Source of the DNA: a phage
Reading direction: 5' to 3' (one strand)
Sequence record: NC_101835.1
Length of the DNA stretch: 64,000 nt
Numbering within the stretch: position 1 is the first letter of the stretch; every line of letters starts with the position of its first letter. Below the pieces are notes generated by a model, which searched no databases, had not been told where the DNA came from, and saw only the letters and a program-made list of their open reading frames with translations. This document shows positions 1 to 64,000 of this stretch, one piece after another. The position numbers were made by a program, and so were the translations under genes.

Positions 1-13
1 TTGGAGAGAAAAA

Positions 14-874
14 GTGAAAGTTGTAAAACGGGACGGTAGAGAAGAGGTCTATAACGGAATTAAGGTGATCAAGGCGGCAGAGTCCGCCTTACTTGAGTCT
101 GGACATACTGAAGAAGAAGCTTACCGGATCGCCTGCGCGGTTAATGAAGTTGTTGCTAACAATCTACCAACCGACCAGTGCACGATCTCTGTAAAAAATA
201 TCCATATCCTTGTTGAAGACGCTCTTATGGATATGGGTTTAAAATGTGCAGCCAGAGAATACATCCAGTATAGGCAGACAAGAGATAATAACAGAGAGGC
301 AGGTGGAAAACTGCTTGCAGATATTAGTGGCTTCTTGGATCGCACTTGTGATGAATTTACAAAAGAAAACGCAAATAAGCCTACCAATCATGTACACACT
401 CATCGTGACCTGCTTGCAGGCATCCTTAGCAAACACCTTGCATCAACACAGATCCTGCCAGACCGTGTCTCAGAAGAGCACAATAGAGGCTTCATCCATG
501 TGCATGATCTTGACTACTTGATCAGTCCGTTAACAAACTGTTGTTTGGTAAATTATCCAGATATGTTGGAAAACGGATTCAATATTGGTAACGCCCATGT
601 CAGTAAGCCGAAGTCAATAGGGGTTGCAACAACAATCCTTAGCCAAATCTCTAGTGCGGTAGCTAGTGCTCAATATGGTGGTCAGACTATGAGCCATATT
701 GATCATTATCTGGCACAGTATGCTGAAGCAACCTATGAGAAGAACCTTAAATTTTGCCAGGAACATTGGTTGCCAGATGCTGAGACTGTTGCAATGCAAA
801 TGACAGATAAGGACGTGTTTGACAGCATGCAGACGTTGCTTTATCAGATCAACACACTAACCTCGGTAAACGGT
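14..874 (+). CDS. nrdD: anaerobic ribonucleoside-triphosphate reductase NrdD, exon 1
   Basis: GTG start at 14 after GGAGAG; ATP-cone-like N-terminus and class III RNR core; reading frame hits a stop right after ...LTSVNG. Confidence 0.85.
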
Positions 875-1131
875 TAACAAACTGGCCGTTTTAAAACTCT
901 GCTAACCTCAGTATGAGGGGTCAGCTGATCGCTGGCTAACGGGGAACGCTAAGGCGAAAGCTATGCCAATCCCGTGACTAGCTTCACAAGGAGTGAGGCG
1001 GTTGTAACGACTAACCTTTTGGTGTAGGGATTATGGAAGATTCCGAAACGCAGAGGTCTGATTAATAATCACACGGTGTGATTTCAGGCAAGAGATAGTC
1101 TGGCCTTGTGGAAACATAAGGGTGGGGACCG
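875..1131 (+). mobile_element. group I intron in nrdD, no ORF
   Basis: Exon 1 ends on T(874), intron ends on G(1131); exon 2 resumes in frame (NG|QTPFITLSLGLDTS); P7-like agatagtctgg near 1093. Confidence 0.6.
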
Positions 1132-1431
1132 CAAACCCCTTTTATCACATTAAGTTTAGGTCTGGACACCTCAGTATTTGGTAGAATGATTACCAAAAAC
1201 TACTTGAAAGTCCACAAAATGGGTCTTGGTGAAGAACGTATCACACCTGTGTTCCCTAAAGTGCTGTTCTTCCTAGAAGATGGTGTCAACATGAACCCTG
1301 GAGATCCTAACTATGATTTGAAACGATTAGCTCTGGAATGCTCTGCAGAGCGGATTTATCCTGACTTTGTTTCTGTTCCACTAAATCGTAAAGTGACAGG
1401 CTCGACAGATGGTAAAGTAACGAGCATGGGT
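1132..1431 (+). CDS. nrdD: NrdD, exon 2
   Basis: Colinear with class III RNR (QTPF...GLGEERITPVFPK...NPGDPNYDLKRLALECS...VTSMG); frame closes 2 codons after MG. Confidence 0.8.
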
Positions 1432-2193
1432 AAACTATAACTGCTCATGTAAAATCTATCTAAACGGGGAAACTCCAGAACGGACAATCCCGTGCTAAAC
1501 GTAACAGAACTCCTGACCAAGAGGAGTCCTGAAATGAGAAAACAAATTCGTGATTTTGAAGGTTATGAAATTGACGAGATGGGCAATGTTTATTGCACCC
1601 GCTACGAAAATGAAAGAATTATTCATTCGTGGGAAGAGATAAACACAGGTTACCGTCTTGTTAGGATACGCAAGAACAAAAAGACTGTTTGCCTAAGGGT
1701 TCACAGACTTGTTGCTGAAGCGTTCTTACCAAATCCAGACAATTTACCCTATGTTAAGCACAAAGGGGACAACAGGAAAGATAACAGTGTATACAACCTT
1801 GAGTGGGGAGCTTGCCCAGACAATACGCAAGAAGGATACAACAACAACTGTTATGCTTTTTACACAAGATGCCACGGTGTGAAAGCCACCAACAAATTAA
1901 CTGGTGAGGTTTTCCACTTTAAAAGTCTGAGATGTTGTGCTGATGTTTTAGGAGTGGATAGAAAAAGAATATCTGCTATCCTGAAACGTGGTGCGCCTAA
2001 TAACTATGATTACGAGTTCTGTTACGAAATGCCTAACGACTAACCGTGATGAATGTAGCGGTGTAGGGTGTAAGCCGATGACACTCGAAATGGTAGACAC
2101 ACTAAGTGTGAAGATATAGTCTGATCTGCATGGGAACATGCAGCAGCACGTAAAGGTGCGGGGGTGGACTTGCGAACCACCCTGAACATAATG
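1432..2193 (+). mobile_element. group I intron in nrdD carrying an HNH homing endonuclease ORF
   Basis: 5' splice site after T(1431), last nt G(2193); exon 3 resumes MG|CRSFLSKY; aagatatagtc core motif at 2111-2121 downstream of the ORF. Confidence 0.6.
1492..2043 (+). CDS. intron-encoded HNH homing endonuclease
   Basis: HNH_3-type motif VHRLVAEAF...KHKGDNRKDNSVYNLEWG; lies wholly inside intron 2; true start may be the ATG near 1534. Confidence 0.75.
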   Translation: MLNVTELLTKRSPEMRKQIRDFEGYEIDEMGNVYCTRYENERIIHSWEEINTGYRLVRIRKNKKTVCLRVHRLVAEAFLPNPDNLPYVKHKGDNRKDNSVYNLEWGACPDNTQEGYNNNCYAFYTRCHGVKATNKLTGEVFHFKSLRCCADVLGVDRKRISAILKRGAPNNYDYEFCYEMPND

Positions 2194-3171
2194 TGTAGAA
2201 GTTTCTTATCGAAATATAGCGACCCTGTAACAGGCGAGGAGAAATACCTTGGCAGATTTAACTTAGGCGTTGTTAGCATTAACCTGCCAATGATTGCGGC
2301 AAAAGCTAAAACGGAAGGTGTTGATTTCTTTGCAGTTCTTGACGAATACCTGGATCTTGCATACGAGGCTCACCTTGTAAGGGTTAATCGTCTAAAAGGG
2401 GCAAAGGCAGGGCAGAACCCTATCATGTGGTGTGAAGGCGCTCTTGCTCGCCTGGATCCTGAAGAGAGTATTGATAAACTCTTCTATGACGGGTACGCTT
2501 CCATCAGTATTGGGTATATTGGTGTGTATGAAACCTGTCAGATTTTGGGCAGAGAGGGTGACAAGGCTTTAGCTCTTGGAATCCTTCAGCACATGAGAGA
2601 TGCTTGTGAGAGATACAAGAAGGAAAGTAGACTAGCGTTTAGCTTGTACGGCACCCCTTCTGAGAGTCTATGCTATAAAGCTGCAACCTGTCTGGATCGT
2701 GAATATCCTGAAGTGTTGAAGCACGAGCATGAATATCTCACCAACAGTTTCCATCAGCCAGTATGGATCAATAGCTCTCCTTTTGATAAGTGGAAGTATG
2801 AGGAAGGTTTTGCTATGATCTCCTCTGGTGGCAACATCGGATACGTAGAGACACCAAATCTGAAAAACAACTTAGATGCTTTGGAAGCTCTTGTTGATTT
2901 CGGATATAAACACATTATGTATTTTGGTATCAACCAGCCTGTGGATAAATGTCTTAAGTGTGGTTTCTCTGGTGAGTTCAGTGCAACAGCTAAAGGGTTC
3001 TGCTGCCCTGCGTGCGGATGCCACGATGAACAATATATCTCAGTGATCCGAAGAGTGTCTGGCTATCTCTCCAGCCCGAACAGTAGACCGTATAACACAG
3101 GTAAACAAGCAGAGGTTATCGAACGTGTTAAACATGTTGGGAATGTAGACTGGTGTCCGTTGAGTAAATAA
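2194..3171 (+). CDS. nrdD: NrdD, exon 3 (glycyl-radical domain)
   Basis: GRFNLGVVSINLP, C-terminal zinc ribbon CLKCG...CPACGC, glycyl radical motif RRVSGYL. Confidence 0.85.
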   Translation, partial: CRSFLSKYSDPVTGEEKYLGRFNLGVVSINLPMIAAKAKTEGVDFFAVLDEYLDLAYEAHLVRVNRLKGAKAGQNPIMWCEGALARLDPEESIDKLFYDGYASISIGYIGVYETCQILGREGDKALALGILQHMRDACERYKKESRLAFSLYGTPSESLCYKAATCLDREYPEVLKHEHEYLTNSFHQPVWINSSPFDKWKYEEGFAMISSGGNIGYVETPNLKNNLDALEALVDFGYKHIMYFGINQPVDKCLKCGFSGEFSATAKGFCCPACGCHDEQYISVIRRVSGYLSSPNSRPYNTGKQAEVIERVKHVGNVDWCPLSK

Positions 3172-3280
3172 GGAAAGAGATTGAGAGCAAGGATGCTCTC
3201 ATTTTTGTTTTTATTGACTTCTATTCCTCTTTTCTATAGTATGCAATATAAAGTGAATAGCGGAAGGGTCTGGTCTGGTA

Positions 3281-4213
3281 ATGAGGAGACTAACAACCGA
3301 AGAGTTTATAGAAAAAGCTCAGACTATACATGGTGACAAATATGATTACTTCAAAGTGGAGTATAAAAACAACAAGACACCTGTGTGTATAATTTGTCCT
3401 GAGCACGGTGAGTTCTGGCAAACCCCTGTGGCACATGCTTTCAAGAAGCATGGTTGTCCAAGGTGTGGTGGGTCAGCGAAAAAGAACACTGAAGAGTTCA
3501 TAAAAGAGGCTATGGTTGTTCATGGGGACAAGTACGATTACTCATTAGTCAAATATGCGAACATGAGAACGCCTGTAAAAATTGTTTGCCCTGAACACGG
3601 TGTGTTTGAACAATACCCTGAAAACCACTTATACCAAAGAAACGGCTGCCCAGAGTGCTATGACTTAAGACGTGGGCAAAGTCAAGCGTTAACCCATAAG
3701 GAGCATGCTGCAATTATCCACAAAGCCAACCCAGACATAGAAATATTAGAGAAAATTGCCAATGATAACACAAAAGTGCAATGTAGGTGCAAAATTTGTG
3801 GGTATAAGTGGTCTGCTAAACCTAATAACCTAAAAAGTGGTCGTGGCTGCTGTAAATGCGCACAAAATGGATTCTTATCTCATGAGTACGGTAAACTCTA
3901 CATTATGGTTGATGACTTAGAAGTGCCAACACTTATGAAAATCGGTGTATGCGTTAAAATGCACAGGAGGAAAAATGAGGTGCTTAACAGTGCTCGTAAA
4001 TCTGGCGCAGGTGTCCACACTCTTCACGTAGTAAAAACGTGGAGCGGATCAACTCAAAACATGGTAGACTTAGAAAAATCTGTGCATAAGGCCTTCAGCA
4101 AGTATAAAATAAACTTTCCTGTAAAATTTGACGGTAGCACTGAGTTTTTCTACTACAGGCCTGAAGTGTTTGACACGGTAGAAGAGGTATACAAGAAGAT
4201 TTGTGGTAAATGA
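3281..4213 (+). CDS. T5orf172 (GIY-YIG superfamily)-like endonuclease with three N-terminal zinc-ribbon repeats
   Basis: Three repeats HGDKYDY..V.Y.N..TPV.I.CP.HG.F.Q.P..H...GCP.C; C-terminal LYIMVDD..KIGV...GSTEFF resembles T5orf172. Confidence 0.5.
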   Translation: MRRLTTEEFIEKAQTIHGDKYDYFKVEYKNNKTPVCIICPEHGEFWQTPVAHAFKKHGCPRCGGSAKKNTEEFIKEAMVVHGDKYDYSLVKYANMRTPVKIVCPEHGVFEQYPENHLYQRNGCPECYDLRRGQSQALTHKEHAAIIHKANPDIEILEKIANDNTKVQCRCKICGYKWSAKPNNLKSGRGCCKCAQNGFLSHEYGKLYIMVDDLEVPTLMKIGVCVKMHRRKNEVLNSARKSGAGVHTLHVVKTWSGSTQNMVDLEKSVHKAFSKYKINFPVKFDGSTEFFYYRPEVFDTVEEVYKKICGK

Positions 4214-4265
4214 TCGTAGAAAGATACACATATCTTAAACATGCTATAAACTAAGGAGGTACAGT

Positions 4266-4382
4266 ATGTCTACAGGTATTTATAAAATTTGCAAGTGCGG
4301 CTGTAGTTGCAATCTTCGTTGGTGCAAGGCACTAGACGATTTTATCTGGCATTGCCCTAAATGTGATGCGGAGTATCTATGA
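4266..4382 (+). CDS. small Cys-rich zinc-ribbon protein (38 aa)
   Basis: AGGAGG RBS; CKCGCSC...HCPKC; stop overlaps the nrdG start (ATGA). Confidence 0.4.
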   Translation: MSTGIYKICKCGCSCNLRWCKALDDFIWHCPKCDAEYL

Positions 4383-4852
4383 ACATTGTCGGATACACAG
4401 AAATATCTTACACCGAAGGGCCAGGTATTAGAACTGCCTTGTGGGTATCTGGGTGCCCACACGCTTGCCCTGGTTGCTTTAATCAGGCATTTTGGTCAAA
4501 AGATAAGGGGAGGGAGTTCACTGAAGAAGACTTGCAAAAAATCTTGTCAGATTTAGATAACCCGTCTGTGTGCGGTATCTCTCTGCTGGGTGGAGAACCC
4601 TTAGCATACTATAATGAGCCAGATATTATTAGCCTGATGGAGAAAATTAAGGAAAAATTTGGTGACAAGAAAACTATTCTTGTATATACTGGGTTCACAT
4701 TTGACCATATCTCTAGTAATGTTCTTAAACTGGCTGATATCATCATTGACGGTAAGTATGTAAAAGATTTACCAACCAAGAAACCGTTCCGAGGTAGCGA
4801 TAACCAAAGAATGTTTAAAAAAGTAGCAGGCGGTTGGGTCCAGGTAGACTAG
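4379..4852 (+). CDS. nrdG: anaerobic RNR activating protein NrdG (radical SAM)
   Basis: GPGIRTALWVSGCPHACPGCFN and GISLLGGEP motifs typical of NrdG. Confidence 0.9.
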   Translation: MNIVGYTEISYTEGPGIRTALWVSGCPHACPGCFNQAFWSKDKGREFTEEDLQKILSDLDNPSVCGISLLGGEPLAYYNEPDIISLMEKIKEKFGDKKTILVYTGFTFDHISSNVLKLADIIIDGKYVKDLPTKKPFRGSDNQRMFKKVAGGWVQVD

Positions 4853-4855
4853 TTG

Positions 4856-4885
4856 TTGACAAAGCTTTGTTTAGATAGGTATAAT
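4856..4885 (+). promoter_or_regulatory. sigma70-like promoter (TTGACA-18-TATAAT)
   Basis: TTGACA at 4856-4861, TATAAT at 4880-4885. Confidence 0.6.
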
Positions 4886-4916
4886 TATCGTAAAATGAAA
4901 GCAGAGGAGGTGCCAA

Positions 4917-5030
4917 ATGGCTAAAAAAGCCTTGAAGAAGGCGTACAAGAAAGAGATTGCGCTTGAGCTTAAGAAAAAACACAAGCGTGAAAAGAAACAT
5001 CATGAAGATGAAGAGGGGGTGCAACAGTGA
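4917..5030 (+). CDS. small basic protein (37 aa)
   Basis: GAGGAGG RBS; MAKKALKKAYKK...; stop overlaps the next GTG start. Confidence 0.4.
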   Translation: MAKKALKKAYKKEIALELKKKHKREKKHHEDEEGVQQ

Positions 5031-5377
5031 CACAAGAACGTATCGATTTGGCTAATAAGTTTGTAGATCTCATTTTGCCACGGTTAGTTACTCAACATGC
5101 AGATGCTATTTCTACTAATCTTGATGGCTTACGTCTAATGCTGAATCGCACAGATGACCCTCGTATTCGGGCTGATTTAGAAGCCTCTGCCAACAAACTG
5201 GAAAAGTTCTTGCAAGTAGGTACGCAAGAAGCCTTACACAAGATTATGGTGGAAGGTTTCTCTAAAGAATTTACCATTAAAGAGCTTAAGGAGCTGATCC
5301 ACCAAGAAGAGATGAATATCCGAGTTCAGGCTGTTGCAAGCAGCATGGAAGCGGCTATTGAAAAACTGTTGCAGTAA
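5027..5377 (+). CDS. hypothetical protein
   Basis: Track ORF, GTG start coupled to upstream ORF. Confidence 0.5.
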   Translation: MTQERIDLANKFVDLILPRLVTQHADAISTNLDGLRLMLNRTDDPRIRADLEASANKLEKFLQVGTQEALHKIMVEGFSKEFTIKELKELIHQEEMNIRVQAVASSMEAAIEKLLQ

Positions 5378-5415
5378 AAGTTCCAGACACATCTCAATCT
5401 GAAAGGAGTCCCAAC

Positions 5416-6210
5416 ATGGGTCGAGCTAAAGAAACAAAACGCATGCGTGATGAAGCTAAAGAGGCTCGCAAATCTGATCGCCTGCGTAAAGCTGCTGAGA
5501 AATTTGCTGAAGAACGAGAGCACACAGCTCCAGCTCTCCGACCGATGAATAAAAAACAAGAGTATTATCTCCACCTTCTTAAAACTAAACAGTTAGTGAT
5601 CGCAACAGGGCTGTTTGGCACAGGCAAGTCGTTTATGGCTGCAGCTTATGCTGCAGACCTGCTTCGTAAGAACGAGATTGATAGAATTATTGTTTGCCGC
5701 CCAAATGTTGAATGTGGAAGCCATGGCACGGGGTTCAAACCTGGAGGTGTATTACAGAAAAACGAACCTTTCTTAAAATCAATTTTAGAAACTCTCAAAA
5801 AACGACTCGGACCTGGTGCTTATAGTACGTTATTGGGAGACGGTCAGACTGGGCGCATCGAGGTGCAAGAGGTTGCAACAATCCGAGGTCGAGATTTCTC
5901 TGATCGTTGCATCATCCTAGTTGATGAGTTTCAGTTGACAACCTGTGCAGAGGCTTTGGCAATTGCCACACGGCTTGGTGAGCATGCACAAATGATTTGC
6001 ATGGGAGACTTACGACAGAACGATCTCAAAGGCACCTCAGGACTTCAGTGGCTGATCGACTTTGTAACGAGGCACGAAATCAACGGTGTTGGTATCGTAG
6101 ATTTTGACGAGCCAGAAGATGTGGTTCGCTCAGGTATTGGTAGACTGTTTGCACTAGGCCTTATGACTGACCGTAATAAAGGTGTGTGGACCCCTGAGGC
6201 AGGTTTATAA
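5416..6210 (+). CDS. phoH: PhoH-like ATPase
   Basis: P-loop ATGLFGTGKSF, Walker B ILVDEFQ; PhoH-like architecture. Confidence 0.8.
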   Translation: MGRAKETKRMRDEAKEARKSDRLRKAAEKFAEEREHTAPALRPMNKKQEYYLHLLKTKQLVIATGLFGTGKSFMAAAYAADLLRKNEIDRIIVCRPNVECGSHGTGFKPGGVLQKNEPFLKSILETLKKRLGPGAYSTLLGDGQTGRIEVQEVATIRGRDFSDRCIILVDEFQLTTCAEALAIATRLGEHAQMICMGDLRQNDLKGTSGLQWLIDFVTRHEINGVGIVDFDEPEDVVRSGIGRLFALGLMTDRNKGVWTPEAGL

Positions 6211-6251
6211 TATATAGGAGAGAGGGTGATATTATTCACCCTCTATTTAAG

Positions 6252-7181
6252 ATGCGTTTAGGAGAACAGTTATCACGAGAAGAAGTGTTTATCAAGAAAG
6301 CTACTGATAAGCATGGTGACAAGTATGATTACTCCAAAGTTGTATACAAAAACAACACAACACCTGTGAATATAGTGTGCAACAAGTGTGGTACAGTTTT
6401 TAGTAAAACTCCTAAGTCTCACCTTATAGGCGCAGGATGCCCAGATTGTAAGAACAGGGAGTTAAGTGAGAGATTCCGAATGTCTAAGGAGGAGTTTGTA
6501 AAAAGGGCAACAGAACTGCACAAGGGGAAGTATGACTACTCTCTTGTAAAAAGTTTTTCTAACAGGAACGACACTGTTACTATTATTTGCCCCATCCACG
6601 GAGAGTTCAAGCAGACAGTTGCAAATCATTTAGCTGGTGGGTGCTACAAGTGTGGAAAAAGAGCGACAGCTAAAAAGATGAGGAAGTCTAAAGATAGATT
6701 CATAGAGGATGCTACTCAACTACACGGAGACATATATGACTATTCAGAAGTGAAGTATGTGAATACCCACACTCCTGTAACCATTATCTGCAAGTCTTGC
6801 GGGTGTAAGTTTCTTCAACAGCCTGCAAACCACCTGTGCGGTAACGGTTGCCCAGAATGCTCTACTTCAGGATTCAGGCAGAGTACTAAAGAGAGCTGTC
6901 TGTACCTTCTTGTTGATGATCTTACCATTCCCACGGTTATAAAAGTTGGGGTGACTATCAATCTACAGAGCAGACTATACAACATAAGAAGGAACACAAA
7001 TTTTCCTGTTCACGTGCTTAAAGTATTTACTTTCGAGCAGGGGTGTGCTACCATGCAGCTTGAAAAATTGGTGCATAAAGTCTTTGCAGATCGCAACTGC
7101 CACTTCGAAGGTTTCGACGGGGCAACGGAGTGGTTCTGGTACTCTCATGATATTGTAGAGTTTCTAGAAGACAATTGTTGA
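6252..7181 (+). CDS. T5orf172-like endonuclease with three zinc-ribbon repeats (paralog of 3281-4213)
   Basis: Same triple HGDKYDYS...CP.HG...GCP.C repeat; C-terminal LYLLVDD..KVGV...GATEWFWY. Confidence 0.5.
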   Translation: MRLGEQLSREEVFIKKATDKHGDKYDYSKVVYKNNTTPVNIVCNKCGTVFSKTPKSHLIGAGCPDCKNRELSERFRMSKEEFVKRATELHKGKYDYSLVKSFSNRNDTVTIICPIHGEFKQTVANHLAGGCYKCGKRATAKKMRKSKDRFIEDATQLHGDIYDYSEVKYVNTHTPVTIICKSCGCKFLQQPANHLCGNGCPECSTSGFRQSTKESCLYLLVDDLTIPTVIKVGVTINLQSRLYNIRRNTNFPVHVLKVFTFEQGCATMQLEKLVHKVFADRNCHFEGFDGATEWFWYSHDIVEFLEDNC

Positions 7182-7206
7182 CAAACAGATAAGCTTTAGG
7201 TATTAT
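7178..7206 (+). promoter_or_regulatory. sigma70-like promoter (TTGACA-17-TATTAT)
   Basis: Resembles the 4856 promoter (GTTGACAAA ... AGGTAT.ATTATCG). Confidence 0.55.
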
Positions 7207-7236
7207 TATCGGACAAAACAAGGAGAAGGAGATAGT

Positions 7237-7548
7237 ATGGCTACAATACAAGAGAGACTGAATAAAATATACTGCCTGTTTGTCTATAACGGCGAGACAA
7301 TTTTGGCAAATAAAGGATCCAAGAATGTGTGGATCAAGGACAGTGGTGGTAATATAATCAACTTAGCGTTGCTACGTGAGCGCCGACACAGATTCTTTAT
7401 CGAGTCTCGGATTATTGAAAGCAGCACCTGCTACAGAACAGGCGATAAAGTAATTGTTGACAATGATACGTGGTATGTGGTAGACTGGCAATCATTGAGC
7501 TGTGATGCTTCTGACAATCGTAAGTATTCCCTAGTGATTGCTAAATAA
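7237..7548 (+). CDS. hypothetical protein
   Basis: Track ORF downstream of promoter with GGAGAAGGAG RBS. Confidence 0.55.
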   Translation: MATIQERLNKIYCLFVYNGETILANKGSKNVWIKDSGGNIINLALLRERRHRFFIESRIIESSTCYRTGDKVIVDNDTWYVVDWQSLSCDASDNRKYSLVIAK

Positions 7549-7608
7549 AGGTAAATGTGAATCAGTTTTAAATAAATAGCTTTCAACTTCCAATATTAAG
7601 GATTTCTC

Positions 7609-8658
7609 ATGAATTTAACACCTCGCAGCACCATGGTACACGGCATGAAAGAAAAACAGAACGGTTTCGAACCTATGAGTAATAAAATGTTTGGTATGCC
7701 GGGTGGTATTATGGAAACATACAGCTACCCAACACCTGTTGTTGACCACGTTCTTTATATCGACGATTTGGAAGACTTACAAGATCATATGTCTCGTCTG
7801 CAGACGATCCGTATGGCTCAGCCAGAAGAAAGTATCCGTGTAATCATTAACAGTCCTGGTGGTTGCGTTCACATTGCTATGGCGTATTTGCAGGCATTCC
7901 GCGAGTCTCAGGCAAGCGTTGTTGCACATGCTGAAGGGATGTGCTGCTCTGCTGGAACAATCTTATGGCTTGGTTGTAAAGAACGTACTGTGGCTCCGGA
8001 CACAGAGTTTATGTTCCACTACTATCAAGGTGGCACTTATGGTAACGGTGTGAACATGAATACTCAGGTCAGCTACTGGAAAAAACGTTTTGAACGCCTG
8101 ATCGAAAAATACTACGGTGGGGTGCTGACAGAAGATGAGATCGCATCCATCACAGCTGGTGGCGAAGTGTGGTTGGACGGAGAAGAGCTGGCAGCACGCA
8201 CTGGAGCTATTATTCTGGATGAAGGCAACATACAACGCATCCAGAACGGACAAAAACCGAAAAAGCTTCTGGCAAAAGGTGATGAAGAAGGCGTGTTAGG
8301 TGAAGCAGGTCTTCCGGAGATTCACCAGTGCACATCTTTAGATGAGTTAGTTCATGCTGTTGAATCTGCAAAAGCGGGTGGTTCGAAAGGTGATGTTCAC
8401 ACTGTGTTCCTGAATCTGCAGATGGAAAGTGGCGAGACCGTCAGAATTGCCCTGAGTGAGATTACTTCAGAAGATCTGCAGAGATTCTCTGTCGTTGAAC
8501 TTCAGGATATTCTGTCTCAATTGAAGACTACTCTGAACGGCGGTGAAGAGGTTAAGGTGAAAGATAAGACTCGCAAGCGTCTGGTGGACAATATTATTAA
8601 AACAGCAAAAGAGCTCAATGAAAAAATCCTGGGTGCAGGAATTGTCGAAGAAGCTTAA
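7609..8658 (+). CDS. ClpP-like serine protease with long C-terminal extension
   Basis: INSPGGCVHIAMAY...AEGMCCSAGT resembles the ClpP/S14 core. Confidence 0.55.
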   Translation: MNLTPRSTMVHGMKEKQNGFEPMSNKMFGMPGGIMETYSYPTPVVDHVLYIDDLEDLQDHMSRLQTIRMAQPEESIRVIINSPGGCVHIAMAYLQAFRESQASVVAHAEGMCCSAGTILWLGCKERTVAPDTEFMFHYYQGGTYGNGVNMNTQVSYWKKRFERLIEKYYGGVLTEDEIASITAGGEVWLDGEELAARTGAIILDEGNIQRIQNGQKPKKLLAKGDEEGVLGEAGLPEIHQCTSLDELVHAVESAKAGGSKGDVHTVFLNLQMESGETVRIALSEITSEDLQRFSVVELQDILSQLKTTLNGGEEVKVKDKTRKRLVDNIIKTAKELNEKILGAGIVEEA

Positions 8659-8670
8659 ACATTAATTCTA

Positions 8671-8695
8671 AAGCCCTCTTCGGAGGGCTTTTATG
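8671..8695 (+). terminator. rho-independent terminator
   Basis: AGCCCTC-ttcg-GAGGGCT hairpin followed by TTTTAT. Confidence 0.65.
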
Positions 8696-8709
8696 ATCTG
8701 GAGATTTGC

Positions 8710-9243
8710 ATGACTTGTGCTAGAAAACCTGATGAACAACGTAACGCCTACGATGAGTATGTGACACCGGAGTGGTGTGCAGAAGGGCTGTATGACCTTA
8801 TTCCGTTCCCAGAAGACTGGACCTACTTAGAGCCTTGCAGGAATAGTGCCTCAGGTGTGTTCTACTCCCGTATGCCGTTAGGATCTGCATGGGGAGAAAT
8901 ACAAGAAGGTGTTGACTATCTGAATACAGAATACAACCATGTTGACTGTATTATCACCAACCCACCATACAGCCTGGCTCGTGAGTTTGTAGACAAGGCG
9001 TTGAAAGATGCTGACGTAGTTATTATGCTTTTGCGTCTTAATTTTCTGGAAAGCAAAGCCAGATTTGAATGGTGGCTTGATAATGCACCTACTACTGTGA
9101 TCACAATATCTAAGCGTCCATCATTTCAATCAAACGGCAGAACTGACGGGCAAGCATATGCGTATTTTGTGTGGGATAAGAAAAACCGTTTAGACTTGCC
9201 GCCGTTTATGTGGTTGGCACCCCCAGAGGTAGACCTGAAATGA
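8710..9243 (+). CDS. DNA N6-adenine methyltransferase (small phage Dam-like)
   Basis: Catalytic IITNPPYS motif; about 177 aa. Confidence 0.6.
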   Translation: MTCARKPDEQRNAYDEYVTPEWCAEGLYDLIPFPEDWTYLEPCRNSASGVFYSRMPLGSAWGEIQEGVDYLNTEYNHVDCIITNPPYSLAREFVDKALKDADVVIMLLRLNFLESKARFEWWLDNAPTTVITISKRPSFQSNGRTDGQAYAYFVWDKKNRLDLPPFMWLAPPEVDLK

Positions 9244-9524
9244 AAATGAGTGCTAAGGACAAATTACACCAGCTAGCGCTAAAACGCCCTGTAACGCTCC
9301 CTGACGAGCTTAACTCCATTTATGATGCGATTGTAGGGGAGATACAAAATAAAGCGTTAGCAGGCTTTCTGGGGTGCGGATTTTCGATAAATCTACCCTC
9401 GCATCTCTCAGATTACTTCCCGCACATTGTTGGAGATTTAAGGGCAGGAGGTCTGCAGGTAGATGTTGTTGGCATCTCCCCAGAGAAAAATAATACGGTT
9501 GCCTACTTGACAGTAACCTGGTAG
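9240..9524 (+). CDS. hypothetical protein
   Basis: In-frame ATG at 9240 overlaps upstream stop (ATGA); track ORF starts 9210. Confidence 0.5.
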   Translation: MKMSAKDKLHQLALKRPVTLPDELNSIYDAIVGEIQNKALAGFLGCGFSINLPSHLSDYFPHIVGDLRAGGLQVDVVGISPEKNNTVAYLTVTW

Positions 9525-9800
9525 TTGTGTATTGTTGTTTTCAACAAGAGGGGGTCATTTATGTACAAGTCATTTTCAATCTACTCAAGACAGGCGAAAC
9601 ACTACACAGAGATCCTGATCACTCAGAAAAAATCTGTGGAAGGTGAGTGGGAATATCACCATAAAATGTTGCGTCCAGACTGGGTTTTTGATAGACTTAT
9701 TGCTATGATCCCTCTCGGAGAAGTATACCCTCTGACAGCCCATCGCGATGCTTGGGATTTAATTGATTACATAGATTCATTTAAGGAGCCTAGATTATGA
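9525..9800 (+). CDS. hypothetical protein
   Basis: Track ORF; real start may be the internal ATG near 9561. Confidence 0.45.
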   Translation: MCIVVFNKRGSFMYKSFSIYSRQAKHYTEILITQKKSVEGEWEYHHKMLRPDWVFDRLIAMIPLGEVYPLTAHRDAWDLIDYIDSFKEPRL

Positions 9801-10195
9801 AGATTGAGATTACTAAAGAAGGTAAGAAAGTGTCCGGCAACTATGCAACAGTAATTCGGGATTTAATGTTTGAAGCCACCAAGATCGGTACATCTAAAGT
9901 TGGTCAAACTGTTAGTGTGAAAAGTAATATCTCCACAGGAGAGAAGGTATTCATTGTGGTCAAAGGGCAGGATCCCGTGGAAGGAACAGTGGGCCGAGGT
10001 GGCTACCTGTGCATTTCTGAAGAGCCGCGTATGTTAGTGGCTGACGCTACTATGGGTGGGAAACGTGTGTGCGAGGCGGATGAGGTAATGATTATCCAAC
10101 CTGTTGATCCAGATGACCCAGCAACTTGGGTGGTAGGAAATGAAATCTTCTCTTTAGAAGAGTTATCCTTCCCAGCACCGCGCTCTGTTCAGTAA
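9797..10195 (+). CDS. hypothetical protein
   Basis: Track ORF, start overlaps upstream stop. Confidence 0.5.
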   Translation: MKIEITKEGKKVSGNYATVIRDLMFEATKIGTSKVGQTVSVKSNISTGEKVFIVVKGQDPVEGTVGRGGYLCISEEPRMLVADATMGGKRVCEADEVMIIQPVDPDDPATWVVGNEIFSLEELSFPAPRSVQ

Positions 10196-10232
10196 TAATT
10201 TATCTTACCAGGGACGGTAGGTAGGAGGTAGC

Positions 10233-10466
10233 ATGAAAGTTAAATTTCTTACAGATTTAGGGTACCCTTCCTTGGTTGACTGTGTTGGTAAAATTGTGGA
10301 AGCAAAACGGCTATCTGCAAACGAGAATGTTGTCCTGGTTAAAGGGAAGGATTTACTAGCTGCAGGTGCAGAGTCTGGCAGGATCTCTCCTGATTATATG
10401 TATTACCTATCTTTAAGTAATCTGCCAGAGCGAGGCGGTAAAGGCCTTGAAGTTGTGGAGGAGTGA
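10233..10466 (+). CDS. small acidic protein, MKVK...VEVVEE family
   Basis: MKVKFL N-terminus, VKGKDLLAAGA core, C-terminal LEVVEE; paralog of 13792 and 14009. Confidence 0.55.
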   Translation: MKVKFLTDLGYPSLVDCVGKIVEAKRLSANENVVLVKGKDLLAAGAESGRISPDYMYYLSLSNLPERGGKGLEVVEE

Positions 10467-10996
10467 CAGGTATGCTTCTGATTAACTGGGAAGACCTCTA
10501 TGGGGACAAAGACCCTGTTGCGTTTGTTGATCGTAGGTGGAGATACACTGAAGAACAACTGGCGGCAAAAAATTTAACTGCAAAACGCAGAAAGATCATC
10601 CAGTGCAAGTACAAATACGCACAGTTTGCTGCAAAAGTGTCTCCACAAATCGAGAGCTTTGTGCTTAAATTGTATGACGAGTACCTCAAATTCAAATTGG
10701 ATTTTGTGCAGGTGTACCGTGCACAGGTACGACCAGATACCAACATATGTAGATGGAAGGTTGTTTGTGAAGGTAAAGATTTGCCGCTCAGCTTGACAAT
10801 TGAGTGGCGTTATGGGTATCATGAGTGTGGTCTGTATGATATTTGGGATGTCATTGTAGATCCTGCTAAGCATCTGAACACAGAGGAGCTGGAATATATC
10901 AATAAGGTTATTCTCGATATGTTTTTCAGCTACACACATGAAAACTCTGAGAAAGAACGGGATAATTTTCTTGACACCCTCAGCGACCATTTGTAG
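10463..10996 (+). CDS. hypothetical protein
   Basis: Track ORF, overlaps upstream stop. Confidence 0.5.
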   Translation: MTGMLLINWEDLYGDKDPVAFVDRRWRYTEEQLAAKNLTAKRRKIIQCKYKYAQFAAKVSPQIESFVLKLYDEYLKFKLDFVQVYRAQVRPDTNICRWKVVCEGKDLPLSLTIEWRYGYHECGLYDIWDVIVDPAKHLNTEELEYINKVILDMFFSYTHENSEKERDNFLDTLSDHL

Positions 10997-10999
10997 TAT
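10971..10999 (+). promoter_or_regulatory. sigma70-like promoter (TTGACA-17-TAGTAT)
   Basis: Consensus -35 with a reasonable -10, upstream of the 11027 gene. Confidence 0.45.
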
Positions 11000-11026
11000 A
11001 CAATTTAACCTACAAAGGGAGGACCA

Positions 11027-11254
11027 ATGAGTATAAATGTTGTGCTAATAGGTTACCTGGTAATGTCCGTTATAACAGCGGTATTCTTGACAGGTGTATG
11101 CATCGTGTCCAGACGAAGGGTGAAGTTTGATGATTTTATCACCATCATCACTGCTGCACCTTTTTGGCCTGTTGTTATCTTCATCGTAATAATGTGCCTA
11201 GTTGATTACTACAAGAATATCAGGAAGGAGAGTAGGGATGGAGACCGCACCTAA
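11027..11254 (+). CDS. small membrane protein (2 TM)
   Basis: GGGAGG RBS; two hydrophobic helices. Confidence 0.55.
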   Translation: MSINVVLIGYLVMSVITAVFLTGVCIVSRRRVKFDDFITIITAAPFWPVVIFIVIMCLVDYYKNIRKESRDGDRT

Positions 11255-11390
11255 AACTATCTATACTGTTCTTAAAGAGATTGCGTTCTACGCAGATCTT
11301 AGCCAGGCACCTTTATGGGAAAAGAGCATGTATTTAAAATGGTGCGTTAATTTAGGGAGACCTTCCAGTGTTTCAAGCCATGTTTATTGA
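11238..11390 (+). CDS. hypothetical protein
   Basis: ATG at 11238 with GGAAGGAG RBS; track ORF 11202-11390. Confidence 0.4.
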   Translation: METAPKTIYTVLKEIAFYADLSQAPLWEKSMYLKWCVNLGRPSSVSSHVY

Positions 11391-11487
11391 GATGCTATCT
11401 GGGATATTGTTACTGGTAGCCATCTTAGGTGGTGCAGTTCTGATGTATAACTATCTTGAAAAAGGAGACAGCAATGGTAAAAAATAA
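11380..11487 (+). CDS. small hydrophobic peptide (35 aa)
   Basis: MFIEMLSGILLLVAILGGAVLMYNYLEKGDSNGKK; below track cut-off. Confidence 0.3.
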   Translation: MFIEMLSGILLLVAILGGAVLMYNYLEKGDSNGKK

Positions 11488-11659
11488 ATCTTTAGAGCAG
11501 GCTGAAAACCTTCTCCACGAGCTGGTAAAGGAGTGGAAAGTTGAATACTCAGATTTTAATGCACGAGAGGGTGAAGATTATTGGCCTACGGAGCGCTCAG
11601 AGGGCGAATGGTATCAAGATTTTATAGAGTGGTTATATCAGACGTGCGATGAGGGGTGA
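11474..11659 (+). CDS. hypothetical acidic protein
   Basis: ATG at 11474 after AAGGAG; track ORF 11456-11659. Confidence 0.5.
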   Translation: MVKNKSLEQAENLLHELVKEWKVEYSDFNAREGEDYWPTERSEGEWYQDFIEWLYQTCDEG

Positions 11660-12126
11660 CGATGTTTGTTAAATATGTAAAAACGTGCCTCAACAGTCTT
11701 GGCAGAGAGCATTGGTACACCTTGCTTGAAAAAGGGGAAATTTTAACAAAATCTGGAAAGATAACTTTGATACCTCTTGATAGTAAAGGTAAAGACCCGT
11801 CACGACTTGTTATAGATGATTACGTTACAGGTGTGACGTTCGAGGTCTCTGTGGAGAGGTTAATACGCAGAGCTGGCGGCCCTTATGACCGAAGAGAGTA
11901 TGTTTTCGATTCCGTTACAGAGATGGGGGAGCATCCGTCTTTAATGTTCAGGATGGTAATCAGAGATATGAGGTCATCTATAGATAGGATCGTAAAGGAC
12001 ATTAAGGAACCTTTTAGAGTAAAAGTTAAGAAGTTTTTCGATTCTAAGATTAACATACTCGCCGTTGCACTAGGTGTAGTTCAACTTCTGTTAATTTTGC
12101 ACTATTTTGAACTGCTATTTAAGTAG
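11656..12126 (+). CDS. hypothetical protein with C-terminal TM helix
   Basis: Track ORF; hydrophobic C-terminus. Confidence 0.5.
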   Translation: MTMFVKYVKTCLNSLGREHWYTLLEKGEILTKSGKITLIPLDSKGKDPSRLVIDDYVTGVTFEVSVERLIRRAGGPYDRREYVFDSVTEMGEHPSLMFRMVIRDMRSSIDRIVKDIKEPFRVKVKKFFDSKINILAVALGVVQLLLILHYFELLFK

Positions 12127-12188
12127 TAGTTGAGATATGGCACAAAGGATGTGCCATAGTGAAATAAACTAAGAAAGAGGTAGAGAGA

Positions 12189-12536
12189 ATGCCAAAGATT
12201 AAAACGTTATTACTGTGGGTAGCTGTTTTAGCTTTTATAGGGTACTGGACTTGGGAAACTGAATTAAAAGATATCGGATATACCAGTCTTGAGAGCAAGG
12301 CGTGCATTGGCATAACCGATGCGTTCAGGCAAAATGCTATGGATCACGAATGTGTTGATGCAGATATAGATGAGAAACTGTCTAAGGACAAAGATTTTTA
12401 CCATGGGCATGCTTTACTTGATAGTGGTGACACTGTAGAGTTCTGGTCGTGGTTTCGTGAAGATGGAACAATAAAAACAGCAGTAAAGATCTCTAACAAA
12501 GAGTTAATGCTGTTGCAGCAAAAGGAGGCTCAATGA
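12189..12536 (+). CDS. membrane-anchored protein
   Basis: N-terminal signal-anchor (LLLWVAVLAFIGYW); RBS AAGAAAGAGG. Confidence 0.55.
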   Translation: MPKIKTLLLWVAVLAFIGYWTWETELKDIGYTSLESKACIGITDAFRQNAMDHECVDADIDEKLSKDKDFYHGHALLDSGDTVEFWSWFREDGTIKTAVKISNKELMLLQQKEAQ

Positions 12537-12820
12537 TCTGGATATCCTATGCTGATGGCACCATGCTGTATACTGCAGGTACCAGATATGAAGTTCAGGA
12601 GAACGATAAAAAATTTATCGTAAAAACATTTGACAAGGACGACAACCTTTTGCTAGAATTGACTTACAAAGTTGGAGAGGTATCCAATATCCAGTTGGAT
12701 TGTGGTCATAAAGATAATCCACTCAAAAAACCTGGAGTAGGTAAGGCTTCAGAAGAACGTCTGTCTCGTATTGCAGAAAGCGTTTCTCCCCAAAAATCTA
12801 AGAAGAGGACTAGAAAATGA
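12533..12820 (+). CDS. hypothetical protein
   Basis: Track ORF, coupled to neighbours. Confidence 0.5.
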   Translation: MIWISYADGTMLYTAGTRYEVQENDKKFIVKTFDKDDNLLLELTYKVGEVSNIQLDCGHKDNPLKKPGVGKASEERLSRIAESVSPQKSKKRTRK

Positions 12821-13011
12821 AAAACTTACGTTTTAACACTTATTACTACAACACATTGAATGATTTGTATTATATTGTTCGAAGTAAAAGTCCTGAAACA
12901 GTCCTATTCTGCCGCGAACCTTTCAAAGGGGAGGAAGTAGAGTCTGAGATGAATGTTAGCCAGATCACCTCTTTGTTGCTCTCAGGCGCAATGGAAGAAG
13001 CAATATTCTAA
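12817..13011 (+). CDS. hypothetical protein
   Basis: Track ORF, coupled to neighbours. Confidence 0.45.
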   Translation: MKNLRFNTYYYNTLNDLYYIVRSKSPETVLFCREPFKGEEVESEMNVSQITSLLLSGAMEEAIF

Positions 13012-13029
13012 ACCAGGCAGGAGGGTTTT

Positions 13030-13218
13030 ATGAAGCACTATTGCCTGTCTGGTAGAATGGGTGCAGATTGTGATTGGGTTTTCTTAAAACTTGTCAGCAT
13101 TCGAGAGTTCATCCCAGAGGAAGAGCAAGAAAGCGAGCTGATGTCATGGATCAACCATTACGGTAACACTTTTCGGCATGTTAAGGTAGAAGAGTTGCCA
13201 AGCGAGGCTGAATTATGA
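13030..13218 (+). CDS. hypothetical protein
   Basis: Track ORF. Confidence 0.45.
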   Translation: MKHYCLSGRMGADCDWVFLKLVSIREFIPEEEQESELMSWINHYGNTFRHVKVEELPSEAEL

Positions 13219-13511
13219 AACTTTTTGAGTGGTTTAAAAAGTTTAAATATAAAGCTGTAGCCATCGTGCCGTGGTCCATTCAGTGGGTTGATGAAGGTGG
13301 TCTACCGATACCTGGTGACAAAGATACTGGGTACTGGATTATGATGGAGAACGGGTTTGGAAAGCGAAAGTATACGTGCACAAACTCTACTCGATCTGCA
13401 CTTAATAGAGTGCCTGGTTACAAACTTATGGTTGTGTGGAAAATGTCAGGCGTGCCTCCAGCCAATGCTCAATTTCTTACTGACAATCCGACCACGGTAG
13501 AGGGAGATTGA
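13215..13511 (+). CDS. hypothetical protein
   Basis: Track ORF, ATGA overlap with upstream gene. Confidence 0.5.
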   Translation: MKLFEWFKKFKYKAVAIVPWSIQWVDEGGLPIPGDKDTGYWIMMENGFGKRKYTCTNSTRSALNRVPGYKLMVVWKMSGVPPANAQFLTDNPTTVEGD

Positions 13512-13795
13512 TAATGAAAAAGATTAACAGTAGTGAAGTAGAGTTTAAACTTGTCGGAAAAGGCACTTACTGGGAAGTTCGTCAAAAGGTATATTTGTTC
13601 GGTCTTATTCCCTACTGGTCTAAATTCTACTGGGGAGCTAACGAGTTGGGAAGATACGCCACCAAATCAATGGCACTTATTGGTATAGCAGAGTACATTG
13701 CAGCCCGAGACAGGGTTGGAACCACTTATTACTACACTGCTGACGATATTCGTAACAGTGTTTACGTCCCACAACCACCTGATGGAGACCGTTGA
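13508..13795 (+). CDS. hypothetical protein
   Basis: Track ORF, overlaps neighbours. Confidence 0.5.
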   Translation: MIMKKINSSEVEFKLVGKGTYWEVRQKVYLFGLIPYWSKFYWGANELGRYATKSMALIGIAEYIAARDRVGTTYYYTADDIRNSVYVPQPPDGDR

Positions 13796-14019
13796 TGAAA
13801 GTTAAAGTTTTAGATTCAAGCTTCTATATTGGTCAGGAGCCTTTAGTAGGAAAAGTGTTTACTGCTGTCCCTAACGAAGATTACCCTGACCTTTTAAAAA
13901 TAAAAGGAGCAGATCTTATTGCCGCTGGTGCATCTCAAGAATGCTTTGACAGTCAGTGGACCTATAACTTTGCCCTAGGTGAGGATGTAGAGGTAGTGGA
14001 GGACGATCATGAAGGTTAA
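13792..14019 (+). CDS. small acidic protein, MKVK...VEVVE family
   Basis: MMKVKVLDS...IKGADLIAAGA...GEDVEVVED. Confidence 0.55.
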   Translation: MMKVKVLDSSFYIGQEPLVGKVFTAVPNEDYPDLLKIKGADLIAAGASQECFDSQWTYNFALGEDVEVVEDDHEG

Positions 14020-14263
14020 AATTCTTGATTCTAACGTCTACTTGGGACAATCCTTCCTGAATGGAAAGGTCGTTCCTGCGGTATACTTTGAAGGGTTGCC
14101 GTGGGATGATCCTGTGCGGCAACATCACAGTTATGTAGGCCACAACGTGGTGTTTATCTTGGGATCAGACCTGATCACCGCTGGTGCACCTGAATATTAT
14201 TTCGGGGAAGAGTCCTACTATGCCTTTGGGGTAGGGTCAGATGCAGATATTGTAGAGCTGTGA
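14009..14263 (+). CDS. small acidic protein, MKVK family
   Basis: MKVKILDS...GSDLITAGA...SDADIVEL. Confidence 0.55.
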   Translation: MKVKILDSNVYLGQSFLNGKVVPAVYFEGLPWDDPVRQHHSYVGHNVVFILGSDLITAGAPEYYFGEESYYAFGVGSDADIVEL

Positions 14264-14275
14264 TGGGTAACCGTT

Positions 14276-14674
14276 GTGAAAAATAAACTGTTTAAAGTTA
14301 CAATGAAAATTCGCGGGGCTTGGAGCGTAAAGCAAGGGCGTATTCCAGAATTTGAGAAAGACTTCTACGTAGTCTCCACCTCGGAGGAGGCTGCATGCTG
14401 GCAGGCTGGCTATGCCTATGCAAGAACCTGGTACGAAGGATACCAGACTGGGGGCTATGACGGAGAAATTATCAGCAAGGGTGTAGAAGAAATTAATGTG
14501 TTGACAAGTGAAAAAGTTTTTGTTATAGTGCATCCAGATTCCAGAGTGAAGCATTACTGGAATGCCAGAACAAAAACTTGGACACCGTTTGCAGATTCTG
14601 CTACGCCACTTTTAAACCAGAAAGCTCTTGACTCTGCCCCAAGTTATGGGGTTGTTGAAGAAAAGCTAAACTGA
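14276..14674 (+). CDS. hypothetical protein (paralog of 16486-16881)
   Basis: Shared motif V.HP.S...YW.....WTP with the 16486 ORF. Confidence 0.55.
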   Translation: MKNKLFKVTMKIRGAWSVKQGRIPEFEKDFYVVSTSEEAACWQAGYAYARTWYEGYQTGGYDGEIISKGVEEINVLTSEKVFVIVHPDSRVKHYWNARTKTWTPFADSATPLLNQKALDSAPSYGVVEEKLN

Positions 14675-14691
14675 AACAGTGAGGTGTCACC

Positions 14692-14982
14692 ATGATGGAT
14701 TTAATTCTAAATATTGATAACGCAGGAGAGTTTAAAGACGATGGTGTAACAAGCATGGACAAACCCTGCTCTGCTAAGGTTGACTCAAAATGGACCTACA
14801 AGTTTGACGGAGAGATCTTCGCAAATGATGAGAAGGTTGTAGATGCTGCAGCCATTTTAAACGCTCTAGGGTACGACCCTGTGAATTCTTTGATCAAGGA
14901 TCCTGTTGAGTTTGCAGAGTATGTTCGAAAAATGGCAGATCTTGCTGTGGATATTTTAAAAACTATCGACAACAAGCTGTAA
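14692..14982 (+). CDS. hypothetical acidic protein
   Basis: Track ORF. Confidence 0.5.
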   Translation: MMDLILNIDNAGEFKDDGVTSMDKPCSAKVDSKWTYKFDGEIFANDEKVVDAAAILNALGYDPVNSLIKDPVEFAEYVRKMADLAVDILKTIDNKL

Positions 14983-14988
14983 AAACTG

Positions 14989-15017
14989 TTGACACAACGC
15001 TTCAGATTTAGTATCAT
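14989..15017 (+). promoter_or_regulatory. sigma70-like promoter (TTGACA-17-TATCAT)
   Basis: Upstream of the HPF gene. Confidence 0.5.
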
Positions 15018-15066
15018 TGTTTTCAAAGAGAGATAGTTATTCCCTCTTCCTTAAAAGGAACACGTT

Positions 15067-15387
15067 ATGCAAATTGAAATCACTGGCAACAATGTAGAAA
15101 TCACAGAAGGTATGGTATCTTTTATTTCCCGCAAAATGTCCAAGCTGGAGCGTTTACATCCCTCTGTTAACTATGCACGTGTGAGTGTAAAAGTTGAAAA
15201 TGATCACCAGGAAGTTATGGCGTTCATTTTTGACAATTCTGGAAAAGAAGTTATTGCCAAGGCTAAAGGCAGTGATGCTTACGAGGCAACTGACCGTATG
15301 GTAGATGTTGCAGCACGTCAGCTGGCTAAATGCGGTGGAAAGAAAGGTAAGGGGAAAGGCAAAGTAAAGATTGACTTTGGAGAATGA
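15067..15387 (+). CDS. hpf: ribosome hibernation promoting factor (HPF/RaiA family)
   Basis: MQIEITGNNVEITEGM...KLER...V.VKVE closely parallels E. coli HPF N-terminus as I recall it; Lys/Gly-rich tail. Confidence 0.8.
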   Translation: MQIEITGNNVEITEGMVSFISRKMSKLERLHPSVNYARVSVKVENDHQEVMAFIFDNSGKEVIAKAKGSDAYEATDRMVDVAARQLAKCGGKKGKGKGKVKIDFGE

Positions 15388-15396
15388 GGTGCTACA

Positions 15397-15498
15397 ATGG
15401 GTGTGATTAAGAAATTAGTCCCAAATGTAGAGATTGCATGCTTTGAAATTATGTTTGCAATCGCAGTTGTAGTTAATGTGTTAGGTTACGGCTATTAA
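15397..15498 (+). CDS. small hydrophobic peptide (33 aa)
   Basis: MGVIKKLVPNVEIACFEIMFAIAVVVNVLGYGY; below track cut-off. Confidence 0.3.
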   Translation: MGVIKKLVPNVEIACFEIMFAIAVVVNVLGYGY

Positions 15499-15524
15499 TA
15501 TCAAATAATTGAGGAGACCTCTAA

Positions 15525-15794
15525 ATGAAAATTAAATTATTCCAAACTGAGCTGGCAGACAAAAATTGTGGACTGGTTGAAGGCATGATTGTTGAAGCAC
15601 AACCAGTGGACTATATGAAGGTGGTTCGTGATGCCCTAGGTGAAGGTTTTGATCTGATGGAGCCAGCTCTGCGAGAAGATGTTATCGAGATGGCTAAAAA
15701 GCACACACCTGAAGGTTTGGTGGTGTTTGTTGCACCGGGTAACGGAGAAGAGTTGATTGTAACTCCTGATGTGTATGAGATTGTAGAGGAATAA
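15525..15794 (+). CDS. small acidic protein, MKIK...YEIVEE family
   Basis: MKIKLF N-terminus, C-terminal VYEIVEE. Confidence 0.55.
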   Translation: MKIKLFQTELADKNCGLVEGMIVEAQPVDYMKVVRDALGEGFDLMEPALREDVIEMAKKHTPEGLVVFVAPGNGEELIVTPDVYEIVEE

Positions 15795-15885
15795 TCCTGC
15801 TTGGATTAGCATACTTCCTCGCTAAGGAAGATTTGTAATTATTTGTGGGAAAGGAGTCCCAATCTCTTACCAGAGGTGATACTAT

Positions 15886-16149
15886 ATGATTGTTTATTTT
15901 AAAACTTCAGGTGGATACCCTGATTCTCAAAGCTTGATCGGAAAAACGTGCACAGCATACTCACCTCTTGATGAGGAGGTAAGCGATATTTTACGAAATA
16001 TGTATCGGATTGACCCCCAAGAAGCCTTTGATCAAAACCTTGTATTTGTCAAGGGCTCAGATATGAAGTCTTTGGGAGCATTCCCTGAAGCAGATGATGA
16101 TGCCGTTTATTCGTTCATGACTCCTTTTGAAGCTATGGTTGTTGGGTGA
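15886..16149 (+). CDS. small acidic protein (counterpart of 13792 in duplicated module)
   Basis: LIGKTCTAY..VFVKGSDMKSLGA parallels LVGKVFTAV..LKIKGADLIAAGA. Confidence 0.5.
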   Translation: MIVYFKTSGGYPDSQSLIGKTCTAYSPLDEEVSDILRNMYRIDPQEAFDQNLVFVKGSDMKSLGAFPEADDDAVYSFMTPFEAMVVG

Positions 16150-16153
16150 TAAT

Positions 16154-16486
16154 ATGAAAGTACGCTTTATTGGTGAAACAATTCCTGTGCATCTCCGGTC
16201 GCCTGAGGATTCTGCAGATCTTGCATCTCAAAAGGCGAGAGGTTATGATAAGAAAGTAACCTCAACCGATGTAGTGCTTGAGGCTACTAGTCTACCTGAC
16301 CCTGCTGCATTCTTTAATCATTATGGGTACTATTTCAGCAATCTGATGAATATCGGTGAGCTTGTGTTTATTAGTGGTGGAGAAATTGTTAGCAAGCTTG
16401 GCGGCGATCCGGATATCTTTCATGAAACCTGTCCTTTTGCATTTGTGGTAGGTTCAGATGTGGAAGTTATTGAGGAGGTGCGGTAA
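16154..16486 (+). CDS. small acidic protein, MKV...VEVIEE family (counterpart of 14009)
   Basis: In-frame ATG at 16154 (track 16127); C-terminal FVVGSDVEVIEE. Confidence 0.5.
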   Translation: MKVRFIGETIPVHLRSPEDSADLASQKARGYDKKVTSTDVVLEATSLPDPAAFFNHYGYYFSNLMNIGELVFISGGEIVSKLGGDPDIFHETCPFAFVVGSDVEVIEEVR

Positions 16487-16881
16487 TGGTAAGCCTATAC
16501 CGTGTTGAGTATAGCTCAGATACTGTATACAACGTAAGAAGCAAAGATCGCAGCGACAGAGTGCAAGAAATGTATGTTCTTGCCGACAGTCCGTTATCTG
16601 CAGCGTTCAAGGCAGGGGCTCTTGCATCTCGTTGGAAATTTGAAGGTGGATCTTTCTATGAAGAAACCCTTGAAGATTCTGTTGTTATTTCTTCTGTAGA
16701 GGTTTCAGATGACTACGAAGGGAAAAAGTTCGTAATGCGGCACCCACACAGCAACATTGCGTACTACTGGGATGTTCTGAACAACGAGTGGACCCCAGAT
16801 CTTCAGAAGGCTACTGTGCTAACACCGTTTTTGGCAGATAAGTTCCCACCAGAAGGTAATTTATCCGCACTGTTTCAGTAA
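16486..16881 (+). CDS. hypothetical protein (paralog of 14276-14674)
   Basis: FVMRHPHSNIAYYWDVLNNEWTP vs VIVHPDSRVKHYWNARTKTWTP. Confidence 0.55.
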   Translation: MVSLYRVEYSSDTVYNVRSKDRSDRVQEMYVLADSPLSAAFKAGALASRWKFEGGSFYEETLEDSVVISSVEVSDDYEGKKFVMRHPHSNIAYYWDVLNNEWTPDLQKATVLTPFLADKFPPEGNLSALFQ

Positions 16882-16957
16882 TTTTCTTGCACACAGGTGT
16901 TGACAACGCCAACCCTGTGTGAAATAATACCTTCATCTTAATAAGACAGGGGACCGA

Positions 16958-17218
16958 TTGATGAAGATTAAATTGAAAAACCTTGAAACGGCAGAGATTC
17001 AGGACGGTGTTGATTTCCGTTCTAAAGATGGTGACATCTTAGAGGTAAATATTCCAACCTACGAGCTGATTAAAGGTTTTGGCAACGTTCCGGAAGAGGA
17101 TATTACAGAAATTCTTATGATGTTGATTCTTGACGGAACTGTGTTTGTAGGTGAAGGTGAGAACGCTATTGCAATCCCAGGCCATTTTTATGAAGTAGTT
17201 GACGAAGAGGTGCTGTAA
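16958..17218 (+). CDS. small acidic protein, MKIK...YEVVDEE family
   Basis: MMKIKLKN...FYEVVDEEVL. Confidence 0.55.
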   Translation: MMKIKLKNLETAEIQDGVDFRSKDGDILEVNIPTYELIKGFGNVPEEDITEILMMLILDGTVFVGEGENAIAIPGHFYEVVDEEVL

Positions 17219-17569
17219 ATGAAAGTAGAAATTACCGGTTTTGATGTGAATGTGGTTCCGGAAGATATTTTAGCTAAACTTCCAGAAGGTTTTGGTAACG
17301 GCGTTGTGGTGGATGCTGTTCCTCCTACCAAAGACATTCTGCTGCAGTATGGTGTAGCAGAGGAAGATGTCGATAAAGTTCTTACAATGATGGCAATCGA
17401 TCGTGTTGTCGTTGTTAAAGGTCTCGATAATTTTGAGAGTGATCCCTTGATTATTCGTGGAGATGACTACAAAATCATCGATAATGAAGGCCAAGAGTTC
17501 TATGAACCTTGTGCAGAAGATATTCTTAACTTATTACTGGAAGCAGGTACCGAAGAGGAGGACGAATAA
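17219..17569 (+). CDS. small acidic protein
   Basis: MKVEITG N-terminus; very acidic C-terminus. Confidence 0.5.
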   Translation: MKVEITGFDVNVVPEDILAKLPEGFGNGVVVDAVPPTKDILLQYGVAEEDVDKVLTMMAIDRVVVVKGLDNFESDPLIIRGDDYKIIDNEGQEFYEPCAEDILNLLLEAGTEEEDE

Positions 17570-17898
17570 TGAAGATTGACCCGTTACTGAAGGCTCGTGC
17601 AGAAAAAGCGTACACCATTAAGCTGACCAACCTGGTTCCTACTTGTCATCCAGATGTAGGTTGGCCTGAAGGTCTGGTAGAGGGGACTGTAACAGCTGCA
17701 TACCTCCCTAACATCAAATACCTCATGGAAATCTTGGAGCTGGATGAGGAAACGGCAGAAGAGTTCCAGTTGGACATGAAACAAAGTGGGACTCTGGTTA
17801 TTCACGGGTGGTACAATACTAGAGATGCAGAAGACCCTCTGGTAACTTCTAATCTGGCATATGAAATCTTAGGGCCTTTGAACCTGGAGGAAGACTAA
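17569..17898 (+). CDS. hypothetical acidic protein
   Basis: Track ORF, ATGA coupling. Confidence 0.5.
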   Translation: MKIDPLLKARAEKAYTIKLTNLVPTCHPDVGWPEGLVEGTVTAAYLPNIKYLMEILELDEETAEEFQLDMKQSGTLVIHGWYNTRDAEDPLVTSNLAYEILGPLNLEED

Positions 17899-18185
17899 TG
17901 AAAGATCTGGTTAAGATTAAGATTAAAGATACCAATGGAGAACTCAGTCATTTTGGAATTAATGATGGTGACGAGCTGATCGCACACCTGCCTACCAAGG
18001 AGGTTGTAAGCAAAGCAGTTGCCGGAGAAGAAGCTGCAATGCAGGCTGCAGGTGTGGATGAAAACTATGTAGCTATGTGCATGTGCCGAGATCAGGTTGT
18101 TCTGTATAAAGCGTATCGACCAAACGGAGCCACGGAGTGGCTTGTATTCCGACCCGAAGGATATGAAATCTTAGAGGCACTATGA
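17898..18185 (+). CDS. hypothetical protein
   Basis: Track ORF, ATGA coupling. Confidence 0.5.
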   Translation: MKDLVKIKIKDTNGELSHFGINDGDELIAHLPTKEVVSKAVAGEEAAMQAAGVDENYVAMCMCRDQVVLYKAYRPNGATEWLVFRPEGYEILEAL

Positions 18186-18265
18186 TAAATCTTGCCAAGG
18201 TTGCAACGGCACTGTTAGTTATTTGCTGGTCTGTAACCTTAACACTGTGTCTTGTATTTCAGTGA
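18182..18265 (+). CDS. small hydrophobic peptide (27 aa)
   Basis: MINLAKVATALLVICWSVTLTLCLVFQ; ATGA overlap with upstream stop. Confidence 0.3.
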   Translation: MINLAKVATALLVICWSVTLTLCLVFQ

Positions 18266-18274
18266 GGTGCTTGT

Positions 18275-18538
18275 ATGAACATCCTGATGTGGGTTATAGC
18301 AGTGGCGTTTGTTGCATGTTTTTGCTGCTGGGTTGCGGTGAGGATTTCTGTAGCTACCCTTCGGAAGTTGGGGTTCTCAGAATGGGATATTAATATCCTT
18401 TCTTTTCGCAATGAAACAATCTCAGCCGCCCTGCTTTGTAAGAAATTTAAGTGGGAACCTTGTGAGGTCATGAGCTATCTAAGAACAGGCGATATCCCTG
18501 AAAGATTTAAAAAAGTTCTTGACGGCAAGGATAAATGA
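18275..18538 (+). CDS. small membrane protein
   Basis: N-terminal TM (ILMWVIAVAFVACFCCWVAV). Confidence 0.5.
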   Translation: MNILMWVIAVAFVACFCCWVAVRISVATLRKLGFSEWDINILSFRNETISAALLCKKFKWEPCEVMSYLRTGDIPERFKKVLDGKDK

Positions 18539-18566
18539 CAGTATAGTGACTAACAAGAGGTGAGGA

Positions 18567-18707
18567 ATGACTGATTTTACTGAAGCTTTAATGATGGCCT
18601 TGTCTGTTTTAGCGCTATCGGTGTGTTTTGGGGCGTTATTCACATCTCTGGTTAAAGTTTTACATACAGTATTATTACCCAAGGAGCGCAGTAATGACGA
18701 AGATTGA
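18567..18707 (+). CDS. small membrane peptide (46 aa)
   Basis: TGAGGA RBS; hydrophobic core; below track cut-off. Confidence 0.35.
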   Translation: MTDFTEALMMALSVLALSVCFGALFTSLVKVLHTVLLPKERSNDED

Positions 18708-18945
18708 CTTAAATGCTGGAGACCATGTTGTTGTCAAATGCATCGGAGATTATCTTGGATTCACAATCGGCAATACTTACGAGGCGGTAGTGGCGAAGGT
18801 TTACCATGATAAAGTCCTCAGTCTTGTATTTGACTGCGATGATGATGGGGATGACCGATACGTCTGTGAGGTGCTGGCACGAGACGATAGTGAAGACCAG
18901 AAATTCCTGGTTATTGAACTGAACGGTATTTTTGTAGAACGTTAA
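18694..18945 (+). CDS. hypothetical acidic protein
   Basis: ATG at 18694 after AAGGAG (track ORF 18628-18945). Confidence 0.5.
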   Translation: MTKIDLNAGDHVVVKCIGDYLGFTIGNTYEAVVAKVYHDKVLSLVFDCDDDGDDRYVCEVLARDDSEDQKFLVIELNGIFVER

Positions 18946-18973
18946 TTTAAAACAACATAAGGAGACTCTTACT

Positions 18974-19279
18974 ATGGCTAAATCTAAAGTTGAACTGTTC
19001 ACCTCTCTTCCTTCTGACACTGCAGAGCGTGATCGCCTTCGCAAAACAATCGAAGAACTGGTAGAACTCCAACTTCAGATTAAAGATCTGAAAGATGCCA
19101 TTAAGGATATCATTCTCGTTGAGAAGCAGGATCACCTGTATTCTCCTAAATTCATCAAATCTCTGGTGGCTACCGAGTTCGATATTCGCTATGAGGCTGA
19201 AAAACGTCGCGCTAAAATCGAAGAAGAGGTTGAGCACATGTCTGAGGCAGACATTCTGTTCAAACGCTCTGTAGAATAA
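18974..19279 (+). CDS. hypothetical protein, coiled-coil-like
   Basis: AAGGAGA RBS; charged heptad-like sequence. Confidence 0.55.
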   Translation: MAKSKVELFTSLPSDTAERDRLRKTIEELVELQLQIKDLKDAIKDIILVEKQDHLYSPKFIKSLVATEFDIRYEAEKRRAKIEEEVEHMSEADILFKRSVE

Positions 19280-19285
19280 TGACAA

Positions 19286-19312
19286 AGAGGGGGGCTTGGG
19301 CCCCTCTTTTTA
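19286..19312 (+). terminator. rho-independent terminator
   Basis: AGAGGGG...CCCCTCT hairpin followed by TTTTT. Confidence 0.7.
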
Positions 19313-19334
19313 CTATCTATGAAGGAGATTTGAG

Positions 19335-19661
19335 ATGGGTATACCGATTACTGTAAAAGAGCTAAATGAACGTGATGCAGGTGGTCTATGGCCTGCACGA
19401 AAAATCCGCTGCGTCTATATGAAAGAGAATCTTGAACATCTTGATCAACAGATAAAGGTCGGCGATATTTTCGAGGTCTTCTATTCCAATCGGCGCAACT
19501 GGGAAACCATTCAGCCTTCTGGTTTTGTTCTTGCCAAACTTGACACTGGAGAAGTGATTATCCCTGGGTTGGATATTGTCTTCGAAATTATCCAAGAGTG
19601 GGATCCGGATAAGATTAGATACGAAGAATTATTCGGTAAAGGTATTATCAAACCTGTGTGA
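19335..19661 (+). CDS. hypothetical protein
   Basis: GAAGGAG RBS. Confidence 0.55.
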   Translation: MGIPITVKELNERDAGGLWPARKIRCVYMKENLEHLDQQIKVGDIFEVFYSNRRNWETIQPSGFVLAKLDTGEVIIPGLDIVFEIIQEWDPDKIRYEELFGKGIIKPV

Positions 19662-19669
19662 GGTGGATT

Positions 19670-19969
19670 ATGTCTACAAAGGCGGCTAAATACTCCTATA
19701 TGCCATCAACCTCTGCAGAGGTAGACTTTAGTTTCGATGTGTTTCCACTGTTTGAGGTGGTTCTGGCATACCCAACAATACTAACTACTCCTGAATCACT
19801 TGTGCCTGTTAAGTTGCAGAACGCTATGCATTCTATGCACTACAACAATAAATGTAGGCACAGATGGTGTCAGGACGAGGAAAAAGATTTGGATAGTTTG
19901 AGAGATTTTGACAGTCACCTTTTGACACCTTTTAGCTACTCCAACCTTGATAAGCCCTCATGGGTATAG
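19670..19969 (+). CDS. hypothetical protein
   Basis: In-frame ATG at 19670 after GAGGTGG (track 19658-19969). Confidence 0.45.
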   Translation: MSTKAAKYSYMPSTSAEVDFSFDVFPLFEVVLAYPTILTTPESLVPVKLQNAMHSMHYNNKCRHRWCQDEEKDLDSLRDFDSHLLTPFSYSNLDKPSWV

Positions 19970-19993
19970 CAAAATATCAAATTTAAGACACCT

Positions 19994-20022
19994 AGGACGC
20001 TCTGTGGCGTCCTTTTCTTTGT
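19994..20022 (+). terminator. rho-independent terminator
   Basis: AGGACGC-tctgtg-GCGTCCT followed by TTTTCTTTG. Confidence 0.65.
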
Positions 20023-20183
20023 CTGGTGCACGATTGCATACCTTGGACAGATAATCTCGTTACAGAGCGTTTAAGAGCTTCCTACAAACAACTCCATATT
20101 TCGAGCGTAGCGAGAACGCACGTCCGTTTTGACCCAAATCACCATACGCTCGGATTTTAACCAAACCCTCGCGGCGTTTCTAT

Positions 20184-20212
20184 TGACACATTACAGCTCC
20201 AGTGATAATATC
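20184..20212 (+). promoter_or_regulatory. sigma70-like promoter (TTGACA-17-TAATAT)
   Basis: Consensus -35/-10 about 20 nt upstream of the 20232 ORF. Confidence 0.5.
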
Positions 20213-20231
20213 CACACATCATTTGGAGAAT

Positions 20232-20333
20232 ATGGAATACACTATGAGAACATTGTCCGAAGTTTTAGTGGTGATCCTGATGATCATTACGTCCATAGCG
20301 GCTGTTGCCGGAATACTCACAGGTGGAACATGA
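20232..20333 (+). CDS. small hydrophobic peptide (33 aa)
   Basis: GGAGAA RBS; MEYTMRTLSEVLVVILMIITSIAAVAGILTGGT; ATGA coupling to next ORF. Confidence 0.35.
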   Translation: MEYTMRTLSEVLVVILMIITSIAAVAGILTGGT

Positions 20334-20542
20334 TCAACACACATGCATCTGAAGAGACATCCGAAGGAGTGACCATATGTCCCTTGGATGAGCCAGTTAA
20401 AGAGGAAAACTTAGATTCTGAGGACTCTTCATCTTCGTCCCAGACAGATCCTGAGGCTGATGACCTGACGTGGGAGGACATCGTAGATATCTGGTTCTCT
20501 ATTATGCCTGAGCACGAAGAGTTCAGAGGTGGTAGACTATGA
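20330..20542 (+). CDS. small acidic protein
   Basis: In-frame internal start of track ORF 20129-20542, whose 5' part overlaps the promoter. Confidence 0.4.
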   Translation: MINTHASEETSEGVTICPLDEPVKEENLDSEDSSSSSQTDPEADDLTWEDIVDIWFSIMPEHEEFRGGRL

Positions 20543-20661
20543 AGCACCGAGCCCACACAGGTTCCTCATGCTAAAGCATGGCCTGAAGAGGCAAACGTGC
20601 ATAATTCCTGCGCATTTGGACGTATAATCCTGTTCACACTCTCATTTCCAGAGGAGATTTT

Positions 20662-20877
20662 ATGAAGATAGAGATATTTGGTGGAGCTGACAACACTCGT
20701 GGCCTGATTTACCTTGAATTCGATGAATCATACCTGCCAGAGGTGTTAAATATAGACTCTGTTGCTGAGGCTTTGGGAGTAAACCCTAAAGAACTCCACT
20801 CTTGTGCTGAGATCGATGGTTGGGAAGAGACCATGAACATTGATTTCAGTGAAGTAGAGGATGAACCGCTGGACTGA
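20662..20877 (+). CDS. small acidic protein
   Basis: GAGGAG RBS; MKIEIFGG...SEVEDEPLD. Confidence 0.55.
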   Translation: MKIEIFGGADNTRGLIYLEFDESYLPEVLNIDSVAEALGVNPKELHSCAEIDGWEETMNIDFSEVEDEPLD

Positions 20878-21079
20878 CACACAATTAGCTGCCCGGCTAA
20901 AGTGCTGGAAGCACCTATAACACATCTTTCAACTAAATTTCCTACCACCACAATCACTTACCTCCCACACATGACTGTTTGCTTGTTTAGTGAGCAGTCA
21001 TGCCTTGACATTCTTGCCTATCCTGATAAAATTAAGTTCTTCTCTTTTCTTTTACCGAGTAATTCGGGTTTTCTGTTCT

Positions 21080-21300
21080 CTTCGGTTTGAAGGGGTATGG
21101 AGATACACCTGAGTGAACAGGGTGAACAACCGAACCTTTGGCTATGGCATTAGCATGGCGAAGCGGACGGGTGACGAAAGAGGGGCCGGAGGACACCAGT
21201 CACTGCCATATGATATATGGGTGATAACCTGAAGAGTCTGAATAAGTGTTTAAGTACCAGTCAGAGGAAAAGGTGAATGGTAGCCGAAGGGGGGAGGGGG
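21080..21300. other. GC-rich structured island in ORF-free region (possible ncRNA)
   Basis: Several short hairpins with GAAA/GCGAAG-type loops, ends in GGGGGGAGGGGGGG; no ORF. Confidence 0.3.
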
Positions 21301-22439
21301 GTTTCTTGTATCTTTAATTTGTATATTATGTATACACTTGTAAACCAATCTAATCTGAATCTGTTTACCACACAAAGCGGATAGAGACAAATATTGCCTA
21401 TTAAACTTGAATTATTTATAGAAAATACCACAACACTACTTAAGTCTTTGATTTTACACACAAATCCTGCAGATATTCACCCTCCATATTTAACATACTT
21501 GTAACATATTCCATACTCTACCTGCCCGATCAATTCACCCAACTACATCCCCATATTTTCCCTGTCTGTACTACCCCTGCCCCGCCGGGAGTCCCATCAT
21601 ATCTGGCTTTCCAGCAAATATCACACCCACAAATATCATTGCCTGAAGAGGGTTTCATCCCATAATACCTGCCTTACCTGAAGAGCGCTTCATACACCAC
21701 GTAAATTTTTTAATTGACCTCCCCCTGCCCCGCCGGAGAGGTTGGCTTTTCCCACACAGACCTGAAGAGTCAGCCAGAAATATCTGAATAGGCCCAATTC
21801 TACCACGATTTTGACCTGACCTACAGGGAGGCCCGAAGGGTCTAGCTTTCAGCTAGAGTCCTTGCAGGACCTACAGGAGCGCTGCCAGGCGGACGGAATG
21901 GGAATACTTCTCATTCTTATAACAATTCTCAAATATCGAGGCAGTGAGAGAAATTAATAGGCCAGGCCGTTCACACAGTGGCACAACATTTGCAACCTAT
22001 TTTGTGTGGATGAATGAGAATACCTATCATTATGAGAATAGTTATCATTACTGGCAATTTAACATAATACCCATTATGCGCACCACTGGCGATCCATACA
22101 GGGATTGATAACATGAGTTACTGTTTACGCATATAACAATTATATTTATTACTATTTGTGTTGGGTATAGTTAGCAGCCGATAGATTAGATATTGACCTG
22201 CAGACTTCCAACTGTCTAGACGTCTAAACGCCCACACAGCAAGGATTATACATACACAACTGAATGTAAACAGGGCCGCAAAAATGCTACCATACCAGAT
22301 TGTAAATTTTTCATGCAGCACTTGACAAAGAGGAGGAAAACTTGTCTGACATACTGTGACATAATATGACATAATAGTGACACACTGGGCATACTCAACA
22401 CTGGATACAATAACAATTGTTACTATTGCATGCCTCACT

Positions 22440-22750
22440 GTTCACGCATAGATGATAAGCCATGCCATTCGTTTGCATGACAATAATTAACTTGTTTACA
22501 ATCTTTCACTGGCTATGCCAGGTGACCTTTGGTCACCCCTTCGGGTGTTTCTATGACATAATATAAAAGCAGGGCAACTATTAGAAGATCTATAGTTGCC
22601 TTGCTTGTTATGTCATGATTAACTAAATACAAGGCAACTATGATCTGATTAATAGATTGCAGACAAACTATCACGGGGGTGATGGTTACTGCTTTTATAT
22701 TATGTCGCGACTCCGTCGCGCCATGCCATTCGTTTGCATAGTTGCCTTAT
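22440..22750. repeat. nested palindrome and direct-repeat complex
   Basis: GCCATGCCATTCGTTTGCAT twice (22459, 22720); GGCAACTAT/ATAGTTGCC arms four times; GACATAATATAAAAGC inverted at 22555 and 22691. Confidence 0.6.
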
Positions 22751-23351
22751 TGTTACAGGTAAAATAATTACATTATTAATTATTTCTTATCTTTCTCTTA
22801 GTCATCTAATGATTCCAGTCAGTATAGTAATGTACAGTAAACATTAGACGACTAAATATTTCTCTGTTTATGATAACTCACCGTGACAATTTCGGACTGT
22901 TTACGAAAAATGTTGACACCTAAGCTGATTTATGTTATGCAGTTTACACGAATAATTATTTTATGCAGGTATTGACTATTCCGTTATTCTGTGGTTGGAA
23001 TAAATACTTTGCAGGCTATAGAATGGCGTGCGTACATGAATTCTGAGATCTGGCGGCTATAGTTATACTCGATTTTTCACGTAGAACACGCTTTTTAGTT
23101 TGTGTAAGTGTATGACTTATAAGAATTTTTACTTGTTGACAAGATATTGAAGATCTGCATCAGGTTAAAATTTGTGCAATAGCTGCATTACGTGCAATTT
23201 TGGAAGGGAAAACGGGTAAAAATAGCCCTGCTACCACACAATGAAAAGTTATGCAATAGTTATTTTACATGTATATTTGTACAGTGTGTGGGGTTGATGG
23301 CTCGTCAATTATTCCACTTGCCAGGTAGGGCCGTTTATGGTAGGAGAAGAG

Positions 23352-23381
23352 CAGACAAAAAGAAAGGGGCCTAAGCCCCTT
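23352..23381 (-). terminator. rho-independent terminator closing the leftward array
   Basis: On minus strand AGGGGC-tta-GGCCCCT followed by TTCTTTTTGTC, just after the stop of 23400-23819. Confidence 0.6.
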
Positions 23382-23399
23382 GATAATTCAGTTAAAAAA

Positions 23400-23819
23400 T
23401 TATAATGATTCGTATATTTCAAAAATCCGATTTGCCAGGTCGTTACGGTAGCGGAATTTTTCCTCACGTTTGATCATAAGATCTTTATAGCCGTACTCTT
23501 TAAGCACTTCATTAACTTTATGGCGGCATACTTTCATATTATCCTGCGCGTCACCAATAAATCTGTTGCTATGGTGCATGGCTTTAATTTCTTCTTCCAG
23601 GACCAGGGCAACTATGCGGACCGGATCAAGCTGATAGGCGGTAACATCCATGCGGCATTGTAAACGGCTTTTTACGTCTGCCACCGGATATACTGCAACC
23701 TCTTCCCCGTCAACATTGACAATAATTAGTTTACCATCGATTTCGAATCCTTTCGCCGCCGGACCGTGACAAAAAGCGTTATCAAAGCTATATGCCGGAT
23801 TATTAGATTTAATGTTCAT
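23400..23819 (-). CDS. hypothetical protein
   Basis: Own promoter (TTGACA-17-TATATT on minus strand near 23890-23862); RBS AAGAGG. Confidence 0.55.
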   Translation of the reverse strand: MNIKSNNPAYSFDNAFCHGPAAKGFEIDGKLIIVNVDGEEVAVYPVADVKSRLQCRMDVTAYQLDPVRIVALVLEEEIKAMHHSNRFIGDAQDNMKVCRHKVNEVLKEYGYKDLMIKREEKFRYRNDLANRIFEIYESL

Positions 23820-23963
23820 GGTGTTTTTACCTCTTAGTTAATTTTCTTACAACTTCCCTTCAAAAAAGAATATAGCAAAACTGCCGATCCCTGTCAACCA
23901 GGGATAGCATAATTTTTATGTGATCAAGGGGCTTTATTGCCCCTGACCATGTAACTTGTTGTA

Positions 23964-24227
23964 TTATTTGTTGCTCATCCAGTTTTCCCAAGCTGCCTGA
24001 TAATCTGCCTCACTACGGCGGATCTCTTCTTGCTCTTCAAGGCGGATCTCTTCTTCCAGGTACCCCAAGATGTCAGCCTTTTTAGTCTGGCGCAGCATCC
24101 AGTCATCTTTTTTGCGAGTGAAGATCTTATAAGCTTTCTCGCAAACCTCTTTTTTGCTACCTTTCTGGACTTCAAGAACACGATAAGCCATATATTGAAC
24201 TAATTTGAGCTGATCAAGACGTTTCAT
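23964..24227 (-). CDS. hypothetical protein
   Basis: Leader hairpin GGGCC-aaaa-GGCCC (24260-24273) then cacaaagaggtaaacatc-ATG. Confidence 0.55.
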   Translation of the reverse strand: MKRLDQLKLVQYMAYRVLEVQKGSKKEVCEKAYKIFTRKKDDWMLRQTKKADILGYLEEEIRLEEQEEIRRSEADYQAAWENWMSNK

Positions 24228-24287
24228 GATGTTTACCTCTTTGTGCGGTTCTGATTAGTGGGCCTTTTGGCCCGTGTCATTATCTTA

Positions 24288-24560
24288 TTACTTATGGCGG
24301 CAGAATTCAAGCGTTTTTAATTGATAATCTTCCTCAGCTTGGAGTACGACCGCCTCGATCATTTCGTTGGCATTGTTAAAGCCATAACCTTTAGCGAACT
24401 CATCCGCGCCACCTTCGTGATCATGTTCTGCGTTCATCGCTTCCACAAAATGGAATTCCAAATTGTTGAGGTAGGGGCTTGATGTTCCGTCCTCTTTTTC
24501 GATGAGATCCCAAATAGCATTAAAACGTGATTCGACTTCTTGATTAATCCAGCTTGACAT
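24288..24560 (-). CDS. hypothetical acidic protein
   Basis: Leader hairpin GGGCA-aaag-TGCCC then RBS. Confidence 0.55.
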   Translation of the reverse strand: MSSWINQEVESRFNAIWDLIEKEDGTSSPYLNNLEFHFVEAMNAEHDHEGGADEFAKGYGFNNANEMIEAVVLQAEEDYQLKTLEFCRHK

Positions 24561-24668
24561 AGTGTTTTCCTCTCTCCTGGTTGTTGTGTGGGCACTTTTG
24601 CCCCTTCAAGATAAATGTTACCCCACCCCATGGCAGATGTCAACGGTTTTTATAGTTCTTATATGACA

Positions 24669-24711
24669 GGCAGGCCCGGTGATTGTCTCCCCCCGTCGCC
24701 AGGTGCCTGCC
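24669..24711 (-). other. conserved 43-nt stem-loop element, copy 1
   Basis: GGCAGGC...GCCTGCC imperfect hairpin just after a TTGCAA-16-TATACT promoter; related copies at 33658 and 33809. Confidence 0.5.
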
Positions 24712-24771
24712 GTGAAACAAGTATAACAAAAAACAGGACCATTGCAAGCCCTGTTTTGTAGTTTATAAATA

Positions 24772-24963
24772 TTATATTTTTTCGCCTATGTAGTCCGGTC
24801 GGTTTTTCTCTGTCATGCGCTTTAGCAATTCTTGCATGTTGCTTATGGCTTGTAGTGTATCCCCTTCCAGGCTTGAATCGACATAATCAGGATCGTCTAT
24901 GACCTTTCTATGATTATGATAACGCAGTACCGCCAATACCTTTCTGACTTGTTCGATATTCAT
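24772..24963 (-). CDS. hypothetical protein
   Basis: Track ORF. Confidence 0.5.
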   Translation of the reverse strand: MNIEQVRKVLAVLRYHNHRKVIDDPDYVDSSLEGDTLQAISNMQELLKRMTEKNRPDYIGEKI

Positions 24964-24975
24964 TTTTACCGCTCT

Positions 24976-25110
24976 TTAAAACAAGGTGCCAACCGTTTCC
25001 AATAGATCACTGACTGCCAGGACAATACCGATCAGCACATATCTAACCATAAGGGGAAAGAGCGCCAATATTGCCACCACAATCCCCAAGGTGATAATTA
25101 TCTTTCTCAT
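24976..25110 (-). CDS. small membrane peptide (about 44 aa)
   Basis: MRKIIITLGIVVAILALFPL...; below track cut-off. Confidence 0.3.
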   Translation of the reverse strand: MRKIIITLGIVVAILALFPLMVRYVLIGIVLAVSDLLETVGTLF

Positions 25111-25112
25111 GG

Positions 25113-25406
25113 TTAACGGTTCACGTAAGTTTTCCCGTTCACGGTTATGGGCAGATCCTCCAGGTCTGGATCTTCCTTAAGGTCGCGAGCAAGCTCACCG
25201 CACCGGATACCCTCGAATCCGTAGTACTCTGTTGTGCCGTCCTTAAAAGTTTTAGCGGCAAGGCATAAGCGATAAGTAACCCCGATTTGATTGACGGCAT
25301 GAATATCCGTTAGATTAACCTCTTTTGCCAGCTCTTTAGCCATTACAGGCGCATTAAGTCCAACAACCAGGGCAACCACTGCGATCATCTTTTTCATTGT
25401 GTCCAT
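25113..25406 (-). CDS. secreted protein (signal peptide)
   Basis: MKKMIAVVALVVGLNAPVMA signal-peptide-like N-terminus. Confidence 0.55.
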   Translation of the reverse strand: MDTMKKMIAVVALVVGLNAPVMAKELAKEVNLTDIHAVNQIGVTYRLCLAAKTFKDGTTEYYGFEGIRCGELARDLKEDPDLEDLPITVNGKTYVNR

Positions 25407-25488
25407 CCTCTTTCTGCTACGTTTAAGGCGGCGGTAACCGCCTGTTTATGCTTTGTTGGTTAATTTTCGGGTATAGGTATAAATTAAA

Positions 25489-25704
25489 CTATGCTGTACG
25501 CTCAACTATAACAACGGCTTGAGGGATCTCACCTTCAACCACTATCAAGGCTTTTTTCTGCGTGATAGATATCTTTACCCGCTTCAGCGTGGCGGTAAAA
25601 TCTTTCATTTCGTCACGTGGTGTTTTAGTGCAATACCAGATCTCAGGCTTGCCGATCTGTAAGTTGCGTAAAAATTCTGTTTTGCCTGTTTTGTTAGTGA
25701 TCAT
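25489..25704 (-). CDS. hypothetical protein
   Basis: Track ORF. Confidence 0.45.
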   Translation of the reverse strand: MITNKTGKTEFLRNLQIGKPEIWYCTKTPRDEMKDFTATLKRVKISITQKKALIVVEGEIPQAVVIVERTA

Positions 25705-25713
25705 TTGGCAACC

Positions 25714-25818
25714 TCACCCGATACCGTTGGAAGACAAGATCGCATTAGCCATGGTTGCAATCAGGCCAATACCCAGGGCAATAACCAAGATCACTGCATC
25801 GATTAATTTCTGTTTCAT
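25714..25818 (-). CDS. small membrane peptide (34 aa)
   Basis: MKQKLIDAVILVIALGIGLIATMANAILSSNGIG; leader hairpin 25854-25873. Confidence 0.3.
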   Translation of the reverse strand: MKQKLIDAVILVIALGIGLIATMANAILSSNGIG

Positions 25819-25895
25819 GGTGTTTATTCTCTTCTGTTAGTAACCTTATTCATGGGGCCGCTACCACAGCCCCAAGGTAAGGCAGCTATGTGCTT

Positions 25896-26141
25896 TTAGT
25901 GTTTCATTCCAACCATCGCGGCACGGATCGCCGTAGTGCTGTACTTGAAGCCGTCCGGGGTCTTATCTTGTCCGGTTAGCTCCAGAAAAAGCATCATATC
26001 CCGCGCCGCATCATTACGATTAGCATTGGCGTTAATAAAGCCTTGGGCCAACCGGTACAATGACTCATCGTTATTAATCCAAAGGCTTACATTCCAATGA
26101 GTTTTGTTTTTGTAACCGTTATAACCTTTATTGCTTTTCAT
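25896..26141 (-). CDS. hypothetical protein
   Basis: Leader hairpin GGTGG...CCACC then AAGAGG RBS. Confidence 0.55.
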   Translation of the reverse strand: MKSNKGYNGYKNKTHWNVSLWINNDESLYRLAQGFINANANRNDAARDMMLFLELTGQDKTPDGFKYSTTAIRAAMVGMKH

Positions 26142-26232
26142 GGTGTTTACCTCTTCTTTGTTCCAGGTGGCGGATCATTCTACCACCTTATGTATTATGC
26201 TTTGTTAGATGGTTGTTTGTTGTCAAACTATT

Positions 26233-26412
26233 TTACCGATAATCATCATATGCTTTATTTACCTGGCGAATATAACATTCAAAAGCCAAATCAATAGATT
26301 TATATTCACGGATATACTCACCATAGGAAACCACATACATTTCTATAGCTTCCTCATATGCGAGGAGAATAGAATCTAAGCCTACGATCTCAGTCTTTGC
26401 AATAATAGCCAT
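26233..26412 (-). CDS. hypothetical protein (59 aa)
   Basis: MAIIAKTEIVGLDSILLAYEEAIEMYV...; just below track cut-off. Confidence 0.35.
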   Translation of the reverse strand: MAIIAKTEIVGLDSILLAYEEAIEMYVVSYGEYIREYKSIDLAFECYIRQVNKAYDDYR

Positions 26413-26487
26413 GATTTTTTATCCTCTTTGTGGTTGGTGGGGTTCGTTGCCCCTTTGATTTATATATTACAGTCTTATATGGTCATG

Positions 26488-26721
26488 TCAACTATTTTCA
26501 AAAAATTTTTCTGCTGTGATATTCTTCCCGGTAGGGTTCGCTACTTTCAAAATTTTATCATGCACTGGACGCCCAAAAGAATAAGCGCCGTACACAGTAA
26601 ACCAATAATCGCCGTCAGGTTGTACTATTACTGCCGCATATGGTACGCCTTTTTCGTTTTTGCTGACAAAATAGATCACGTTGCCATTAATAGCCTCGGC
26701 GCGTTTAATTTGTTCCATCAT
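26488..26721 (-). CDS. hypothetical protein
   Basis: Track ORF. Confidence 0.5.
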   Translation of the reverse strand: MMEQIKRAEAINGNVIYFVSKNEKGVPYAAVIVQPDGDYWFTVYGAYSFGRPVHDKILKVANPTGKNITAEKFFENS

Positions 26722-26777
26722 GATGATTTGCCTCTCTTTATTTTCATAATTGGGGGGCCTTTTCGGCCCCGCCAGGT

Positions 26778-27062
26778 TTATTTATTGATAGCGTGCAGCG
26801 GGAAAGGTACGCCAGGTTGATAGATAACCTTTACAACCTCATCAGGACAAAAGAAGTTGCAGAACTCACCGCAATAGGCCTCATCCTCTTTCAACTCTTC
26901 ATCAACATACTCAAAAAAGTAGTCGATGCTTGGATAATCTTGACCAGGGTTATAATCAACCATAGTGAGGACCAGTTCAAGATCATTGCGGATGATATGC
27001 ATACCAGCTTTTAAATACTTCGCTTCCATTTTTACTACATCGCCAGCGGTAACAATAGCCAT
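26778..27062 (-). CDS. hypothetical protein
   Basis: Internal ATG (MAIVTAGD) with GGAG RBS; track ORF extends to 27128. Confidence 0.5.
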   Translation of the reverse strand: MAIVTAGDVVKMEAKYLKAGMHIIRNDLELVLTMVDYNPGQDYPSIDYFFEYVDEELKEDEAYCGEFCNFFCPDEVVKVIYQPGVPFPLHAINK

Positions 27063-27293
27063 GGTTTTAACTCCTGTTTCTGTTAATGATTGGAGGCATA
27101 ACCCCCCTCGACAACTCTTATTATCCATATTGTAGGGCTTGATGCAAGTACTTCTTTAAAAAAAAAAATTTTTTAAGTGCCTTGGAGGCCGCTGTAACGC
27201 CAAAATAATAAAGGCCATGCAACCGCATAGCCTTTATGTGATTATATCGCTGCAGGCCCTGCTAGGGGCCTTATTTTGCATCATTTGCCGGAA

Positions 27294-27602
27294 CTATACA
27301 GAGAAAACATCGTTCACAATAGCGATCACAATGCCGCCCACCTTGTCACGGTCAACAATGCACAAATCACCATAGATCATGTGGTAGTCTGGATGATCTT
27401 TCACGGAATAGTCAATGAGCGTTTTCTTGTCGTCCAGCTTTGTAACTTCCATTCTCATAACGATATGAGAATCATCAAAGGCATTATTCCGAAAAGTCAT
27501 AGCCTGACCACCAGGGCACCCAGTGATCTCCACTTCCACACCGTCTACGATCTGACCATCAAAGAAATAAAGATTATTAGCCAGGATAAACATGTTTATC
27601 AC
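27294..27602 (-). CDS. hypothetical protein
   Basis: Directly downstream of conserved 45-bp element copy 1; RBS AAGGAG. Confidence 0.55.
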   Translation of the reverse strand: MINMFILANNLYFFDGQIVDGVEVEITGCPGGQAMTFRNNAFDDSHIVMRMEVTKLDDKKTLIDYSVKDHPDYHMIYGDLCIVDRDKVGGIVIAIVNDVFSV

Positions 27603-27639
27603 TCCTTGTTAACTGCGTGTTATTTTACCACGATTAAAA

Positions 27640-27685
27640 TTTACTTTACTGATGGCCCTGGCGTCAAGGCCATCTAAAAATAAAT
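27640..27685 (-). promoter_or_regulatory. conserved 45-bp promoter/hairpin element, copy 1
   Basis: Minus strand TTTATTTTTAGATGGCC-TTGACGCCAG-GGCCATC...TAAATT: 7-bp stem flanking a -35-like TTGACG, then a -10-like hexamer. Confidence 0.45.
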
Positions 27686-27886
27686 TTACAGGCCTACAAT
27701 CTCTTTGATTCGTTTAACTGCTGCCTCAGCGCCTTGGGGGTAGAAATTATGGTAACCGATCACGCGAGTGATACTAATCGCAGTTTGATGATCTTCATAA
27801 TAGCCCTTGAAGATTTCTTGACCGTCAATCAGCACGGCAATTTTTTCTTCTTTTTTGAAGTTAATAACGCGGATATTGTTGCTCAT
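27686..27886 (-). CDS. hypothetical protein
   Basis: Leader hairpin GGGGA...TCCCC then AAGGAG RBS. Confidence 0.55.
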   Translation of the reverse strand: MSNNIRVINFKKEEKIAVLIDGQEIFKGYYEDHQTAISITRVIGYHNFYPQGAEAAVKRIKEIVGL

Positions 27887-28027
27887 TTTGTTTCTCCTTT
27901 CTGGTTTTTGTGTTGGTGGGGATTAGCTCCCCGTTGATTATTATTATCCATATTTCGGACCGGATTGCAACACCCCGGAAGAAAAATTTTTTGAAAAAGT
28001 TAGGCCCCCAGGGATCGGGGGCCGTTA

Positions 28028-28147
28028 TCAGTTACTTACAGCGATAAAATACATCCCTACGCCTAACAATATTTCAAGGGCGATGATCTCAAGCCATACC
28101 ATAACCCGGCGCACCTTATCGGTGCGGGGCTTATCCTTGGTTGTCAT
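28028..28147 (-). CDS. small membrane peptide (39 aa)
   Basis: MTTKDKPRTDKVRRVMVWLEIIALEILLGVGMYFIAVSN; below track cut-off. Confidence 0.3.
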   Translation of the reverse strand: MTTKDKPRTDKVRRVMVWLEIIALEILLGVGMYFIAVSN

Positions 28148-28407
28148 CGTCTCCCCCTTTCATCCTGGTAGTAGTGACGTGGTTTACAATGGCCCCCAGG
28201 AGTACCATCACCACGCACATCACAAGAAAAATTATCTCTGTCGTTGTTCGATCCATTGTTATAAAATTCCTTAAGATCAGGCCTGAAAATAAAGCGTTCG
28301 TTATTGAATCCATCACGCCAGGCGGCTGGCTTCAAATCTTCATCAAAGGGATTAATTAACGTGGTATTATTTAAACGGCTGGCCCACATATTTTCTATTC
28401 CTCTCAA
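28144..28407 (-). CDS. hypothetical protein (start uncertain)
   Basis: Track ORF; overlaps neighbouring ORF in another frame. Confidence 0.3.
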   Translation of the reverse strand: MRGIENMWASRLNNTTLINPFDEDLKPAAWRDGFNNERFIFRPDLKEFYNNGSNNDRDNFSCDVRGDGTPGGHCKPRHYYQDERGRR

Positions 28408-28738
28408 ATAGGCGATCCGCCTCAGTTAAACAAATCTCATGGGCGTGATCTCTGGTTTTAGCTTCATCGAAAACCTGTTGTGCAAGGCTGCAGCGTAGGG
28501 AGACTGGAAGATCACTATAATAGGCGTTGACAAATGTTTGCGCGTCATACAGGTCGGAAAATACTTTACCCTTTCTATTATCGCCTTTGTCAACAATTGC
28601 AAGGATAACAAGTACAATAGTTGCAACCACCCCCAGGAAAATAGATATAATAAACCATAAAAAGGCGGATCTACCCATCTTGCCAGCGATCCAGGCGTTA
28701 AACAAGGCAACTAATACGGCCAAAATAATAAATTCCAT
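28367..28738 (-). CDS. membrane protein (2 TM)
   Basis: Internal start MEFIILAVLVALF...; two hydrophobic helices. Confidence 0.5.
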   Translation of the reverse strand: MEFIILAVLVALFNAWIAGKMGRSAFLWFIISIFLGVVATIVLVILAIVDKGDNRKGKVFSDLYDAQTFVNAYYSDLPVSLRCSLAQQVFDEAKTRDHAHEICLTEADRLFERNRKYVGQPFK

Positions 28739-28802
28739 TCTATGTACCTCTTTTGCAGTTCTGTTTAACAATAAGGCGGCAAATATGCCGCCTGTTACCT
28801 GA

Positions 28803-29183
28803 TTAAAAATTATCGCCGTAAATCTTTCCGCTTTCTGCCCACACCACCACGCGGGGCATACTATCCCACACGTCTTGTTTTAGATTGAGCGCGTGCAATT
28901 CTTCGGTGGTGCCCATACCAGGCACGGGCTGATTGTATACTGCAAAACGACCACCCGCATAGTCATAGGCCAGAGTTAAATCACACTGGATCATCTTTTT
29001 GATCATGGCATTAAGCATGGCGTTAGCCGCATACTGATCACGTTTTAAAGGCAACTCTTTGATTAGTTTGCGATAGTTTTCAATGTGATCGCACACTGTT
29101 TCACGTGGAAGATCTTTCATATCCTCGCGAAAGGTAACCAGGTTAAACATGACGGTGTCAATAGCTTTAGTAGTGTTTTTCAT
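28803..29183 (-). CDS. hypothetical protein
   Basis: Internal ATG at 29183 preceded by AAGAGG and leader hairpin. Confidence 0.55.
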   Translation of the reverse strand: MKNTTKAIDTVMFNLVTFREDMKDLPRETVCDHIENYRKLIKELPLKRDQYAANAMLNAMIKKMIQCDLTLAYDYAGGRFAVYNQPVPGMGTTEELHALNLKQDVWDSMPRVVVWAESGKIYGDNF

Positions 29184-29207
29184 GATGTTTTCCTCTTTGT
29201 TTTGTGT

Positions 29208-29228
29208 GGGGGGCAAACGTCTTGCCCC
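29208..29228 (-). promoter_or_regulatory. 5' leader stem-loop (example of a recurring class)
   Basis: GGGGCAA-gacg-TTGCCCC about 8 nt after a TTGCAA-16-TATATT promoter and 25 nt before the ATG. Confidence 0.5.
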
Positions 29229-29273
29229 TTGAGTTTTAATATAGCAGGTTTTTAGATTATTGCAACACTTTAT

Positions 29274-29897
29274 TTATGAAAAACTCATCTCTCCATATTC
29301 ATCCACATCAAACCGCCAATCATTGGCCTCGATAAGGCCGATCAGGTTTTCGGTAGTAAATTGTTCAAGATAAGCTTGCTCCAGGTCTACGTAAACCTTG
29401 CGGGATAGTTCCCGTACGTTCTCGGTGATCAACTCTTCCAGCTCTTCAACCTTACTTTCTTGCTTGGCTGTCAGGTCTAGCCATGTAGTATCGATGTACC
29501 CGCTTACAGTGTTTTCGTGACTATAGCGGCTATATGGATCACGCTCAACACTTGCGGATAGCTCGCCATCGTGCATTGTGCCGAACAAGTGACGAATTGA
29601 GCGGAATTTAGTCAGAGACTTGACTTTACGCAAGAATTTTTCTAAATCCACGTTTTCCGCACTGATTGACGCGCCGTCGCCCTGGCACCAAAAGCCGGAC
29701 CAATGTACCTTGGTATCTTCAAGGCCATACTCTGGAAAGATATGTTCTTTATAGTCTTCAATTACACTTTCTGCAAAAAAGTTATCCCCGCTGTGTTCTT
29801 CTCTTTCGCGGACCATTTCAATAGCTTTTTCTTTTTGTTCATCGGTCAGCACGTCGAAAGATAAATTGTAACCTGTGGTAATGTTAACGGTGGTCAT
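29274..29897 (-). CDS. hypothetical protein (207 aa)
   Basis: Leader hairpin GGCGGGAA...TTCCCGCC at about 29925-29945. Confidence 0.55.
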   Translation of the reverse strand: MTTVNITTGYNLSFDVLTDEQKEKAIEMVREREEHSGDNFFAESVIEDYKEHIFPEYGLEDTKVHWSGFWCQGDGASISAENVDLEKFLRKVKSLTKFRSIRHLFGTMHDGELSASVERDPYSRYSHENTVSGYIDTTWLDLTAKQESKVEELEELITENVRELSRKVYVDLEQAYLEQFTTENLIGLIEANDWRFDVDEYGEMSFS

Positions 29898-29971
29898 GAT
29901 ATTTTCTCCTATTTTCTTTGTTAGTGGCGGGAAGTTTTCCCGCCTGTGTGTTTAAGTATACTTATCGAGAT

Positions 29972-30232
29972 TTACTTGTCAACACTATTTTTTAAATTAT
30001 TGTGGCGCAAAATGCTTAAAATCTCTTCAACGTCATCAACACGGCGGCAATTTTTAAACGCTACCAATTGCCCCATGATTTTAATCACTGGACGGCCTTG
30101 CCAGTGCCCCTGGAGAAAGCGCGCCTTGACTTTATCGGTGGAACTATCACGCCACCAAATGGCCTTGTTATTGCAGTAGTAAAAATTATTCAGGACAACA
30201 TCAACTTTATCAAAATTTTTTAATTTACGCAT
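29972..30232 (-). CDS. hypothetical protein
   Basis: Track ORF. Confidence 0.5.
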   Translation of the reverse strand: MRKLKNFDKVDVVLNNFYYCNNKAIWWRDSSTDKVKARFLQGHWQGRPVIKIMGQLVAFKNCRRVDDVEEILSILRHNNLKNSVDK

Positions 30233-30478
30233 GGCGTTTACTCCTTCCTTCTTGCTTTGATGTGGTTAGTATATCCGGACTATTCCAAGGTGTCAAGCTT
30301 TAAATAAAATCACTGTCAATGATATTTTTTAACACCATAAAACGGCCCTGGGTGATGTTTTCAGGTTAATAAAGGGGATTGCATAGGTAGGGGCTTTTGT
30401 GGCGTTTGTGGGGCCAACCAGGGGCGCTATTCGTAGGATAGAAATAAAAAACCCCGCACAATGGCGGGGCGTTGGTTG

Positions 30479-30676
30479 CTATTTGTCTTTGTGGCGGTAT
30501 CGTTCCGCTTGTCGTTCACGTTCCAAAAGCAGGCTGGGTAATTTGCGATCATAGTGATTTCGCCAGATCTTCCCAAATCTTTTCGGCTTATTCAGTTTAT
30601 TGTTACGCTGGCGTCGTTCCGGCAGCTCTTCGGAATCATGAGATCGCTTTACAATCTTCTCAAAATTAATCTTCAT
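30479..30676 (-). CDS. small basic protein
   Basis: Internal start MKINFEK; Arg/Lys-rich. Confidence 0.45.
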   Translation of the reverse strand: MKINFEKIVKRSHDSEELPERRQRNNKLNKPKRFGKIWRNHYDRKLPSLLLERERQAERYRHKDK

Positions 30677-31019
30677 ATATTCCCCCCTTGCTAACTTCAA
30701 TATTGGCCTGAATAGCCCGGATACGGCGCTTTATAACCTCCTGATCCTTGCAATCATATCCCCAAAAGTCTACGATTTTTGCGCCTCCAGCCTTTAGGCG
30801 GTATAGTGTTTCTTGCATCTTGTAAGCCGGGATCGGTCGCGGTGTTACCTGGTCGCCCTTCTCATTCTTGTACTTGATAATGTAGTCTTCATTGTCGTTG
30901 AATACCCAAAATGGGTATTCTGTGAGCGCGTTGCTCTCTTTTTCGTTTTTAGATTGGATCTTGTTTACAATTAAAGCCGTAGCAATAGCGCCAATAATAA
31001 AACTTGCCCCGCTGATCAT
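30666..31019 (-). CDS. membrane-anchored protein
   Basis: Internal start MISGASFIIGAIATALIV (TM). Confidence 0.5.
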   Translation of the reverse strand: MISGASFIIGAIATALIVNKIQSKNEKESNALTEYPFWVFNDNEDYIIKYKNEKGDQVTPRPIPAYKMQETLYRLKAGGAKIVDFWGYDCKDQEVIKRRIRAIQANIEVSKGGIYED

Positions 31020-31094
31020 GTACTTTCTCCTTTCATTGTGTTGATAAACTATCTTTATAGATGGCCCTGCTACCAGGACCACCGAAAAAACAGC

Positions 31095-31340
31095 TTATTT
31101 GACGATACCGACAAAACAGATCCCGCCTTCCCCTATATAGGCAATATCGGTAATTTTATAATTTGTCAAGATCCGCGTGTTCAGATCATTAATAAAATCG
31201 GTCATCGCGTTGGTGTGGTTGTCTTCCGTGTCTAAGGCATAATCCCAGGTGTAAACCTTTTTACGTCCGAAGCCTTTTACCATGATACGGGCGCTTTTGG
31301 TGTTGGTAGGGGCATAATATTTGGTGATTAGTGCTGCCAT
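31095..31340 (-). CDS. hypothetical protein
   Basis: Downstream of conserved 45-bp element copy 2; RBS GAGGAG. Confidence 0.55.
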   Translation of the reverse strand: MAALITKYYAPTNTKSARIMVKGFGRKKVYTWDYALDTEDNHTNAMTDFINDLNTRILTNYKITDIAYIGEGGICFVGIVK

Positions 31341-31382
31341 GGTTTTAACTCCTCTGAATTAGTTCAGTGTTAACAGTATAAA

Positions 31383-31427
31383 GTTTACTTTATTGATGGC
31401 CCTGAAGTCAAGGCCATCTAAAAATAA
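31383..31427 (-). promoter_or_regulatory. conserved 45-bp promoter/hairpin element, copy 2
   Basis: GTTTACTTTATTGATGGCCCTGAAGTCAAGGCCATCTAAAAATAA, near-identical to copy 3. Confidence 0.45.
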
Positions 31428-31429
31428 TC

Positions 31430-31771
31430 TTACTCGTTTTCTTCCAGCTCCGCAAGCTCTTCTTTTGCTTCTTCTAACTCTGTCTGTAGTTCCTGGTATT
31501 CTTCATCGTCCTCAATATCCAGGCTGTCGATGTAGTCGCTAAATCCGCAGCGGTAAGCGATAGGATCTAGCTCCTTGAGGATACGCGACGGAAGAAAAGA
31601 AATGTTTCCGATCATAATTTCGCCGTAGATCTCGTCTAACCATTCATCATAGTTTTCGTCGTACTTGTCCTCGTCGATTTCAAAGTTATCGATCTTGTTC
31701 TCAAGGTCTGCGATCTGTTTTTTCAGCGCGGCGATCTGCATAGCTTTTTCTGCGGCGGTCATAGTAGTCAT
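31430..31771 (-). CDS. hypothetical acidic coiled-coil protein
   Basis: Leader hairpin GGGAA-gtt-TTCCC then RBS. Confidence 0.55.
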   Translation of the reverse strand: MTTMTAAEKAMQIAALKKQIADLENKIDNFEIDEDKYDENYDEWLDEIYGEIMIGNISFLPSRILKELDPIAYRCGFSDYIDSLDIEDDEEYQELQTELEEAKEELAELEENE

Positions 31772-31850
31772 GGTGTTTTCTCCTTTTGTGTGCTCTGGGA
31801 AGTTTTCCCGTTTACGTGTTTAAGTATATCGATCTAAGTTAGTTTGTCAA

Positions 31851-31970
31851 TTAAAAATTTAAGAAAAATTTTGCAAAACTGTTAGCGCTACTCATTAACA
31901 TTTGCGCCAGGATGTAACCGACAACGCAAACGATAATAGTTACCTTTGTGTATTGGCGTGTAGTGCTCAT
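31851..31970 (-). CDS. small membrane peptide (39 aa)
   Basis: MSTTRQYTKVTIIVCVVGYILAQMLM...; follows element copy 3. Confidence 0.35.
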   Translation of the reverse strand: MSTTRQYTKVTIIVCVVGYILAQMLMSSANSFAKFFLNF

Positions 31971-32004
31971 CTTAAAGCCCCCTTTTTTCGCTTAGTTGAG
32001 ATTA

Positions 32005-32049
32005 GTTTACTTTATTGATGGCCCTGAAGTCAAGGCCATCTAAAAATAA
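32005..32049 (-). promoter_or_regulatory. conserved 45-bp promoter/hairpin element, copy 3
   Basis: Same sequence as copy 2; directly after the stop of 32052-32546. Confidence 0.45.
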
Positions 32050-32051
32050 AC

Positions 32052-32447
32052 TTAGTAAGTTTTCAGTACTTTACCGTCCAACCTGTCAAGCTGGATCTCG
32101 ATAGCTGCAGAAAACCTATTGTAAACCACATCGCCCATAGAATCCAACCAGTCTATGACATTATACACCTGCTCTTTATTCTTGCAAGTCCGGATCCGTT
32201 TCATTACGTAAGACGGATCAATATTAGTGCTCCCGTTGTTGTGGTCATGCGCCTGGCCTGCTGCACTGGTTATAGATTTTACAACCACCTGAAAGGGCTT
32301 TAAGGTGCCTTTTGCGTTCATCTCACGCGCTTTTGCGGCGCGGTTGTTATATGTTACACAACGGCGGCAAATGTTGACTAAATGCATGTCAATAATTTTT
32401 TCATCGTTTGCCAGTTCGTTCATGATGCGGCGTACGTTCTTATTCAT
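32052..32447 (-). CDS. hypothetical protein
   Basis: Internal start MNKNVRRIMNE after leader hairpin GGCGGGAA-aca-TTCCCGCC. Confidence 0.5.
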   Translation of the reverse strand: MNKNVRRIMNELANDEKIIDMHLVNICRRCVTYNNRAAKAREMNAKGTLKPFQVVVKSITSAAGQAHDHNNGSTNIDPSYVMKRIRTCKNKEQVYNVIDWLDSMGDVVYNRFSAAIEIQLDRLDGKVLKTY

Positions 32448-32530
32448 GATCTTTTTTCCTTTGTGCTGGCGGGAAACATTCCCGCCTTTTGTGTCTAGTT
32501 TACTTAAATTTTGCAGCGTGTCAATGATTT

Positions 32531-32929
32531 TTATTCGTGGGCGCATGTCACAATGTGCTTTTTATAGCCCAGGTGGTCAGCAAGTGCCGACAAAAACTCT
32601 TCTTCGTAGATCCAGCCGTCGGCAGTGATCCCCATAGCATTTAATGCGCTCTCAAGTGCTGCGTTAGCTTTATCGTAACCGTGACCGCTAGCCTTGCCGC
32701 CAGTATAACCGTACTTATTGTTCTTGTTGTCGTGAATCCAAAACACGCAGTAGTGAGTGTTACCACTGGCGGCGGCATAATACCGGATCTCAGCTACTTC
32801 GTGCAAATTATTGTCATCGTCCAGGCCCACCAGATTATAAGCCTTGTAAAATCCACGATCACGGCGGCAGTTCTTGACATCAGAAAAAGAAAAGTCGGCA
32901 TTATCAAAATTAAAGGTTGTGGTTTTCAT
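32531..32929 (-). CDS. hypothetical protein
   Basis: Track ORF; RBS AAGAGG. Confidence 0.55.
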   Translation of the reverse strand: MKTTTFNFDNADFSFSDVKNCRRDRGFYKAYNLVGLDDDNNLHEVAEIRYYAAASGNTHYCVFWIHDNKNNKYGYTGGKASGHGYDKANAALESALNAMGITADGWIYEEEFLSALADHLGYKKHIVTCAHE

Positions 32930-32993
32930 GATTTTATCCTCTTAGTGTCTTTTGTGATTTCAGTATATTTTGTGTCAGACTACATGTCAATAT

Positions 32994-33191
32994 TTATTTT
33001 TTATTAAACCAGTGGTTGATCTGACCTTTTGTCAGGGCGCAACGATTAAGCTGTTGCAGGGTATAGCTATGACCGCGACGAAATTTATAAAGGCCTTGCC
33101 CGTTGTTGATGGTTACATCCACCCGGCAAATCACTTGATTGGTGACCACCTGGCGAGTGTTGCGACGTACTTTAATTCCGTAGGCGTTCAT
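32994..33191 (-). CDS. small basic protein
   Basis: Internal start MNAYGIKVRRNTRQ; RBS AGAGAGGA. Confidence 0.45.
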   Translation of the reverse strand: MNAYGIKVRRNTRQVVTNQVICRVDVTINNGQGLYKFRRGHSYTLQQLNRCALTKGQINHWFNKK

Positions 33192-33277
33192 GATTTTTTT
33201 ATCCTCTCTGTTAATTGGTGTGGTGTTGTTCACCTTGCGAGGATAAGAATAACAAGAACTGTCCGAGCTGTCAACCA

Positions 33278-33454
33278 TTAGTTAAAATTATTTTTTGGGT
33301 AGAATTCTCCAGCCGCCGCCCCTGCCAGGTTAACCATCATTTTTTCGTACTCTTCTTTATGTTCCAACGCTCCCGCCATAGCCTTTTCAACCAGGGCGAT
33401 AGCCTCAGCGTCATTAATAGCTACATTTTCCAGGGGGATCATATTACCTTCCAT
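33278..33454 (-). CDS. hypothetical protein (58 aa)
   Basis: MEGNMIPLENVAINDAEAIALVEKAMAGALEHKEEYEKMM...; RBS GAGGAGG. Confidence 0.35.
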   Translation of the reverse strand: MEGNMIPLENVAINDAEAIALVEKAMAGALEHKEEYEKMMVNLAGAAAGEFYPKNNFN

Positions 33455-33657
33455 TTTTGTACCTCCTCTTCAATTGTTACCTATCCTATAGCATAGGCCC
33501 ACCAGGTTTACAAGCCTTCATTCTCCCCTACCTGGTCAGTTAGGTCCTGCCAGGCTGGCCCCGCCAGGTTGCAGCGGTTAGCGCATCAGGTTAGAAAAAT
33601 TTTTTGAAAAGTGTTGACAGCGGCCCCGCCAGGTGGCACAATATACCTATCGAAAGG

Positions 33658-33693
33658 ACGGCAGGCACTGGTGACGGGGGAGACAACCACCGG
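33658..33693 (+). other. conserved stem-loop element, copy 2
   Basis: GGCAGGCACTGGTGACGGGGGAGACAACCACCGGGG, homologous to the reverse complement of 24669-24711. Confidence 0.45.
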
Positions 33694-33808
33694 GGATGGG
33701 CGCTGCATAAAATGAGAACGATTATCATTATCATTTAAAAATTTATGCAAAAAATCCTTGCTTTCTTTGTCCTGTGTGATACTATAATAACAAGCCGGGG
33801 CAACAGGG

Positions 33809-33832
33809 GCCGGGAGACAATCACCGGGCCTG
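33809..33832 (+). other. conserved stem-loop element, partial copy 3
   Basis: CGGGAGACAATCACCGGGCCTGCC matches the 3' half of the 24669 element. Confidence 0.45.
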
Positions 33833-33949
33833 CCCGTTATTCTGCAAACGAGAATGATTATCATTCAAAATTCTAAATGAGAACTCCTCGCATTTAATAA
33901 ATTTAATTAGCACGCTAATTACCTACCGTGACAATTATATATAAAATAA

Positions 33950-34440
33950 TACCTCCTAAAATATTTCCATATACAAATTTTAAAAATCCATTTCTGAAAA
34001 CGAAAAATCGATTTCGTCCCCAAAAATTTCAGGTCGAGATCCGGAACGATTTCCAGAAAATCCGATTTAGAAAACGAAAAACAGATCGAGTACTGAGAAA
34101 TTTATCGAGAAAAATTTTCAGAAAATCCAAGCCATGAAATGAAAAGTAGATCGAGTACTGGAAAAATTGTACCGCAACCCACTGATAGTGATGGGTTTTC
34201 CGTCATAAATCACTAAGAGTGAGTGGAGAAAGGTATGGTGGAGAGGTGTGTATGTGTGGGAAATCTGTAATGGTGGCCTGAAATATGGTGCAAACGGCTA
34301 GATAGATTGGCACAATTTTCCGCGCCTGTGTTGAAAAAATCCATTTTAGTTTTCGATCCATTTTCTGATTTTCTAAGGATTTTAAAATATCCTGGTAGGT
34401 AAAATATCAAAAGGAGGAAATCCATTTTAGAAATCCCCCT
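33950..34440. repeat. AT-rich iteron region
   Basis: GAAAATCC(A/G)(A/T)TT five times, AGATCGAGTACTG twice (34083, 34148), palindrome TAATTAGC-ac-GCTAATTA near 33903. Confidence 0.55.
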
Positions 34441-34470
34441 TATACTTGATATGCCAGGAATTTTCAAGTA

Positions 34471-34800
34471 TCAGTTGTCTTTGTTTTTAGGTTTGTACAT
34501 GCGCAGAGGTATGGTCTTTGTAACATTCCATTTCCTCAACCCTTCCCAGCTCCAGTTGTGGGCGTGGTATCCGGTTATGCATGCACTACTGGAGTGATCG
34601 TAAGCATAAGAGAACGCTAAGCGCACCAGGTGGGGCCAGTCCTTCCATGGTTGTGGACCGTAAGCTTTTCTCCAACACCGACACAAACTAAATGTCTCAA
34701 GGATAGGAAGGATAACAAACCCATACACTGTCACCAAAATAGTCAGTGCAATGATTGTCAGGAACACATACCCTGCAGTTGAAATGATGATCTCTGTCAT
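34471..34800 (-). CDS. membrane protein
   Basis: N-terminal TM; ATGA coupling. Confidence 0.5.
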   Translation of the reverse strand: MTEIIISTAGYVFLTIIALTILVTVYGFVILPILETFSLCRCWRKAYGPQPWKDWPHLVRLAFSYAYDHSSSACITGYHAHNWSWEGLRKWNVTKTIPLRMYKPKNKDN

Positions 34801-35000
34801 TTGTCGTCCCCTTTCTTACGGATATAAATGTGAGAACCTGCCTGTATATAAATTTCTCGACCATCTTCTGCGAAGATGTGGAATACACGGTCACCTTCGT
34901 ACTCAATACGAGATATCTTCATAGTGGTCTTCCCACCGGGGATACGGATCTCATCACCCACAGCAATGTTCCATGCGGATTTAAGCTTAAACATCAGCAC
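34797..35000 (-). CDS. hypothetical protein
   Basis: Track ORF. Confidence 0.5.
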   Translation of the reverse strand: MLMFKLKSAWNIAVGDEIRIPGGKTTMKISRIEYEGDRVFHIFAEDGREIYIQAGSHIYIRKKGDDK

Positions 35001-35232
35001 CCTCCTTTGGGAACTTAAACTCTGGCATAGCCATGTACGCTACAACAGGGTTGTGATCAAAGTAGAACTGACCGTTAATTATCCCGGTTTTGTCCACATA
35101 GTTACCAGATCCTGCAAGAACAACCTCGCAAGCTCCGAAATCCACATTGCCATCCTCATCAGCCATGGCTACGATATACTTTCCAAGAGGCATGTTTTTA
35201 ACGCCGTCTACAAATGTCCACTCTGTGTTCAT
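34987..35232 (-). CDS. hypothetical protein
   Basis: Track ORF. Confidence 0.5.
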   Translation of the reverse strand: MNTEWTFVDGVKNMPLGKYIVAMADEDGNVDFGACEVVLAGSGNYVDKTGIINGQFYFDHNPVVAYMAMPEFKFPKEGADV

Positions 35233-35241
35233 ACTTTACCC

Positions 35242-35574
35242 TTAAGGTAGCCAGTAAACAATCTCGCCTTTCAGCTTCATGTCGTTTCCAACATAAATTT
35301 CCCAGCCATCCATCTTAGCCACTGCAGGAGTGAAGTCCGTAGAACCACTAACCTCTTTCCAAGTCCCGTAGTCAGGTTGCCAGATATAGAATCCACCTTC
35401 CTTGTCCCATGCTCCATATACCACATCGAGCAGGTTGCCCATTGCAACAATAATAGGCCGTGGGAATAATACATCTACAGATGCGCCACAATTTCGGGTA
35501 TCTTTTAAGTTGCAATCCCAAAAGATGTCTGCCAGTGTGGCGGCGATAGCTTTACGTCTTTCCAATGTTACCAT
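35242..35574 (-). CDS. hypothetical protein
   Basis: Track ORF. Confidence 0.5.
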   Translation of the reverse strand: MVTLERRKAIAATLADIFWDCNLKDTRNCGASVDVLFPRPIIVAMGNLLDVVYGAWDKEGGFYIWQPDYGTWKEVSGSTDFTPAVAKMDGWEIYVGNDMKLKGEIVYWLP

Positions 35575-35581
35575 ATCATAC

Positions 35582-35773
35582 TCACTTGTTGTTAAGAAGT
35601 TCTAAAACTTTCTGTTTTACTTTATCAAGATCTGTTGATTCAAAAACTGTGCGATATCCCCAACTTTGCCCGTAGGAGTGACTGCAATCCCCGTAGCACC
35701 ATTGCTCAATTTGATAGTATTCAAGGAACGGGTGCTGTCTAACTATGATACCATCCCGGTTAAAAATTACCAT
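35582..35773 (-). CDS. hypothetical protein
   Basis: Track ORF. Confidence 0.45.
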   Translation of the reverse strand: MVIFNRDGIIVRQHPFLEYYQIEQWCYGDCSHSYGQSWGYRTVFESTDLDKVKQKVLELLNNK

Positions 35774-35836
35774 AATACATCACTCTCTGTTAGTTTATGC
35801 ATATATTATACACTGCAGTTTTCAGATGTCAATCTT

Positions 35837-36031
35837 TTACAGGTTACTCCAGTATAATCGGCATTTACATTTTGGGCAATGAGGTTCTTTTATGTAATAA
35901 CCATCAGTCTTTGGAACACTTTTTGGTGCAGTTTTAAGATTGTACCTGGTAAAACATCGGAAGCAGGTTACCTCTCCCACCTGTTGATCGTTGATCCACT
36001 CACCAGAGTAAAGCTCTTTCTTGTTTCTCAT
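35837..36031 (-). CDS. small zinc-ribbon protein
   Basis: Internal start MRNKKELY; CFRC...CPKCKC. Confidence 0.45.
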   Translation of the reverse strand: MRNKKELYSGEWINDQQVGEVTCFRCFTRYNLKTAPKSVPKTDGYYIKEPHCPKCKCRLYWSNL

Positions 36032-36282
36032 AATTCTCTCCCAAATCCTCTGCAATCTTATACCAAAATCTCCAGCCAGAAAGCACACGGGAACACTTTG
36101 AGGATTGAATCTTTACTTGGCTCGGAAGTTCTTTTTCCGTATGGTAGGTAGAAATACCCTCCTGCAGATTCGAATATAGCTCCTTCGGTTGTATCTACCA
36201 CAGCAAGAATTAAGATTTTAGTCTCCACAGTGCTCTCCTCTCTTAGTTGTTGTGGAGACTATATCACCTCAGAAGATGGTCG

Positions 36283-36681
36283 TCAACACTTTTTGTACTC
36301 TACTACAACCACATCAATATCTGTGGTTGCAAGATTAATTACATCTTCTACATGTTCCCACTTTAGACCGCCAATACCGCATCCGATTTTAGGAATGTAG
36401 AACGGCAATGACACACCTTTGAATACCTCGTTGACTCGCTCAAAACCTTTCATGATTGAGAAGTATTCAGCATTGGGCCCTGGGTAGAACTGGGTATACA
36501 GGTTGATTCCATATACGACCCTGTTCTTGGCAAAATGCTCCCAACAAGAAAACATACCCAGCTTGCCTAGATCACCATAAGCAGTCTCTTTGTCGGCTGC
36601 CAGTGCTTGAGGGAACTCACGGGCAATATCTTTCGCTATGCCTGCACCCATTGTGTGAAAGCAGTTACAACCGTGGATCAT
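36283..36681 (-). CDS. putative macro-domain-like (ADP-ribose binding/processing) protein
   Basis: N-terminal HGCNCFHTMGAGIAKDI pattern resembles macro-like domains; from memory only. Confidence 0.35.
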   Translation of the reverse strand: MIHGCNCFHTMGAGIAKDIAREFPQALAADKETAYGDLGKLGMFSCWEHFAKNRVVYGINLYTQFYPGPNAEYFSIMKGFERVNEVFKGVSLPFYIPKIGCGIGGLKWEHVEDVINLATTDIDVVVVEYKKC

Positions 36682-36731
36682 GTGGCCCGACCCTTTCTTG
36701 AAAAGAGAGATTAGATCTCCCCCCTATAGTA

Positions 36732-37157
36732 TCAATAATCACGGTATGCCAGCTCCTCTTCCGCAATTTCAAAAAACTCAGTCCAGCACTGTGGCATATT
36801 GGAGTTACCGAAGTGGCTTTCATAGTAAAGGTTCTCACCGCTCGGGAGGTAGAAATCTGTTACCTCGTAGAATCCACAATCGTCGCACTCACCTTCTTCA
36901 AACTTGGCCTCAACCTTAATACCGAGGAAGGTGAAAAGTTTATGGATATCTTCAGTTTCGAACTCCCAGCAAATATTGTTTTCCGCATCGGTATAGAACT
37001 GGATCAGCAGACCATTGTCCAGTTTACCAAAATACTCTGTGAAGTAACTTCCTTCCCAGAAATCTTTATGACAAATAATATCCATGCGTTTGCCCATAAT
37101 AATGGTGTGAGCGTTTTGGGCATCGTCACGAATCAGTTTTGGCATTTCATAGATCAT
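36732..37157 (-). CDS. hypothetical acidic protein
   Basis: Track ORF. Confidence 0.5.
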   Translation of the reverse strand: MIYEMPKLIRDDAQNAHTIIMGKRMDIICHKDFWEGSYFTEYFGKLDNGLLIQFYTDAENNICWEFETEDIHKLFTFLGIKVEAKFEEGECDDCGFYEVTDFYLPSGENLYYESHFGNSNMPQCWTEFFEIAEEELAYRDY

Positions 37158-37225
37158 CTTAGTTCTCCGGGTTCAACAGGTGGTGGTGCTACAGGAAGAT
37201 CATAAAACATGGCTATCACAGTCTC

Positions 37226-37423
37226 TTACACAGGAATTGCTTCAAATAGACCGTTATCTATACCGTCCTTCAGATAGAGATTATATTCTATGTCGGTATC
37301 TGTATAAAGGGCAGCATCCAGCATTCTATCTGTGAGTCCATCCATCGGGTGGAGAAACCACCACCCACGCCAGTCAAAGTAACAGCCTGGTGCATCTTCT
37401 CTTACACGGATTCGATAAATCAT
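37226..37423 (-). CDS. hypothetical protein
   Basis: Track ORF. Confidence 0.45.
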   Translation of the reverse strand: MIYRIRVREDAPGCYFDWRGWWFLHPMDGLTDRMLDAALYTDTDIEYNLYLKDGIDNGLFEAIPV

Positions 37424-37519
37424 GGGCAGTGGCCTCCTGTTAGTTATACATCCCAGTTTTCTTCGTTCATCACGTCCTCCCGTTTTATGAAGTTATAATT
37501 GCACACCTTTCAACCTGTG

Positions 37520-37936
37520 TCAACAGAAAACTTCAACAAATTCTTCCACAGTTTTAATGTCATGGGAAAAAGGTTTACGGCTATAACGGGCAATAGCACT
37601 ATCAACCACCGCCCGATACTCAAGATCTTCAGAATATTTCATGAAGCATTGCAGCGTCTCTGGGCAGATAGCTAAATAGCTCCACCACCCTTCTTCAGAT
37701 TGGTAGTCGAATCCCATACTCTCCAACCATGAAGCATATACTCCAGCACCCTCAAGCCAGTGAGTATTTTCATCCAGAAACTTGTTAACAGACATGTGAG
37801 CTTCTAAGCACTTGTCCAGCTCTTTTCCGTTAACCAGCCACGCACTAACTGTGGCGCATCCAAGGTCTACAGATTGAGTTGACAGGTTGTATTGGTCATA
37901 GTTCTCAGGTTTAACAATGATATCTTCTAATGTCAT
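37520..37936 (-). CDS. hypothetical protein
   Basis: Track ORF. Confidence 0.5.
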   Translation of the reverse strand: MTLEDIIVKPENYDQYNLSTQSVDLGCATVSAWLVNGKELDKCLEAHMSVNKFLDENTHWLEGAGVYASWLESMGFDYQSEEGWWSYLAICPETLQCFMKYSEDLEYRAVVDSAIARYSRKPFSHDIKTVEEFVEVFC

Positions 37937-37998
37937 TTTTCAGATCTCCTTATACAAAAATGCCCCACCCTTTCGGGCAGGGCTATGTCAGTTAGGTG

Positions 37999-38577
37999 CT
38001 AAAAGTATTCATAGAGGTATCCATCGGGAGCTGGAATTTTTTCATGAATGTAGTAACCAACATATATTCCGGTTTCTCTGCTGCAAGAGTTGTGGGATAC
38101 CCATTCTTTAAGAACGTTGCCATTCATGTCCAACCTCCTTACATTTTTGCACCGTCTACCGCTGGTGCTTCTATGTAACAGAATATCCTCTGTCTGCTTG
38201 TCTTTATTTTCTCCCCAAGTCGTTAAACGGATATTATCAAAAGAGTATCCTTTGAAATCGTCTATCCTGTCACAAGAAGGCTTTTTCCTTTTGTCGTATC
38301 CGCTGGCTACCCATTGGTCATACAACTCTTTGTAACCGTTTAGGTATAGCCACTCTTTAAACTCTTTTTTGGTGTAAGTCGGAGGAGGGTGACCTCTTTG
38401 CTTGCTGTTGCACTTTTGAGTCTTGTACAACACACGTATTACACCTTTTTCTGAAGAGTCTTTAGCAAATTGGTCAGCCTCCCTGCTGGCCTTCTTACAG
38501 CACTCTTTGCACGTTGATTTGTTGCTGGTGTAGAAGTCGGAGGCCTCCTTGTCCTCCCCACAACGTTTGCATTTCAT
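37999..38577 (-). CDS. zinc-ribbon plus HNH-like protein with substituted catalytic His
   Basis: N-terminal CKRCG...CKEC; CDRIDDFKGYSFDNIRLTTWGEN follows the HNH_3 pattern with H replaced by R. Confidence 0.35.
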   Translation of the reverse strand: MKCKRCGEDKEASDFYTSNKSTCKECCKKASREADQFAKDSSEKGVIRVLYKTQKCNSKQRGHPPPTYTKKEFKEWLYLNGYKELYDQWVASGYDKRKKPSCDRIDDFKGYSFDNIRLTTWGENKDKQTEDILLHRSTSGRRCKNVRRLDMNGNVLKEWVSHNSCSRETGIYVGYYIHEKIPAPDGYLYEYF

Positions 38578-38585
38578 AACTGACC

Positions 38586-39812
38586 TCAGAAAGGGATCGA
38601 GTCATCAAAGGCGTACTGTGCTGGATTCTGATCCATCGGGTCATCTTCCTCATCATTTACAGGAGGAGCGTCTACAGTGTTTTGCTGTGGAGCTGCTTCC
38701 TGTTTGGCAGCCTGAGGTTCTTGATGGTCAGTTGACCCAGCACCGTTCTTGATCCAATCGTACAACGGCTCAGCCAGATTAGTCAAGACATCTTTTGCTT
38801 CTGCAGTAATTGCCACTGCAAAATCATCAACTTTCGTTTTCTTGTCAATACGGCGACAAGCGTTCAACACCGCATTACCGACACTGGCACCTACTTCATC
38901 TTCAGTTCGGTTGGTGGCTTGAGCATACTCTTTCTTAAGCTCAATAGTGACTACGTGTAGTGTTTTAGCCACTCCTAATGGGTCGTCTACCTTAAACCCG
39001 CGATCCAGGATGATCTGCAACGCATTGATGCTATGCCCCGTTTCCACACCGATAGGGTCGTAAGAGGATTTACGCTTGCCACCGGAGCCTTGAGTGCCGT
39101 TCTCTGCCTTAGGAGGATAGGCCTTGAAACCACTGATAATGTTTCCAGTGTCTTTGTCAACAATGGCTGCAACACGACCACCTACCACCAGGTCTTTAAG
39201 CTGCTCATCAGTGACAACCATAGCACCTTCGCCAATCTTGTGGTCATTAACAGTAACCACGTTGCCAACAATCTGAGTCACATCACCATAGATGCGTAAA
39301 ACGTCCTGATTGGCATTCTGCTGAGGTTTCTGCTTCTGGCCTTGTGATTGTGCACCTTGTTGCTGTTTTTGCTGCTGAGTCGCTGCTGGAGCCTCTCCTG
39401 CACCCAGCTTGACCATCTTAGCCAGTGAGCCTTTGTAATAGGTCTTACCGTTATGCTCGTTTGCCTTCAAAGGGATATTTACGATCCATCCTGGCGTTAC
39501 GGTTTCCCACTTGTCATCAATTTTAACAGAGACAGAGTCTTGATGACCCGGTTTAAGCAACTTATCGCCCATACTGATCCAAACTTCTTCACCACCTTGA
39601 AGCAGGTTATCAGAGGAATCCAGTTCAGAAATCAGTAAAGAGATGGTGTGGCTGGATTCAATTTTCTTACCTTGCCACACAGTGGTTTTAATACCTGTTG
39701 TAGGATCAGCACCTTTGATAGGCTTGATGCTGACACGTTTAATCATGCCGTGAGCCAGTAAAACAGTTTCACGCGGATTCATCGGGTTAGCGAATTGTTG
39801 AATAACGCTCAT
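38586..39812 (-). CDS. putative ssDNA-binding protein with host-SSB-like C-terminal tip
   Basis: Gln-rich linker, acidic tail ending AFDDSIPF (cf. bacterial SSB DDDIPF); sits at the head of the replication module. Confidence 0.4.
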   Translation of the reverse strand: MSVIQQFANPMNPRETVLLAHGMIKRVSIKPIKGADPTTGIKTTVWQGKKIESSHTISLLISELDSSDNLLQGGEEVWISMGDKLLKPGHQDSVSVKIDDKWETVTPGWIVNIPLKANEHNGKTYYKGSLAKMVKLGAGEAPAATQQQKQQQGAQSQGQKQKPQQNANQDVLRIYGDVTQIVGNVVTVNDHKIGEGAMVVTDEQLKDLVVGGRVAAIVDKDTGNIISGFKAYPPKAENGTQGSGGKRKSSYDPIGVETGHSINALQIILDRGFKVDDPLGVAKTLHVVTIELKKEYAQATNRTEDEVGASVGNAVLNACRRIDKKTKVDDFAVAITAEAKDVLTNLAEPLYDWIKNGAGSTDHQEPQAAKQEAAPQQNTVDAPPVNDEEDDPMDQNPAQYAFDDSIPF

Positions 39813-40177
39813 TATTTGTCTCCTTGTTCTTCGTTAGTGTTTGCCGTGTGTGCAAACCCTGCTTGAATTAATTTGTCCTGAACTTGAGCCAACAGGCCCA
39901 TTGCAAAACTTGTAGTCCCAGAGAGGGCCATTAGCATATCTCGTTGTTGAGCTACCCAACCTAAGGCATAGTCCAAACGACGATATTTTTCTTCTTCACG
40001 CAGAGCCTGAAATAATTGTTCAGCCTCCGGTTGTTGTGTGAGCTCCTGAAGTCTTCCCATGAAAGAAGAAAGCACTAGCAGAAGAGACACTTGATCTTTA
40101 CTTAACCCTAAGAAAAATTCTTGAGGTTGTTCTTGCTCGTTCATCGCAACCGACGCTTGATCGTTCATTTGTTCCAT
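39812..40177 (-). CDS. hypothetical protein
   Basis: Track ORF. Confidence 0.5.
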   Translation of the reverse strand: MEQMNDQASVAMNEQEQPQEFFLGLSKDQVSLLLVLSSFMGRLQELTQQPEAEQLFQALREEEKYRRLDYALGWVAQQRDMLMALSGTTSFAMGLLAQVQDKLIQAGFAHTANTNEEQGDK

Positions 40178-40260
40178 TATGGAATCTCCGATTTTATTTG
40201 AACAACATAGAAGGAGACACTATTTTAGCATCCCCTTCTGTAAATTACAATAGGTATTTG

Positions 40261-40506
40261 TTAGCCAATCACTTCGAAAGTTCCCCAATTCCCGTCCAGC
40301 AGGCAGGTGATCGGATCTCCATCGTCGTCAAAGATTTCAAAGTTTTCAGCATCCAGGATGTGGCCCTCGAACACAATACTCTCGTCGCCACCACCAGAAA
40401 TAACAGCGTATTCCTTACCTTGAGTCAAGTTTTGACACCCTTTGCCACCAAAACCTACTTCCACACAACGTACTTTCTGTCCTGCGCGAGCAACTACTTC
40501 AGCCAT
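40261..40506 (-). CDS. hypothetical protein
   Basis: Track ORF. Confidence 0.5.
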   Translation of the reverse strand: MAEVVARAGQKVRCVEVGFGGKGCQNLTQGKEYAVISGGGDESIVFEGHILDAENFEIFDDDGDPITCLLDGNWGTFEVIG

Positions 40507-40523
40507 CTTAAGGTCTCCTGATA

Positions 40524-40844
40524 TTAATCGTCAAGTTCAAAATAGATTTTAACAGCTTCATCAAAGATTGGAATCCCGACGTTGTTGATAAGCTGCCAAA
40601 CTACCATATCTTTACCTGGATCTGGGAGAATGTCAACCTTTCTCCATGCGCTGTATATCCAGTTCGGACCACCTTCTGCACTAACTGGCAGATTTTCACC
40701 AGCTTCCTGTAGATACTTATACAGCAAAAGATATTCTGGATACTCTAGAACACTGTCCTCTGTAGTATATAGCAGTTCACGGTATACTTTTAAGAACCCT
40801 GCTGGGGTAATGTTTTCAGTCTTCATTTGCCGCTTCTCCTGCAT
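40524..40844 (-). CDS. hypothetical protein
   Basis: Track ORF. Confidence 0.5.
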   Translation of the reverse strand: MQEKRQMKTENITPAGFLKVYRELLYTTEDSVLEYPEYLLLYKYLQEAGENLPVSAEGGPNWIYSAWRKVDILPDPGKDMVVWQLINNVGIPIFDEAVKIYFELDD

Positions 40845-41205
40845 TCATCAGGTCTGCCATAGCGTCACCCACGAAGAGAACAACCACATCGTTGACAGCG
40901 TCAGCATCATCTTTGTTGACGTTGCTGAATTTAGGACACACAGCAATGATCATATAGACACCGTTACCAACCTGGACTGTCCGTGTGGTGCACATCATGG
41001 CGGTATTTGTGCCTTCTTTGAAGGCGAAGCCTTGAAGACGCTCCTCTAAAGTGTTACCGGTAGACTTCAGAAGCGCCAGCTCGTCCAAGGCATAGATGAT
41101 ATCTCCGGAAGTTAGTGTTGCCTTGCCATCAGACACCATAATCACTCCATCAGTACCGTCAAGCTTAGAGGCTTCAAAGATATCAATATCCCAAATATTT
41201 TTCAT
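40816..41205 (-). CDS. hypothetical acidic protein
   Basis: Track ORF. Confidence 0.5.
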   Translation of the reverse strand: MKNIWDIDIFEASKLDGTDGVIMVSDGKATLTSGDIIYALDELALLKSTGNTLEERLQGFAFKEGTNTAMMCTTRTVQVGNGVYMIIAVCPKFSNVNKDDADAVNDVVVLFVGDAMADLMNAGEAANED

Positions 41206-41537
41206 TACGCTTCCTCGTCGTCTAAGTAATCATCAAGAGAGGCGAAGATTTCACCGAAGTATTCTAAGATTTCTAGCTCACGTGTGGTGCAGCAAACATA
41301 ATCGCCTTGGTCGTCCTTAATAGTGGCCTCTTTACCCAGAATATCTACTTCAAGTTCATCGTTCAACAGGACGGCCCCTGTGTAAACTTTGTCAGCTGTG
41401 CAGTCCCGAAAAGCAGAGTCCTTCTCCAGATAGTCTGGCTTAACCTTGGCTTTAATTCGTTGGTATTGTTTGGTCATTGCTGTGGTCCCCTTTCGTTTTG
41501 ATAGGGCCATTATATTAGGCCCTATCACTGTTGTCAA
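41205..41537 (-). CDS. hypothetical protein (tandem paralog of 41541-41795)
   Basis: Shared KP(D/E)..A(F)(K/R)DCT...KDD(Q/E)GD..(C)T motifs. Confidence 0.5.
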   Translation of the reverse strand: MTTVIGPNIMALSKRKGTTAMTKQYQRIKAKVKPDYLEKDSAFRDCTADKVYTGAVLLNDELEVDILGKEATIKDDQGDYVCCTTRELEILEYFGEIFASLDDYLDDEEA

Positions 41538-41540
41538 GTA

Positions 41541-41795
41541 TTAATGTTCAGGTTTTACAAAAACGACTTCATTAACAGTGCACCAGACAGAGTCTCCTTC
41601 ATCATCTTTAAAGGTAAGGCACTGTGCTGAGTTTTCCAGCTCATCGATCTCTTCTTGTGATAAAGGGGCCCCTTCTTCCAGAAGGGCTTTTACCAGAGGG
41701 TTCTCACAAAACTCTGCTTCATAAATTGCACCGACTGTGCAATCTTTAAAAGCTCGGTCATTTGCAACGCATTCTGGCTTCAAAGTAATTTTCAT
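41541..41795 (-). CDS. hypothetical protein (tandem paralog)
   Basis: See 41205-41537. Confidence 0.5.
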   Translation of the reverse strand: MKITLKPECVANDRAFKDCTVGAIYEAEFCENPLVKALLEEGAPLSQEEIDELENSAQCLTFKDDEGDSVWCTVNEVVFVKPEH

Positions 41796-41871
41796 CTTGG
41801 CAGTCTCCTCAGTTATTTAAAAATCAACGCTCTGTTTGTGTGAAGCATCTTATATCTAATCTTACTTCTTG

Positions 41872-42270
41872 TCAATGGCTATTTTCAATCAGCCACACAG
41901 GGTCGAGGTAAATTTGTTGGCGTGTTGCCCAATGACAAACTTCATTGTACATCTGAATCTCTTTGTCTGTCAATTCACGAATAGGCTCATCTATACCCTC
42001 ATTTTTGTGGTAATCCCAGTCGGCATCGATTTCCCACAGCCATGACTTGTTGTCACCACGCTTACGCACACAGAAGTCACCAGGACGGCCTGCCAATGCA
42101 TTTAAGAACTCGTTCTCCGCTCGCTCTTGGAGAATACTAAGGAGCAAAACGTTAGAACATGACCGTAGAATATGCTTCAGCTCACAATCATCAATCTCAA
42201 CTTCAATACGTTGTTTGACTGTGTGGGTACCTTTTACTAACATCCTACCTCCTCTAAACGAACTCTGCAA
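41872..42270 (-). CDS. hypothetical protein
   Basis: Track ORF. Confidence 0.5.
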   Translation of the reverse strand: MQSSFRGGRMLVKGTHTVKQRIEVEIDDCELKHILRSCSNVLLLSILQERAENEFLNALAGRPGDFCVRKRGDNKSWLWEIDADWDYHKNEGIDEPIRELTDKEIQMYNEVCHWATRQQIYLDPVWLIENSH

Positions 42271-42448
42271 GGGTTGTGTTGTTCACTGCACCGCAGTAAA
42301 TGGAGTATCCCAGCCCATTAGAGTGCAGAAACCACGGCGTGCCGAAATTATCTTTCACGTAGACATCGCCGTTGCTTGTAAAGGGCCAATATTCTTCACC
42401 AAGGGTGAAATACCTACTCATACCCTCAGCCAGATACTTTACTTTCAT
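42254..42448 (-). CDS. small protein, G..W(F/Y)L family
   Basis: KDNFGTPWFLHSNGLGYSIYCGAV; related to the next two ORFs. Confidence 0.5.
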   Translation of the reverse strand: MKVKYLAEGMSRYFTLGEEYWPFTSNGDVYVKDNFGTPWFLHSNGLGYSIYCGAVNNTTLAEFV

Positions 42449-42672
42449 AGGCCCTCTTCAACAGCTACAAACTTGGCAAGCAGGGTGGTTCCGTAGATAT
42501 GATACTCACCGTTTGCCAGATGGGAGATAAACCAGGAAATCCCTTCCTCGTCTTTAATCATCTTGTTTGCACGATTTTTATCGTAATAAACCTCGTAGGT
42601 CTTTCCTTCTTTAAAGAATGACAGGTCTGTCATCTTTTCTTCTACAAAAGTAGCTTTAACCAAAGTTGTCAT
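42445..42672 (-). CDS. small protein, G..W(F/Y)L family
   Basis: KDEEGISWFISHLANGEYHIYG. Confidence 0.5.
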   Translation of the reverse strand: MTTLVKATFVEEKMTDLSFFKEGKTYEVYYDKNRANKMIKDEEGISWFISHLANGEYHIYGTTLLAKFVAVEEGL

Positions 42673-42986
42673 TGATCGGTCTCCTTCTTGTTAAGTCTGA
42701 ATACTGCAATAATAGCATTCCCAAGGTGCAGTGTCAAATCATTTCCAAGATACCACAACATTCCACGGTCATCTTTAATGAAAGGGTAACAATCTGGTGC
42801 CTTCCAGACATTGTACACTTTCCCAACCTGAAAGAAATCAGGCCCTGTTGGGATTTTGGTGCCAGGCCACACTTGGGATGCCTGAACACACTCCACCTGC
42901 ATAATAACAGGGATAGTCATAGATGTAAATGTTTTTGTTGGTTCTACTACCATAAAAGTCTCCTCTTTGCTCAACAACACTTCCAT
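42669..42986 (-). CDS. small protein, G..W(F/Y)L family
   Basis: KDDRGMLWYLGNDLTLHLGNAII; internal start MEVLLSKEE chosen to clear the polymerase exon. Confidence 0.45.
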   Translation of the reverse strand: MEVLLSKEETFMVVEPTKTFTSMTIPVIMQVECVQASQVWPGTKIPTGPDFFQVGKVYNVWKAPDCYPFIKDDRGMLWYLGNDLTLHLGNAIIAVFRLNKKETDQ

Positions 42987-43002
42987 GTGTTGATAGTTTA
43001 CA

Positions 43003-43356
43003 TTAGTGACAATCACCCCAATTACGACCACACAAGTATTCACCTGTGATCTGGAACGGGACTCCCATCATTTTAGAAGCTTGCCAGAAGCAATGTACCA
43101 CCATTTCGCCCACAGGACTCCAGATAAGTTCAAGCTTTCCGTCATCGTTCAAGATAGGATCGTACACCGTGTTTCCGTTTCTGTCAACCACTTCGTTTCC
43201 GTTTTCATCCTTGCGTGCCTTTTTGTACTTATGACCGTCGAACACATGAAGTTTGGCCTCCTGCTCTGCCTTAAATGCTTCCAATTCTTCAATTGTGTCG
43301 AAGGTGTACACAGTCTTATACTTAGGTGTGTCAGGGACCTGAAGTTGGTACTCATC
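43003..43356 (-). CDS. DNA polymerase A, exon 2 (motif C to C-terminus)
   Basis: Begins DEYQLQV (motif C acidic pair after splicing to ...YYH), ends GRNWGDCH as in T7/Pol I C-termini. Confidence 0.7.
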   Translation of the reverse strand, partial: DEYQLQVPDTPKYKTVYTFDTIEELEAFKAEQEAKLHVFDGHKYKKARKDENGNEVVDRNGNTVYDPILNDDGKLELIWSPVGEMVVHCFWQASKMMGVPFQITGEYLCGRNWGDCH

Positions 43357-43632
43357 CAATAGTTCAGGTAGGTCGTTAAGCTACCCCGCACCATTACGTG
43401 CATAGCCATACGTTTTCACGTAGGATCGGACCATCTCATATTCCTATGATAAGCAACCACAGGAATCCTCCCATTTCGACCGCACTTGCTGGTCTACTTC
43501 CTTTCGGAATGGCCTCTGAGCGTTCGCTCTTTTGAGCGCTTCGTTGCGGATTACCTTGCCATAAGGTTTAGGCTTCCCGCAGTTAAAGAGGTTATTCGAC
43601 ATAGATTACTCTATGAAGCCACAATGTTATTT
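43357..43632 (-). mobile_element. group I intron in DNA polymerase gene, no ORF
   Basis: Exon 1 ends on U after ...IIYYH, intron ends on G before DE; splicing rebuilds the YYH|DE motif; 276 nt. Confidence 0.6.
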
Positions 43633-46056
43633 ATGGTAATAAATAATACGACGAACACCTTCATCGTACCACCCACGCTTCACCATTTGGTGGTGCATAA
43701 GTATCCCAACCAAGTCACACAGCGATGCACCACCATTCTGTTGATATGCATTAAGTAAAGAGTGTTTAGATCGGGTCCAGATGGCATGACCATCAAAAGA
43801 GTAGATAAACTTCTTACCCGTTGCTTCCCAGAATTTCTCCAGATCCTCTTTACGGCCCTTAAGACCAGGGTTGGCATCCCAAAGCGCATCGATTACCCTT
43901 TGTCCCAACTCTGGAGAGATGTCCAGCATATCTGCAACTTTATCTTTTTGTGCCCCGTACATAACCCCATACGTGATAGGTTTACCGTCGTTACGGGACA
44001 CCTCTCTACCTGCTACTTTTGTATATGCCTCAGCATTGTTTTGGTGTGCGTCCCCGTTACTTACAACATCGTAATACAGGCCGTTGTCGAACTCAAAGGC
44101 ACCCCAAGCCCCGATAAGCTGCTCTAAGTTGGACCCGTCAATACCGATCTCAAAGTATCCCGGAGGAACACCCCACAGACTACGCATCTCTTTACCCATA
44201 ACCACTTTAGGAGATGGTTTAGGCATGTTTGCACAAATACTGTGTTTCTGTCTGGAAGTGTTTGTTAATCCAGAGCTTTTAGCAGGAAGCTTATGGTCAA
44301 TCTTCAAACGTGGGTGATTAAGAAGACCAGTGTCAACCTTATCCTCCTTGATTGGATCAAGTACCGATCTGCGGTTTCGCAATGATAACCATAAGACGAT
44401 ATCTTTAGCCATCTCTCCGTTCAATTTTTCAAGATTCGGACACAGGTGTCCAAACGTATCTTTCAGTTGCGGAGAAGTAATAAGTGCCCTAGCTTTTCTA
44501 CGTATTTTCCCGAATACTTCCTTTTTAATCCTTTCGGAGTTAGGAAAGCTTCGGAACTTGTGCACTGTTGTCTGAAACTTAGCATCAGTTTTGTTCCAGA
44601 AGTTGATAATTAGGTCACAATACTCTGACTCTAAAAGCTCGTCCATGTATGCATATACTCGTGCATCAACATCTGCATCAGGTAGAGCTTTCTTCTTGCT
44701 GTCTTTAGTTACATCCTTAGTTCTCCACATTGTCGGAAGCCAACCAGCACTGATCAGGTATCGCTTAATGTCGTCCTGATTGCTGATTTTCATAGGTATC
44801 TTGCAGTCAGGCATTCGCTTCTGCTGCAGATCGCTTATTGCCTGATCCATCAGCTCTTTAGGCAAAGGTTGTGGTGTGGAGGTGCCCTTAATATAACCTC
44901 TCAAGAAATCAGCCATCTTGTCGGGGTCTTTGCAGCCCATCTCTTCACACCATTTTATCCCCATCTTACTGACATCTCCTGTGGAGGTAAATGCTCTCTT
45001 AGGCGGGGCTTTGAACTCTAGAGCGCTCATGTCTACAGGATAGCCAAGCTTATCTTTTAACCATTTCCAACCATTATTAGAGATTGTCCCGTCTTGGTTA
45101 AACGGCTTTTCAGGGAACTTGGGCCGCTGAGACATTGACAGCTCTTTTAAAGGCAGTTGTGGTTCAACACGATCAGCGATTTCTTTCATCCACGCATCGC
45201 AACGGTCACGTAAAGCAATAGCTCCATCTATGTCGAAGTATACACCCTGACGGGCCTGCAGCTCCATCAGGAAGTGCTGCAGCATGCCTCGACGTAATGC
45301 GTTCTTCCAGGTGATCTTCTTGAACCCTTTCGGCTTCTCTTTGGCAGGATCGTACATAAAGTTCTGCATGTCAGATTTGCCGTAGAATACACCTTTTGAT
45401 TCCGCTACCAGTTCTTTCCAGAGCAGCTCCTGGATGATAACGTCCTCAAATACACGATCCACATACTTCCACAACGGAAGATCGCGCCAGTCATCAATTT
45501 GAACTTTCTGGTTACCAAGGGCATAGCCCCATGCCATAAGGCCGTGGGGACCAACAGGCTGCATTTTCTTAGTAACCGGGTTGAATACAGCGTCCGGACA
45601 ACCTTTTGGTAAAGGGCGATCAGGCCACAAGATTCGGCTCATCGCCAACGTATCAAACAGGTTAACCTGGTGGTCGTTGATAGTCCCCATGCATTTAGGA
45701 TCACGGAACATATCAAAATGAATACCGGATAATCTTTCCATCAGCATAAAGTCATAACTGTAGCAGTTATGGCAGTTCAAAGCTGTTGGTGACCAGTCGG
45801 AATTGCCTGTAAGCCAACCTTCCAACTCCGAAAAATCTGCTATGCGAACTTCAAAACCTTTATAAAGAGTTTTCTTTGCCAGAATGAAGTTCTTAGCCTT
45901 TTCTATATCCTCCTCGGAGTAGTGTGTGCGGTCATTTAGAGGAAGGAACAGCATAAAACGGTTCTTATTCAGCTCTTTAAACAGGCCGCAGTGATAATAA
46001 AGATCTGGATCTTCCAAAAGCCCTGAGGCCTCCAGATCGAAGCACCAATTACTCAT
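43633..46056 (-). CDS. DNA polymerase A, exon 1 (3'-5' exonuclease and polymerase motifs A/B)
   Basis: Exo I FDLEASGL; motif B RNDGKPITYGVMYGAQ; upstream of motif C colinear with T7 gp5. Confidence 0.8.
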
Positions 46057-46787
46057 ACTGTCTCCTCCTGTGTCTTCTCAGCATTCTTTCTTGCAGCTAT
46101 TGCATCGTCCCTGTTCTTGAAATACCCAAGGCATTTCCTTTTACCATCTACATAAATTCTGGCTACCCATCTTTCATGGGTTTTATCCCAATTCACCCCT
46201 GAGCAACCGCTGGTGTTATTATACTGCACGGCTCTTCCACTCTTGTGCGAAAAACCATTATCTTCGAAGAACTTTCTTGCCCACTCTGCCTCTTCAAAAG
46301 TTCTGTACTGGCCTAGCCAGACCCTTTCACCTACAGAGTCTGTGCCTTGAGCTACCCATGCCCCTCTTTCTTCAGAATAGTGCACCCCGACCCTGCCAGA
46401 TTTGTTGTTGCTACGAGGTATCTTGCAACTTTTCTTTTTGTTATCTGTAGGTTCGAGTAGTTGCAAATTTTGAATACTGTTGTCAGCCACACCACCTGTT
46501 TCCCTTATCTCCTTGATGTGGTCAACCTCATACCCTTCCGGTACAGGACCGTTAAACATTTCCCAGATTATAACGTGGGCACCTTTAGTGCAATGCTTTC
46601 CTAGACTAACCACAGGCCTGCCATCAGCATCTTGCCCCTTGTCAGCTCTGGAGCCTGCTGAAGTTTTAACATATCCTACACCGCTGCCTGCCAGAATGTC
46701 TATCTTCCAAAAAAGATTTTGACCGTCATACTCCAATATTTCTGACCACAAGTGATTAGCTACACAGTGATCTCTGAACTCGTTCAT
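46053..46787 (-). CDS. HNH-AP2 homing endonuclease (free-standing)
   Basis: HNH motif HVIIWEMF...EVDHIKEIRETGGVADNSIQNLQLL; two AP2-like repeats (GVHYSEERGAWVAQ, GVNWDKTHERWVARI). Confidence 0.75.
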   Translation of the reverse strand: MNEFRDHCVANHLWSEILEYDGQNLFWKIDILAGSGVGYVKTSAGSRADKGQDADGRPVVSLGKHCTKGAHVIIWEMFNGPVPEGYEVDHIKEIRETGGVADNSIQNLQLLEPTDNKKKSCKIPRSNNKSGRVGVHYSEERGAWVAQGTDSVGERVWLGQYRTFEEAEWARKFFEDNGFSHKSGRAVQYNNTSGCSGVNWDKTHERWVARIYVDGKRKCLGYFKNRDDAIAARKNAEKTQEETV

Positions 46788-46845
46788 AAAGTGTTCTCCT
46801 TAAAGGGGAGGCGGTTGTACTACCCCTCCCACTCTTTGTTAAACA

Positions 46846-48924
46846 TTAAAAAGGCGTTTCATCATCCTCAAAACCAGGGACCGGGTCAGAGGATGGATCA
46901 TCGTACTGGAGGTCTTCCTGCGTGTCAACAGGCTTAACAGTAGGAGTTACAACCTTATCAGCCACAACCTTGCCCATAGGTGTTTCTACAACTGCATGCT
47001 CCTGATCCTCAAACATAGCCTGAGGTCTCCAAACAACCTCCCCACCTTCTCCGTCTGTAAACATTTGCATTTCTTTGTCCCAGTACCAATTACTGGCATC
47101 ATGGAACTTACCTGTATGTGGGTCCATAACTAAAGTGTCAGCAATACCTAAAGTTTTTGCTGGACGGTTTTTAAGACCTACCAGACGGACACGCCCACGA
47201 GAACGATCCACCATTTCTTCGGCCTCGACACCTATGACTACCCAACTCAACTGTTCAAGCCCAGCCGATCCTCGCAAATTCTCTTTTCGCACAGGATACC
47301 AGAAAGGTAATGGGTTACCATCCTTGTCCTTAGGGGGCACAATCTCTGTACGTTTGAGGTGAGCGATCACCAAGATAAACACGTTAAACTGCTTACAAAA
47401 CGCAGCCAGCTGAGTCATAGCCATGTCCAGTTCTTTTCGCTCATCTTTAACATTAAGCCCTGAAATTACCATAGACAGGTGATCCAGCACAATATAGCGA
47501 CAATGGTACAGGCAGACCATTTGCTTAAGCTTGGTAATCAACTCGTCCACTGGAATAGACCCGAAATGTTTGAACACTTTGATTTTTCCAGCTTTTGCCC
47601 ATGATTGGTGAATCTCTGCATGTTCTTGATCAGTTAAAAACTGGCTAGGATCTTCAACAAACTCTTTAACATCAAACCCTAACTGGTTTGCATACAAGGA
47701 GTTAATTGCTTCCTCTGGGTCCTCCTCAAGATGAATCATGCATAGACGATCATCCTCTTCGTAGTCATCGGCCTTTGGACATGTCGGGTCCATTAGGTAT
47801 CTTGCAATACAGTGTTCCAGTTTTTTGGCTACAGTTGTTTTACCACCTCCTGATGGACCTGTAAGCATTACGAGTGTCCCTTTGTGCAAGCCTTTTAGCA
47901 TTTTTTGCAGTTTTGGAAACTCTGCGCTGATATCTACCCCGTTGGAAGTCTTTTTCCGCAAAGATTCGATAGAGAAGTCTTCTAAATCCGACACAGCATC
48001 AGGCACATACTTAACAGGATGCCGGAACATGTTTACAATATCTTCCAGCTTTTTAGCCTTCAGCATGTCACGGATATCTTTTACACCATCAGGGTCGTTT
48101 ACCTCGCCAGGATATTCCACGTGGTAAACGTTGTCAGCCATCAAAAATGCTGCAATATTATGTGTGGCTTCAACACCTTTGATAACGTGTTTTTGCTTCT
48201 CTACCTCGTTAGCCGCATCGTTGTCCATTGCAAGGACCACTGTTCCGTAGCTACGGATAAATTTCTCATTGTTTGCAAAAGTATCTACTGCGTTTGCACA
48301 TCCACAGTTAATTCCAACAAAAGGTAGGCAGGGTTTTCCTGCCAGATCACCCCCGTTGATAACTGCATCGATCCCGTCCTGGACCTCTTTAGCCCACTGT
48401 TTCACCTTTGCCGGGGCTTTAGCGTTGGTGAGAATCCCTTTTACTTGTATCTGATATGCAGCCTGCCATGCTGCAATAACATCACCTTCCCCCTCACAAA
48501 CGTTAATCTGCTTACGGTTGTTAGAAGATGCACACAGCTTTTGCCCAAACATTTGGGAGTTAGCCTTTACGATCCCAACCGTCGTAAAGTGCCCACGTTG
48601 CTCTTTGGGGATCGTCCAGTCACGCTTTTTGAAACCGGACAGATTCCCGTAGCGGTCGTAATATGGGAAATATGTTGCAGTAACTGTCACACCGTCTTCT
48701 TGGGACAATGCTGATCGCACACCAAAATATTGTGCAGCCATCAGACCGATATTTTGTTGTGGGACAGGGACGATTTTAGTATTTTCTAAAACAGTCTCTA
48801 CAGTTTCAACTTCTTTTTCATCACGATAGTCTCGTTTCACACTTCCCCCACTTTTATACTTAGTTGCTTTCGGGTTTGGCTCACCGAAACGGTTGTATGC
48901 AGATGCCATAAATTTACTTCCCAT
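46846..48924 (-). CDS. primase-helicase (TOPRIM primase fused to DnaB-like helicase)
   Basis: TOPRIM VCEGEGD; Walker A GPSGGGKT; acidic C-terminal tail ...FEDDETPF. Confidence 0.8.
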   Translation of the reverse strand: MGSKFMASAYNRFGEPNPKATKYKSGGSVKRDYRDEKEVETVETVLENTKIVPVPQQNIGLMAAQYFGVRSALSQEDGVTVTATYFPYYDRYGNLSGFKKRDWTIPKEQRGHFTTVGIVKANSQMFGQKLCASSNNRKQINVCEGEGDVIAAWQAAYQIQVKGILTNAKAPAKVKQWAKEVQDGIDAVINGGDLAGKPCLPFVGINCGCANAVDTFANNEKFIRSYGTVVLAMDNDAANEVEKQKHVIKGVEATHNIAAFLMADNVYHVEYPGEVNDPDGVKDIRDMLKAKKLEDIVNMFRHPVKYVPDAVSDLEDFSIESLRKKTSNGVDISAEFPKLQKMLKGLHKGTLVMLTGPSGGGKTTVAKKLEHCIARYLMDPTCPKADDYEEDDRLCMIHLEEDPEEAINSLYANQLGFDVKEFVEDPSQFLTDQEHAEIHQSWAKAGKIKVFKHFGSIPVDELITKLKQMVCLYHCRYIVLDHLSMVISGLNVKDERKELDMAMTQLAAFCKQFNVFILVIAHLKRTEIVPPKDKDGNPLPFWYPVRKENLRGSAGLEQLSWVVIGVEAEEMVDRSRGRVRLVGLKNRPAKTLGIADTLVMDPHTGKFHDASNWYWDKEMQMFTDGEGGEVVWRPQAMFEDQEHAVVETPMGKVVADKVVTPTVKPVDTQEDLQYDDPSSDPVPGFEDDETPF

Positions 48925-49708
48925 TAATTCTGCTCCTTACTACAGGCTCGTTTGCTAAGAATACGGCTTTTGCCCAGCCACGTGGTGTGAGGCTTCGGAT
49001 CATCTTCGTTCTTGCACTCTTTCCACCCAGCTTGGCGTGTTGCATGGAATACCCGCTAACCGCGTCAACTATTTGCGGGACAGGTTTTGTGGCCGGGATT
49101 ATAAATCCATTACCTATCCAGCCGCAAGTTATTTTTGGATAGGCATCACGTGGAGCTATAAATTCAGGAAACCAAGGGTTTACATCATCCTCCGGTAAAT
49201 ACCCTCCATAGTCAGAAGGATGAAAACGGTAATCAGGTTTGCGCCACAGTGTGGACATAACACCAACAGGATTCTCTACATGCCACGGGCAATCGTAAAT
49301 CTCTCCCAGCTCTTCCGCAACCCGAGCATCCTTTACAGCATTAATTTGGATCATGGGGTCCTTAGCCAGCTTTTTCTTAAAATGTGCAGCACCTGATACC
49401 GCTAAATGCGTGCACGGAGGAAATGCAAGAATAAAGTCTGGGGCTGGGTACATGCAAAAAGTTTCCTGAGGGAACCATGGGTCAATCCAATAATCCACAT
49501 AGTGGATGTTGGGATGATCGGTTATCACCTCTGCATAACTGCCGTGATCAGCACCTTCTGCATTGAAGCATAGGCACAGGTACCCAGCTTTTGCCCAGTC
49601 AATGACTGCACCACCAGACCCGTCAAATAGACTCCACACAACACCTTTGTGGTAGTGTTCTTTGTAGATAAATTTCAATTTGCTGTCTCCTAATGCAAAA
49701 AGCCCCAC
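48914..49708 (-). CDS. DNA cytosine-C5 methyltransferase-like protein
   Basis: Motif I LFDGSGG, motif IV-like AFPPCTHLAVSG, motif VI HVENPVG. Confidence 0.55.
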   Translation of the reverse strand: MGLFALGDSKLKFIYKEHYHKGVVWSLFDGSGGAVIDWAKAGYLCLCFNAEGADHGSYAEVITDHPNIHYVDYWIDPWFPQETFCMYPAPDFILAFPPCTHLAVSGAAHFKKKLAKDPMIQINAVKDARVAEELGEIYDCPWHVENPVGVMSTLWRKPDYRFHPSDYGGYLPEDDVNPWFPEFIAPRDAYPKITCGWIGNGFIIPATKPVPQIVDAVSGYSMQHAKLGGKSARTKMIRSLTPRGWAKAVFLANEPVVRSRINGK

Positions 49709-49729
49709 CCTTTCGGGCAGGGCCTAGTG

Positions 49730-50212
49730 TTAAACCCGGATACCTATTGTATACTCGGTGGATACCAATGTCAAATCTAAATTTAAAATTTCTTGCATCT
49801 CATAGTATGCGTCCAGGGTGAGATACATTTCCCCATCCTTTTCTACATACTTGTCCAAGTGCTTGAGGCATTTCGGATAACTATCGAGCGCAGCTTTCAG
49901 ACACTCAAACTCTGTGCTGTTGATGAGTCCTTCCATCTTGGCTACCCGTTCTGGGGTAACGATAGCACTGTAGTGAGATTTAGCTTCCTGAATGCAATGG
50001 GTCCAAGCATCAACTTTCTCTTCGAAAAGTCCGAAGAATTTCTTTTTGGTGAGCTTCAGATTCTTTAAGTGCTTAAGCACTCGGTTGCCGATCACAGCCA
50101 CATCACGAAACTTAAGGATCACTTTGTCGATATCTTCGCGACCTATTTTCACAAAACAGGCCTTACACATTTCAGGGGAGGAATAACCAACTTTCCACAT
50201 AAAATCTGACAT
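49730..50212 (-). CDS. hypothetical protein
   Basis: Track ORF. Confidence 0.5.
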   Translation of the reverse strand: MSDFMWKVGYSSPEMCKACFVKIGREDIDKVILKFRDVAVIGNRVLKHLKNLKLTKKKFFGLFEEKVDAWTHCIQEAKSHYSAIVTPERVAKMEGLINSTEFECLKAALDSYPKCLKHLDKYVEKDGEMYLTLDAYYEMQEILNLDLTLVSTEYTIGIRV

Positions 50213-50224
50213 ACCACCCTCTCC

Positions 50225-50620
50225 TTATTCCTGAAAAGCAACGATATCATATGAACTTGCAGACGATCCTAGTGAAGAATGACTCCAGTCCAGGTTATCA
50301 GAGTAGTCAGCGTACTGTGCACCACTACGTAGTTTATATTTTACCCACTTACCTGGTGCAGGGTTTTCACCACCTTCCCATACTTCCCAGTCTTCTGGCA
50401 GGCCGTCCTGAGGGTAGTCATCCACCTCACTAATAATCTTAGGGTTTGGCACCAAGACCCATGCAGGCTCTTCCTTCCGGGTAAGTGTCCACACAGCGTA
50501 GGTATCTGAGCAGGCGCATGATAGCAAAGTATATCCACTATTCAGAACTTCTGCAAGCTCTTTTTCAGCATCTCCCAATTTGGTTAAGTGGTATTGGATA
50601 ATCTTCACACCTGTAATCAT
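50225..50620 (-). CDS. hypothetical protein
   Basis: Track ORF. Confidence 0.5.
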   Translation of the reverse strand: MITGVKIIQYHLTKLGDAEKELAEVLNSGYTLLSCACSDTYAVWTLTRKEEPAWVLVPNPKIISEVDDYPQDGLPEDWEVWEGGENPAPGKWVKYKLRSGAQYADYSDNLDWSHSSLGSSASSYDIVAFQE

Positions 50621-50922
50621 CAGAAACCTCCCACTTCTTCAGCAAATGCAGCTGCTGTCGTCGCTGCATCCAGATAGGACTCTAGTTCACGGGCTGCACG
50701 TTTGTAAATTGAGTGGCGCATATCGTTTGGCAGTTGGTGGAAGTCCACCTCTTCACCGTTGTGGTAAACACGCACATCGGTAATTTGTCTAAATCCGTAA
50801 TAGTCAACATCAGAGTCACGGCACTCCGAGTCTGGCAGCTGGACAACTGCTTGAGCTTCCACAGTAAACATATCGTCAAGTTCGAAATCGATTTCAAAAG
50901 TGTATGGTTTATAACGTTTCAT
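50620..50922 (-). CDS. hypothetical protein
   Basis: Track ORF. Confidence 0.5.
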   Translation of the reverse strand: MKRYKPYTFEIDFELDDMFTVEAQAVVQLPDSECRDSDVDYYGFRQITDVRVYHNGEEVDFHQLPNDMRHSIYKRAARELESYLDAATTAAAFAEEVGGF

Positions 50923-50982
50923 CGTTTAGTGCTTCCTTAGTTTTTGTGGGGAGGAGTGCCTCCCCTTTAGACTAACATCTTA

Positions 50983-51324
50983 CTACTGAAGGTCTTCAGA
51001 GTCAAGCTCAAAAAGAATCAAACTGTGCATGCCTGCAGAGAGATCAACGCACCCTGCAATAATAAGGGTCTGATAGTAAGGTTCAGCACCATCAATGTCT
51101 TCGTTAAAATCTACAACAAGATAGTCACCTTTGTTAAAGGTGTATTTGTCCGATGTAAACGCAAAACCTACCCAGTCCCCTACTGCAGGATCTTTATCAG
51201 TCACCTTTGTTAGCAGTAGATCTTTTTCACGAGATCTTTTAGTAAAATCGTGAATCACAACATCCTTCTCTTCAGGAGTTGGATTGCCGCACACGTAGTT
51301 AACTATATTTCTCCACAAACTCAT
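50983..51324 (-). CDS. hypothetical protein
   Basis: Track ORF. Confidence 0.5.
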   Translation of the reverse strand: MSLWRNIVNYVCGNPTPEEKDVVIHDFTKRSREKDLLLTKVTDKDPAVGDWVGFAFTSDKYTFNKGDYLVVDFNEDIDGAEPYYQTLIIAGCVDLSAGMHSLILFELDSEDLQ

Positions 51325-52691
51325 ACGTCCCCCTCTTCGGCTCTGGTTTCAAAATCTTTCCTGACAATTTTGTCTAAGTCAGGGAATGTTGTATTGTAAA
51401 ACTCTACGACTCGCGGGTCAACAATAATGTCAACTTCTCTTAGTGGACGCAACAAGTTTATTCCTTGTATTGTCTTAACTCGACTCAAAGCAACATACGT
51501 CATCCCCGGAGAGAAAGCTCCGTTCTTTCCAAGGTCTAGGTTGTAACAATCTAGCGTAAGTCCTTGACTTTTATGAGATGTTACGGCGTACCCAGATTTC
51601 AGAGGAAGTTGCTTGTATGACCCAATCACTACCCTCTCTATAAACTTCTCCATCTTCCTTTCTGCAATATTGTATCTCTGAGAGGGCTTATACTCGTTAT
51701 TCTCCCACAACCTCTGCTCTATGTCAACCTGTGTTCCATCTTCAAGCTCTACCACCACCGCCTTGTTCTTAAATTTAACAATTGTGGCACGTGTTCCGTT
51801 AACATAATAAGGTACTTTGTGCGTCGGGTCAACATCGTTGGCGGTTATCATAACTTTCATGCCAATTTTCAACTTCATCTCCTGCTCAACTGGCAGGGTG
51901 GAGGGAAACTTACCCTTCATTTCACCAGTGTATACCTTCTCTGGGGCGTTGATGGCATCATAGAACCTTCTGTTTACTTCCTCTGCTTGTTTGTTGGTGG
52001 CGCAAATTGTGAGAGCATCTGTTGGTACACCACCTTTGTAACAGCGAGCATTAAGTTCTGCTACAACCTCTTTTATGCGACGACCCTCACGAACACAGTT
52101 GAGCATTGTGGCAAATCGAATAGACTCCTGTCGGAACTGATCTATTAGGGCTATGTTGTGGAGGTCAAGCTCTTTCCAAGATTCGGTATAGCAACACAGG
52201 TCCGTATGGTAGAAGTTGAAGTAGGCTTCCTTCTCCATAGAAGAGACAACAGGAGGTGCCTGGTAAAAATCGCCAAACAATATGACCTGTATGCCCCCGA
52301 AAGGTTTGTCATTTTTTCGAAGGAAGCGGAGTTTCCTATCCATCTCTATAAACTTATCAGCACGAATCATAGAGATTTCATCGATAATTAGGATGGTAAA
52401 TGCCTTGCTTTTCAAAGGCTTTGCTGTTTTTGCCCTTATTGCGGTCCAGTCCGACTCCATGCTCACACCTGCTGCAAGATCGAAGGTTCGGTGTGCTGTT
52501 GCTCCATTAACGTTTAAAGCGGCTACCCCTGTCGGGGCAACCGTTATGCAAGAGTCTCCATACATTGACTGGATCATGTTGATGAGGTACGTCTTCCCAC
52601 AACCTGCGGGTCCTGAAACGAAGACATTCTCACCGCTCATGATTGCAACGAGGGCAGCATCTGTGCCTACATCATACTGCCCTTTTTCCAT
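51321..52691 (-). CDS. SF1 DNA helicase (Dda/RecD/PIF1-like)
   Basis: Walker A GPAGCGKT, Walker B ILIIDEISM, C-terminal VTSHKSQG.T...ALSRV. Confidence 0.8.
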   Translation of the reverse strand: MEKGQYDVGTDAALVAIMSGENVFVSGPAGCGKTYLINMIQSMYGDSCITVAPTGVAALNVNGATAHRTFDLAAGVSMESDWTAIRAKTAKPLKSKAFTILIIDEISMIRADKFIEMDRKLRFLRKNDKPFGGIQVILFGDFYQAPPVVSSMEKEAYFNFYHTDLCCYTESWKELDLHNIALIDQFRQESIRFATMLNCVREGRRIKEVVAELNARCYKGGVPTDALTICATNKQAEEVNRRFYDAINAPEKVYTGEMKGKFPSTLPVEQEMKLKIGMKVMITANDVDPTHKVPYYVNGTRATIVKFKNKAVVVELEDGTQVDIEQRLWENNEYKPSQRYNIAERKMEKFIERVVIGSYKQLPLKSGYAVTSHKSQGLTLDCYNLDLGKNGAFSPGMTYVALSRVKTIQGINLLRPLREVDIIVDPRVVEFYNTTFPDLDKIVRKDFETRAEEGDV

Positions 52692-53896
52692 TACGCCTCC
52701 TCGTAAAGAATGTCGATAGTATTACCGTCACGATCAACTACATATTCAATAGGGTCTCCATCTTTGCGTGCTTCCGGAGCTACCACAATCTCATAGCGGC
52801 ATGCACGGCACTTAGCGCTATTGTGTTGGTATGGCACACTAACCACATCTGCAGGATCAACCATAACAGTCATTACAGTGCCGTAGCTCTTTGCATACTC
52901 TTTGCTGGCGCAGTGTAAGCCATAGGAGCACGCAGCTTCCGGATCATCCTCTACAAAGTTACGAGGCATGGATACAAAAGCACCCTGGTATTGTGGAACT
53001 TTACCACTGTGCCAATCCACCCACTTGCTGCCGTTAAACTGAACCCCTTTGTAGCAAATGATTCGACCATCTTCTGCAATCTGGATATCGTTGGCCTGCA
53101 TAAAATCGTAGAGCATGTTTACAGATTTTGCAGAAGGATTGCGTAGCAGGCGAACGAGGAATTTCACATAGCGGTCATCCAGCGTTCCGTCTGCATAATC
53201 TTTCTCAATTTTCTTTGCAATGGTGGATCGCATCTCTACACCGTAGTAGTAGAGCTTACCATCTTTCATGATCAGGTTGTCTGCAAGTGTGGTGAACTCA
53301 TTCTTGCGTTCCAGCCAGACAAGGATTTCACCAATTGCCTCATCATATTCCTGAACAGAGATATGGTCGAAGACTTTCTGGTAAACTTCCTCACTTTCGC
53401 TGCGGCGAATTTCAAAAATGCCTTCGTTGCAGGTGATCTGGAGGAGTTCACCACAAATAACTACCAAAGGCTCGATGCTTCGAGTCTGTTGCTGAGACAC
53501 ACTGCTCACCACCTCCAGCACCGGGTCTTTGACTTCTACTAAAGGTTCTTCTGACTTGATTGCCACCCCAGTGAACCCCACACCGTGAACAACACACAGT
53601 GGGTATACCACGCCCCAACGTTTAACGGAACCTTCGCCTAAGTCTAAGATCATGGCGTACTTACCATTATCTTCCAGCCCATATCGAAATAGACGGGCCT
53701 CTTCACGGGTTTCAAAATCCTCACGGGTGTAGCAGACGCTGTCACGGTCAGGATCGAACAATTCTGGGGCACCCACTGCCAGTGTCCAGGTTGTGTCACC
53801 TTTCTCAATGGCACATGTGAAACCCTTCTTCTCAAGTTCTGCACGGCGGTCGCGTGCTTCTTTACGAGTTTTGAAATGTTCGTAGATGAAAATCAT
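52691..53896 (-). CDS. hypothetical protein (possibly rIIB-like, speculative)
   Basis: Immediately downstream of and coupled to the GHKL protein; no motif recognised. Confidence 0.3.
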   Translation of the reverse strand: MIFIYEHFKTRKEARDRRAELEKKGFTCAIEKGDTTWTLAVGAPELFDPDRDSVCYTREDFETREEARLFRYGLEDNGKYAMILDLGEGSVKRWGVVYPLCVVHGVGFTGVAIKSEEPLVEVKDPVLEVVSSVSQQQTRSIEPLVVICGELLQITCNEGIFEIRRSESEEVYQKVFDHISVQEYDEAIGEILVWLERKNEFTTLADNLIMKDGKLYYYGVEMRSTIAKKIEKDYADGTLDDRYVKFLVRLLRNPSAKSVNMLYDFMQANDIQIAEDGRIICYKGVQFNGSKWVDWHSGKVPQYQGAFVSMPRNFVEDDPEAACSYGLHCASKEYAKSYGTVMTVMVDPADVVSVPYQHNSAKCRACRYEIVVAPEARKDGDPIEYVVDRDGNTIDILYEEA

Positions 53897-53906
53897 CTTG
53901 GTCTCC

Positions 53907-55889
53907 TTATTTGATGTTATTCTTTGTATCGATCAGTTCACGGTATTCAATCATAGCAGGAGTGTCCCAATATTTCAAGCCTACATGCTTCAAAAGTGGG
54001 TATTTCTTTTCCAATCTTGCAATATAGGCCTTCCCGCATTTAACTCGGTTGGCGATTAAGATTTTGGCACGATGATTTAGCTCACTGTGCTTCCACGTGG
54101 TGTTACCTTCCCACTTGTGGAAATGTGGCCGATAATTTCCAAAATCTTGCATGGGAATAATTTTCCCTAATTGTCTATACAGGCTGTCATAAGAAGTCTC
54201 ATTTGCTGCACGGGTCAGTAAGAATTTCCAAGCATCCTCTTTCAACAGGTGCTCCACATTCTTCTCTGTAACATACTGGCAATCAGGATCAGTCCAAAGC
54301 AGACGAGATTCAGATACCAGATACAGATCTTCACCTTCAGGAATCTGAAGTGCCGCACGTACACGGTCATAATCTTGCTGGTAGATGTTACTCATCTGCC
54401 CCAGCCAACAACTTCCACGTTGGATATCACCCTCATAAGGGATGCAGTGTTTAATCTTCCGGAACTCTGCCTTAGTAATACGCTCACGGCGGAAGTAACC
54501 ATCCTTCTCAAGTTTTTTAACCCAATAGCCTGGCTCATAACGAGTTTTTGTTTCACCTTTCTTGGCAGGTCGGCGAGGGAGCTCCGATAACAATTTGACC
54601 GTATCTGCAAAGAACGGGTGGTGTGCCGCTTCTTTAAACTCTTCCACCAGATCCGTGGTACGGCAATAGAAAACGTTGCGTCCGGTGATCTCGCTTAAGT
54701 AGTTACACTTATTTCGGTTATATTTGCCGTCTCCGTCGTTAAATACTAAATAGACTCCCCGTAAGAACTCTGACTTTCCATAACGAGCATAGCCTATGCG
54801 GCCTTTATTTAAGCCGCCAGCGAAAATTTCACAATCGCCTAAGTCTCCAAGTCCTGTTTCTTCCCAACGGTTCCACATAAAGTTTTTGCCGAAGATGTGT
54901 CCGAACACCCCACTATTCTTCATCATTTCACGTGCTTCTGAGGATGTTTTTGCTGTTTCCAATTCCGCAACAACTTCTGCCCCACGAAGACGGATACCTT
55001 CTTTGACAAAGGCCTCCAGGCGATCCTGGAATCCACCGTCGTCATGGCCCTCTATGGTCCATTCACGCCCAGGGTTAATATTGCAATCCCCAATAGGAAT
55101 TTCCACGCAGATTGCAGGGTAATCGGTCAATGTCTCCAGGAACTTGGAGCGGTAAGGTTGGTGACCCATCACAACACGGCTCTCATCAGAACTGGTATAA
55201 CCTTTCAGGATGGTCATTTTCCAGCCATCCTTCTCGTAATGATACTGTGCCTCAACCTTGTCACCTTCTAACATCTTACTGGTCATAGGATCGGTGACGA
55301 TGAACGGAAACTTCGCATAGCGTAAGCACGATGCAATAGCAGTGCGATATTTCAGGACATGCTCTTTCTTAACATGGAACTGAACTTTTACCCCGTTGTG
55401 CTCTTCAGTCTTCCGCTCACGGATCTTGGTAACGTTTGGGATACCCTGATCCAAGAACAATAGATATGTGCTTTCAACACCATTGTGCACACTGATAACA
55501 TCGAAAGTGTCCACCATACTGAACGGAGCCTTTGAACCAACACCTTTATTACCTACCAGAGCGTTGCTGTTGCGCTTGGTTGACTCCCCGAGATTCATGA
55601 AAGTGTTGCGGACCATCTCTTCTGACATGCCCAATCCAACGTCCTGCACAAAGAAGTATGGTTCAAGGTCTGTAGGGGAGTGAATGATGATCGGTACATC
55701 ACCCCGTCCAGACTCAACATGGGAGTCCACAGCATTGAAGATTGGTTCACGGCAGCTTGCCAGCACCTTATCTTCGTAAATCCCTTTAATGATTAGCCCA
55801 AAAGTCTCTTTGTTCAGAGAAATTGAGCCCCTGGTGACCTCCATATTTCCGGTTAGTACTGCTTTAGTTTCATTACTGTTTACAATCAT
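53907..55889 (-). CDS. GHKL-family ATPase (possibly rIIA-like)
   Basis: Bergerat-fold boxes: N-box REPIFNAVDS, G1 DVGLGM, G2 GNKGVGSKAPF. Confidence 0.5.
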   Translation of the reverse strand: MIVNSNETKAVLTGNMEVTRGSISLNKETFGLIIKGIYEDKVLASCREPIFNAVDSHVESGRGDVPIIIHSPTDLEPYFFVQDVGLGMSEEMVRNTFMNLGESTKRNSNALVGNKGVGSKAPFSMVDTFDVISVHNGVESTYLLFLDQGIPNVTKIRERKTEEHNGVKVQFHVKKEHVLKYRTAIASCLRYAKFPFIVTDPMTSKMLEGDKVEAQYHYEKDGWKMTILKGYTSSDESRVVMGHQPYRSKFLETLTDYPAICVEIPIGDCNINPGREWTIEGHDDGGFQDRLEAFVKEGIRLRGAEVVAELETAKTSSEAREMMKNSGVFGHIFGKNFMWNRWEETGLGDLGDCEIFAGGLNKGRIGYARYGKSEFLRGVYLVFNDGDGKYNRNKCNYLSEITGRNVFYCRTTDLVEEFKEAAHHPFFADTVKLLSELPRRPAKKGETKTRYEPGYWVKKLEKDGYFRRERITKAEFRKIKHCIPYEGDIQRGSCWLGQMSNIYQQDYDRVRAALQIPEGEDLYLVSESRLLWTDPDCQYVTEKNVEHLLKEDAWKFLLTRAANETSYDSLYRQLGKIIPMQDFGNYRPHFHKWEGNTTWKHSELNHRAKILIANRVKCGKAYIARLEKKYPLLKHVGLKYWDTPAMIEYRELIDTKNNIK

Positions 55890-56386
55890 TTATTGCGCTC
55901 CTTGTAGTAGATATGACTCCCGAATTGAGCTGTCCTCTGCATCTTTTTTGCCCATTTCGGTCGTACTTTGGTTGTATGGTAGTGTGTTGCTCCACCTGTT
56001 ATATCCATAGCCATGTATGCAACATGGTTGTTATTATAGACCTTTAGAAGCATCTTTGCAAGACTTTTAGCGTGATCCCATGAATCTTTTTCTGTCACCT
56101 TAAAAGTTTTGCCGTGGTTTGTCCACGAAAACTGGTTGGGTTGGTAGACAATCTTTCTTATAGTGTCTGGGTATTTAGGGTGAGATTTCCTGTTTAATGT
56201 GGCAAACCCAGATGCCAGCATACCCATCGTGCCATCCCCTCTAGCTTCCCTGTAGATATTACATGCCAAAATGTTTTCCTTAGTATCTGAGGGCTTGCAA
56301 GTATGATATACTTTTTGTTTTGGTGCTGCAACAACAGGCAGCGATAAAAATGCGCTCAAAATAATAGCAAAGATCTTAATTTTCAC
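55886..56386 (-). CDS. secreted SleB-like cell wall hydrolase
   Basis: Signal peptide MKIKIFAIILSAFLSLPVVAA; Hydrolase_2-like NIYREARGDG...LNR...YP. Confidence 0.6.
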   Translation of the reverse strand: MKIKIFAIILSAFLSLPVVAAPKQKVYHTCKPSDTKENILACNIYREARGDGTMGMLASGFATLNRKSHPKYPDTIRKIVYQPNQFSWTNHGKTFKVTEKDSWDHAKSLAKMLLKVYNNNHVAYMAMDITGGATHYHTTKVRPKWAKKMQRTAQFGSHIYYKERNK

Positions 56387-56434
56387 AATAACTCCAAATA
56401 GAAAATCCCCGCCGAAGCGGGGTGGTATTAGAAA

Positions 56435-56815
56435 TTAATCGTAGTGTGCCAAAATCTCTCCATCGTTGCAAGTTCCCTCTACAAAGTTATGAAGATTCAT
56501 GCACTCATCTTGATAGAAGAATTTACCGCTTTTCAGCCGTAAGCCAAACAACTCCGCATCTCCACGATGGCAAGCCTCTACAAGTTCATAGATTTCATAC
56601 GGCAACTCTCCGTCGTCATGGAAGAACCCAGCCTTATCGTTGACATAGATGAAGAAATAATCACTGCTATCGCAAGCGTCCAATATTTTAAACCAGATTT
56701 CATCTACATCTTTTTCTCGGATATCGATCACGCAAGTGGAGCTGCATTCGTACTCCTTCTCCGGCTCCTCGGTCAATACCACCAGGTAGTTTCCCCGCTT
56801 ACCTACTTTAGCCAT
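56435..56815 (-). CDS. hypothetical acidic protein
   Basis: Track ORF. Confidence 0.5.
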   Translation of the reverse strand: MAKVGKRGNYLVVLTEEPEKEYECSSTCVIDIREKDVDEIWFKILDACDSSDYFFIYVNDKAGFFHDDGELPYEIYELVEACHRGDAELFGLRLKSGKFFYQDECMNLHNFVEGTCNDGEILAHYD

Positions 56816-56824
56816 ACAACCTCC

Positions 56825-58009
56825 TTAAGCTTTAGCCAAAATGGCGCTAAACTCTTCACCAAACTCTTTTACAATCTTCATCAGGTTTGGGTATGCTTTG
56901 ATCAGCTGAGCAACAATCTTGTCACGACCTTTACCGATAAGCAAGGCATTTCCTAAGGCATTAGGTTTCATCATCGCCATAAAGACTGAGAATACAAAAT
57001 CTCGGTTCTCGTCCTTGAAGTTTTCCCAAAGGAAATCGAGGAAGTTTGCCACACAGCTAACAAGATCTTCGTCGGAGATACTTGCATTTTCCATCATATT
57101 ACGAATAGCGATACAACCTTCAGATCCAAGAATCCACAAGATGTCTGGCTGTTTAGGGCCTACGTATTCTTTGCAACCTCCTGCCATAATCCGACCTATT
57201 TCCGGTAAGTTGCGTTTCTTGGTGTGGTAAGTCCAGATCTCTACCGCTGCAGTGTGACCAATAGCACCTTGTAGAAGAACACGGGCCATAGCGTCAGAAA
57301 TAATACCGCTGTCAAAATCGTGCAAGATATCAGATGCAGCAACCCAAGATCGCGGTGTGGCAAAAGATGGACAATTAATCTCAGCCATGGCCTCATAATT
57401 ATCAATAGCTGATGGAACTCTTTTCAGATATCCAATTACAGAGGAGTGCACCCCATTAAGGAATGCGTAGTCCTCAATAAACACCTCTGCGTTGCTTGTA
57501 ACTTCTACAATGATAAAGCGGTTAGCCAGAGGGGCTTCGAGCGCCGAAAGAACAGCACCATCTGTAGAACGGTTACCTGCAGCTACAAAAACAGAGCCCT
57601 TAGGGAATGCATAGGTGCCACACTTGTGGTCGAGCATAATCTGCATTGCAACCTTTTGCAGGTAGTTATCTGCATGAGTGAGCTCATCCAGAAAGACAAT
57701 TCCGCTCCAGTCAGGATCCGCAGGCCAAAATTCTGGGATTGCAAACACTGTACGTGTAGTCCCATCCGCTTCTACAGGGATAGGTAGCCCAGATAAGTCG
57801 GCAGGATCTTTATCTGACAGCCGCACGTCAACCAGGTTGTCATCTCTCTCACCGAACATATTATCAGCGATCTGCTTCATCACCTGACTCTTTCCCACAC
57901 CCATTGGTCCTAAAATCAGGACAGATCGGTTATGACGCTGGGCAAACTGAATGATAGCTGGCAACTCACGGACAGTGATTTGACCACTTTCAAATACGTT
58001 TCTTGACAT
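56825..58009 (-). CDS. MoxR/CbbQ-type AAA+ ATPase
   Basis: Walker A LILGPMGVGKSQ, Walker B IVFLDELTHAD. Confidence 0.7.
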   Translation of the reverse strand: MSRNVFESGQITVRELPAIIQFAQRHNRSVLILGPMGVGKSQVMKQIADNMFGERDDNLVDVRLSDKDPADLSGLPIPVEADGTTRTVFAIPEFWPADPDWSGIVFLDELTHADNYLQKVAMQIMLDHKCGTYAFPKGSVFVAAGNRSTDGAVLSALEAPLANRFIIVEVTSNAEVFIEDYAFLNGVHSSVIGYLKRVPSAIDNYEAMAEINCPSFATPRSWVAASDILHDFDSGIISDAMARVLLQGAIGHTAAVEIWTYHTKKRNLPEIGRIMAGGCKEYVGPKQPDILWILGSEGCIAIRNMMENASISDEDLVSCVANFLDFLWENFKDENRDFVFSVFMAMMKPNALGNALLIGKGRDKIVAQLIKAYPNLMKIVKEFGEEFSAILAKA

Positions 58010-58311
58010 TAGTAAAAGTCCTCTACTTGTGTGTAAGTGTTTTCAAAGTTTTCCAAAACAGATATCACATCGGATCTGTCAATATCGTACACAACTTCCC
58101 AGTTGTATGCAACCCTTTCTGCTGTTGCCTCTTCTGGCGCTAGTCGTCTGCTGGCATAAAAGAGTGTTGGAGTACACTTTCTTGCTTGCCCTCTAACTTT
58201 CCCATAATAATATCTGTGAATATCTTTGTCAAAATTTAACTCTTTTTCTGCACGAAGTTCATATTGCTGGTATAACATGTTTATTACTCTTTTAAGTGGC
58301 ATCCTTGCCAC
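58009..58311 (-). CDS. hypothetical protein
   Basis: Track ORF. Confidence 0.5.
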   Translation of the reverse strand: MARMPLKRVINMLYQQYELRAEKELNFDKDIHRYYYGKVRGQARKCTPTLFYASRRLAPEEATAERVAYNWEVVYDIDRSDVISVLENFENTYTQVEDFY

Positions 58312-58317
58312 TACCTG

Positions 58318-58698
58318 CTAGAATACGGTCCGAATCCAGACAAGGTTCTTATCTGCCCAATCATAGAGGCAAGTCATTGCACTGTTGAATTGCTCACACG
58401 GAGGATAATCTTCTTCCATCTGGCGCATAGCAGAGCCTTGTGGGTAAAGCTCCTGTGCTGCAAACCACGCGTCGTAGTCATCAACGGTGTCGAAGTAGTA
58501 TACAACATCCTCCAACTCAGGATCGAACTTTGAACTATCAGGATCCAGTTGTTCAGGGAACTTGGAGCGTAACTTGCCAGCCACAATACTTGCCAACTCG
58601 CTAACATGCTTATTGTCCCACTCCACTAGCTTCCCGCCTTCAGTGATGCGTCCTAACCACTGATCATGAAGGTCAACTGTTGTCTTCCACTGGGCCAT
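58318..58698 (-). CDS. hypothetical protein
   Basis: Track ORF. Confidence 0.5.
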   Translation of the reverse strand: MAQWKTTVDLHDQWLGRITEGGKLVEWDNKHVSELASIVAGKLRSKFPEQLDPDSSKFDPELEDVVYYFDTVDDYDAWFAAQELYPQGSAMRQMEEDYPPCEQFNSAMTCLYDWADKNLVWIRTVF

Positions 58699-58700
58699 TA

Positions 58701-58958
58701 TCAGTCCACCTCTTCTTCTCGTTGTAGTTCAAGATACCCGTAGGTCTGGACATCTTCAAGGGTGTGGAACTCCTCATCTGCCGCTAATGCACGAACAACT
58801 TGGCACAAAACCTTATGAGGAACTTCATCCAGACCAAGATTCAGTGCAGGGAACACCTTATCTAAGTCAACAAAATAAATGAACTGTAGCTCACCAGCTT
58901 CAAAAGGTGTATCTTCAATAAACATCTTCTCGGCATTAGTCAAGATCTGCACTTTCAT
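58701..58958 (-). CDS. hypothetical protein
   Basis: Track ORF. Confidence 0.5.
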   Translation of the reverse strand: MKVQILTNAEKMFIEDTPFEAGELQFIYFVDLDKVFPALNLGLDEVPHKVLCQVVRALAADEEFHTLEDVQTYGYLELQREEEVD

Positions 58959-59335
58959 TATTCTACCTCCTCTTCTTTTTCTTCGGCATTAGTTTCATGG
59001 CTACCCCACTCTGGAGTTTCCACCTCGATAGTAAACTCACGCACTACACGGTAATTACCCATGAAGCGCTCCACTTCGTCAAGGCTTACGGAGAAGCCAT
59101 TGGCAACCAGGTCTGCAGCACCCTCTTCTACCAGGTAGTCCAGATTGGCTTCCAGAGCTTCAGGCTCAAACCCTGTCAATGCAATCAGATAACCTTCCCC
59201 TTCATCAGGTAGGACAATACAGCCCAACTGATTTTCTTTAAAAAGGCAGTGACCATCATTATTGATCGGGTGTTCATTGCAGTAAATAGCTGCACGATAA
59301 GTAACTTTAGACATAGGTAAGGTCTCCTTAGGCAA
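58958..59335 (-). CDS. hypothetical acidic protein
   Basis: Track ORF. Confidence 0.5.
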   Translation of the reverse strand: MPKETLPMSKVTYRAAIYCNEHPINNDGHCLFKENQLGCIVLPDEGEGYLIALTGFEPEALEANLDYLVEEGAADLVANGFSVSLDEVERFMGNYRVVREFTIEVETPEWGSHETNAEEKEEEVE

Positions 59336-59606
59336 TTGTCATTTTACATTCTTGAAATTTTAACACAAGACGGTGATTGTGCCTAGTGTCTAAAAAGATT
59401 TTCTCAACCATCAGGCACACGGTATAACCGTCCATCTTGTTGATAACAAAATCTCCAGGGTGAGGGAGGATGTCTCCCGGATTGGGGAAACATAGTCCAC
59501 TCAGAAAGGCATCGTCAGTGGTGGACTTAATAGATTTCCACACACTGTCTGCCTGAACATGTTCACCGACGTAATATACATTACCACATGCCTTCATCAT
59601 AGTCAA
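59328..59606 (-). CDS. hypothetical protein
   Basis: Track ORF. Confidence 0.5.
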   Translation of the reverse strand: MTMMKACGNVYYVGEHVQADSVWKSIKSTTDDAFLSGLCFPNPGDILPHPGDFVINKMDGYTVCLMVEKIFLDTRHNHRLVLKFQECKMTIA

Positions 59607-60502
59607 ACCCTCGCATAAATTAAACTTGTATCAGTATACTTCTTTAATGGGTAAATATCCTGTCCATAGATGCAATCATTAAACACCTCATCTACCCAAA
59701 GGCTACACTTATATCCCATCATTTCTAAAACACCCATCTCTTCTTCGGTAAACTTATCACCGCTCTTGCAAGATGTCAATACCTCATTCTGAACTCTTGC
59801 TACCTCGAAGCGGTTATTGGCAATATCGCTATTGGCGATCAAATACTCACCTAGAGGGTGTGCGGCATTAAAGATGCACAGTGGACGGCTGACGTAATAG
59901 TCTCCGGGTGTATAAAAATTGTTGAGGTCTTTCACTAGAACATTCTTATCAGTCACTTCATTTATAACATCATGCATATCGCACATCTTTATATGTTTGA
60001 GGATTCCATCCCCCATCACAAAATAAAAACTTGCTGAGACACTTTCGGCATAGATCTTACTAGATCCGTTGTAGTTGTATTTTACTCGGATGCTAACGGG
60101 GGTTTTTCCTGTCGCGTTAGCCATCATCCAAAGAAATGGCAGCTCATACTTCTCCTCTGAGGAAACAAAAGGTGAGGTAGCCAGAGATCGAAAACCTCCA
60201 GAGAAGTTGAAAGTTACAGAACCGCTCCGGCGGTATGATACCGCGTATTCTACTTTTATATCGACATACCCATTGGAATAGGTGTGTCCTTCATTATCTA
60301 AATATGTCCACTTATCAGACCCAGATACCAATCTACGCTCAATAACCTTCATCACTATAGGAATTAATGGGTTGGTACAAACCGCTTTTGAAGTAGCTTT
60401 ATCATCTAAAGCCTCGTAAATTGCAGAAAGGATGTCTCCAGCTGAAAGATTGGTTGTTATATCCTGTTGCCACCGCGTACTAAAACTGTTAAGATTTGCC
60501 AT
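59603..60502 (-). CDS. hypothetical protein (299 aa)
   Basis: First gene of the leftward operon that ends with the MoxR ATPase. Confidence 0.55.
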   Translation of the reverse strand: MANLNSFSTRWQQDITTNLSAGDILSAIYEALDDKATSKAVCTNPLIPIVMKVIERRLVSGSDKWTYLDNEGHTYSNGYVDIKVEYAVSYRRSGSVTFNFSGGFRSLATSPFVSSEEKYELPFLWMMANATGKTPVSIRVKYNYNGSSKIYAESVSASFYFVMGDGILKHIKMCDMHDVINEVTDKNVLVKDLNNFYTPGDYYVSRPLCIFNAAHPLGEYLIANSDIANNRFEVARVQNEVLTSCKSGDKFTEEEMGVLEMMGYKCSLWVDEVFNDCIYGQDIYPLKKYTDTSLIYARV

Positions 60503-60584
60503 GAGTGAGTGCTCCTATGTTAGTTTTCTTTCGAATGGGTGCACTATATCGGAGATTTAGAGTAAAGTCAACACGTTTTTGATG

Positions 60585-60625
60585 TTGACATCTGTTGAGA
60601 CAATTGATAAGATTTCTTCACTTAC
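60585..60625 (+). promoter_or_regulatory. promoter with palindromic operator-like site
   Basis: TCAACA-N9-TGTTGA inverted repeat overlapping TTGACA-17-TAAGAT. Confidence 0.4.
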
Positions 60626-60644
60626 AGAGCACGAGAGACAACTC

Positions 60645-61622
60645 ATGAATCTTGAAAAATATTATACACCAGAAGAGTTAGAGCGCCTGCTCAAAAAATA
60701 TAGACGCAAACAGAATAATGCACGGAAACGAGATATAGAGTTCGACCTGTCGTGGGAAGAATACCTACTATTTGGTAAAAAACTTTTAGGGGAAGGGGTA
60801 TGCGACTACACCCTTATACCTTTCGACATGCACACAGATGAAAACGGACTGGGAAATCCTTTCTATCCATCTCTGGAGCGGATAGATGATGAAGGTCCTT
60901 ACGCAATTGATAATTGTTGTGTGGTAGGGTTGAGGTGCAACGCTCTGAAGGACTGTCTGGTAGATAAAAAGACTGCAATATTGATAAAAGACAAAACTGA
61001 TCGAAAAATTGTCCAGCAGATGATGCTCCACCTGAGCGAAGAGCGTATGGAGAAATTGAAAGGTGATTATACTTTCGAAGATTTCATCTTGCAATACGGG
61101 ACAGAAGAAGATAAACTAGCACTTTTTGACGAAGAGGAAGAAGATATGTCACCAATGCAGGACTTTAAAAATTTCATGGCTGATCGTGCAGCCAACAAAC
61201 ACATTTCAGATATCGTAAACGAAACTGTGACAGAAGAAATTGAAGAACAGAACTCTGAAGAGGAAAAAGAGCCTCAGGAGGTCGAAGAGGAGATTGCAGA
61301 AGAGGTTCCTGCACTGCCTGATGATGTTGAGGTTGCTAAGGCTTACACTTTCTATTGTCAAACGTTCTACGATGCAGGTATGAAAGTTGATCTGTCGTTC
61401 AGCCAATTTAAGAGTTCATATATTCGCAAATGCTGTGCTTTAACTGGTGAACGTCTCGGAGCTGGACTTAAACCGCTGTTGGTGACCGACTGGAATAAAG
61501 GTTTCACTAAAGGAAACTTTATGGTAGTATCTCCAATTATGGAAAAAGCCATGACAGATCTTATGAAGACCACTCGCATGACAATGACTGAGTTGGCAGG
61601 TATTTTCAAACACGTTAAATAA
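60645..61622 (+). CDS. endonuclease VII/HNH-like His-Me finger domain protein, acidic C-terminal half
   Basis: SLERIDDEGPYAIDNCCVVGLRCNALK resembles the endo VII core with His positions substituted; start placed downstream of the promoter. Confidence 0.4.
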   Translation: MNLEKYYTPEELERLLKKYRRKQNNARKRDIEFDLSWEEYLLFGKKLLGEGVCDYTLIPFDMHTDENGLGNPFYPSLERIDDEGPYAIDNCCVVGLRCNALKDCLVDKKTAILIKDKTDRKIVQQMMLHLSEERMEKLKGDYTFEDFILQYGTEEDKLALFDEEEEDMSPMQDFKNFMADRAANKHISDIVNETVTEEIEEQNSEEEKEPQEVEEEIAEEVPALPDDVEVAKAYTFYCQTFYDAGMKVDLSFSQFKSSYIRKCCALTGERLGAGLKPLLVTDWNKGFTKGNFMVVSPIMEKAMTDLMKTTRMTMTELAGIFKHVK

Positions 61623-61634
61623 TGACAGGGGCCA

Positions 61635-63116
61635 ATGGCCCCTTCTGGAGTTTTAATGGATAGCAGAAGTTCAGAAATCGTTGCCTCACAGAAAGATGAT
61701 GCCCTGAGAATGTTGCAGGCTGCACGTATGTATCTCCTTGAAAAGCTGCCGTTTTATGGCACACTGCTGTCAGGGTTGCAGTTCGTAGAAAACCACACAT
61801 GGTGCTCCACCATGGCAACCGACCATAAACGCATCTATTACAGCCCTGAGTTCATTATGGGATTGGCTGATGAACGCAAGGCTATTCTTAAGGCCTCTCT
61901 AACTGACAAGCAGTTTGAGATGGCTGAGGTTTTCTATTCCCCCAAATCTGTGAAAGAGGTGGCCTTTCTTCTGTCGCATGAGGTGGGGCATATTATCTGT
62001 GATCACCTGGTCCGTGGTAAAAGCTTTGAGCCGGAACTGTTCAATATTGCTTGTGATCACGTTATCAACACAGGCCTTGTGGTTGACTTTAGCAAACCTC
62101 CTTGTGTTTTCTTCTCGAAGGGGAAAAGCACTACGTTCGTGAAAGGTAAGCCTTTTGGCTTCTTAGCCAGCTGCTACTGCGACATGAAGTTTCATGGATG
62201 GATTGCTGAGAACGTTTATGCAGTTCTTGATAAGCAAAGAGATCAGAATAACGGTAAAAGTAAGAGCGGTAAAGGTGAGAACTCTCAAGAAGATAAGCGA
62301 CAAACCGATGATCACATGAGTGGTAACGGTGGCACCAGTGATGATCTTGGAAAGGCTATGGGGTATGATCAGCCACAACCTGTAATCAGTCAATCTGATA
62401 AAGATCAGGCCATGCAGGACTCTGGTGACATGCTGGAGGCAGCAATGCAAGCTTCCGGAGGTCGTTGCCCTGAGGCGGTTCGTGAGTTTGTCAAGAATAG
62501 AGGTAAGCCTGTAATTAATTATATAGACATCATCAAGCAACGCATGTTGTCTAAACGAAAGGCTGAACTGACCTACAGAAAACCTGGTCGCCGATCTGGG
62601 TCTTTGACCAGCACAATGCGAAAAGTTGGGGCTATAAACAAGAACCAGCACGTTATTGTTCCTGGTCGTAATCCGGAAAACACCATAGATATTGTGGTAG
62701 CTTTAGACGTTTCTGGCTCGATCTCTCAAAGAACTTTAAAGAAAATGTTCAATGAAATCACCGGATTGTGCAATCTGTATAAAGAGTTTAAGGTTACAAT
62801 GTTCTGTTGGTCAACTGAAGTCGGAGAGGTTAAAGTATACACTCGCGGCAACATAGACGAGATGATCAACTATGAGGTACACTCAACATGGGGCACAACA
62901 GCTGCTTGCGTGTTCGAGTATCTGGATGCCAACATACCGAATGCAAAAGATGTCATCGTCCTGACCGACCTATACTTTGAGCATAACTTTGAACAAAAGG
63001 CTGTTGACAACAAGTGGAAAAAGTACGATACTTTATGGGTTCTCACCGAAGGGTATAATAAAAATTATATCCCTAGCTTTGGGAAAACTGTGGAATTAAT
63101 CGAGTACGCTAAGTAA
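61635..63116 (+). CDS. VWA-domain protein with N-terminal HExxH metallopeptidase-like domain
   Basis: HEVGH zinc motif; MIDAS motif DVSGSIS; typical partner of MoxR ATPases. Confidence 0.65.
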   Translation: MAPSGVLMDSRSSEIVASQKDDALRMLQAARMYLLEKLPFYGTLLSGLQFVENHTWCSTMATDHKRIYYSPEFIMGLADERKAILKASLTDKQFEMAEVFYSPKSVKEVAFLLSHEVGHIICDHLVRGKSFEPELFNIACDHVINTGLVVDFSKPPCVFFSKGKSTTFVKGKPFGFLASCYCDMKFHGWIAENVYAVLDKQRDQNNGKSKSGKGENSQEDKRQTDDHMSGNGGTSDDLGKAMGYDQPQPVISQSDKDQAMQDSGDMLEAAMQASGGRCPEAVREFVKNRGKPVINYIDIIKQRMLSKRKAELTYRKPGRRSGSLTSTMRKVGAINKNQHVIVPGRNPENTIDIVVALDVSGSISQRTLKKMFNEITGLCNLYKEFKVTMFCWSTEVGEVKVYTRGNIDEMINYEVHSTWGTTAACVFEYLDANIPNAKDVIVLTDLYFEHNFEQKAVDNKWKKYDTLWVLTEGYNKNYIPSFGKTVELIEYAK

Positions 63117-63122
63117 GAGAGG

Positions 63123-63389
63123 ATGTTATTTATGGCAACAGAGGTAGTAATTAAAGCTGAACGCCCAGTTAAAAAAGCTATCAACACGTTCCCTGTGGGA
63201 ACCATTGTGAGCATGATCACAGAGTCAGGTCGTGTATCTACGCTGCTGATTGTGAAATCTGCATGTTCTTCTTGTGTGTGGGCTTACGATCTGGACAAGA
63301 AAGAACTAAAATATTTTGTTGGGGAGCTGAAAGCAACCGAGCTCGATGCTCGTATCGAAGTATTTGGTGAAACTATGGAGGAAGAGTAA
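63123..63389 (+). CDS. hypothetical protein
   Basis: Track ORF. Confidence 0.5.
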   Translation: MLFMATEVVIKAERPVKKAINTFPVGTIVSMITESGRVSTLLIVKSACSSCVWAYDLDKKELKYFVGELKATELDARIEVFGETMEEE

Positions 63390-63652
63390 TGACCACGAAA
63401 ATCACTATTGCAGAACCGAAAGCTAACACGCAACCTATCGAAAAATTTAAATGTGGTGAGGTGGTAACATTTACACCAGATAATGAAGATGCTAAGATTT
63501 TCGCCATGGTCACAGCTGAGTGGATGTGCGACAATACCACACAGGTTCTGCGTTTTGACACCTATCTTACCGATGAAATCAGGAACGACAAGATCGTGAC
63601 TGGTGTTGATACTGAAATTATTTTCTACAAGAGCTTTTTAGAGGGTTTCTGA
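63389..63652 (+). CDS. hypothetical protein
   Basis: Track ORF, ATGA coupling. Confidence 0.5.
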   Translation: MTTKITIAEPKANTQPIEKFKCGEVVTFTPDNEDAKIFAMVTAEWMCDNTTQVLRFDTYLTDEIRNDKIVTGVDTEIIFYKSFLEGF

Positions 63653-63653
63653 T

Positions 63654-63887
63654 ATGGAAAAAATTCGTAAATTATCCAGCAATCAGGTTGTGAAAGACTT
63701 TGAATCTGGAGAGATTCTGTATGTTCGTGATGCAGATGACGAAGGTGAAGATCTTGTTATGTTGGTGGGGCACGCTGAGGACGGATGCATCCAAGCTGTT
63801 TTTCTTGAAACAGCTATGGTGCACTGGATAGAGCTGGACTTGAAAGCACGAAAACCTAAAGCAGAAATCCTGATTTACGAAGATTAA
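63654..63887 (+). CDS. hypothetical acidic protein
   Basis: Track ORF. Confidence 0.5.
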   Translation: MEKIRKLSSNQVVKDFESGEILYVRDADDEGEDLVMLVGHAEDGCIQAVFLETAMVHWIELDLKARKPKAEILIYED

Positions 63888-64000
63888 CAAAAAGGAGATA
63901 GCCGTGTTGAGCAAGCGTGAATGCGACAGCATTAGCCTGAATTCTTATAAGAAACAATGGTTTGGGGTAGAAGTTTGCCGACTGCGGCTAGGCTCCTACC

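Follow-up and report, generated by a model that had tools for sequence, protein, structure and literature searches.

Cassette copies and their operon context

The window, a 64,000-nucleotide stretch of DNA (NC_101835.1) from a Vequintavirus (rV5-like coliphage), carries a set of repeated cassettes in the gaps between leftward genes. The original prediction comprised three copies, starting at 27640, 31383, and 32005, and a degenerate 44-nt pattern did give exact + strand matches at 27640-27683 (s1), 31384-31427 (s2), and 32006-32049 (s3), compared to 0.00 expected in 100 dinucleotide-preserving shuffles. The repetition is therefore borne out together with the first start, whereas the other two starts were one base off, since the exact matches begin at 31384 and 32006. 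The anticipated placement, after a stop codon and upstream of the next leftward gene, was also confirmed, the start of each copy coinciding with the stop codon of the minus-strand gene upstream and its end lying 33-44 nt before the next ATG. A fourth, diverged copy (s4) that the original prediction did not include was found at 31044-31098 (repeat family D2, 31047-31097, 69% identity). These four are the only copies in the whole genome of a close relative, and no cassette was found outside the genus Vequintavirus.

Each copy corresponds to a hairpin on the minus strand. The s3 hairpin (32004..32052; upper stem and loop at 32017-32040) begins in the stop codon (32052-32054) of a 131-aa gene, and the s2 hairpin (31382..31430) at the stop codon of a 113-aa gene, while s4 (31044..31098) lies 3′ of an 81-aa gene and s1 (27637..27687) 3′ of a 66-aa gene. 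All four sit between cistrons of operons flanked by canonical promoters and terminators. A minus-strand promoter at 32497..32524 (TTGACA-16-TAAACT) is located upstream of s3, s2, and s4, so its transcripts must read through all three, and a canonical intrinsic terminator on the same strand at 30451..30470 (GCCCCGC...GCGGGGT followed by TTTTTAT) closes this operon. The two-gene unit containing s1 is headed by a promoter-like site at 27943..27970 (TTGCAA-16-GATAAT) and closed by a terminator-like hairpin at 27208..27237, both also on the minus strand.

A predicted two-part hairpin on the gene-sense strand

Folding of the gene-sense (minus) strand gave, for every copy, a two-part hairpin of 20-23 bp that runs from the upstream stop codon onward, in which a 2x3 internal loop separates an A-U lower stem (10-13 bp) from a 10-bp upper stem capped by a tetraloop. 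The 7-bp stem GATGGCC/GGCCATC proposed earlier is present in letters, but as minus-strand RNA the structure extends to the full 10-bp upper stem and the 10-13-bp lower stem. Predicted energies were -25.0 kcal/mol for s3 (z -6.3; -16.9 on the plus strand), -22.3 kcal/mol for s2 (z -5.7), -28.2 kcal/mol for s4 (z -7.4; -10.1 on the plus strand), and -23.1 kcal/mol for s1 (z -5.4); overall, the sense strand ranged from -22 to -28 kcal/mol (z -5.4 to -7.4) compared to -10 to -17 for the antisense. The internal loop reads UA/AAU in s2 and s3 and UA/AGU in s1, which has the apical loop ACGC. In s4, 5 of the 23 pairs are G.U, the internal loop is UC/UAU, and the apical loop is GUAG; this copy keeps the hairpin and has lost the -35 hexamer (now CTGGTA). 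Similarly, the hairpin is intact in the s3 orthologue of one contig (L007) in which the -35/-10 spacing is 20.

An alignment of 46 distinct copies from 17 sources had 98.8% of its cells paired and both-side changes at four lower-stem pairs. Non-Watson-Crick cells comprised 122 sense-strand G.U, 6 A.C, and 5 other, and the mean folding energy across copies was -24.4 for the sense strand compared to -15.1 for the antisense. This strand asymmetry, together with the covariation, supports the predicted RNA fold; a single-stranded DNA hairpin of the sense strand and an RNA hairpin are indistinguishable from sequence alone.

Likeness to the early RNase III sites of phage T7

We folded the T7 sites R0.3, R0.5, R1, and R1.1 and obtained 9-10 bp upper stems, loops of 4-5 nt, and 2x3 internal loops. 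In these predicted folds, the internal loop UA/AAU of T7 R1 is that of s2 and s3, and the UC/UAU of R0.3 and R1.1 is that of s4. Positions 8 and 9 of the upper stem are U.G and U-A in s1-s3, in the same register as in T7 R1.1 (distal box), and C-G and U-A in s4, as in T7 R0.5. At each of the four sites, the T7 cleavage coordinate (reportedly that of Dunn and Studier 1983) falls directly after the 3-nt loop.

A covariance model built from the four T7 sites only (R2) had the cassettes as its top four matches in 128 kb, all full length and on the sense strand: s3 (28.9 bits, E 2e-5), s4 (27.6 bits, E 5e-5), s2 (26.2 bits, E 1.3e-4), and s1 (24.1 bits, E 6e-4), with E-values that are only roughly calibrated and with s1-s3 so nearly identical that the four matches amount to two independent sequences. 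The best non-cassette match in the 128 kb reached 17 bits, the terminator-like hairpin closing the s1 unit was the fifth R2 match (E 0.07), and in the whole JES2013 genome E fell below 1e-3 for these four sites only. Reciprocally, with a model built from the cassettes, T7 R1, R0.3, R1.1, and R0.5 were 4 of the 5 best matches in 12 kb of T7. When the T7 alignment behind R2 was used for a model of sequence only, none of the cassettes was detected, which indicates that the match lies in shape only; any two-part hairpin of such geometry would score.

Published determinants of RNase III cleavage include double-helical RNA of about two turns, a distal box UA/UG, and A-U at proximal-box position 2, with G-C, A-U/U-A, A-U, A-U/U-A as the preferred proximal box; G-C/C-G at position 2 is an antideterminant, a purine 2-amino group there being inhibitory, and single-strand cleavage in an internal loop yields protective 3′ hairpins (PMC1540722, PMC3867540). 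The cassettes have a helix of about two turns on the transcribed strand (~20-22 bp), an internal loop (2x3, UA/AAU or UC/UAU) at the target site, and a UA/UG distal box ~9-10 bp from the predicted cut. In the T7 R1.1 numbering, with the register assumed, proximal-box position 2 is A-U in s1-s3, which is acceptable, and G.U in s4; the non-preferred U-A and G-C occupy positions 1 and 3, and T7 R1 has C-G at position 3. By analogy with T7, the predicted minus-strand cuts would fall after the U at 32014 in s3 (between AAU and AAAG), after 31392 in s2, after 31057 in s4, and after 27648 in s1.

Further parallels to T7 lie in the setting. The T7 sites are likewise intercistronic, on the sense strand of early operons read by host polymerase, the lower stem of R0.5 can take in the upstream stop codon, and promoters adjoin or overlap sites there too (E. 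coli promoters B and C; phi1.1A, phi1.1B, and phi1.3). In contrast, the cassettes lack detectable primary-sequence similarity to the T7 sites, their lower stem is longer and nearly pure A-U, upper-stem pairs 1 and 3 depart from the T7 preference, a -35-like hexamer occupies the apical loop, and the phage is a 137-kb myovirus of a different family, in which cleavage is so far a prediction. The A-U lower stem would also be opened by ribosomes as they terminate at the stop codon, which counts against processing by RNase III. On balance, the analogy makes it probable that the cassette is an intercistronic RNA processing and stability signal of the T7 early mRNA type and a candidate RNase III site.

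Such a signal could operate as follows. Host RNA polymerase transcribes the small early operons leftward and reads through the cassette, as is evident from a cassette that begins in the upstream stop codon with no terminator before it. The transcript would fold into a hairpin spanning about two helical turns, interrupted midway by an asymmetric 2x3 internal loop, and host RNase III may then make a single cut on the 3′ side of this loop (AAU or UAU before AAAG). The upstream mRNA would be left capped by a 10-bp hairpin, a shield from 3′ exonucleases, and the downstream cistron would be freed with a short leader. In three copies, the same DNA may serve as a moderate sigma-70 promoter, with a possible restart ~7 nt past the hairpin. 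A side effect is that the copies, identical over ~47 bp, act as substrates for homologous recombination, and genome comparison shows repeated loss of the genes between s3 and s2.

Promoter-like elements within the cassettes

Both hexamers of the original prediction, TTGAC(T/G) within the loop and TAAA(C/T)T after a further 18 nt, are present in all three of its copies as sigma-70-like elements matching 9/12 on the minus strand: TTGACT-18-TAAACT at 32004..32033 in s3 and at 31382..31411 in s2, and TTGACG-18-TAAATT at 27638..27667 in s1. In s3, TTGACT (32028-32033) lies in the upper end of the upper stem and in the apical loop, and TAAACT (32004-32009) makes up the final six bases of the lower stem. 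The cassette might be mainly an ordinary sigma-70 early promoter, internal to the operon, that serves the next gene, with a hairpin that is incidental or modulating. The pattern TTGAC(T/A/G)-18-TAAA(C/T)T is accompanied by a T-rich upstream tract in s1-s3, a chance density of ~35 such sites per 30 kb corresponds to ~0.06 per cassette, and most long intergenic regions of the window contain a promoter. PhagePromoter predictions in the record of phage Gotham cover the same 30 nt of the s1 and s2 orthologues, and TAAACT also serves as the -10 of the adjacent 10/12 promoter at 32524. Moreover, the AC of the apical loop is invariant in s1-s3, except in the s3 of contig L007 (TTGATA, still a good -35), and the next two letters vary; this pattern fits the constraint of a -35 better than a pure RNA role.

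A promoter as the main function is nevertheless unlikely. The diverged s4 lacks a -35 and retains the hairpin with its G.U pairs, the L007 copy has its hexamers 20 nt apart with the hairpin intact, and a role at the DNA level leaves the sense-strand G.U bias unexplained. The sites are missing from both the promoter list of the rV5 authors and their GenBank record. The neighbouring E. coli sigma-70 early promoters share TTGACN and TAAACT (e.g., at 32524); however, they match 10-12/12 with spacers of 16-17 nt, compared to 9/12 and a suboptimal 18 nt in the cassettes, and the cassette hairpin covers the whole promoter rather than sitting in the 5′ UTR. The proposed promoter role is fair for s1-s3, with their T-rich tract and 9/12 match, but not as the distinct class that had been suggested, since the hexamers are of the ordinary host type and weaker than those of the neighbours, and the whole genome of the relative holds only four copies. 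Gating by a factor that binds the palindrome, which was offered as well, fits poorly with the G.U bias, the missing -35 of s4, the spacing in L007, and the T7-like shape.

Module loss between two copies

Between s3 and s2 lies a two-gene module (31433..31970, minus strand) with ORFs of 39 and 113 aa and its own 11/12 promoter. In ECP26, ECP32, phiWec189, ime, and one IMG/VR contig (L029), this module is missing and a hybrid s3/s2 cassette marks the junction, which in ECP26, ime, and the contig is s3 on the left and s2 on the right. Among the 60 records listed, 4 are without the module; these include ime, while Murica, the type of its species, has it. Genome comparison thus demonstrates that recombination between two copies, direct repeats with ~47-bp identity, removed the 622-bp module in at least 4 phages, and that the deletion is recurrent in separate lineages.

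Similar gene loss by recombination between copies is the behaviour of PeSLs (promoter-early stem-loops) in T4-like phages (RB49 and phi1; Arbiol et al. 2010, PMC2839356; Comeau et al. 2014, PMC4122927), mobile cassettes of a promoter and a terminating stem-loop that insulate and shuffle ORFan modules by recombination. They are described as beginning with a stop codon within AT-rich sequence, followed by a sigma-70-like promoter, a G-T-paired stem-loop overlapping the -35, a Shine-Dalgarno, and an ATG, and overlap of the stem-loop with the -35 is a feature of some subclasses (PMC2839356). Typical PeSLs have a strong sigma-70 consensus promoter below an AT-rich region, are numerous in ORFan-rich hyperplastic regions, and form mini-circles. 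The layout here is much the same: the stem-loop lies over the promoter boxes between the stop codon and the Shine-Dalgarno/ATG, and a sigma-70-like promoter (9/12, 18-nt spacer, T-rich tract upstream) is present in s1-s3 and absent in s4. The region is likewise rich in small ORFans, RB49-like ones among them according to the rV5 record, and the recurrent deletions in separate lineages, with their junction within the cassette, are indels of flanked genes among close relatives. That the cassettes belong to this type is nonetheless improbable, as there are four copies per genome compared to the dense series, of dozens, in RB49, and reported PeSLs are confined to T4-like phages, to which this phage does not belong. 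The stem is long and two-part rather than of the GGGG...CCCC type, its shape is that of RNase III sites and not of terminators, and a U-tract follows it on neither strand, which argues against intrinsic termination; promoter activity is, in addition, a prediction. Any 47-bp direct repeats would yield the same deletions by recombination.

Other functions of the hairpin

It is quite unlikely that the hairpin is left uncut by RNase III and serves as a plain 3′ stabilising or attenuating structure or as the site of a phage RNA-binding protein. A stable sense-strand hairpin exactly at cistron ends would suit such a role, the proximal-box positions are suboptimal, and binding and cleavage can become uncoupled when a G-C adjoins the internal loop (PMC1540722, PMC3867540), but the conserved 2x3 loop, with the letters and register of T7, has no obvious use in a simple block to exonucleases.

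It is very unlikely that the cassette is an intrinsic terminator, the label given to the s4 orthologue in the Murica record, or a palindromic operator through which a dimeric DNA-binding regulator gates the promoter: on both strands, a T-rich tract precedes the stem and an A-rich one follows it, in place of a G+C-rich hairpin with a direct U-tract, and a scan for intrinsic terminators listed none of the four copies, while the perfect inverted repeat GATGGCC-N10-GGCCATC of s1-s3, which favours an operator, is interrupted as a DNA dyad by the asymmetric 2x3 internal loop, and its deviations from symmetry are almost all sense-strand G.U pairs, the s4 half-sites (GGTGGTC compared to GATGGCC, on opposite strands) matching at 5/7 positions and pairing perfectly as RNA through G.U.

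Four cassette copies lie inside minus-strand operons

The 27-33 kb stretch of the window shares 96-97% identity with phage JES2013 and is present in 123 phage records, and the window is that of an rV5-like coliphage of the genus Vequintavirus. The original prediction had described three near-identical intergenic cassettes in this stretch, each directly following a stop codon, and both statements held: a degenerate 44-nt motif matches exactly at 27640-27683 (s1), 31384-31427 (s2), and 32006-32049 (s3; + strand coordinates), with 0 matches expected from 100 shuffles, and reading of the sequence places each copy directly 3′ of a minus-strand stop codon. A repeat search added a fourth copy, s4, at 31047-31097 (69% identity; repeat family D2), which is also a 2-mismatch match to the stem pattern. 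The cassette observation is thus confirmed and extended to four copies.

We translated the JES2013 annotation onto the window and inspected every intergenic region of the resulting gene map. Around the cassettes the genes lie on the minus strand as a series of small ORFs without known function, grouped as short operons headed by strong sigma-70 promoters (TTGACA, 16-17 nt, TATACT/TAAACT; 10-12/12). A GC-rich 5′ UTR hairpin stands behind many of these promoters, and canonical terminators close several of the operons. The four cassettes break this pattern, starting in a stop codon, lying inside operons, and ending 33-44 nt from the next ATG. On the minus strand, the operon that contains s3, s2, and s4 runs from the promoter at 32524 to the terminator at 30470, and the unit around s1 from a promoter-like site at 27970 to the terminator at 27237. 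Since the flanking proteins are all of unknown function, they give no hint of a dedicated binding factor.

A covariance model built from the cassette alignment A1 found four copies in the window and, on the complete JES2013 genome, only the four orthologous ones. BLAST placed the cassette in 120 phage records, every one of them Vequintavirus, with about three sites per record. Pattern and protein scans of IMG/VR yielded only two true Vequintavirus contigs, the remaining pattern matches being single chance ones, and the covariation data were therefore drawn from GenBank relatives. An Rfam scan of 21000-36000 with E up to 5 returned no family at the cassettes except a chance SurC match (E 1.4) over s4; the motif is absent from the promoter and terminator tables of the rV5 paper, and nothing is annotated at the cassette position in the rV5 GenBank record. 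The matches included 17 "Campylobacter phage" records (MG065635-MG065690), of which the two inspected are UNVERIFIED and classified in Vequintavirus. Those among the matches listed have 95-97% identity to this E. coli phage, and their host label is probably wrong or due to contamination.

The sense-strand RNA is predicted to fold into a conserved hairpin

RNA of the minus (sense) strand folds into a two-part hairpin, with a 10-13-bp A-U lower stem and a 10-bp upper stem closed by a tetraloop, the two stems being separated by an internal loop of 2 nt by 3 nt. The predicted fold energy was -22 to -28 kcal/mol for the sense strand (z -5.4 to -7.4), compared to -10 to -17 for the plus strand. Pairing was evaluated in 63 copies (46 distinct) from 17 sources, all related sequences in an alignment fitted to the model. 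Among the 46 distinct copies, which are closely related and aligned by the model itself, standard pairs filled 98.8% of the cells, compared to 34-58% when the partners were slid. Both sides had changed at four lower-stem pairs, for example G-C/G.U/A-U at one and U-A/C-G at another, and the non-Watson-Crick cells comprised 122 sense-strand G.U, 6 A.C, and 5 other.

The weightiest copy for the hairpin argument is s4, which forms 23 pairs, five of them G.U, and is free of mismatches. Three transitions, all of which keep the pairing, separate its upper-stem 5′ arm from that of s1-s3, while its apical loop and -35 region are wholly different (CTGGTA versus TTGACT). In an IMG/VR relative (L007), s3 is longer by a single base at each of two places, the apical loop and the 3′ internal loop; the hairpin is intact and the -35/-10 spacing becomes 20. 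Together, the divergence of s4, the altered spacing in L007, and the pairing data point to selection on a single-stranded fold of the sense strand, most simply that of the mRNA. In phage Gotham (L001 6484-6544), a 5-nt deletion in the upper-stem 3′ arm of s3 abolishes both the hairpin and the -35/-10 spacing, suggesting that this copy is dispensable or that the record holds a sequencing error.

The hairpin resembles the RNase III sites of phage T7

For comparison, the intercistronic hairpins of the T7 early region were folded. T7 R0.3, R0.5, R1, and R1.1 have an upper stem of 9-10 bp, a loop of 4-5 nt, and a 2x3 internal loop. The internal loop UA/AAU is common to T7 R1, s2, and s3, and UC/UAU to T7 R0.3, T7 R1.1, and s4. 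Upper-stem positions 8 and 9 are U.G and U-A in both T7 R1.1 and s1-s3, and C-G and U-A in s4, as in T7 R0.5. Each of the T7 cleavage coordinates, reportedly 890, 1468, 3138, and 5887 (Dunn and Studier 1983), falls directly 3′ of the 3-nt side of the internal loop, an agreement that lends support to the coordinates as well as to the register. The published determinants of RNase III cleavage (PMC1540722, PMC3867540) are two turns of helix with a distal box UA/UG and, in the proximal box, A-U or U-A at position 2; position 4 of R1.1 is a non-canonical pair, and an internal loop gives a single cut that leaves a protective 3′ hairpin. Judged on its sequence, the predicted cassette hairpin fits these rules, its proximal box being only partly favourable.

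Searches were run in both directions. Without filters, the cassette model applied to 6 kb of T7 gave five matches, four of them the R1, R0.3, R1.1, and R0.5 sites, with weak scores (E 0.13 to 7). The stronger of the two reciprocal tests is the converse search, in which a model from the four T7 sites only was run without filters over both strands of the 64 kb. It ranked s3, s4, s2, and s1 first to fourth, at full length and on the sense strand (24-29 bits; E 2e-5 to 6e-4), the fifth match scoring 17 bits; across the complete JES2013 genome, no match apart from these four sites had E <1e-3. When the same T7 alignment was used for a sequence-only model, none of the four cassettes was found, indicating that the likeness to T7 lies in shape and loop letters, without demonstrable homology.

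The fifth match (E 0.07), which is also the top sequence-only match (E 0.23), is a hairpin at 27204-27237 (minus), AAGGCUAUGC-GGUU-GCAUGGCCUU-UAU, like the upper stem of T7 R1.1; it has a U-tract behind it and scans as a terminator. At 30482-30676 (minus), the last gene of the operon carrying s3, s2, and s4 encodes a 65-aa protein of Pfam PF08200, the phage T7 gp1.1 family (E 1.5e-11); T7 gene 1.1 lies just downstream of R1.1 in the T7 early region. The literature searched ties T7-type RNase III signals to phage T7 only, with no link of RNase III to rV5-like phages, and a search for Vequintavirus transcriptomes returned nothing usable.

Promoter, operator, and terminator readings

The cassette had been proposed as a promoter, and this reading survives in part. 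Copies s1-s3 carry TTGAC(T/G), 18 nt, and TAAA(C/T)T (9/12) with a T-rich tract ahead; these elements are of ordinary sigma-70 type and absent from s4. TAAACT recurs as the -10 of a 10/12 promoter nearby, the PhagePromoter call in Gotham covers exactly the same 30 nt, and among relatives the letters AC of the apical loop are fixed and the next two variable. From the background density, a promoter-like site arises by chance in about 6% of 50-nt stretches, and at so low a rate it is quite possible that the cassette holds a real, moderate internal promoter. T7 offers a precedent, E. coli and T7 promoters lying beside or inside its RNase III sites. Existing annotations conflict, naming a promoter (Gotham), a terminator for s4 (Murica), or nothing (rV5, the type genome). 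Just downstream of s1, at 27623-27631 (minus), there is an extended -10 motif, TGGTAAAAT (conserved among relatives in the form TGTTAAAAT), which resembles TggTAaAAtA, the late-promoter motif proposed in the rV5 paper.

The further suggestion of a distinct promoter class was not borne out, since four copies in the JES2013 genome and an occurrence confined to Vequintavirus describe a small genus-specific family and not a genome-wide class. Nor does the palindrome suit a DNA operator bound by a gating factor: the asymmetric loop and the G.U positions both interrupt the dyad, and the half-sites of s4 match at 5/7. An intrinsic terminator was rejected because on both strands a T-rich tract precedes the stem and an A-rich one follows, leaving no U-tract 3′ of the hairpin in either direction, and a terminator scan listed 0/4 copies. 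N4-type hairpin promoters, which have a short stem and a 3-nt loop and require a virion RNA polymerase, were discarded, no such polymerase being annotated in the related JES2013 genome.

Cassettes are sites of gene loss

Neither ECP26 nor ime has the 39-aa and 113-aa genes located between s3 and s2, and alignment shows that both phages and the IMG/VR contig L029 carry one hybrid cassette with the left flank of s3 and the right flank of s2. Among the best 60 records, this 622-bp module is deleted in ECP26, ECP32, phiWec189, and ime. The last belongs to V. murica, whose type phage retains the module, indicating that the deletion has recurred. The same recombination behaviour is described for the promoter-early stem-loops (PeSLs) of T4-like phages, whose published features also include a stop codon within an AT-rich tract, G-T pairing, and stem-loops that overlap the -35 (PMC2839356); reports of PeSLs in the literature searched come from T4-like phages only.

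A second cassette family at 32445-32533, 31769-31853, and 29895-29982 (minus strand) looks closer to a classical PeSL than the cassette studied here. It opens with a strong sigma-70 promoter (TTGACA, 16-17 nt, TATACT/TAAACT) and continues with AAACAC and, within the 5′ UTR, the GC-rich hairpin GGCGGGAA..TTCCCGCC, which the Shine-Dalgarno sequence follows closely. A +334-bp length difference among relatives was considered as another cassette-bounded event and rejected, its site being at a terminator (27281/27301) with no cassette there. SophiaRose and several other phages have an extra ~365 bp, holding one 116-aa gene, inserted by this bidirectional terminator (window 27281-27301 versus L002 776-1141), an indel that likewise has no cassette at its borders.

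The reading that we favour, with moderate confidence, is that the cassette is a T7-type RNase III processing and stability hairpin between early cistrons, overlapped in three copies by a putative sigma-70 promoter, and a site of gene-removing recombination. If true, processing of early mRNAs by host RNase III would be a wider strategy, the same geometry and loop letters recurring in a 137-kb myovirus used in phage therapy and biocontrol, and the inconsistent annotation of the cassette would be corrected. As exact crossover points for the loss of accessory early genes, the cassettes help to explain differences in gene content between therapeutic isolates and could be used in phage engineering.

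We regard as unlikely a broader proposal, that the cassette is a portable expression linker joining a putative RNase III signal to a host promoter, so that a small early gene would be cut out of any transcript, stabilised, and re-transcribed wherever it landed, the repeats serving as crossover points for early genes among unrelated coliphage families. On this reading, the cassette would be the rV5-group counterpart of the T4-type PeSLs, with insulation by RNase III and not by termination. The cassette region also holds the T7 gp1.1-like gene and, per the rV5 record, RB49-like ORFans.

Other repeats in the window and in unrelated contigs

Loci L008-L014, which encode distant homologues of the 113-aa protein, are without any cassette copy and match the T7-derived model only weakly. 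Four of these loci, L008/L009/L010 and L012, are unrelated viral contigs whose homologue has 48% identity. On L008/L009/L010 the T7-derived model gave weak matches (E 0.01-0.03) at 4438-4494 and 6469-6517, at the 3′ ends of two ORFs (4209-4433 and 6311-6472), and L012 carries repeated intergenic cassettes of its own (4700-7250), spaced ~530-600 bp apart. In the window, the 606-nt gap between annotated genes at 33865-34473 contains ~65-nt direct repeats (33965-34168) and long predicted hairpins, and could correspond to the "non-coding" box on the rV5 map. A 98-nt repeat occurs in four copies (3299-3396, 3491-3588, 6282-6379, and 6693-6790; 61-77% identity), which look like paralogous coding segments of adjacent plus-strand genes.

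Follow-up and report, generated by a model that had tools for sequence, protein, structure and literature searches.

What is the role of a kilobase of apparently gene-free DNA that interrupts an array of leftward phage genes? The question is raised by positions 33460-34470 of a 64,000-nucleotide stretch of phage DNA (record NC_101835.1; hereafter the window), which belongs to a Vequintavirus and shows 96% identity to phage V5. In V5 coordinates the locus falls at about 116.8-117.7 kb. An original prediction, made from the letters of the window, had described this locus as ORF-free and had proposed a candidate internal origin, regulatory hub or antisense RNA gene. The features that it listed are all present within a few bases of where it had placed them; it had missed the Fur-type boxes, had not recognised the repeats as 70-bp composites and had not seen that conservation extends beyond the genus. 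What has stood from the proposal is that the region is non-coding, that it is probably functional and that its plus-strand promoter is conserved, whereas its stem-loops have not gained support from covariation. In the literature, we found nothing on this region with respect to an rV5-group origin, transcriptome, ncRNA or Fur box.

The region is truly non-coding, and its description as ORF-free holds in substance. Public records disagree on which ORFs to annotate over 33460-34470, and two of them have none there. Among those annotated in V5 and other records, ORF198 (33586-33864, minus strand) is cut in relatives by a 134-bp deletion (AlexBoehm) and by a 1-nt insertion (EdH4), and ORF199 (approximately 34213-34467, minus strand) overlies a spacer with compensating 1-2-nt indels among relatives. 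Variable sites are spread over the three codon positions as 42/36/37, indicating no period of three. A spacing of 134 bp puts the two promoter-proximal repeat units, A and B, into different reading frames; no strand or frame at the region is common to the genera compared, and no ORF of the region matched a Pfam family at threshold. A plus-strand ORF at 33928-34137, which does exist in the window sequence, had been judged probably not real, and the missing codon periodicity and the lack of a frame shared between genera bear this out. That the region encodes small proteins (ORF198, ORF199 or the plus-strand ORF) is thus a reading to which we give very little credence: ORFs are indeed present and some GenBank records annotate them, however, the calls are inconsistent and broken by indels, and they find no backing in codon position, protein family or conserved frame. 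tRNA genes are also absent from the window.

The module is kept in Vequinta-, Certre-, Seuna-, Mydo-, Henuna- and Phapecoctavirus, i.e., in the Vequintavirinae and Phapecoctavirus, and no flanking protein common across these genera was detectable. In close relatives the region is nearly invariant outside the spacer. Comparative genomics had been suggested as a check on the original prediction, and the region proves to be conserved both in close relatives and across genera. Because near-invariance in close relatives is accompanied by an architecture that is kept where the flanking genes are unrelated, these comparisons support a non-coding region that is probably functional. Among plasmid origins, a search of PLSDB returned a single match, and this 137.6-kb record proved to be an rV5-like phage.

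The left part of the region holds two tandem predicted sigma-70 promoters, P_A and P_B, which are directed rightward against the leftward gene array and have no conserved ORF downstream to express. A consensus-like plus-strand promoter had been noticed near 33612-33640; this is P_A, present at 33614-33642 (plus strand; TTGACA-17-CACAAT with a TG extension, 10/12 in the promoter scan) as one of two conserved tandem promoters. P_A is unchanged in 10 close relatives, and other genera carry a promoter at the equivalent position. P_B (33758-33788, plus strand; TTGCTT-16-TACTAT with a TG extension, or TATAAT at 33783-33788) was read from the sequence, as its -35 is too weak for the promoter scan, and ten lineages retain its -35/-10 hexamers at the same position despite differing sequences. 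Promoter-like sites are over-represented (6 vs. 1.9 expected; 7 vs. 2.6 expected), and in other genera leftward promoter-like sites are found near the left edge of the module. The terminator scan found no plus-strand intrinsic terminator after P_A or P_B.

Each of the two promoters is followed by a G-rich leader with a near-invariant 13-mer, GAGACAAWCACCG. The motif GGGAGACAAYCACCGGG is common to two paralogous units of approximately 134 bp, at 33678 and 33812, and has 3 matches in the window against 0.2 expected. The third (24675-24691, minus strand) belongs to a further copy of the leader outside the region (24669-24711, minus strand), directly after a composite terminator/promoter (-35 at 24742-24747, -10 at 24720-24725). 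In an unrelated IMG/VR contig, the motif was again found behind promoters, at least four of them, and a fifth copy was also seen. The distance from the -10 hexamer to the 13-mer varies between 23 and 37 nt, which is more in keeping with an RNA element than with a DNA operator anchored to the promoter. AlexBoehm has lost one promoter/leader cassette by recombination between the copies, which produced its 134-bp deletion. Leader B is the part kept at 72-88% identity in other genera, where a different conserved RNA-like element of approximately 100 nt follows the first promoter. No host homologue of the promoter/leader segment was found among 5,426 E. coli genomes, and sites complementary to the 13-mer, considered as base-pairing targets in the window, show no excess over chance (7 vs. 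5.4 expected).

Do these leaders fold? Two copies of a conserved GGCAGGC-type stem-loop had been reported, and two copies are present, however, it is their primary sequence that is conserved; a stem-loop fold is plausible and no better than chance. Leader A (33660-33706, plus strand) can form a G-rich imperfect hairpin around an invariant core, GAGACAACCACCG (33680-33692), with a fold z-score of only -1.1. Leader B (33798-33835, plus strand) can form an imperfect hairpin, GGGCA...UGCCC, with an apical GA-GACAA-UC and the core GAGACAATCACCG (33814-33826), at a z-score of -2.4. Shuffled sequence folds as stably as most of the homologues. When plus and minus strands were compared, the plus strand gave the more stable fold in 16/21 cases, an uninformative outcome given its richness in G, and z-scores mostly lay close to 0. 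Across 17 sequences, in which loop indels shift the alignment register and thereby limit the test, 60.6% of cells were paired against 60.4% in shuffles, and the covariation score of 0.134 (vs. 0.118) was reached by 59/500 shuffles. RNAalifold returned no consensus structure for the leader homologues. Rfam, run at gathering and permissive thresholds on the window and six related loci, gave no relevant match in the region at E ≤ 10 and none in the related loci at E ≤ 1.

Downstream of each promoter and its leader lie sites that resemble the operators of the iron regulator Fur. Predicted operator A (33711-33735) consists of two 7-1-7 motifs offset by 6 bp, and within it GAGAACGATTATCATTATC (33714-33732) matches the E. 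coli Fur box at 17/19 positions on the reverse strand (1 vs. 0.01 expected). Box B1 (33847-33865) matches the 7-1-7 motif at 12/14, and a degenerate box B2 (33876-33894) follows 29 bp from B1. The Fur-type sites score 12-13/14 per 7-1-7 motif, with three sites at 12/14. The window contains 9 such sites against 1.4 expected, clustered only in its two ORF-free regions; the second and larger of these, at 21.7-23.4 kb, also carries Fur-type boxes. Across genera, the consensus of 29 boxes, aAATGAGAATGATTATCATTt, agrees with AATGATAATnATTATCATT at 17/18 positions, and the boxes form arrays of up to four with 29-bp or 18-bp spacing; the 29-bp phasing of up to four boxes also occurs in CR3, KaOmega and L113. 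Counted from the -10 of its own promoter, a box begins at a distance of 71 nt in unit A and of 61-64 nt in unit B; 22 bp separate the end of box A from the -35 of P_B downstream, and no box in the region overlaps the -35/-10 hexamers of the mapped promoters. The consensus of the Fur regulon has been defined as a 19-bp GATAATGATAATCATTATC or as overlapping 7-1-7 motifs, and at Fur-repressed genes the box overlaps the promoter (PMC11353095). The phage sites resemble these regulon boxes in their 17/19 and 12-13/14 matches, and box A, with its two offset motifs, resembles the classical Fur box, as does the arrangement of sites in arrays. They differ in that they occur in a strictly lytic phage and downstream of promoters rather than over the -35/-10, that their left half-site prefers TGAGAAT and that they share 29-bp phasing in several genera. 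A tblastn search found no Fur homologue in Vequintavirinae records, so any binder of the Fur family would be the host's. We found no literature report of Fur-type operators conserved in strictly lytic phages, and scanning IMG/VR with the Fur-box pattern yielded mostly loci that share nothing else with the region.

At the next 29-bp phase after the Fur-type boxes, in DNA of 25% GC, lies the inverted repeat TAATTAGC-AC-GCTAATTA (33904-33921). It had been described as an 18-bp perfect palindrome; it is present, although not strictly perfect, as two 8-bp arms flank a 2-nt centre. Close relatives retain it, differing by C/T at the central position. To its right are three composite direct repeats of approximately 70 bp and 33% GC (33978-34021, 34050-34095 and 34115-34160, plus strand), spaced 74 and 65 bp from start to start and 62-74% identical. 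Each is composed of box1 (AAAATCCRWTT), GAAAACGAAAAAC and box2, (G)ATCGAGTACTG, and A5T4-6 tracts separate the units. These hardly vary among close relatives, and every other genus examined that has a recognisable box2 likewise shows three units, of 63-78 bp; box1 changes from genus to genus, and box2 is common to many of them. Where five GAAAATCC(A/G)(A/T)TT units had been counted, AAAATCCRWTT occurs exactly at 33983, 34057 and 34336, with near-copies at 34121, 34355 and 34417; the whole window holds 5 exact copies against 0.31 expected. The two AGATCGAGTACTG units that had been reported are found at 34083-34095 and 34148-34160. These motifs are concentrated at the region rather than genome-wide, which suggests that the protein binding them probably acts at one place.

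The repeats are followed by a hypervariable spacer of fixed length (34161-34334), with approximately 30% divergence, compensating 1-2-nt indels, stop codons in all frames and no period of three. The last box2 and the first right-hand box are 187 bp apart in 10/11 relatives and 188 bp apart in the other, and the equivalent distance in other genera is 185-200 bp. The right-hand repeat cluster (34335-34470, plus strand; 29% GC) abuts the stop codon of the next leftward gene and comprises three AAATCCATTTT-type boxes (34335-34349, 34355-34367 and 34417-34430) and two copies of AAAATATC (34384 and 34401). Equivalent clusters (AAAWCCRTTTC and AAATATC) are present in BIS47, SSE121, CR3, KaOmega and Hena1. 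GC content is thus 25% at 33900-33975, 33% in the repeats and 29% in the right-hand cluster, against 43% in the window. Iteron-like repeats, AT-rich DNA and a spacer of fixed length together support a fit to an origin or another complex assembled on DNA by proteins.

Which complex might this be? Our preferred reading, held tentatively and a little short of an even chance, is that the region is a conserved protein-DNA assembly site acting as a replication origin of a transcription-activated iteron type, possibly gated by host Fur. It is favored because a non-coding module is kept across genera without common flanking proteins; because three composite repeats of the same orientation lie in AT-rich DNA; because the spacer is fixed at 187 bp despite approximately 30% divergence; because the position-kept rightward promoters have no ORF downstream; and because the Fur-type boxes reach 17/19 to the E. 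coli consensus where 0.01 is expected. In such an origin, a phage-encoded protein would bind the three composite repeats and the second repeat cluster, and the constant separation of the two clusters by approximately 187 bp suggests looping or wrapping. The assembly would bend and open DNA of 25-33% GC, while host RNA polymerase would start at P_A and P_B and transcribe rightward into the repeats. This transcription could activate the origin or provide a primer for the replisome of the phage, which is of the T7 type with a family A polymerase and a gp4-type helicase. Host Fur-Fe2+ on the boxes between promoters and repeats might serve as a roadblock or as an architectural factor, and its binding would tie initiation to iron supply. 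Such an origin would combine two known designs, iteron and transcription-driven.

Both designs offer comparisons. The primary origin of T7 consists of two tandem promoters followed by AT-rich DNA, and oriF and oriG of T4 are transcription-primed. The module is similar in that its promoters read into AT-rich DNA without a downstream gene, in tandem as in T7, and the rV5 replisome is of the T7 kind (family A polymerase and gp4-type helicase). It differs in that its promoters are of the host sigma-70 type, neither phage-polymerase-dependent nor MotA-dependent, and its AT-rich target has three large repeats and a second cluster with Fur-type boxes in between. Iteron origins (lambda ori, P1 oriR, R6K, pSC101 and the PLE ori with RepA_N; PMC7145576) share with the module regularly spaced repeats of the same orientation beside AT-rich DNA with A-tracts, a box1 that varies between genera and motifs confined to one locus. 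However, the module has only three units, these are 63-78-bp composites of two boxes and A-tracts rather than 17-22 bp, and a search for an initiator gene beside them, a DnaA box or an IHF site found none. Exact DnaA boxes and the IHF consensus are absent from the region, and GATC is not enriched or clustered (4 in 1 kb of the region vs. 5 per kb in the window). The flanking proteins were considered as initiators and set aside, having no Pfam family and no conservation across genera; a distant initiator is possible. It should be noted that repeat units of 63-78 bp are far larger than classical 17-22-bp iterons, which counts against an origin, as do the missing host-factor sites, the variable neighbouring genes and the position of the Fur-type boxes clear of the promoters, unlike at Fur-repressed genes. 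The ORF-free region at 21.7-23.4 kb could also be the origin instead, or as well.

Genome-scale signals have been sought previously in this group. The rV5 genome encodes a family A polymerase, a gp4d/DnaB-type helicase and NrdAB, and its authors looked for an origin by skew analysis and saw only changes linked to transcription direction; GC skew here likewise gives no origin signal beyond transcription direction, a further point against the origin reading. An origin of ICP1, whose polymerase is among the closest homologues of that of rV5, was revealed by sequencing coverage (PMC7145576). The ICP1 record has no obvious comparable gap near 60 kb, which also counts against an origin here, although its coordinates may differ from those of the strain in that paper.

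The leaders lend themselves to a different explanation, in which the region is an ncRNA and operon-boundary locus. P_A and P_B would make short rightward RNAs with the 13-mer as their working part, for instance recognised by an RNA-binding factor of phage or host or serving as a base-pairing seed, and the repeats and Fur-type boxes would be operators that time these RNAs and insulate two leftward operons, without involvement in replication. We consider this possible, if on the unlikely side. It would account for conserved promoters without a downstream ORF, the variable position of the 13-mer, the recurrence of the motif after a promoter at 24.7 kb and after at least four promoters of an unrelated contig, the distinct RNA-like element of other genera and their leftward promoter-like sites. 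Nonetheless, no Rfam family matches, pairing hardly differs from that of shuffles, folds are mostly no more stable than chance, no terminator marks a 3′ end, and the fixed spacer, the three composite repeats and the uncompensated half-site differences in the palindromic boxes would go unexplained. Known cassettes give partial parallels. PeSL cassettes of T4-type phages (PMC4122927, PMC2839356) are likewise repeated, promoter-centred units among small early genes, one cassette has been lost by recombination here (AlexBoehm) and the promoter of the 24.7-kb copy is a composite terminator/promoter; in the module, however, the conserved element comes after the promoter, does not resemble a terminator and is preserved as a sequence, not as a stem. 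The lambdoid nut/boxB elements are also promoter-proximal and present in more than one transcription unit, and the possible apical GACAA loop of the leader, closed by A-U, has a counterpart there. The boxB of P22 is a GACAA pentaloop. Unlike nut sites, the leaders have no boxA and no known N-like protein, the loop is ACAAA in BIS47 and the stem is without covariation support.

Iron could also be the principal theme, with binding of host Fur as the main job of the region. Such a hub might switch neighboring phage transcription with iron, or the multiplying genome copies might soak up Fur and thereby de-repress host iron uptake for the iron-dependent ribonucleotide reductase of the phage. This is an improbable account of the whole locus, even though, among phages whose annotated enterobacterial hosts differ, no other DNA element of the module is as conserved in sequence as the boxes, which occur in excess only in the two ORF-free regions, form spaced arrays of up to four and are found in phages without a Fur homologue of their own, with NrdAB encoded by rV5. 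The boxes stand clear of the promoter hexamers, a few sites per genome would make a weak sponge, and such a hub would give no role to the three repeats, to the spacer of fixed length or to the right-hand cluster; moreover, the binder may be an unrelated phage protein rather than Fur. A packaging (pac) site or an RNA antitoxin decoy like the pseudo-ToxI of phiTE appears very unlikely. Repeats in a non-coding locus of an rV5-like phage and the repeat-based RNA decoy of the related phiTE would favor it, however, the phiTE escape locus lies elsewhere in that genome, beside tRNA genes and the terminase gene. The present locus is surrounded by small leftward genes, and the V5 annotation places no terminase gene close to it. 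Its repeats share 62-74% identity and recur every 65-78 bp, against the 36-nt repeats of ToxI, and have no toxin partner, and the related phages phiTE and PVP-SE1 are circularly permuted. Type III antitoxin-like repeats (ToxI/pseudo-ToxI) were accordingly rejected as a different kind of repeat at a different locus.

Returning to the origin reading, its most specific form would be an iron-sensing origin throughout the Vequintavirinae and Phapecoctavirus, with a Fur checkpoint acting via rightward transcripts and the GAGACAAWCACCG leader as a new recognition element shared with unrelated phages. This is a speculative version, and we would be surprised to see all of it hold. Phages of the rV5-like, phi92-like and PVP-SE1-like groups are widely isolated and are used in typing, biocontrol and therapy, and for these phages the module represents a concrete 1-kb origin candidate with defined parts, in a group whose origin was missed by the rV5 skew analysis. 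Fur-type operators in strictly lytic phages would, if true, tie phage development to host iron physiology. The recurrence of a near-invariant 13-mer behind promoters of unrelated phages suggests a class of promoter-proximal element that has so far escaped recognition. Finally, where the 100-plus public genomes with this region carry calls such as ORF198 and ORF199, these are probably spurious.

The gap without open reading frames at 33460-34470 (about 1 kb) interrupts a long leftward array of small genes without known function, and we tentatively read it, from its sequence architecture, as a replication origin that would be both iteron-bound and activated or primed by transcription. The finding is genuine, not an artefact, and each feature of the original prediction is present. 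The stretch 33200-34800 shares 96% identity with Escherichia phage V5/rV5 (NC_011041, 116398-117996) and matches 121 phage records, nearly all Vequintavirus. Sixteen MG0656xx records ("Campylobacter phage", host C. jejuni) also match this coliphage region, at ~92% identity in those listed, and their host label looks doubtful. In PLSDB, CP057073.1 (137,565 bp), deposited as an E. coli plasmid, gives an 84% match to the repeat region over 95% of the query; it is as long as an rV5-like genome and probably represents a phage misfiled among the plasmids. The leftward array also holds a group I self-splicing intron at 43407-43642 on the minus strand (Rfam RF00028, 64.7 bits, E 4e-14, full model length).

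The region is non-coding. V5 annotates ORF198 and ORF199 here, which would favor a coding role; other records give different ORFs or none. In an alignment of eleven close relatives ORF198 is broken in AlexBoehm by a 134-bp deletion and in EdH4 by a 1-nt insertion, while ORF199 overlies a stretch bearing 1-2-nt indels. Variable sites lack codon periodicity (42/36/37), stop codons occur in every frame, and no Pfam family scores above its threshold in the region. The ORF over the repeats, suspected from the start to be spurious, has no strand or frame shared between genera. We consider a coding role very improbable.

From left to right, the region opens with the plus-strand promoter of the original prediction, P_A (33614-33642; TTGACA-17-CACAAT with a TG extension), leader A (33660-33706, core GAGACAACCACCG) and Fur-type box A (33711-33735), together unit A. 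Unit B comprises promoter P_B (33758-33788; TTGCTT-16-TACTAT, TG extension), leader B (33798-33835, core GAGACAATCACCG) and Fur-type box B1 (33847-33865). A degenerate box comes 29 bp on and an inverted repeat one further 29-bp step along; the predicted palindrome is this inverted repeat, TAATTAGC-AC-GCTAATTA at 33904-33921. Three composite direct repeats (33978-34021, 34050-34095, and 34115-34160), a variable spacer (34161-34334) and a right-hand cluster (34335-34470) follow; the cluster combines three boxes of AAATCCATTTT type with two copies of AAAATATC and extends to the stop codon that closes the next leftward gene. The predicted repeat units were recovered: AAAATCCRWTT is exact three times in the region, with three near-copies (five in the whole window vs. 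0.31 expected), and AGATCGAGTACTG lies at 34083 and 34148. Units A and B are paralogous and offset by 134 bp. In AlexBoehm (L148, MZ501048) 134 bp are cleanly deleted between the two near-invariant 13-mer leader cores, equivalent to 33678-33811, leaving one hybrid promoter-leader unit. Recombination between A and B has removed exactly one unit from this phage, so that one suffices; the deletion shows that the units are redundant and able to recombine.

Among close relatives 33560-33900, 33975-34160, and 34335-34470 are near-invariant, and ~30% of positions differ across 34160-34330. Insertions and deletions in this spacer offset one another, such that 10 of the 11 genomes have 187 bp between the last repeat and the first right-hand box, and the eleventh has 188; the equivalent distance in other genera is 185-200 bp. 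Since the sequence of the spacer is free yet its length is fixed, this points to a DNA-geometry constraint between two putative protein-binding clusters.

A sensitive DNA search recovered the leader B and Fur box segment, mostly from unannotated DNA, in Phapecoctavirus, Mydovirus, Certrevirus, Seunavirus, and Henunavirus, where its identity is 72-88%. The setting is again an ORF-poor gap within a leftward array (~0.8-1.2 kb at five loci), interrupted in BIS47 by an annotated hypothetical ORF. The common order begins with two successive promoters and a leader carrying (G)AGACAAWCACCG; between one and four Fur-type boxes come next, then three composite repeats of 63-78 bp, a ~190-bp spacer and finally clustered AAAWCCRTTTC and AAATATC motifs. 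A composite repeat consists of an A5T6 tract, box1, GAAAAyGAAAAmc and box2; box1 depends on genus (AAAATCCRWTT vs. AAAATACGWTYT) and box2, GATCGAG, is common to many genera, with Phapecoctavirus having three repeats of other sequence. The proteins flanking the window's module have no detectable counterpart in the other genera, and the non-coding module is therefore better conserved than its neighbors. Promoter positions are kept across lineages while hexamers and spacers vary, and promoter-like sites are enriched, chiefly on the plus strand (6 vs. 1.9 expected; 7 vs. 2.6 expected). TTGAGATAA, with variants, occurs three times each in the BIS47 and Hena1 spacers (L018 1860-2000; L021 1835-1965) and two to three times in that of Mt1B1_P17 (L017 1925-1975), spacers that are otherwise unrelated; it is missing from the window's own spacer. 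After the first promoter, the other genera have no unit B copy and carry a different conserved ~100-nt element, CGCCACCCCACGGCG...GGCGGGGCUAAC...GGAUCGCCGGUAG, in place of unit A (L017-L022, L121; e.g., L019 1323-1427). It has no Rfam match and may form a pseudoknot; its loop CCCC and downstream GGGG become CCA and UGG in Hena1.

A role as a non-coding RNA or operon boundary is possible but doubtful. The two stem-loop copies originally proposed exist as sequence (GGGAGACAAYCACCGGG at 33678 and 33812, and a third at 24675 on the minus strand; three window matches vs. 0.2 expected), and every leader homologue can be folded as a long imperfect hairpin with apical GA-GACAA-UC. The evidence for selected RNA structure in the leaders is weak: the window's two copies give folding z-scores of -1.1 and -2.4, shuffled controls fold at least as well as most homologues, RNAalifold returned no consensus structure, and 60.6% of cells are paired across 17 leader sequences vs. 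60.4% in shuffles. Conservation lies in the 13-mer itself, which is found 23-37 nt past the -10 hexamer. A third GAGACAATCACCG leader copy (24669-24760, minus strand) begins 8 nt past a composite terminator/promoter at 24.7 kb (stem ACAGG/CCTGT, -35 TTGCAA in the loop, T-run as spacer, -10 TATACT), a cassette resembling the PeSL cassettes of T4-type phages. The unrelated 46.8-kb phage contig IMGVR_UViG_3300027123_000194 (L010, L013) holds at least five copies of the motif, as GGAGACAAWCACCGGGG; the four inspected lie ~23 nt past an extended -10 promoter, with a T-run after, between small ORFs, so this motif is not confined to rV5-like phages.

The palindromic boxes are, judged by their sequence, Fur-type operators. 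Read on its reverse strand, the E. coli Fur box agrees with GAGAACGATTATCATTATC (33714-33732) at 17/19 (0.01 window matches expected), and 29 boxes collected from nine loci give the consensus aAATGAGAATGATTATCATTt, which is 17/18 to AATGATAATnATTATCATT; the E. coli consensus and the 7-1-7 model have been described (PMC11353095). Clusters of sites matching the 7-1-7 motif are confined to the window's two ORF-free regions (9 vs. 1.4 expected). The commonest form places G opposite A between half-sites, as expected of a protein operator and not of a selected RNA hairpin. A tblastn search with E. coli Fur (a query that matched one phage record at 99.3%) found no homologue among the phages of this group, and any putative Fur-family protein binding here would therefore come from the host. 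Relative to the promoters the boxes lie downstream, none overlapping them, and a box over the promoter, which is among the defining features of classical Fur repression, is absent. We regard a mainly Fur-centered role as improbable, and packaging or a decoy as highly unlikely.

The origin reading is favored by AT-rich DNA whose repeats share one orientation, by a further repeat cluster at a fixed distance and by the restriction of the repeat motifs to this locus. Tandem promoters would fire into the repeats, where there is nothing to express. The closest designs are the T7 primary origin and T4 oriF/oriG, and an iteron plus transcription design suits a phage whose polymerase belongs to family A and whose helicase is gp4-type. 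Counting against an origin, no initiator protein was identified, no host initiation sites were found in the region, the repeat units are unusually large, and the second ORF-free region (21.7-23.4 kb) likewise has Fur-type boxes. The rV5 authors were unable to locate the origin, and our literature search found no paper describing this region. The larger ORF-free region (21700-23400) carries Fur-type boxes as two pairs, each with 18-bp spacing (21899/21917 and 22015/22033), and a DnaA-box-like TGTGGATGA at 22005, and could be an alternative or additional origin.

What the first reader, a model, noticed from the sequence alone, without database searches (positions are those of the whole stretch)
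36283..36681. Possible macro-domain protein inside the accessory array
The N-terminus HGCNCFHTMGAGIAKDI resembles the nucleotide-binding loop of macro-like domains. Phage macro domains can reverse ADP-ribosylation, which would fit an anti-defence role. The assignment is from memory and is weak.
Basis: inference. Interest (0 to 1): 0.45.

Follow-up and report, generated by a model that had tools for sequence, protein, structure and literature searches.

The report
Frameshifted phage macrodomain (AdfM/Tk.4) gene
The ORF is a genuine macro-domain gene, the rV5-like phage counterpart of phage T4's Tk.4/AdfM enzyme thought to strip toxic ADP-ribose from phage DNA, but in this genome one extra G near its start cuts off the first 20 codons, so it is an ordinary known gene that is probably broken here.

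Summary
A 132-aa ORF lies at 36283-36681 on the minus strand and begins MIHGCNCFHTMGAGIAKDI. It is a macro domain by four tests: Pfam Macro above its cutoff, PHROG 335 at E 5e-53, a confident AlphaFold model, and best Foldseek matches to TARG1, DarG, Poa1p, BT1257 and SCO6735. The window is a Vequintavirus (rV5-like coliphage). The gene is the ortholog of T4 tk.4 (39-41% identity over the full length). A 2025 preprint named tk.4 adfM, an anti-DarTG2 factor. GenBank relatives already label the gene "macro domain protein", "Tk.4" or "Poa1p-like".

In all relatives read, the gene is 459 nt (152 aa) and starts at a GTG that overlaps the upstream gene. The window has G6 where its closest relatives have G5 (36719-36724). 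This +1 frameshift disconnects the first 20 codons, which encode strand β1 and the conserved G-[D/N]-L motif.

All 32-35 neighbouring genes are intact, so I favour a real loss-of-function mutation over a sequencing error, without proof. Two other phage assemblies carry independent deletions in the same gene.

The family is already known. Interest is low.

The parts
36283..36681 (-). 132-aa ORF (ATG start) equal to residues 21-152 of the ancestral 152-aa macrodomain protein. It contains the whole Pfam Macro region, the family-invariant Asn6 (36664-36666) and Gln64 (36490-36492), and the Gly-rich loop G100-G105 (36367-36384).
36682..36723 (-). 14 codons in the macro reading frame (GGDLISLFKKGSGH) with no start codon. 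They encode the conserved G-[D/N]-L motif and the following helix. A TAG at 36724-36726 closes the frame upstream.
36719..36724 (-). G6 homopolymer (C6 on the plus strand). The closest relatives phita32, C5 and PDX have G5; A51.2, Murica and PMBT16 have GGTGG, GCGGG and AAGGG. The extra base is the +1 frameshift.
36665..36742 (-). Ancestral GTG start (36740-36742) now opening a 25-codon dead-end ORF, MIIDTIGGRSNLSFQERVGPHDPRL*. Its TAA (36665-36667) lies 12 nt downstream of the internal ATG codon.
36753..36758 (-). GAGGAG Shine-Dalgarno sequence 10 nt upstream of the ancestral GTG start. Murica annotates a ribosome-binding site at the corresponding place.
36732..37157 (-). Upstream gene (141 aa, phrog_8157, function unknown). 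Its last 11 nt overlap the ancestral start of the macro gene.

Best explanation
This is the Vequintavirus ortholog of T4 tk.4/adfM. It is a stand-alone macrodomain of the ALC1-like class, which also contains TARG1, DarG, SCO6735 and Poa1p. In intact relatives the 152-aa enzyme most likely acts as an orphan antitoxin. It binds ADP-ribose attached to thymidine in phage single-stranded DNA by the host DarT2 toxin and hydrolyses the bond, which restores replication (inferred from homologs). Its active site resembles SCO6735, with an invariant Asn and Gln, and differs from DarG and TARG1, whose catalytic Lys is a Gln here. In this window a single extra G in a G-run (36719-36724) shifts the frame after codon 8. 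Ribosomes that start at the ancestral GTG make a 25-aa dead-end peptide. The macro frame can only be entered at the internal ATG (36681). The resulting protein lacks strand β1, the following helix and the G-[D/N]-L motif, whose Asp contacts the adenine in other macrodomains. I judge this a real loss-of-function or strongly hypomorphic allele of a dispensable accessory gene. Shown here: domain identity, orthology, the frameshift and the retained or lost motifs. Inferred: the substrate, the anti-DarT2 role, the loss of activity, and that the extra G is biological.
For: Macro identity:
- Pfam Macro 26.6 bits against a cutoff of 22; PHROG 335 at E 5e-53.
- A family profile hits BT1257 (8e-16), SCO6735 (8e-15), DarG (3e-14), TARG1 (3e-12) and Poa1p (9e-12) in the PDB.
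- The AlphaFold model of full-length P0001 has pLDDT 92.4, and its top Foldseek hits are TARG1, Poa1p and DarG. The window ORF model has pLDDT 89.7 and hits the same structures.

Orthology to T4 Tk.4:
- 39% identity, E 6e-44, end to end. rV5 itself annotates the gene as tk.4.

Function of homologs:
- A tk.4 knockout sensitises T4 to DarTG2 (preprint 10.1101/2025.11.20.689424).
- The PhiKZ AdfM macrodomain removes DarT2 ADP-ribose from DNA (PMC13309987).
- SCO6735 cleaves thymidine-linked ADP-ribose and needs Asn27 and Gln85 (PMC9411070).
- The Asn and Gln equivalents are invariant in 63/63 family members.

Frameshift:
- Seven relatives read base by base have 12 nt where the window has 13.
- All 40 listed phage records align 120 nt to the 121-nt query.
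- Relatives annotate a 459-nt gene.
- In Murica the internal Met codon is CTG, so the upstream GTG must be the true start.
- The lost segment is conserved across the family: G8 in 54/62, D/N9 in 61/62, L/I10 in 62/62. It is modelled at pLDDT 97 as β1 plus a helix.

Real mutation rather than assembly noise:
- All other 32-35 annotated genes across window 26-40 kb are intact.
- No other gene-strand ORF of at least 110 aa is split across 31-64 kb.

Dispensability:
- Other phage assemblies carry independent deletion alleles of the same gene.
Against: - No reads are available, so a single homopolymer miscall cannot be excluded.
- No other sequence in any searched collection carries the G6 allele, so it has no independent confirmation.
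- The 132-aa ORF keeps the entire Pfam Macro region and has a weak AAGGG Shine-Dalgarno 9 nt before its ATG, so some expression and residual activity are possible.
- AlphaFold still folds the truncated ORF confidently, although that says nothing about stability.
- No activity against DarT2 has been measured for any Vequintavirus protein. For T4 Tk.4 the evidence is genetic only and comes from a preprint.
- The catalytic Lys of DarG is absent, so the DarG mechanism cannot simply be transferred.
Confidence: 0.6

Rival explanations
1. The extra G is a sequencing or assembly error in a homopolymer. The phage really encodes the intact 152-aa AdfM-type macrodomain and uses it normally.
For: - The difference is a single base in a 5-6 nt G-run, the classic site for homopolymer miscalls.
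- The allele is seen nowhere else.
- Removing one G restores a protein 97% identical to P0001 with a wild-type-like N-terminus MIIDTIGGDLISLF.
Against: - None of the other 32-35 annotated genes in 26-40 kb shows a frameshift.
- No other gene-strand ORF of at least 110 aa is split across 31-64 kb. An error-prone assembly would show more than one.
- G-runs are also natural slippage hotspots.
- Other phages carry independent lesions of this gene.
Confidence: 0.33
2. The 132-aa product made from the internal ATG is itself a working macrodomain, or an ADP-ribose-binding protein, so the frameshift has little consequence.
For: - The ORF contains all of Pfam Macro positions 1-117, the invariant Asn and Gln, and the Gly-rich loop.
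- A weak Shine-Dalgarno precedes the ATG. The dead-end upstream ORF stops 12 nt downstream of the ATG codon, which would allow reinitiation (sequence).
- The phita32 annotators called this same short ORF.
Against: - Nearly all of the 120 listed homologs are 145-180 aa and carry the N-terminal strand. The shorter ones examined are deletion alleles or fragments.
- The lost G-[D/N]-L motif is among the best conserved in the family.
- From general knowledge of macrodomains (Af1521 Asp20, SARS-CoV-2 Mac1 Asp22), this motif corresponds to the Asp that contacts the adenine.
- In Murica the internal ATG is CTG, so it is not a conserved start.
Confidence: 0.1
3. The family's real substrate is not DarT2-modified DNA. 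Alternatives are ADP-ribosylated protein or RNA (for example to counter other ADP-ribosylating defences) or ADP-ribose-1''-phosphate, as the inherited 'phosphatase' annotation implies.
For: - PHROG 335, RefSeq and T4 label the family 'phosphatase' or 'A1pp'.
- Poa1p and TARG1 are among the best structural matches.
- SCO6735 and TARG1 also act on proteins.
- Bacterial homologs such as P0083 stand alone with no DarT neighbour.
Against: - The only genetic test of a family member (T4 tk.4) gave a single, specific phenotype against DarTG2.
- The 'phosphatase' label is an old domain-name transfer, not an assay result.
- The Asn/Gln pair matches the enzyme shown to cleave thymidine-linked ADP-ribose.
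Confidence: 0.15
4. The G-run is a functional switch. Ribosomal +1 slippage or polymerase slippage on GGGGGG-AGA would restore the full-length protein in a fraction of products or progeny, making this a phase-variable anti-defence gene.
For: - A +1 shift anywhere in the G-run recreates the wild-type-like MIIDTIGGDLISLF (sequence).
- The zero-frame codon after the run is AGA, which is rare in E. coli.
- A hairpin follows immediately.
Against: - No relative has the G6 configuration, so nothing is conserved.
- A six-base run is short for efficient slippage.
- The hairpin region is not more stable than shuffled controls (z = 0.38).
Confidence: 0.03

Closest known systems
T4 Tk.4 = AdfM (anti-DarT factor macrodomain; HIDEN-SEQ preprint 10.1101/2025.11.20.689424)
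   Same: - Stand-alone macrodomain of about 150 aa in an early accessory gene block.
- 39-41% identical over the full length.
- Same invariant HGCNCFHTMG, NxYTQ and IGxGIxG motifs.
- rV5 annotates its own gene as tk.4.
   Different: - The window copy lacks the first 20 codons because of a +1 frameshift.
- No Vequintavirus protein has been tested against DarTG2.
PhiKZ gp104 AdfM (chimallivirus DarG2-like macrodomain; PMC13309987)
   Same: A phage-encoded orphan macrodomain with the same proposed job, removing DarT2 ADP-ribose from DNA.
   Different: - Only 21% identity at E 8e-4.
- PhiKZ keeps the DarG-type 'PTK' lysine, where this family has 'YTQ'.
- PhiKZ AdfM is imported into a phage nucleus, which rV5-like phages are not known to build.
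SCO6735 (S. coelicolor) and BT1257 macrodomains (PDB 5e3b, 2fg1)
   Same: - Best profile matches in the PDB (E 8e-15 and 8e-16).
- Share the Asn27 and Gln85 equivalents that SCO6735 needs to cleave thymidine-linked ADP-ribose.
- Stand-alone genes without a DarT partner.
   Different: - The position of SCO6735 Val25 is Gly here.
- About 23% identity.
- The longer mobile loop and Lys89/Lys94 of SCO6735 were not checked.
- These are bacterial housekeeping or stress genes, not phage genes.
DarG antitoxin of DarTG2 (PDB 5m31, 5m3i, 7omu; NCBIfam NF048014)
   Same: Macro fold with TM about 0.73-0.76. The HMM match covers the macro part.
   Different: - 42 bits against a 250-bit equivalog cutoff.
- No C-terminal DarT-binding domain.
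- The catalytic Lys is replaced by Gln.
Human TARG1/OARD1 and yeast Poa1p
   Same: Top Foldseek hits (E 2e-10 and 3e-9). Same ALC1-like macrodomain class.
   Different: - The Lys84/Asp125 dyad of TARG1 is not conserved.
- The Poa1p phosphatase activity behind the 'phosphatase' annotation has not been tested for this family.

Membership tests
Macro domain superfamily (Pfam PF01661) | HMM score above the curated gathering threshold | tested here: met
   26.6 bits against 22 for the window ORF. The full-length relative scores 26.2 bits and T4 Tk.4 scores 27.7 bits.
Macro domain superfamily (Pfam PF01661) | Three-layer alpha/beta/alpha macro fold | tested here: met
   AlphaFold pLDDT is 89.7 for the window ORF and 92.4 for P0001. 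The top 50 Foldseek PDB hits are all macrodomains or designs built on a macro scaffold, with TM 0.6-0.76.
Macro domain superfamily (Pfam PF01661) | Gly-rich loops that bind the ADP-ribose diphosphate and distal ribose | tested here: met
   HGCNCFHTMGAGIA and IPKIGCGIGG are present. G24, N26, G34, G120 and G122 (P0001 numbering) are invariant in 63 sequences.
Macro domain superfamily (Pfam PF01661) | N-terminal strand β1 followed by the G-D/N-L/I motif (the adenine-contacting Asp of other macrodomains) | tested here: not met
   Absent from the 132-aa ORF. It is encoded at 36682-36742 but disconnected by the +1 frameshift. The PADLOC DarG model matches from position 20 for the window ORF and from position 3 for P0001.
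T4 Tk.4 / AdfM family (PHROG 335) | Full-length sequence homology to T4 Tk.4 | tested here: met
   E 2e-39 at 41% identity for the window ORF (residues 3-130 against 22-152). E 6e-44 for the intact ortholog, end to end. PHROG 335 at E 5e-53.
T4 Tk.4 / AdfM family (PHROG 335) | Protects the phage against DarTG2 | not testable with these tools
   Shown genetically for T4 only. It needs plaque assays on DarTG2+ hosts.
T4 Tk.4 / AdfM family (PHROG 335) | Intact open reading frame of about 150 aa | tested here: not met
   The +1 G at 36719-36724 leaves 132 aa from an internal ATG.
DarG antitoxin (NCBIfam NF048014 equivalog) | Score above the equivalog cutoff, and a C-terminal DarT-binding domain | tested here: not met
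   42.2 bits against 250. The match covers only model positions 19-144 of 338, and the protein ends after the macro domain.
DarG antitoxin (NCBIfam NF048014 equivalog) | Catalytic lysine (Taq DarG Lys80, TARG1 Lys84) in the P-T-K motif | tested here: not met
   It aligns to the invariant Gln of Y-T-Q. The residue roles come from PMC9411070.
SCO6735-type ALC1-like macrodomains | Asn27 and Gln85 equivalents required for cleaving thymidine-linked ADP-ribose | tested here: met
   Asn6 and Gln64 of the window ORF (N26 and Q84 of P0001) align to SCO6735 Asn27 and Gln85 and are 63/63 invariant.
SCO6735-type ALC1-like macrodomains | Val or Ile at the Val25 position (backbone carbonyl positions the catalytic water) | tested here: inconclusive
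   The aligned residue is an invariant Gly. The proposed role is backbone-mediated, so the side chain may not matter.
Poa1p-like ADP-ribose-1''-phosphate phosphatase (source of the 'phosphatase' label) | Appr-1''-p phosphatase activity | not testable with these tools
   There is only structural and sequence similarity (profile E 9e-12, Foldseek E 3e-9). No assay exists for this family.

The most novel reading that the evidence does not exclude
The G6 tract at the 5' end of the macro gene is a contingency switch, not a dead mutation. Ribosomal +1 slippage at GGG-GGG-AGA, or slippage of the replicase or RNA polymerase between G5 and G6, would turn an anti-DarT2 enzyme on in a fraction of products or progeny. 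The phage population could then hedge between the cost and the benefit of carrying the counter-defence.
Probability: 0.04. Interest if true: 0.55.

Novelty: already known. Interest (0 to 1): 0.15.

Why it matters
For annotation, the ORF should be labelled a frameshifted AdfM/Tk.4-type macrodomain (ADP-ribosylglycohydrolase) gene. It should not be called a "phosphatase" or an intact protein.

For biology, the result gives a simple prediction. If the extra G is real, this phage should be more sensitive to DarTG2-carrying E. coli than its close relatives PDX and phita32. That makes a ready natural control for testing AdfM function in Vequintavirinae.

Two smaller points may interest specialists. 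The T4/rV5 AdfM lineage carries the SCO6735-type Asn/Gln site, while the PhiKZ AdfM lineage keeps the DarG lysine, so phages appear to have recruited two different macrodomain lineages for the same job. The gene also shows at least three independent lesions in sequenced phages, as expected for a conditionally useful accessory gene.

Tried and rejected
- Looked for the G6 allele elsewhere. The 121-nt query against 50,697 phage records gave a best identity of 98.3%, and every listed match is one base shorter. The exact-product look-up found nothing. Exact and degenerate DNA patterns for both the G6 and G5 alleles found nothing in IMG/VR, JGI metagenomes or GTDB genomes. These collections say nothing about the allele either way.
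- Tested whether the window is generally riddled with frameshifts. A stop-to-stop ORF comparison with PDX was noisy because it includes non-coding frames. tblastn of annotated genes from SophiaRose and bov10K2 was cleaner and showed only the macro gene affected. One apparent extra split at 8919-9263 lies on the non-coding strand.
- Considered an in-frame TAG read-through or recoding model (TTG-ATA-CTA-TAG-GGG). Rejected because relatives use the GTG in the other frame and differ from the window by one base.
- Considered the hairpin over the G-run as a terminator or frameshift stimulator. It forms, but the region is no more stable than shuffled controls (z = 0.38) and the scan does not flag it as a terminator.
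- Checked whether bacterial homologs sit next to DarT. The one examined (P0083, Pelagimonas) does not.
- Neighbouring genes gave no functional clue. All are PHROGs of unknown function except a zinc-binding domain protein and an endonuclease VII-like ORF.
- A literature search for 'Tk.4' together with 'macro domain' found nothing. The link came from the HIDEN-SEQ preprint.

Full report
**Observation**

The minus strand of 36283-36681 holds an ATG-initiated ORF of 132 codons. It is clearly a gene. 260 proteins in the 5.8-billion-protein collection match at E <= 1e-3, and the best (P0001, from Escherichia phage EduardKellenberger and 364 other members) is 97% identical at E 4.9e-84.

**What it is**

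- Pfam Macro (PF01661) scores 26.6 bits, above its 22-bit gathering threshold.
- PHROG 335, labelled 'phosphatase', matches at E 4.8e-53.
- The NCBIfam and PADLOC DarG models match over their macro part only, at E 6e-11 and 7e-12. The NCBIfam score of 42 bits is far below the 250-bit equivalog cutoff.
- A profile of 63 family members hits these solved structures: BT1257 (8e-16), SCO6735 (8e-15), DarG (3e-14), TARG1 (3e-12) and Poa1p (9e-12).
- AlphaFold models are confident: pLDDT 92.4 for the full-length ortholog and 89.7 for the window ORF.
- Foldseek ranks the TARG1, Poa1p, DarG, BT1257 and SCO6735 macrodomains first, with TM about 0.7-0.76.

**Genomic setting**

The window is a Vequintavirus (rV5-like) coliphage.

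- The 2.3 kb around the ORF is 97-98.5% identical to phages phita32, PDX, 'Campylobacter phage' C5 and many others.
- Over 24 kb the best records are about 95% identical, so this exact phage is not in the collection.
- The ORF sits in a long minus-strand run of small early genes. All are PHROGs of unknown function, apart from a phage zinc-binding domain protein and an endonuclease VII-like ORF.
- GenBank relatives already annotate the gene as 'macro domain protein', 'phosphatase', 'Poa1p-like family protein' or 'tk.4'.

**The ORF is 5'-truncated**

- In relatives the gene is 459 nt (152 aa). It starts at a GTG that overlaps the upstream gene by 11 nt and follows a GAGGAG Shine-Dalgarno.
- The N-terminus in relatives reads M-I-I-D-T-V-G/K/A-G-D-L-I-S-I/L-F-K-K/S-G-S/A-G-H, followed by M/L-I-H-G-C-N-C.
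- Base-by-base comparison shows ACT-GTA-GGG-GGA-GAT in the closest relatives (phita32, C5, PDX). The window has ACT-ATA-GGG-GGG-A-GAT. That is one G-to-A substitution plus one extra G in the run at 36719-36724.
- All 40 listed records in a focused search align 120 nt to the 121-nt query.
- In the window the GTG at 36740-36742 therefore opens a 25-codon dead-end ORF, MIIDTIGGRSNLSFQERVGPHDPRL, which stops at 36665-36667.
- The macro frame is open from 36723 but has no canonical start until the ATG at 36681.
- That ATG is not a conserved start. It is CTG in Murica.
- The upstream 20 codons evolve as coding sequence, with synonymous differences between Murica and A51.2.

**What is lost and what is kept**

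- In the model of the intact ortholog, residues 2-8 form strand β1, 10-15 a helix and 20-24 strand β2. All are at pLDDT about 97.
- Across the family alignment (62 sequences have these columns; the window ORF is gapped there), Gly8 occurs in 54, position 9 is Asp in 44 and Asn in 17, and position 10 is Leu in 55 and Ile in 7.
- From established knowledge of macrodomains (Af1521 Asp20, SARS-CoV-2 Mac1 Asp22), the Asp after β1 hydrogen-bonds the adenine N6 of ADP-ribose.
- The 132-aa ORF keeps the complete Pfam Macro region, whose model starts only at residue 22. It also keeps the invariant Asn (window codon 6), the invariant Gln (codon 64) and the Gly-rich loop (codons 100-105).

**Is the extra G real?**

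This cannot be proven without reads. The context can be tested.

- tblastn of the 35 annotated proteins of SophiaRose against window 26-40 kb finds all but one (a gene with no counterpart in the window), each as a single in-frame match. All 32 bov10K2 proteins behave the same way. Only the macro gene's match begins at residue 8-12.
- Two other flags in that test are trivial C-terminal length differences.
- Against PDX, no other gene-strand ORF of at least 110 aa is split across 31-64 kb. An apparent split at about 9 kb is on the non-coding strand.
- The assembly is therefore not generally prone to homopolymer errors. I favour a genuine slippage mutation at roughly 60:35 over an isolated miscall.
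- Loss is plausible biologically. A 135.5-kb Logan contig (L011) carries a deletion of about 500 nt, equivalent to window 36494-36993. It fuses the upstream gene to the C-terminal 40% of the macro gene across a 9-nt microhomology.
- Two other samples carry a 92-aa allele with an internal in-frame deletion.
- No collection contains the G6 allele itself.

**How the intact protein most likely works**

- The full-length ortholog is 39% identical to T4 Tk.4 from end to end (E 6e-44).
- A 2025 preprint found tk.4 as the single T4 gene depleted in a transposon library grown on a DarTG2-expressing host. A clean knockout became DarTG2-sensitive, and the authors named the gene adfM.
- Independently, PhiKZ gp104, also named AdfM, was shown in vitro to remove DarT2-added ADP-ribose from a TNTC oligonucleotide and to rescue DarT2 toxicity.
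- The window family is only distantly related to PhiKZ gp104 (21% identity, E 8e-4) and differs at the catalytic position. DarG, TARG1 and PhiKZ gp104 have P-T-K, whereas this family, including T4 Tk.4, has an invariant Y-T-Q.
- That Gln, and the invariant Asn in H-G-C-N-C, align with Gln85 and Asn27 of SCO6735. SCO6735 is a stand-alone macrodomain that cleaves thymidine-linked ADP-ribose on DNA and rescues DarT toxicity. Its Q85A mutation abolishes activity and N27S nearly abolishes it (PMC9411070).
- The best-supported mechanism is therefore an orphan-antitoxin ADP-ribosylglycohydrolase with SCO6735-like, water-mediated chemistry that erases DarT2 marks from phage ssDNA. This is inferred from homologs and was not tested for any Vequintavirus protein.

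**Consequence in this window**

If the G6 is real, the phage makes no full-length enzyme. At most it makes a Met21-initiated fragment, through a weak AAGGG Shine-Dalgarno 9 nt upstream of the ATG or by reinitiation after the dead-end ORF. I expect that fragment to be inactive or strongly impaired, because it lacks an integral β-strand and the adenine-contact motif. This expectation is inference.

**Rival readings**

- Sequencing error, about 0.33.
- A functional truncated protein, about 0.1.
- A different substrate for the family (protein, RNA or Appr-1''-p), about 0.15.
- A slippage-based switch, about 0.03.

The last has nothing conserved to support it. The overlapping hairpin is no more stable than shuffled sequence.

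**Comparison with known systems and novelty**

- The ORF belongs to the macro superfamily and to the T4 Tk.4/AdfM family (PHROG 335).
- It is not a DarG. It falls below the equivalog cutoff, has no DarT-binding domain and has no catalytic Lys.
- It works most like SCO6735.
- The family, its presence in rV5-like phages and its probable anti-DarTG2 role are all already on record, so the finding is 'already known'.
- The frameshift allele is new but ordinary.
- Interest is 0.15. A specialist would not be surprised. The only modest value lies in the natural knockout and in the Gln-versus-Lys split between the two AdfM lineages.

Noticed in passing
window 14-4852 (+): The anaerobic ribonucleotide reductase gene nrdD is in pieces relative to phage PDX (ORFs 14-877, about 1120-1437, and 2164-3171). 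Insertions lie at about 874-1130 and 1432-2201, and the second carries an HNH/NUMOD-like ORF (1492-2043). A T5orf172/GIY-YIG-type ORF (3281-4213) sits between nrdD and nrdG (4379-4852). These look like intron or homing-endonuclease insertions, but Rfam finds no intron there at gathering threshold.
   Followed up: partly
window 43407-43642 (-): A group I catalytic intron (Rfam RF00028, 64.7 bits, E 4e-14) lies immediately downstream of an 809-aa minus-strand ORF (43627-46056). A large replication gene is probably intron-split here.
   Followed up: no
window 37999-38577 (-): An endonuclease VII-like/HNH ORF (192 aa, phrog_1035) is present here and in PMBT16, inoa, SophiaRose and bov10K2. It is absent from the same position in PDX, A51.2 and Murica, so it is a presence/absence polymorphism typical of a mobile homing endonuclease gene.
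   Followed up: partly
L011 2501-2866; L012 and L013 2501-2779: Other phages carry independent lesions of the same macro gene. One is a deletion of about 500 nt (equivalent to window 36494-36993) that fuses the upstream gene to the macro C-terminus on a 135.5-kb contig. The other is a 92-aa internal in-frame deletion allele found in two samples. The gene seems to be lost recurrently.
   Followed up: yes
window 36697-36724 (-): A hairpin (GGGAGAU-CUA-AUCUCUC followed by UUUU) overlaps codons 7-14 of the ancestral macro gene, right after the upstream gene's stop. Murica annotates the equivalent as a terminator. It is conserved in relatives, but this may simply reflect the G-D-L-I-S codons. It is not more stable than shuffled sequence.
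   Followed up: partly
T4 Tk.4 (L010 6923-7390) versus PhiKZ gp104: The two phage proteins both named AdfM belong to different macrodomain lineages. T4 Tk.4 and the rV5-like proteins have an invariant Y-T-Q (SCO6735/BT1257-type Gln). PhiKZ gp104 has the DarG-type P-T-K lysine. The two share only about 21% identity.
   Followed up: partly
window 35805-35832 (-) and 36258-36286 (-): A perfect sigma-70 consensus promoter (TTGACA-16-TATAAT) and a second strong match (TTGACG-17-TATAGT with an extended TG) lie between the small minus-strand genes. This fits an early, host-RNA-polymerase-transcribed accessory block.
   Followed up: no
phage records MG0656xx found with window 35500-37800: Sixteen to 22 records named 'Campylobacter phage' (UNVERIFIED, unannotated) are 94-98% identical to this Escherichia Vequintavirus region. 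Their host labels look doubtful.
   Followed up: no
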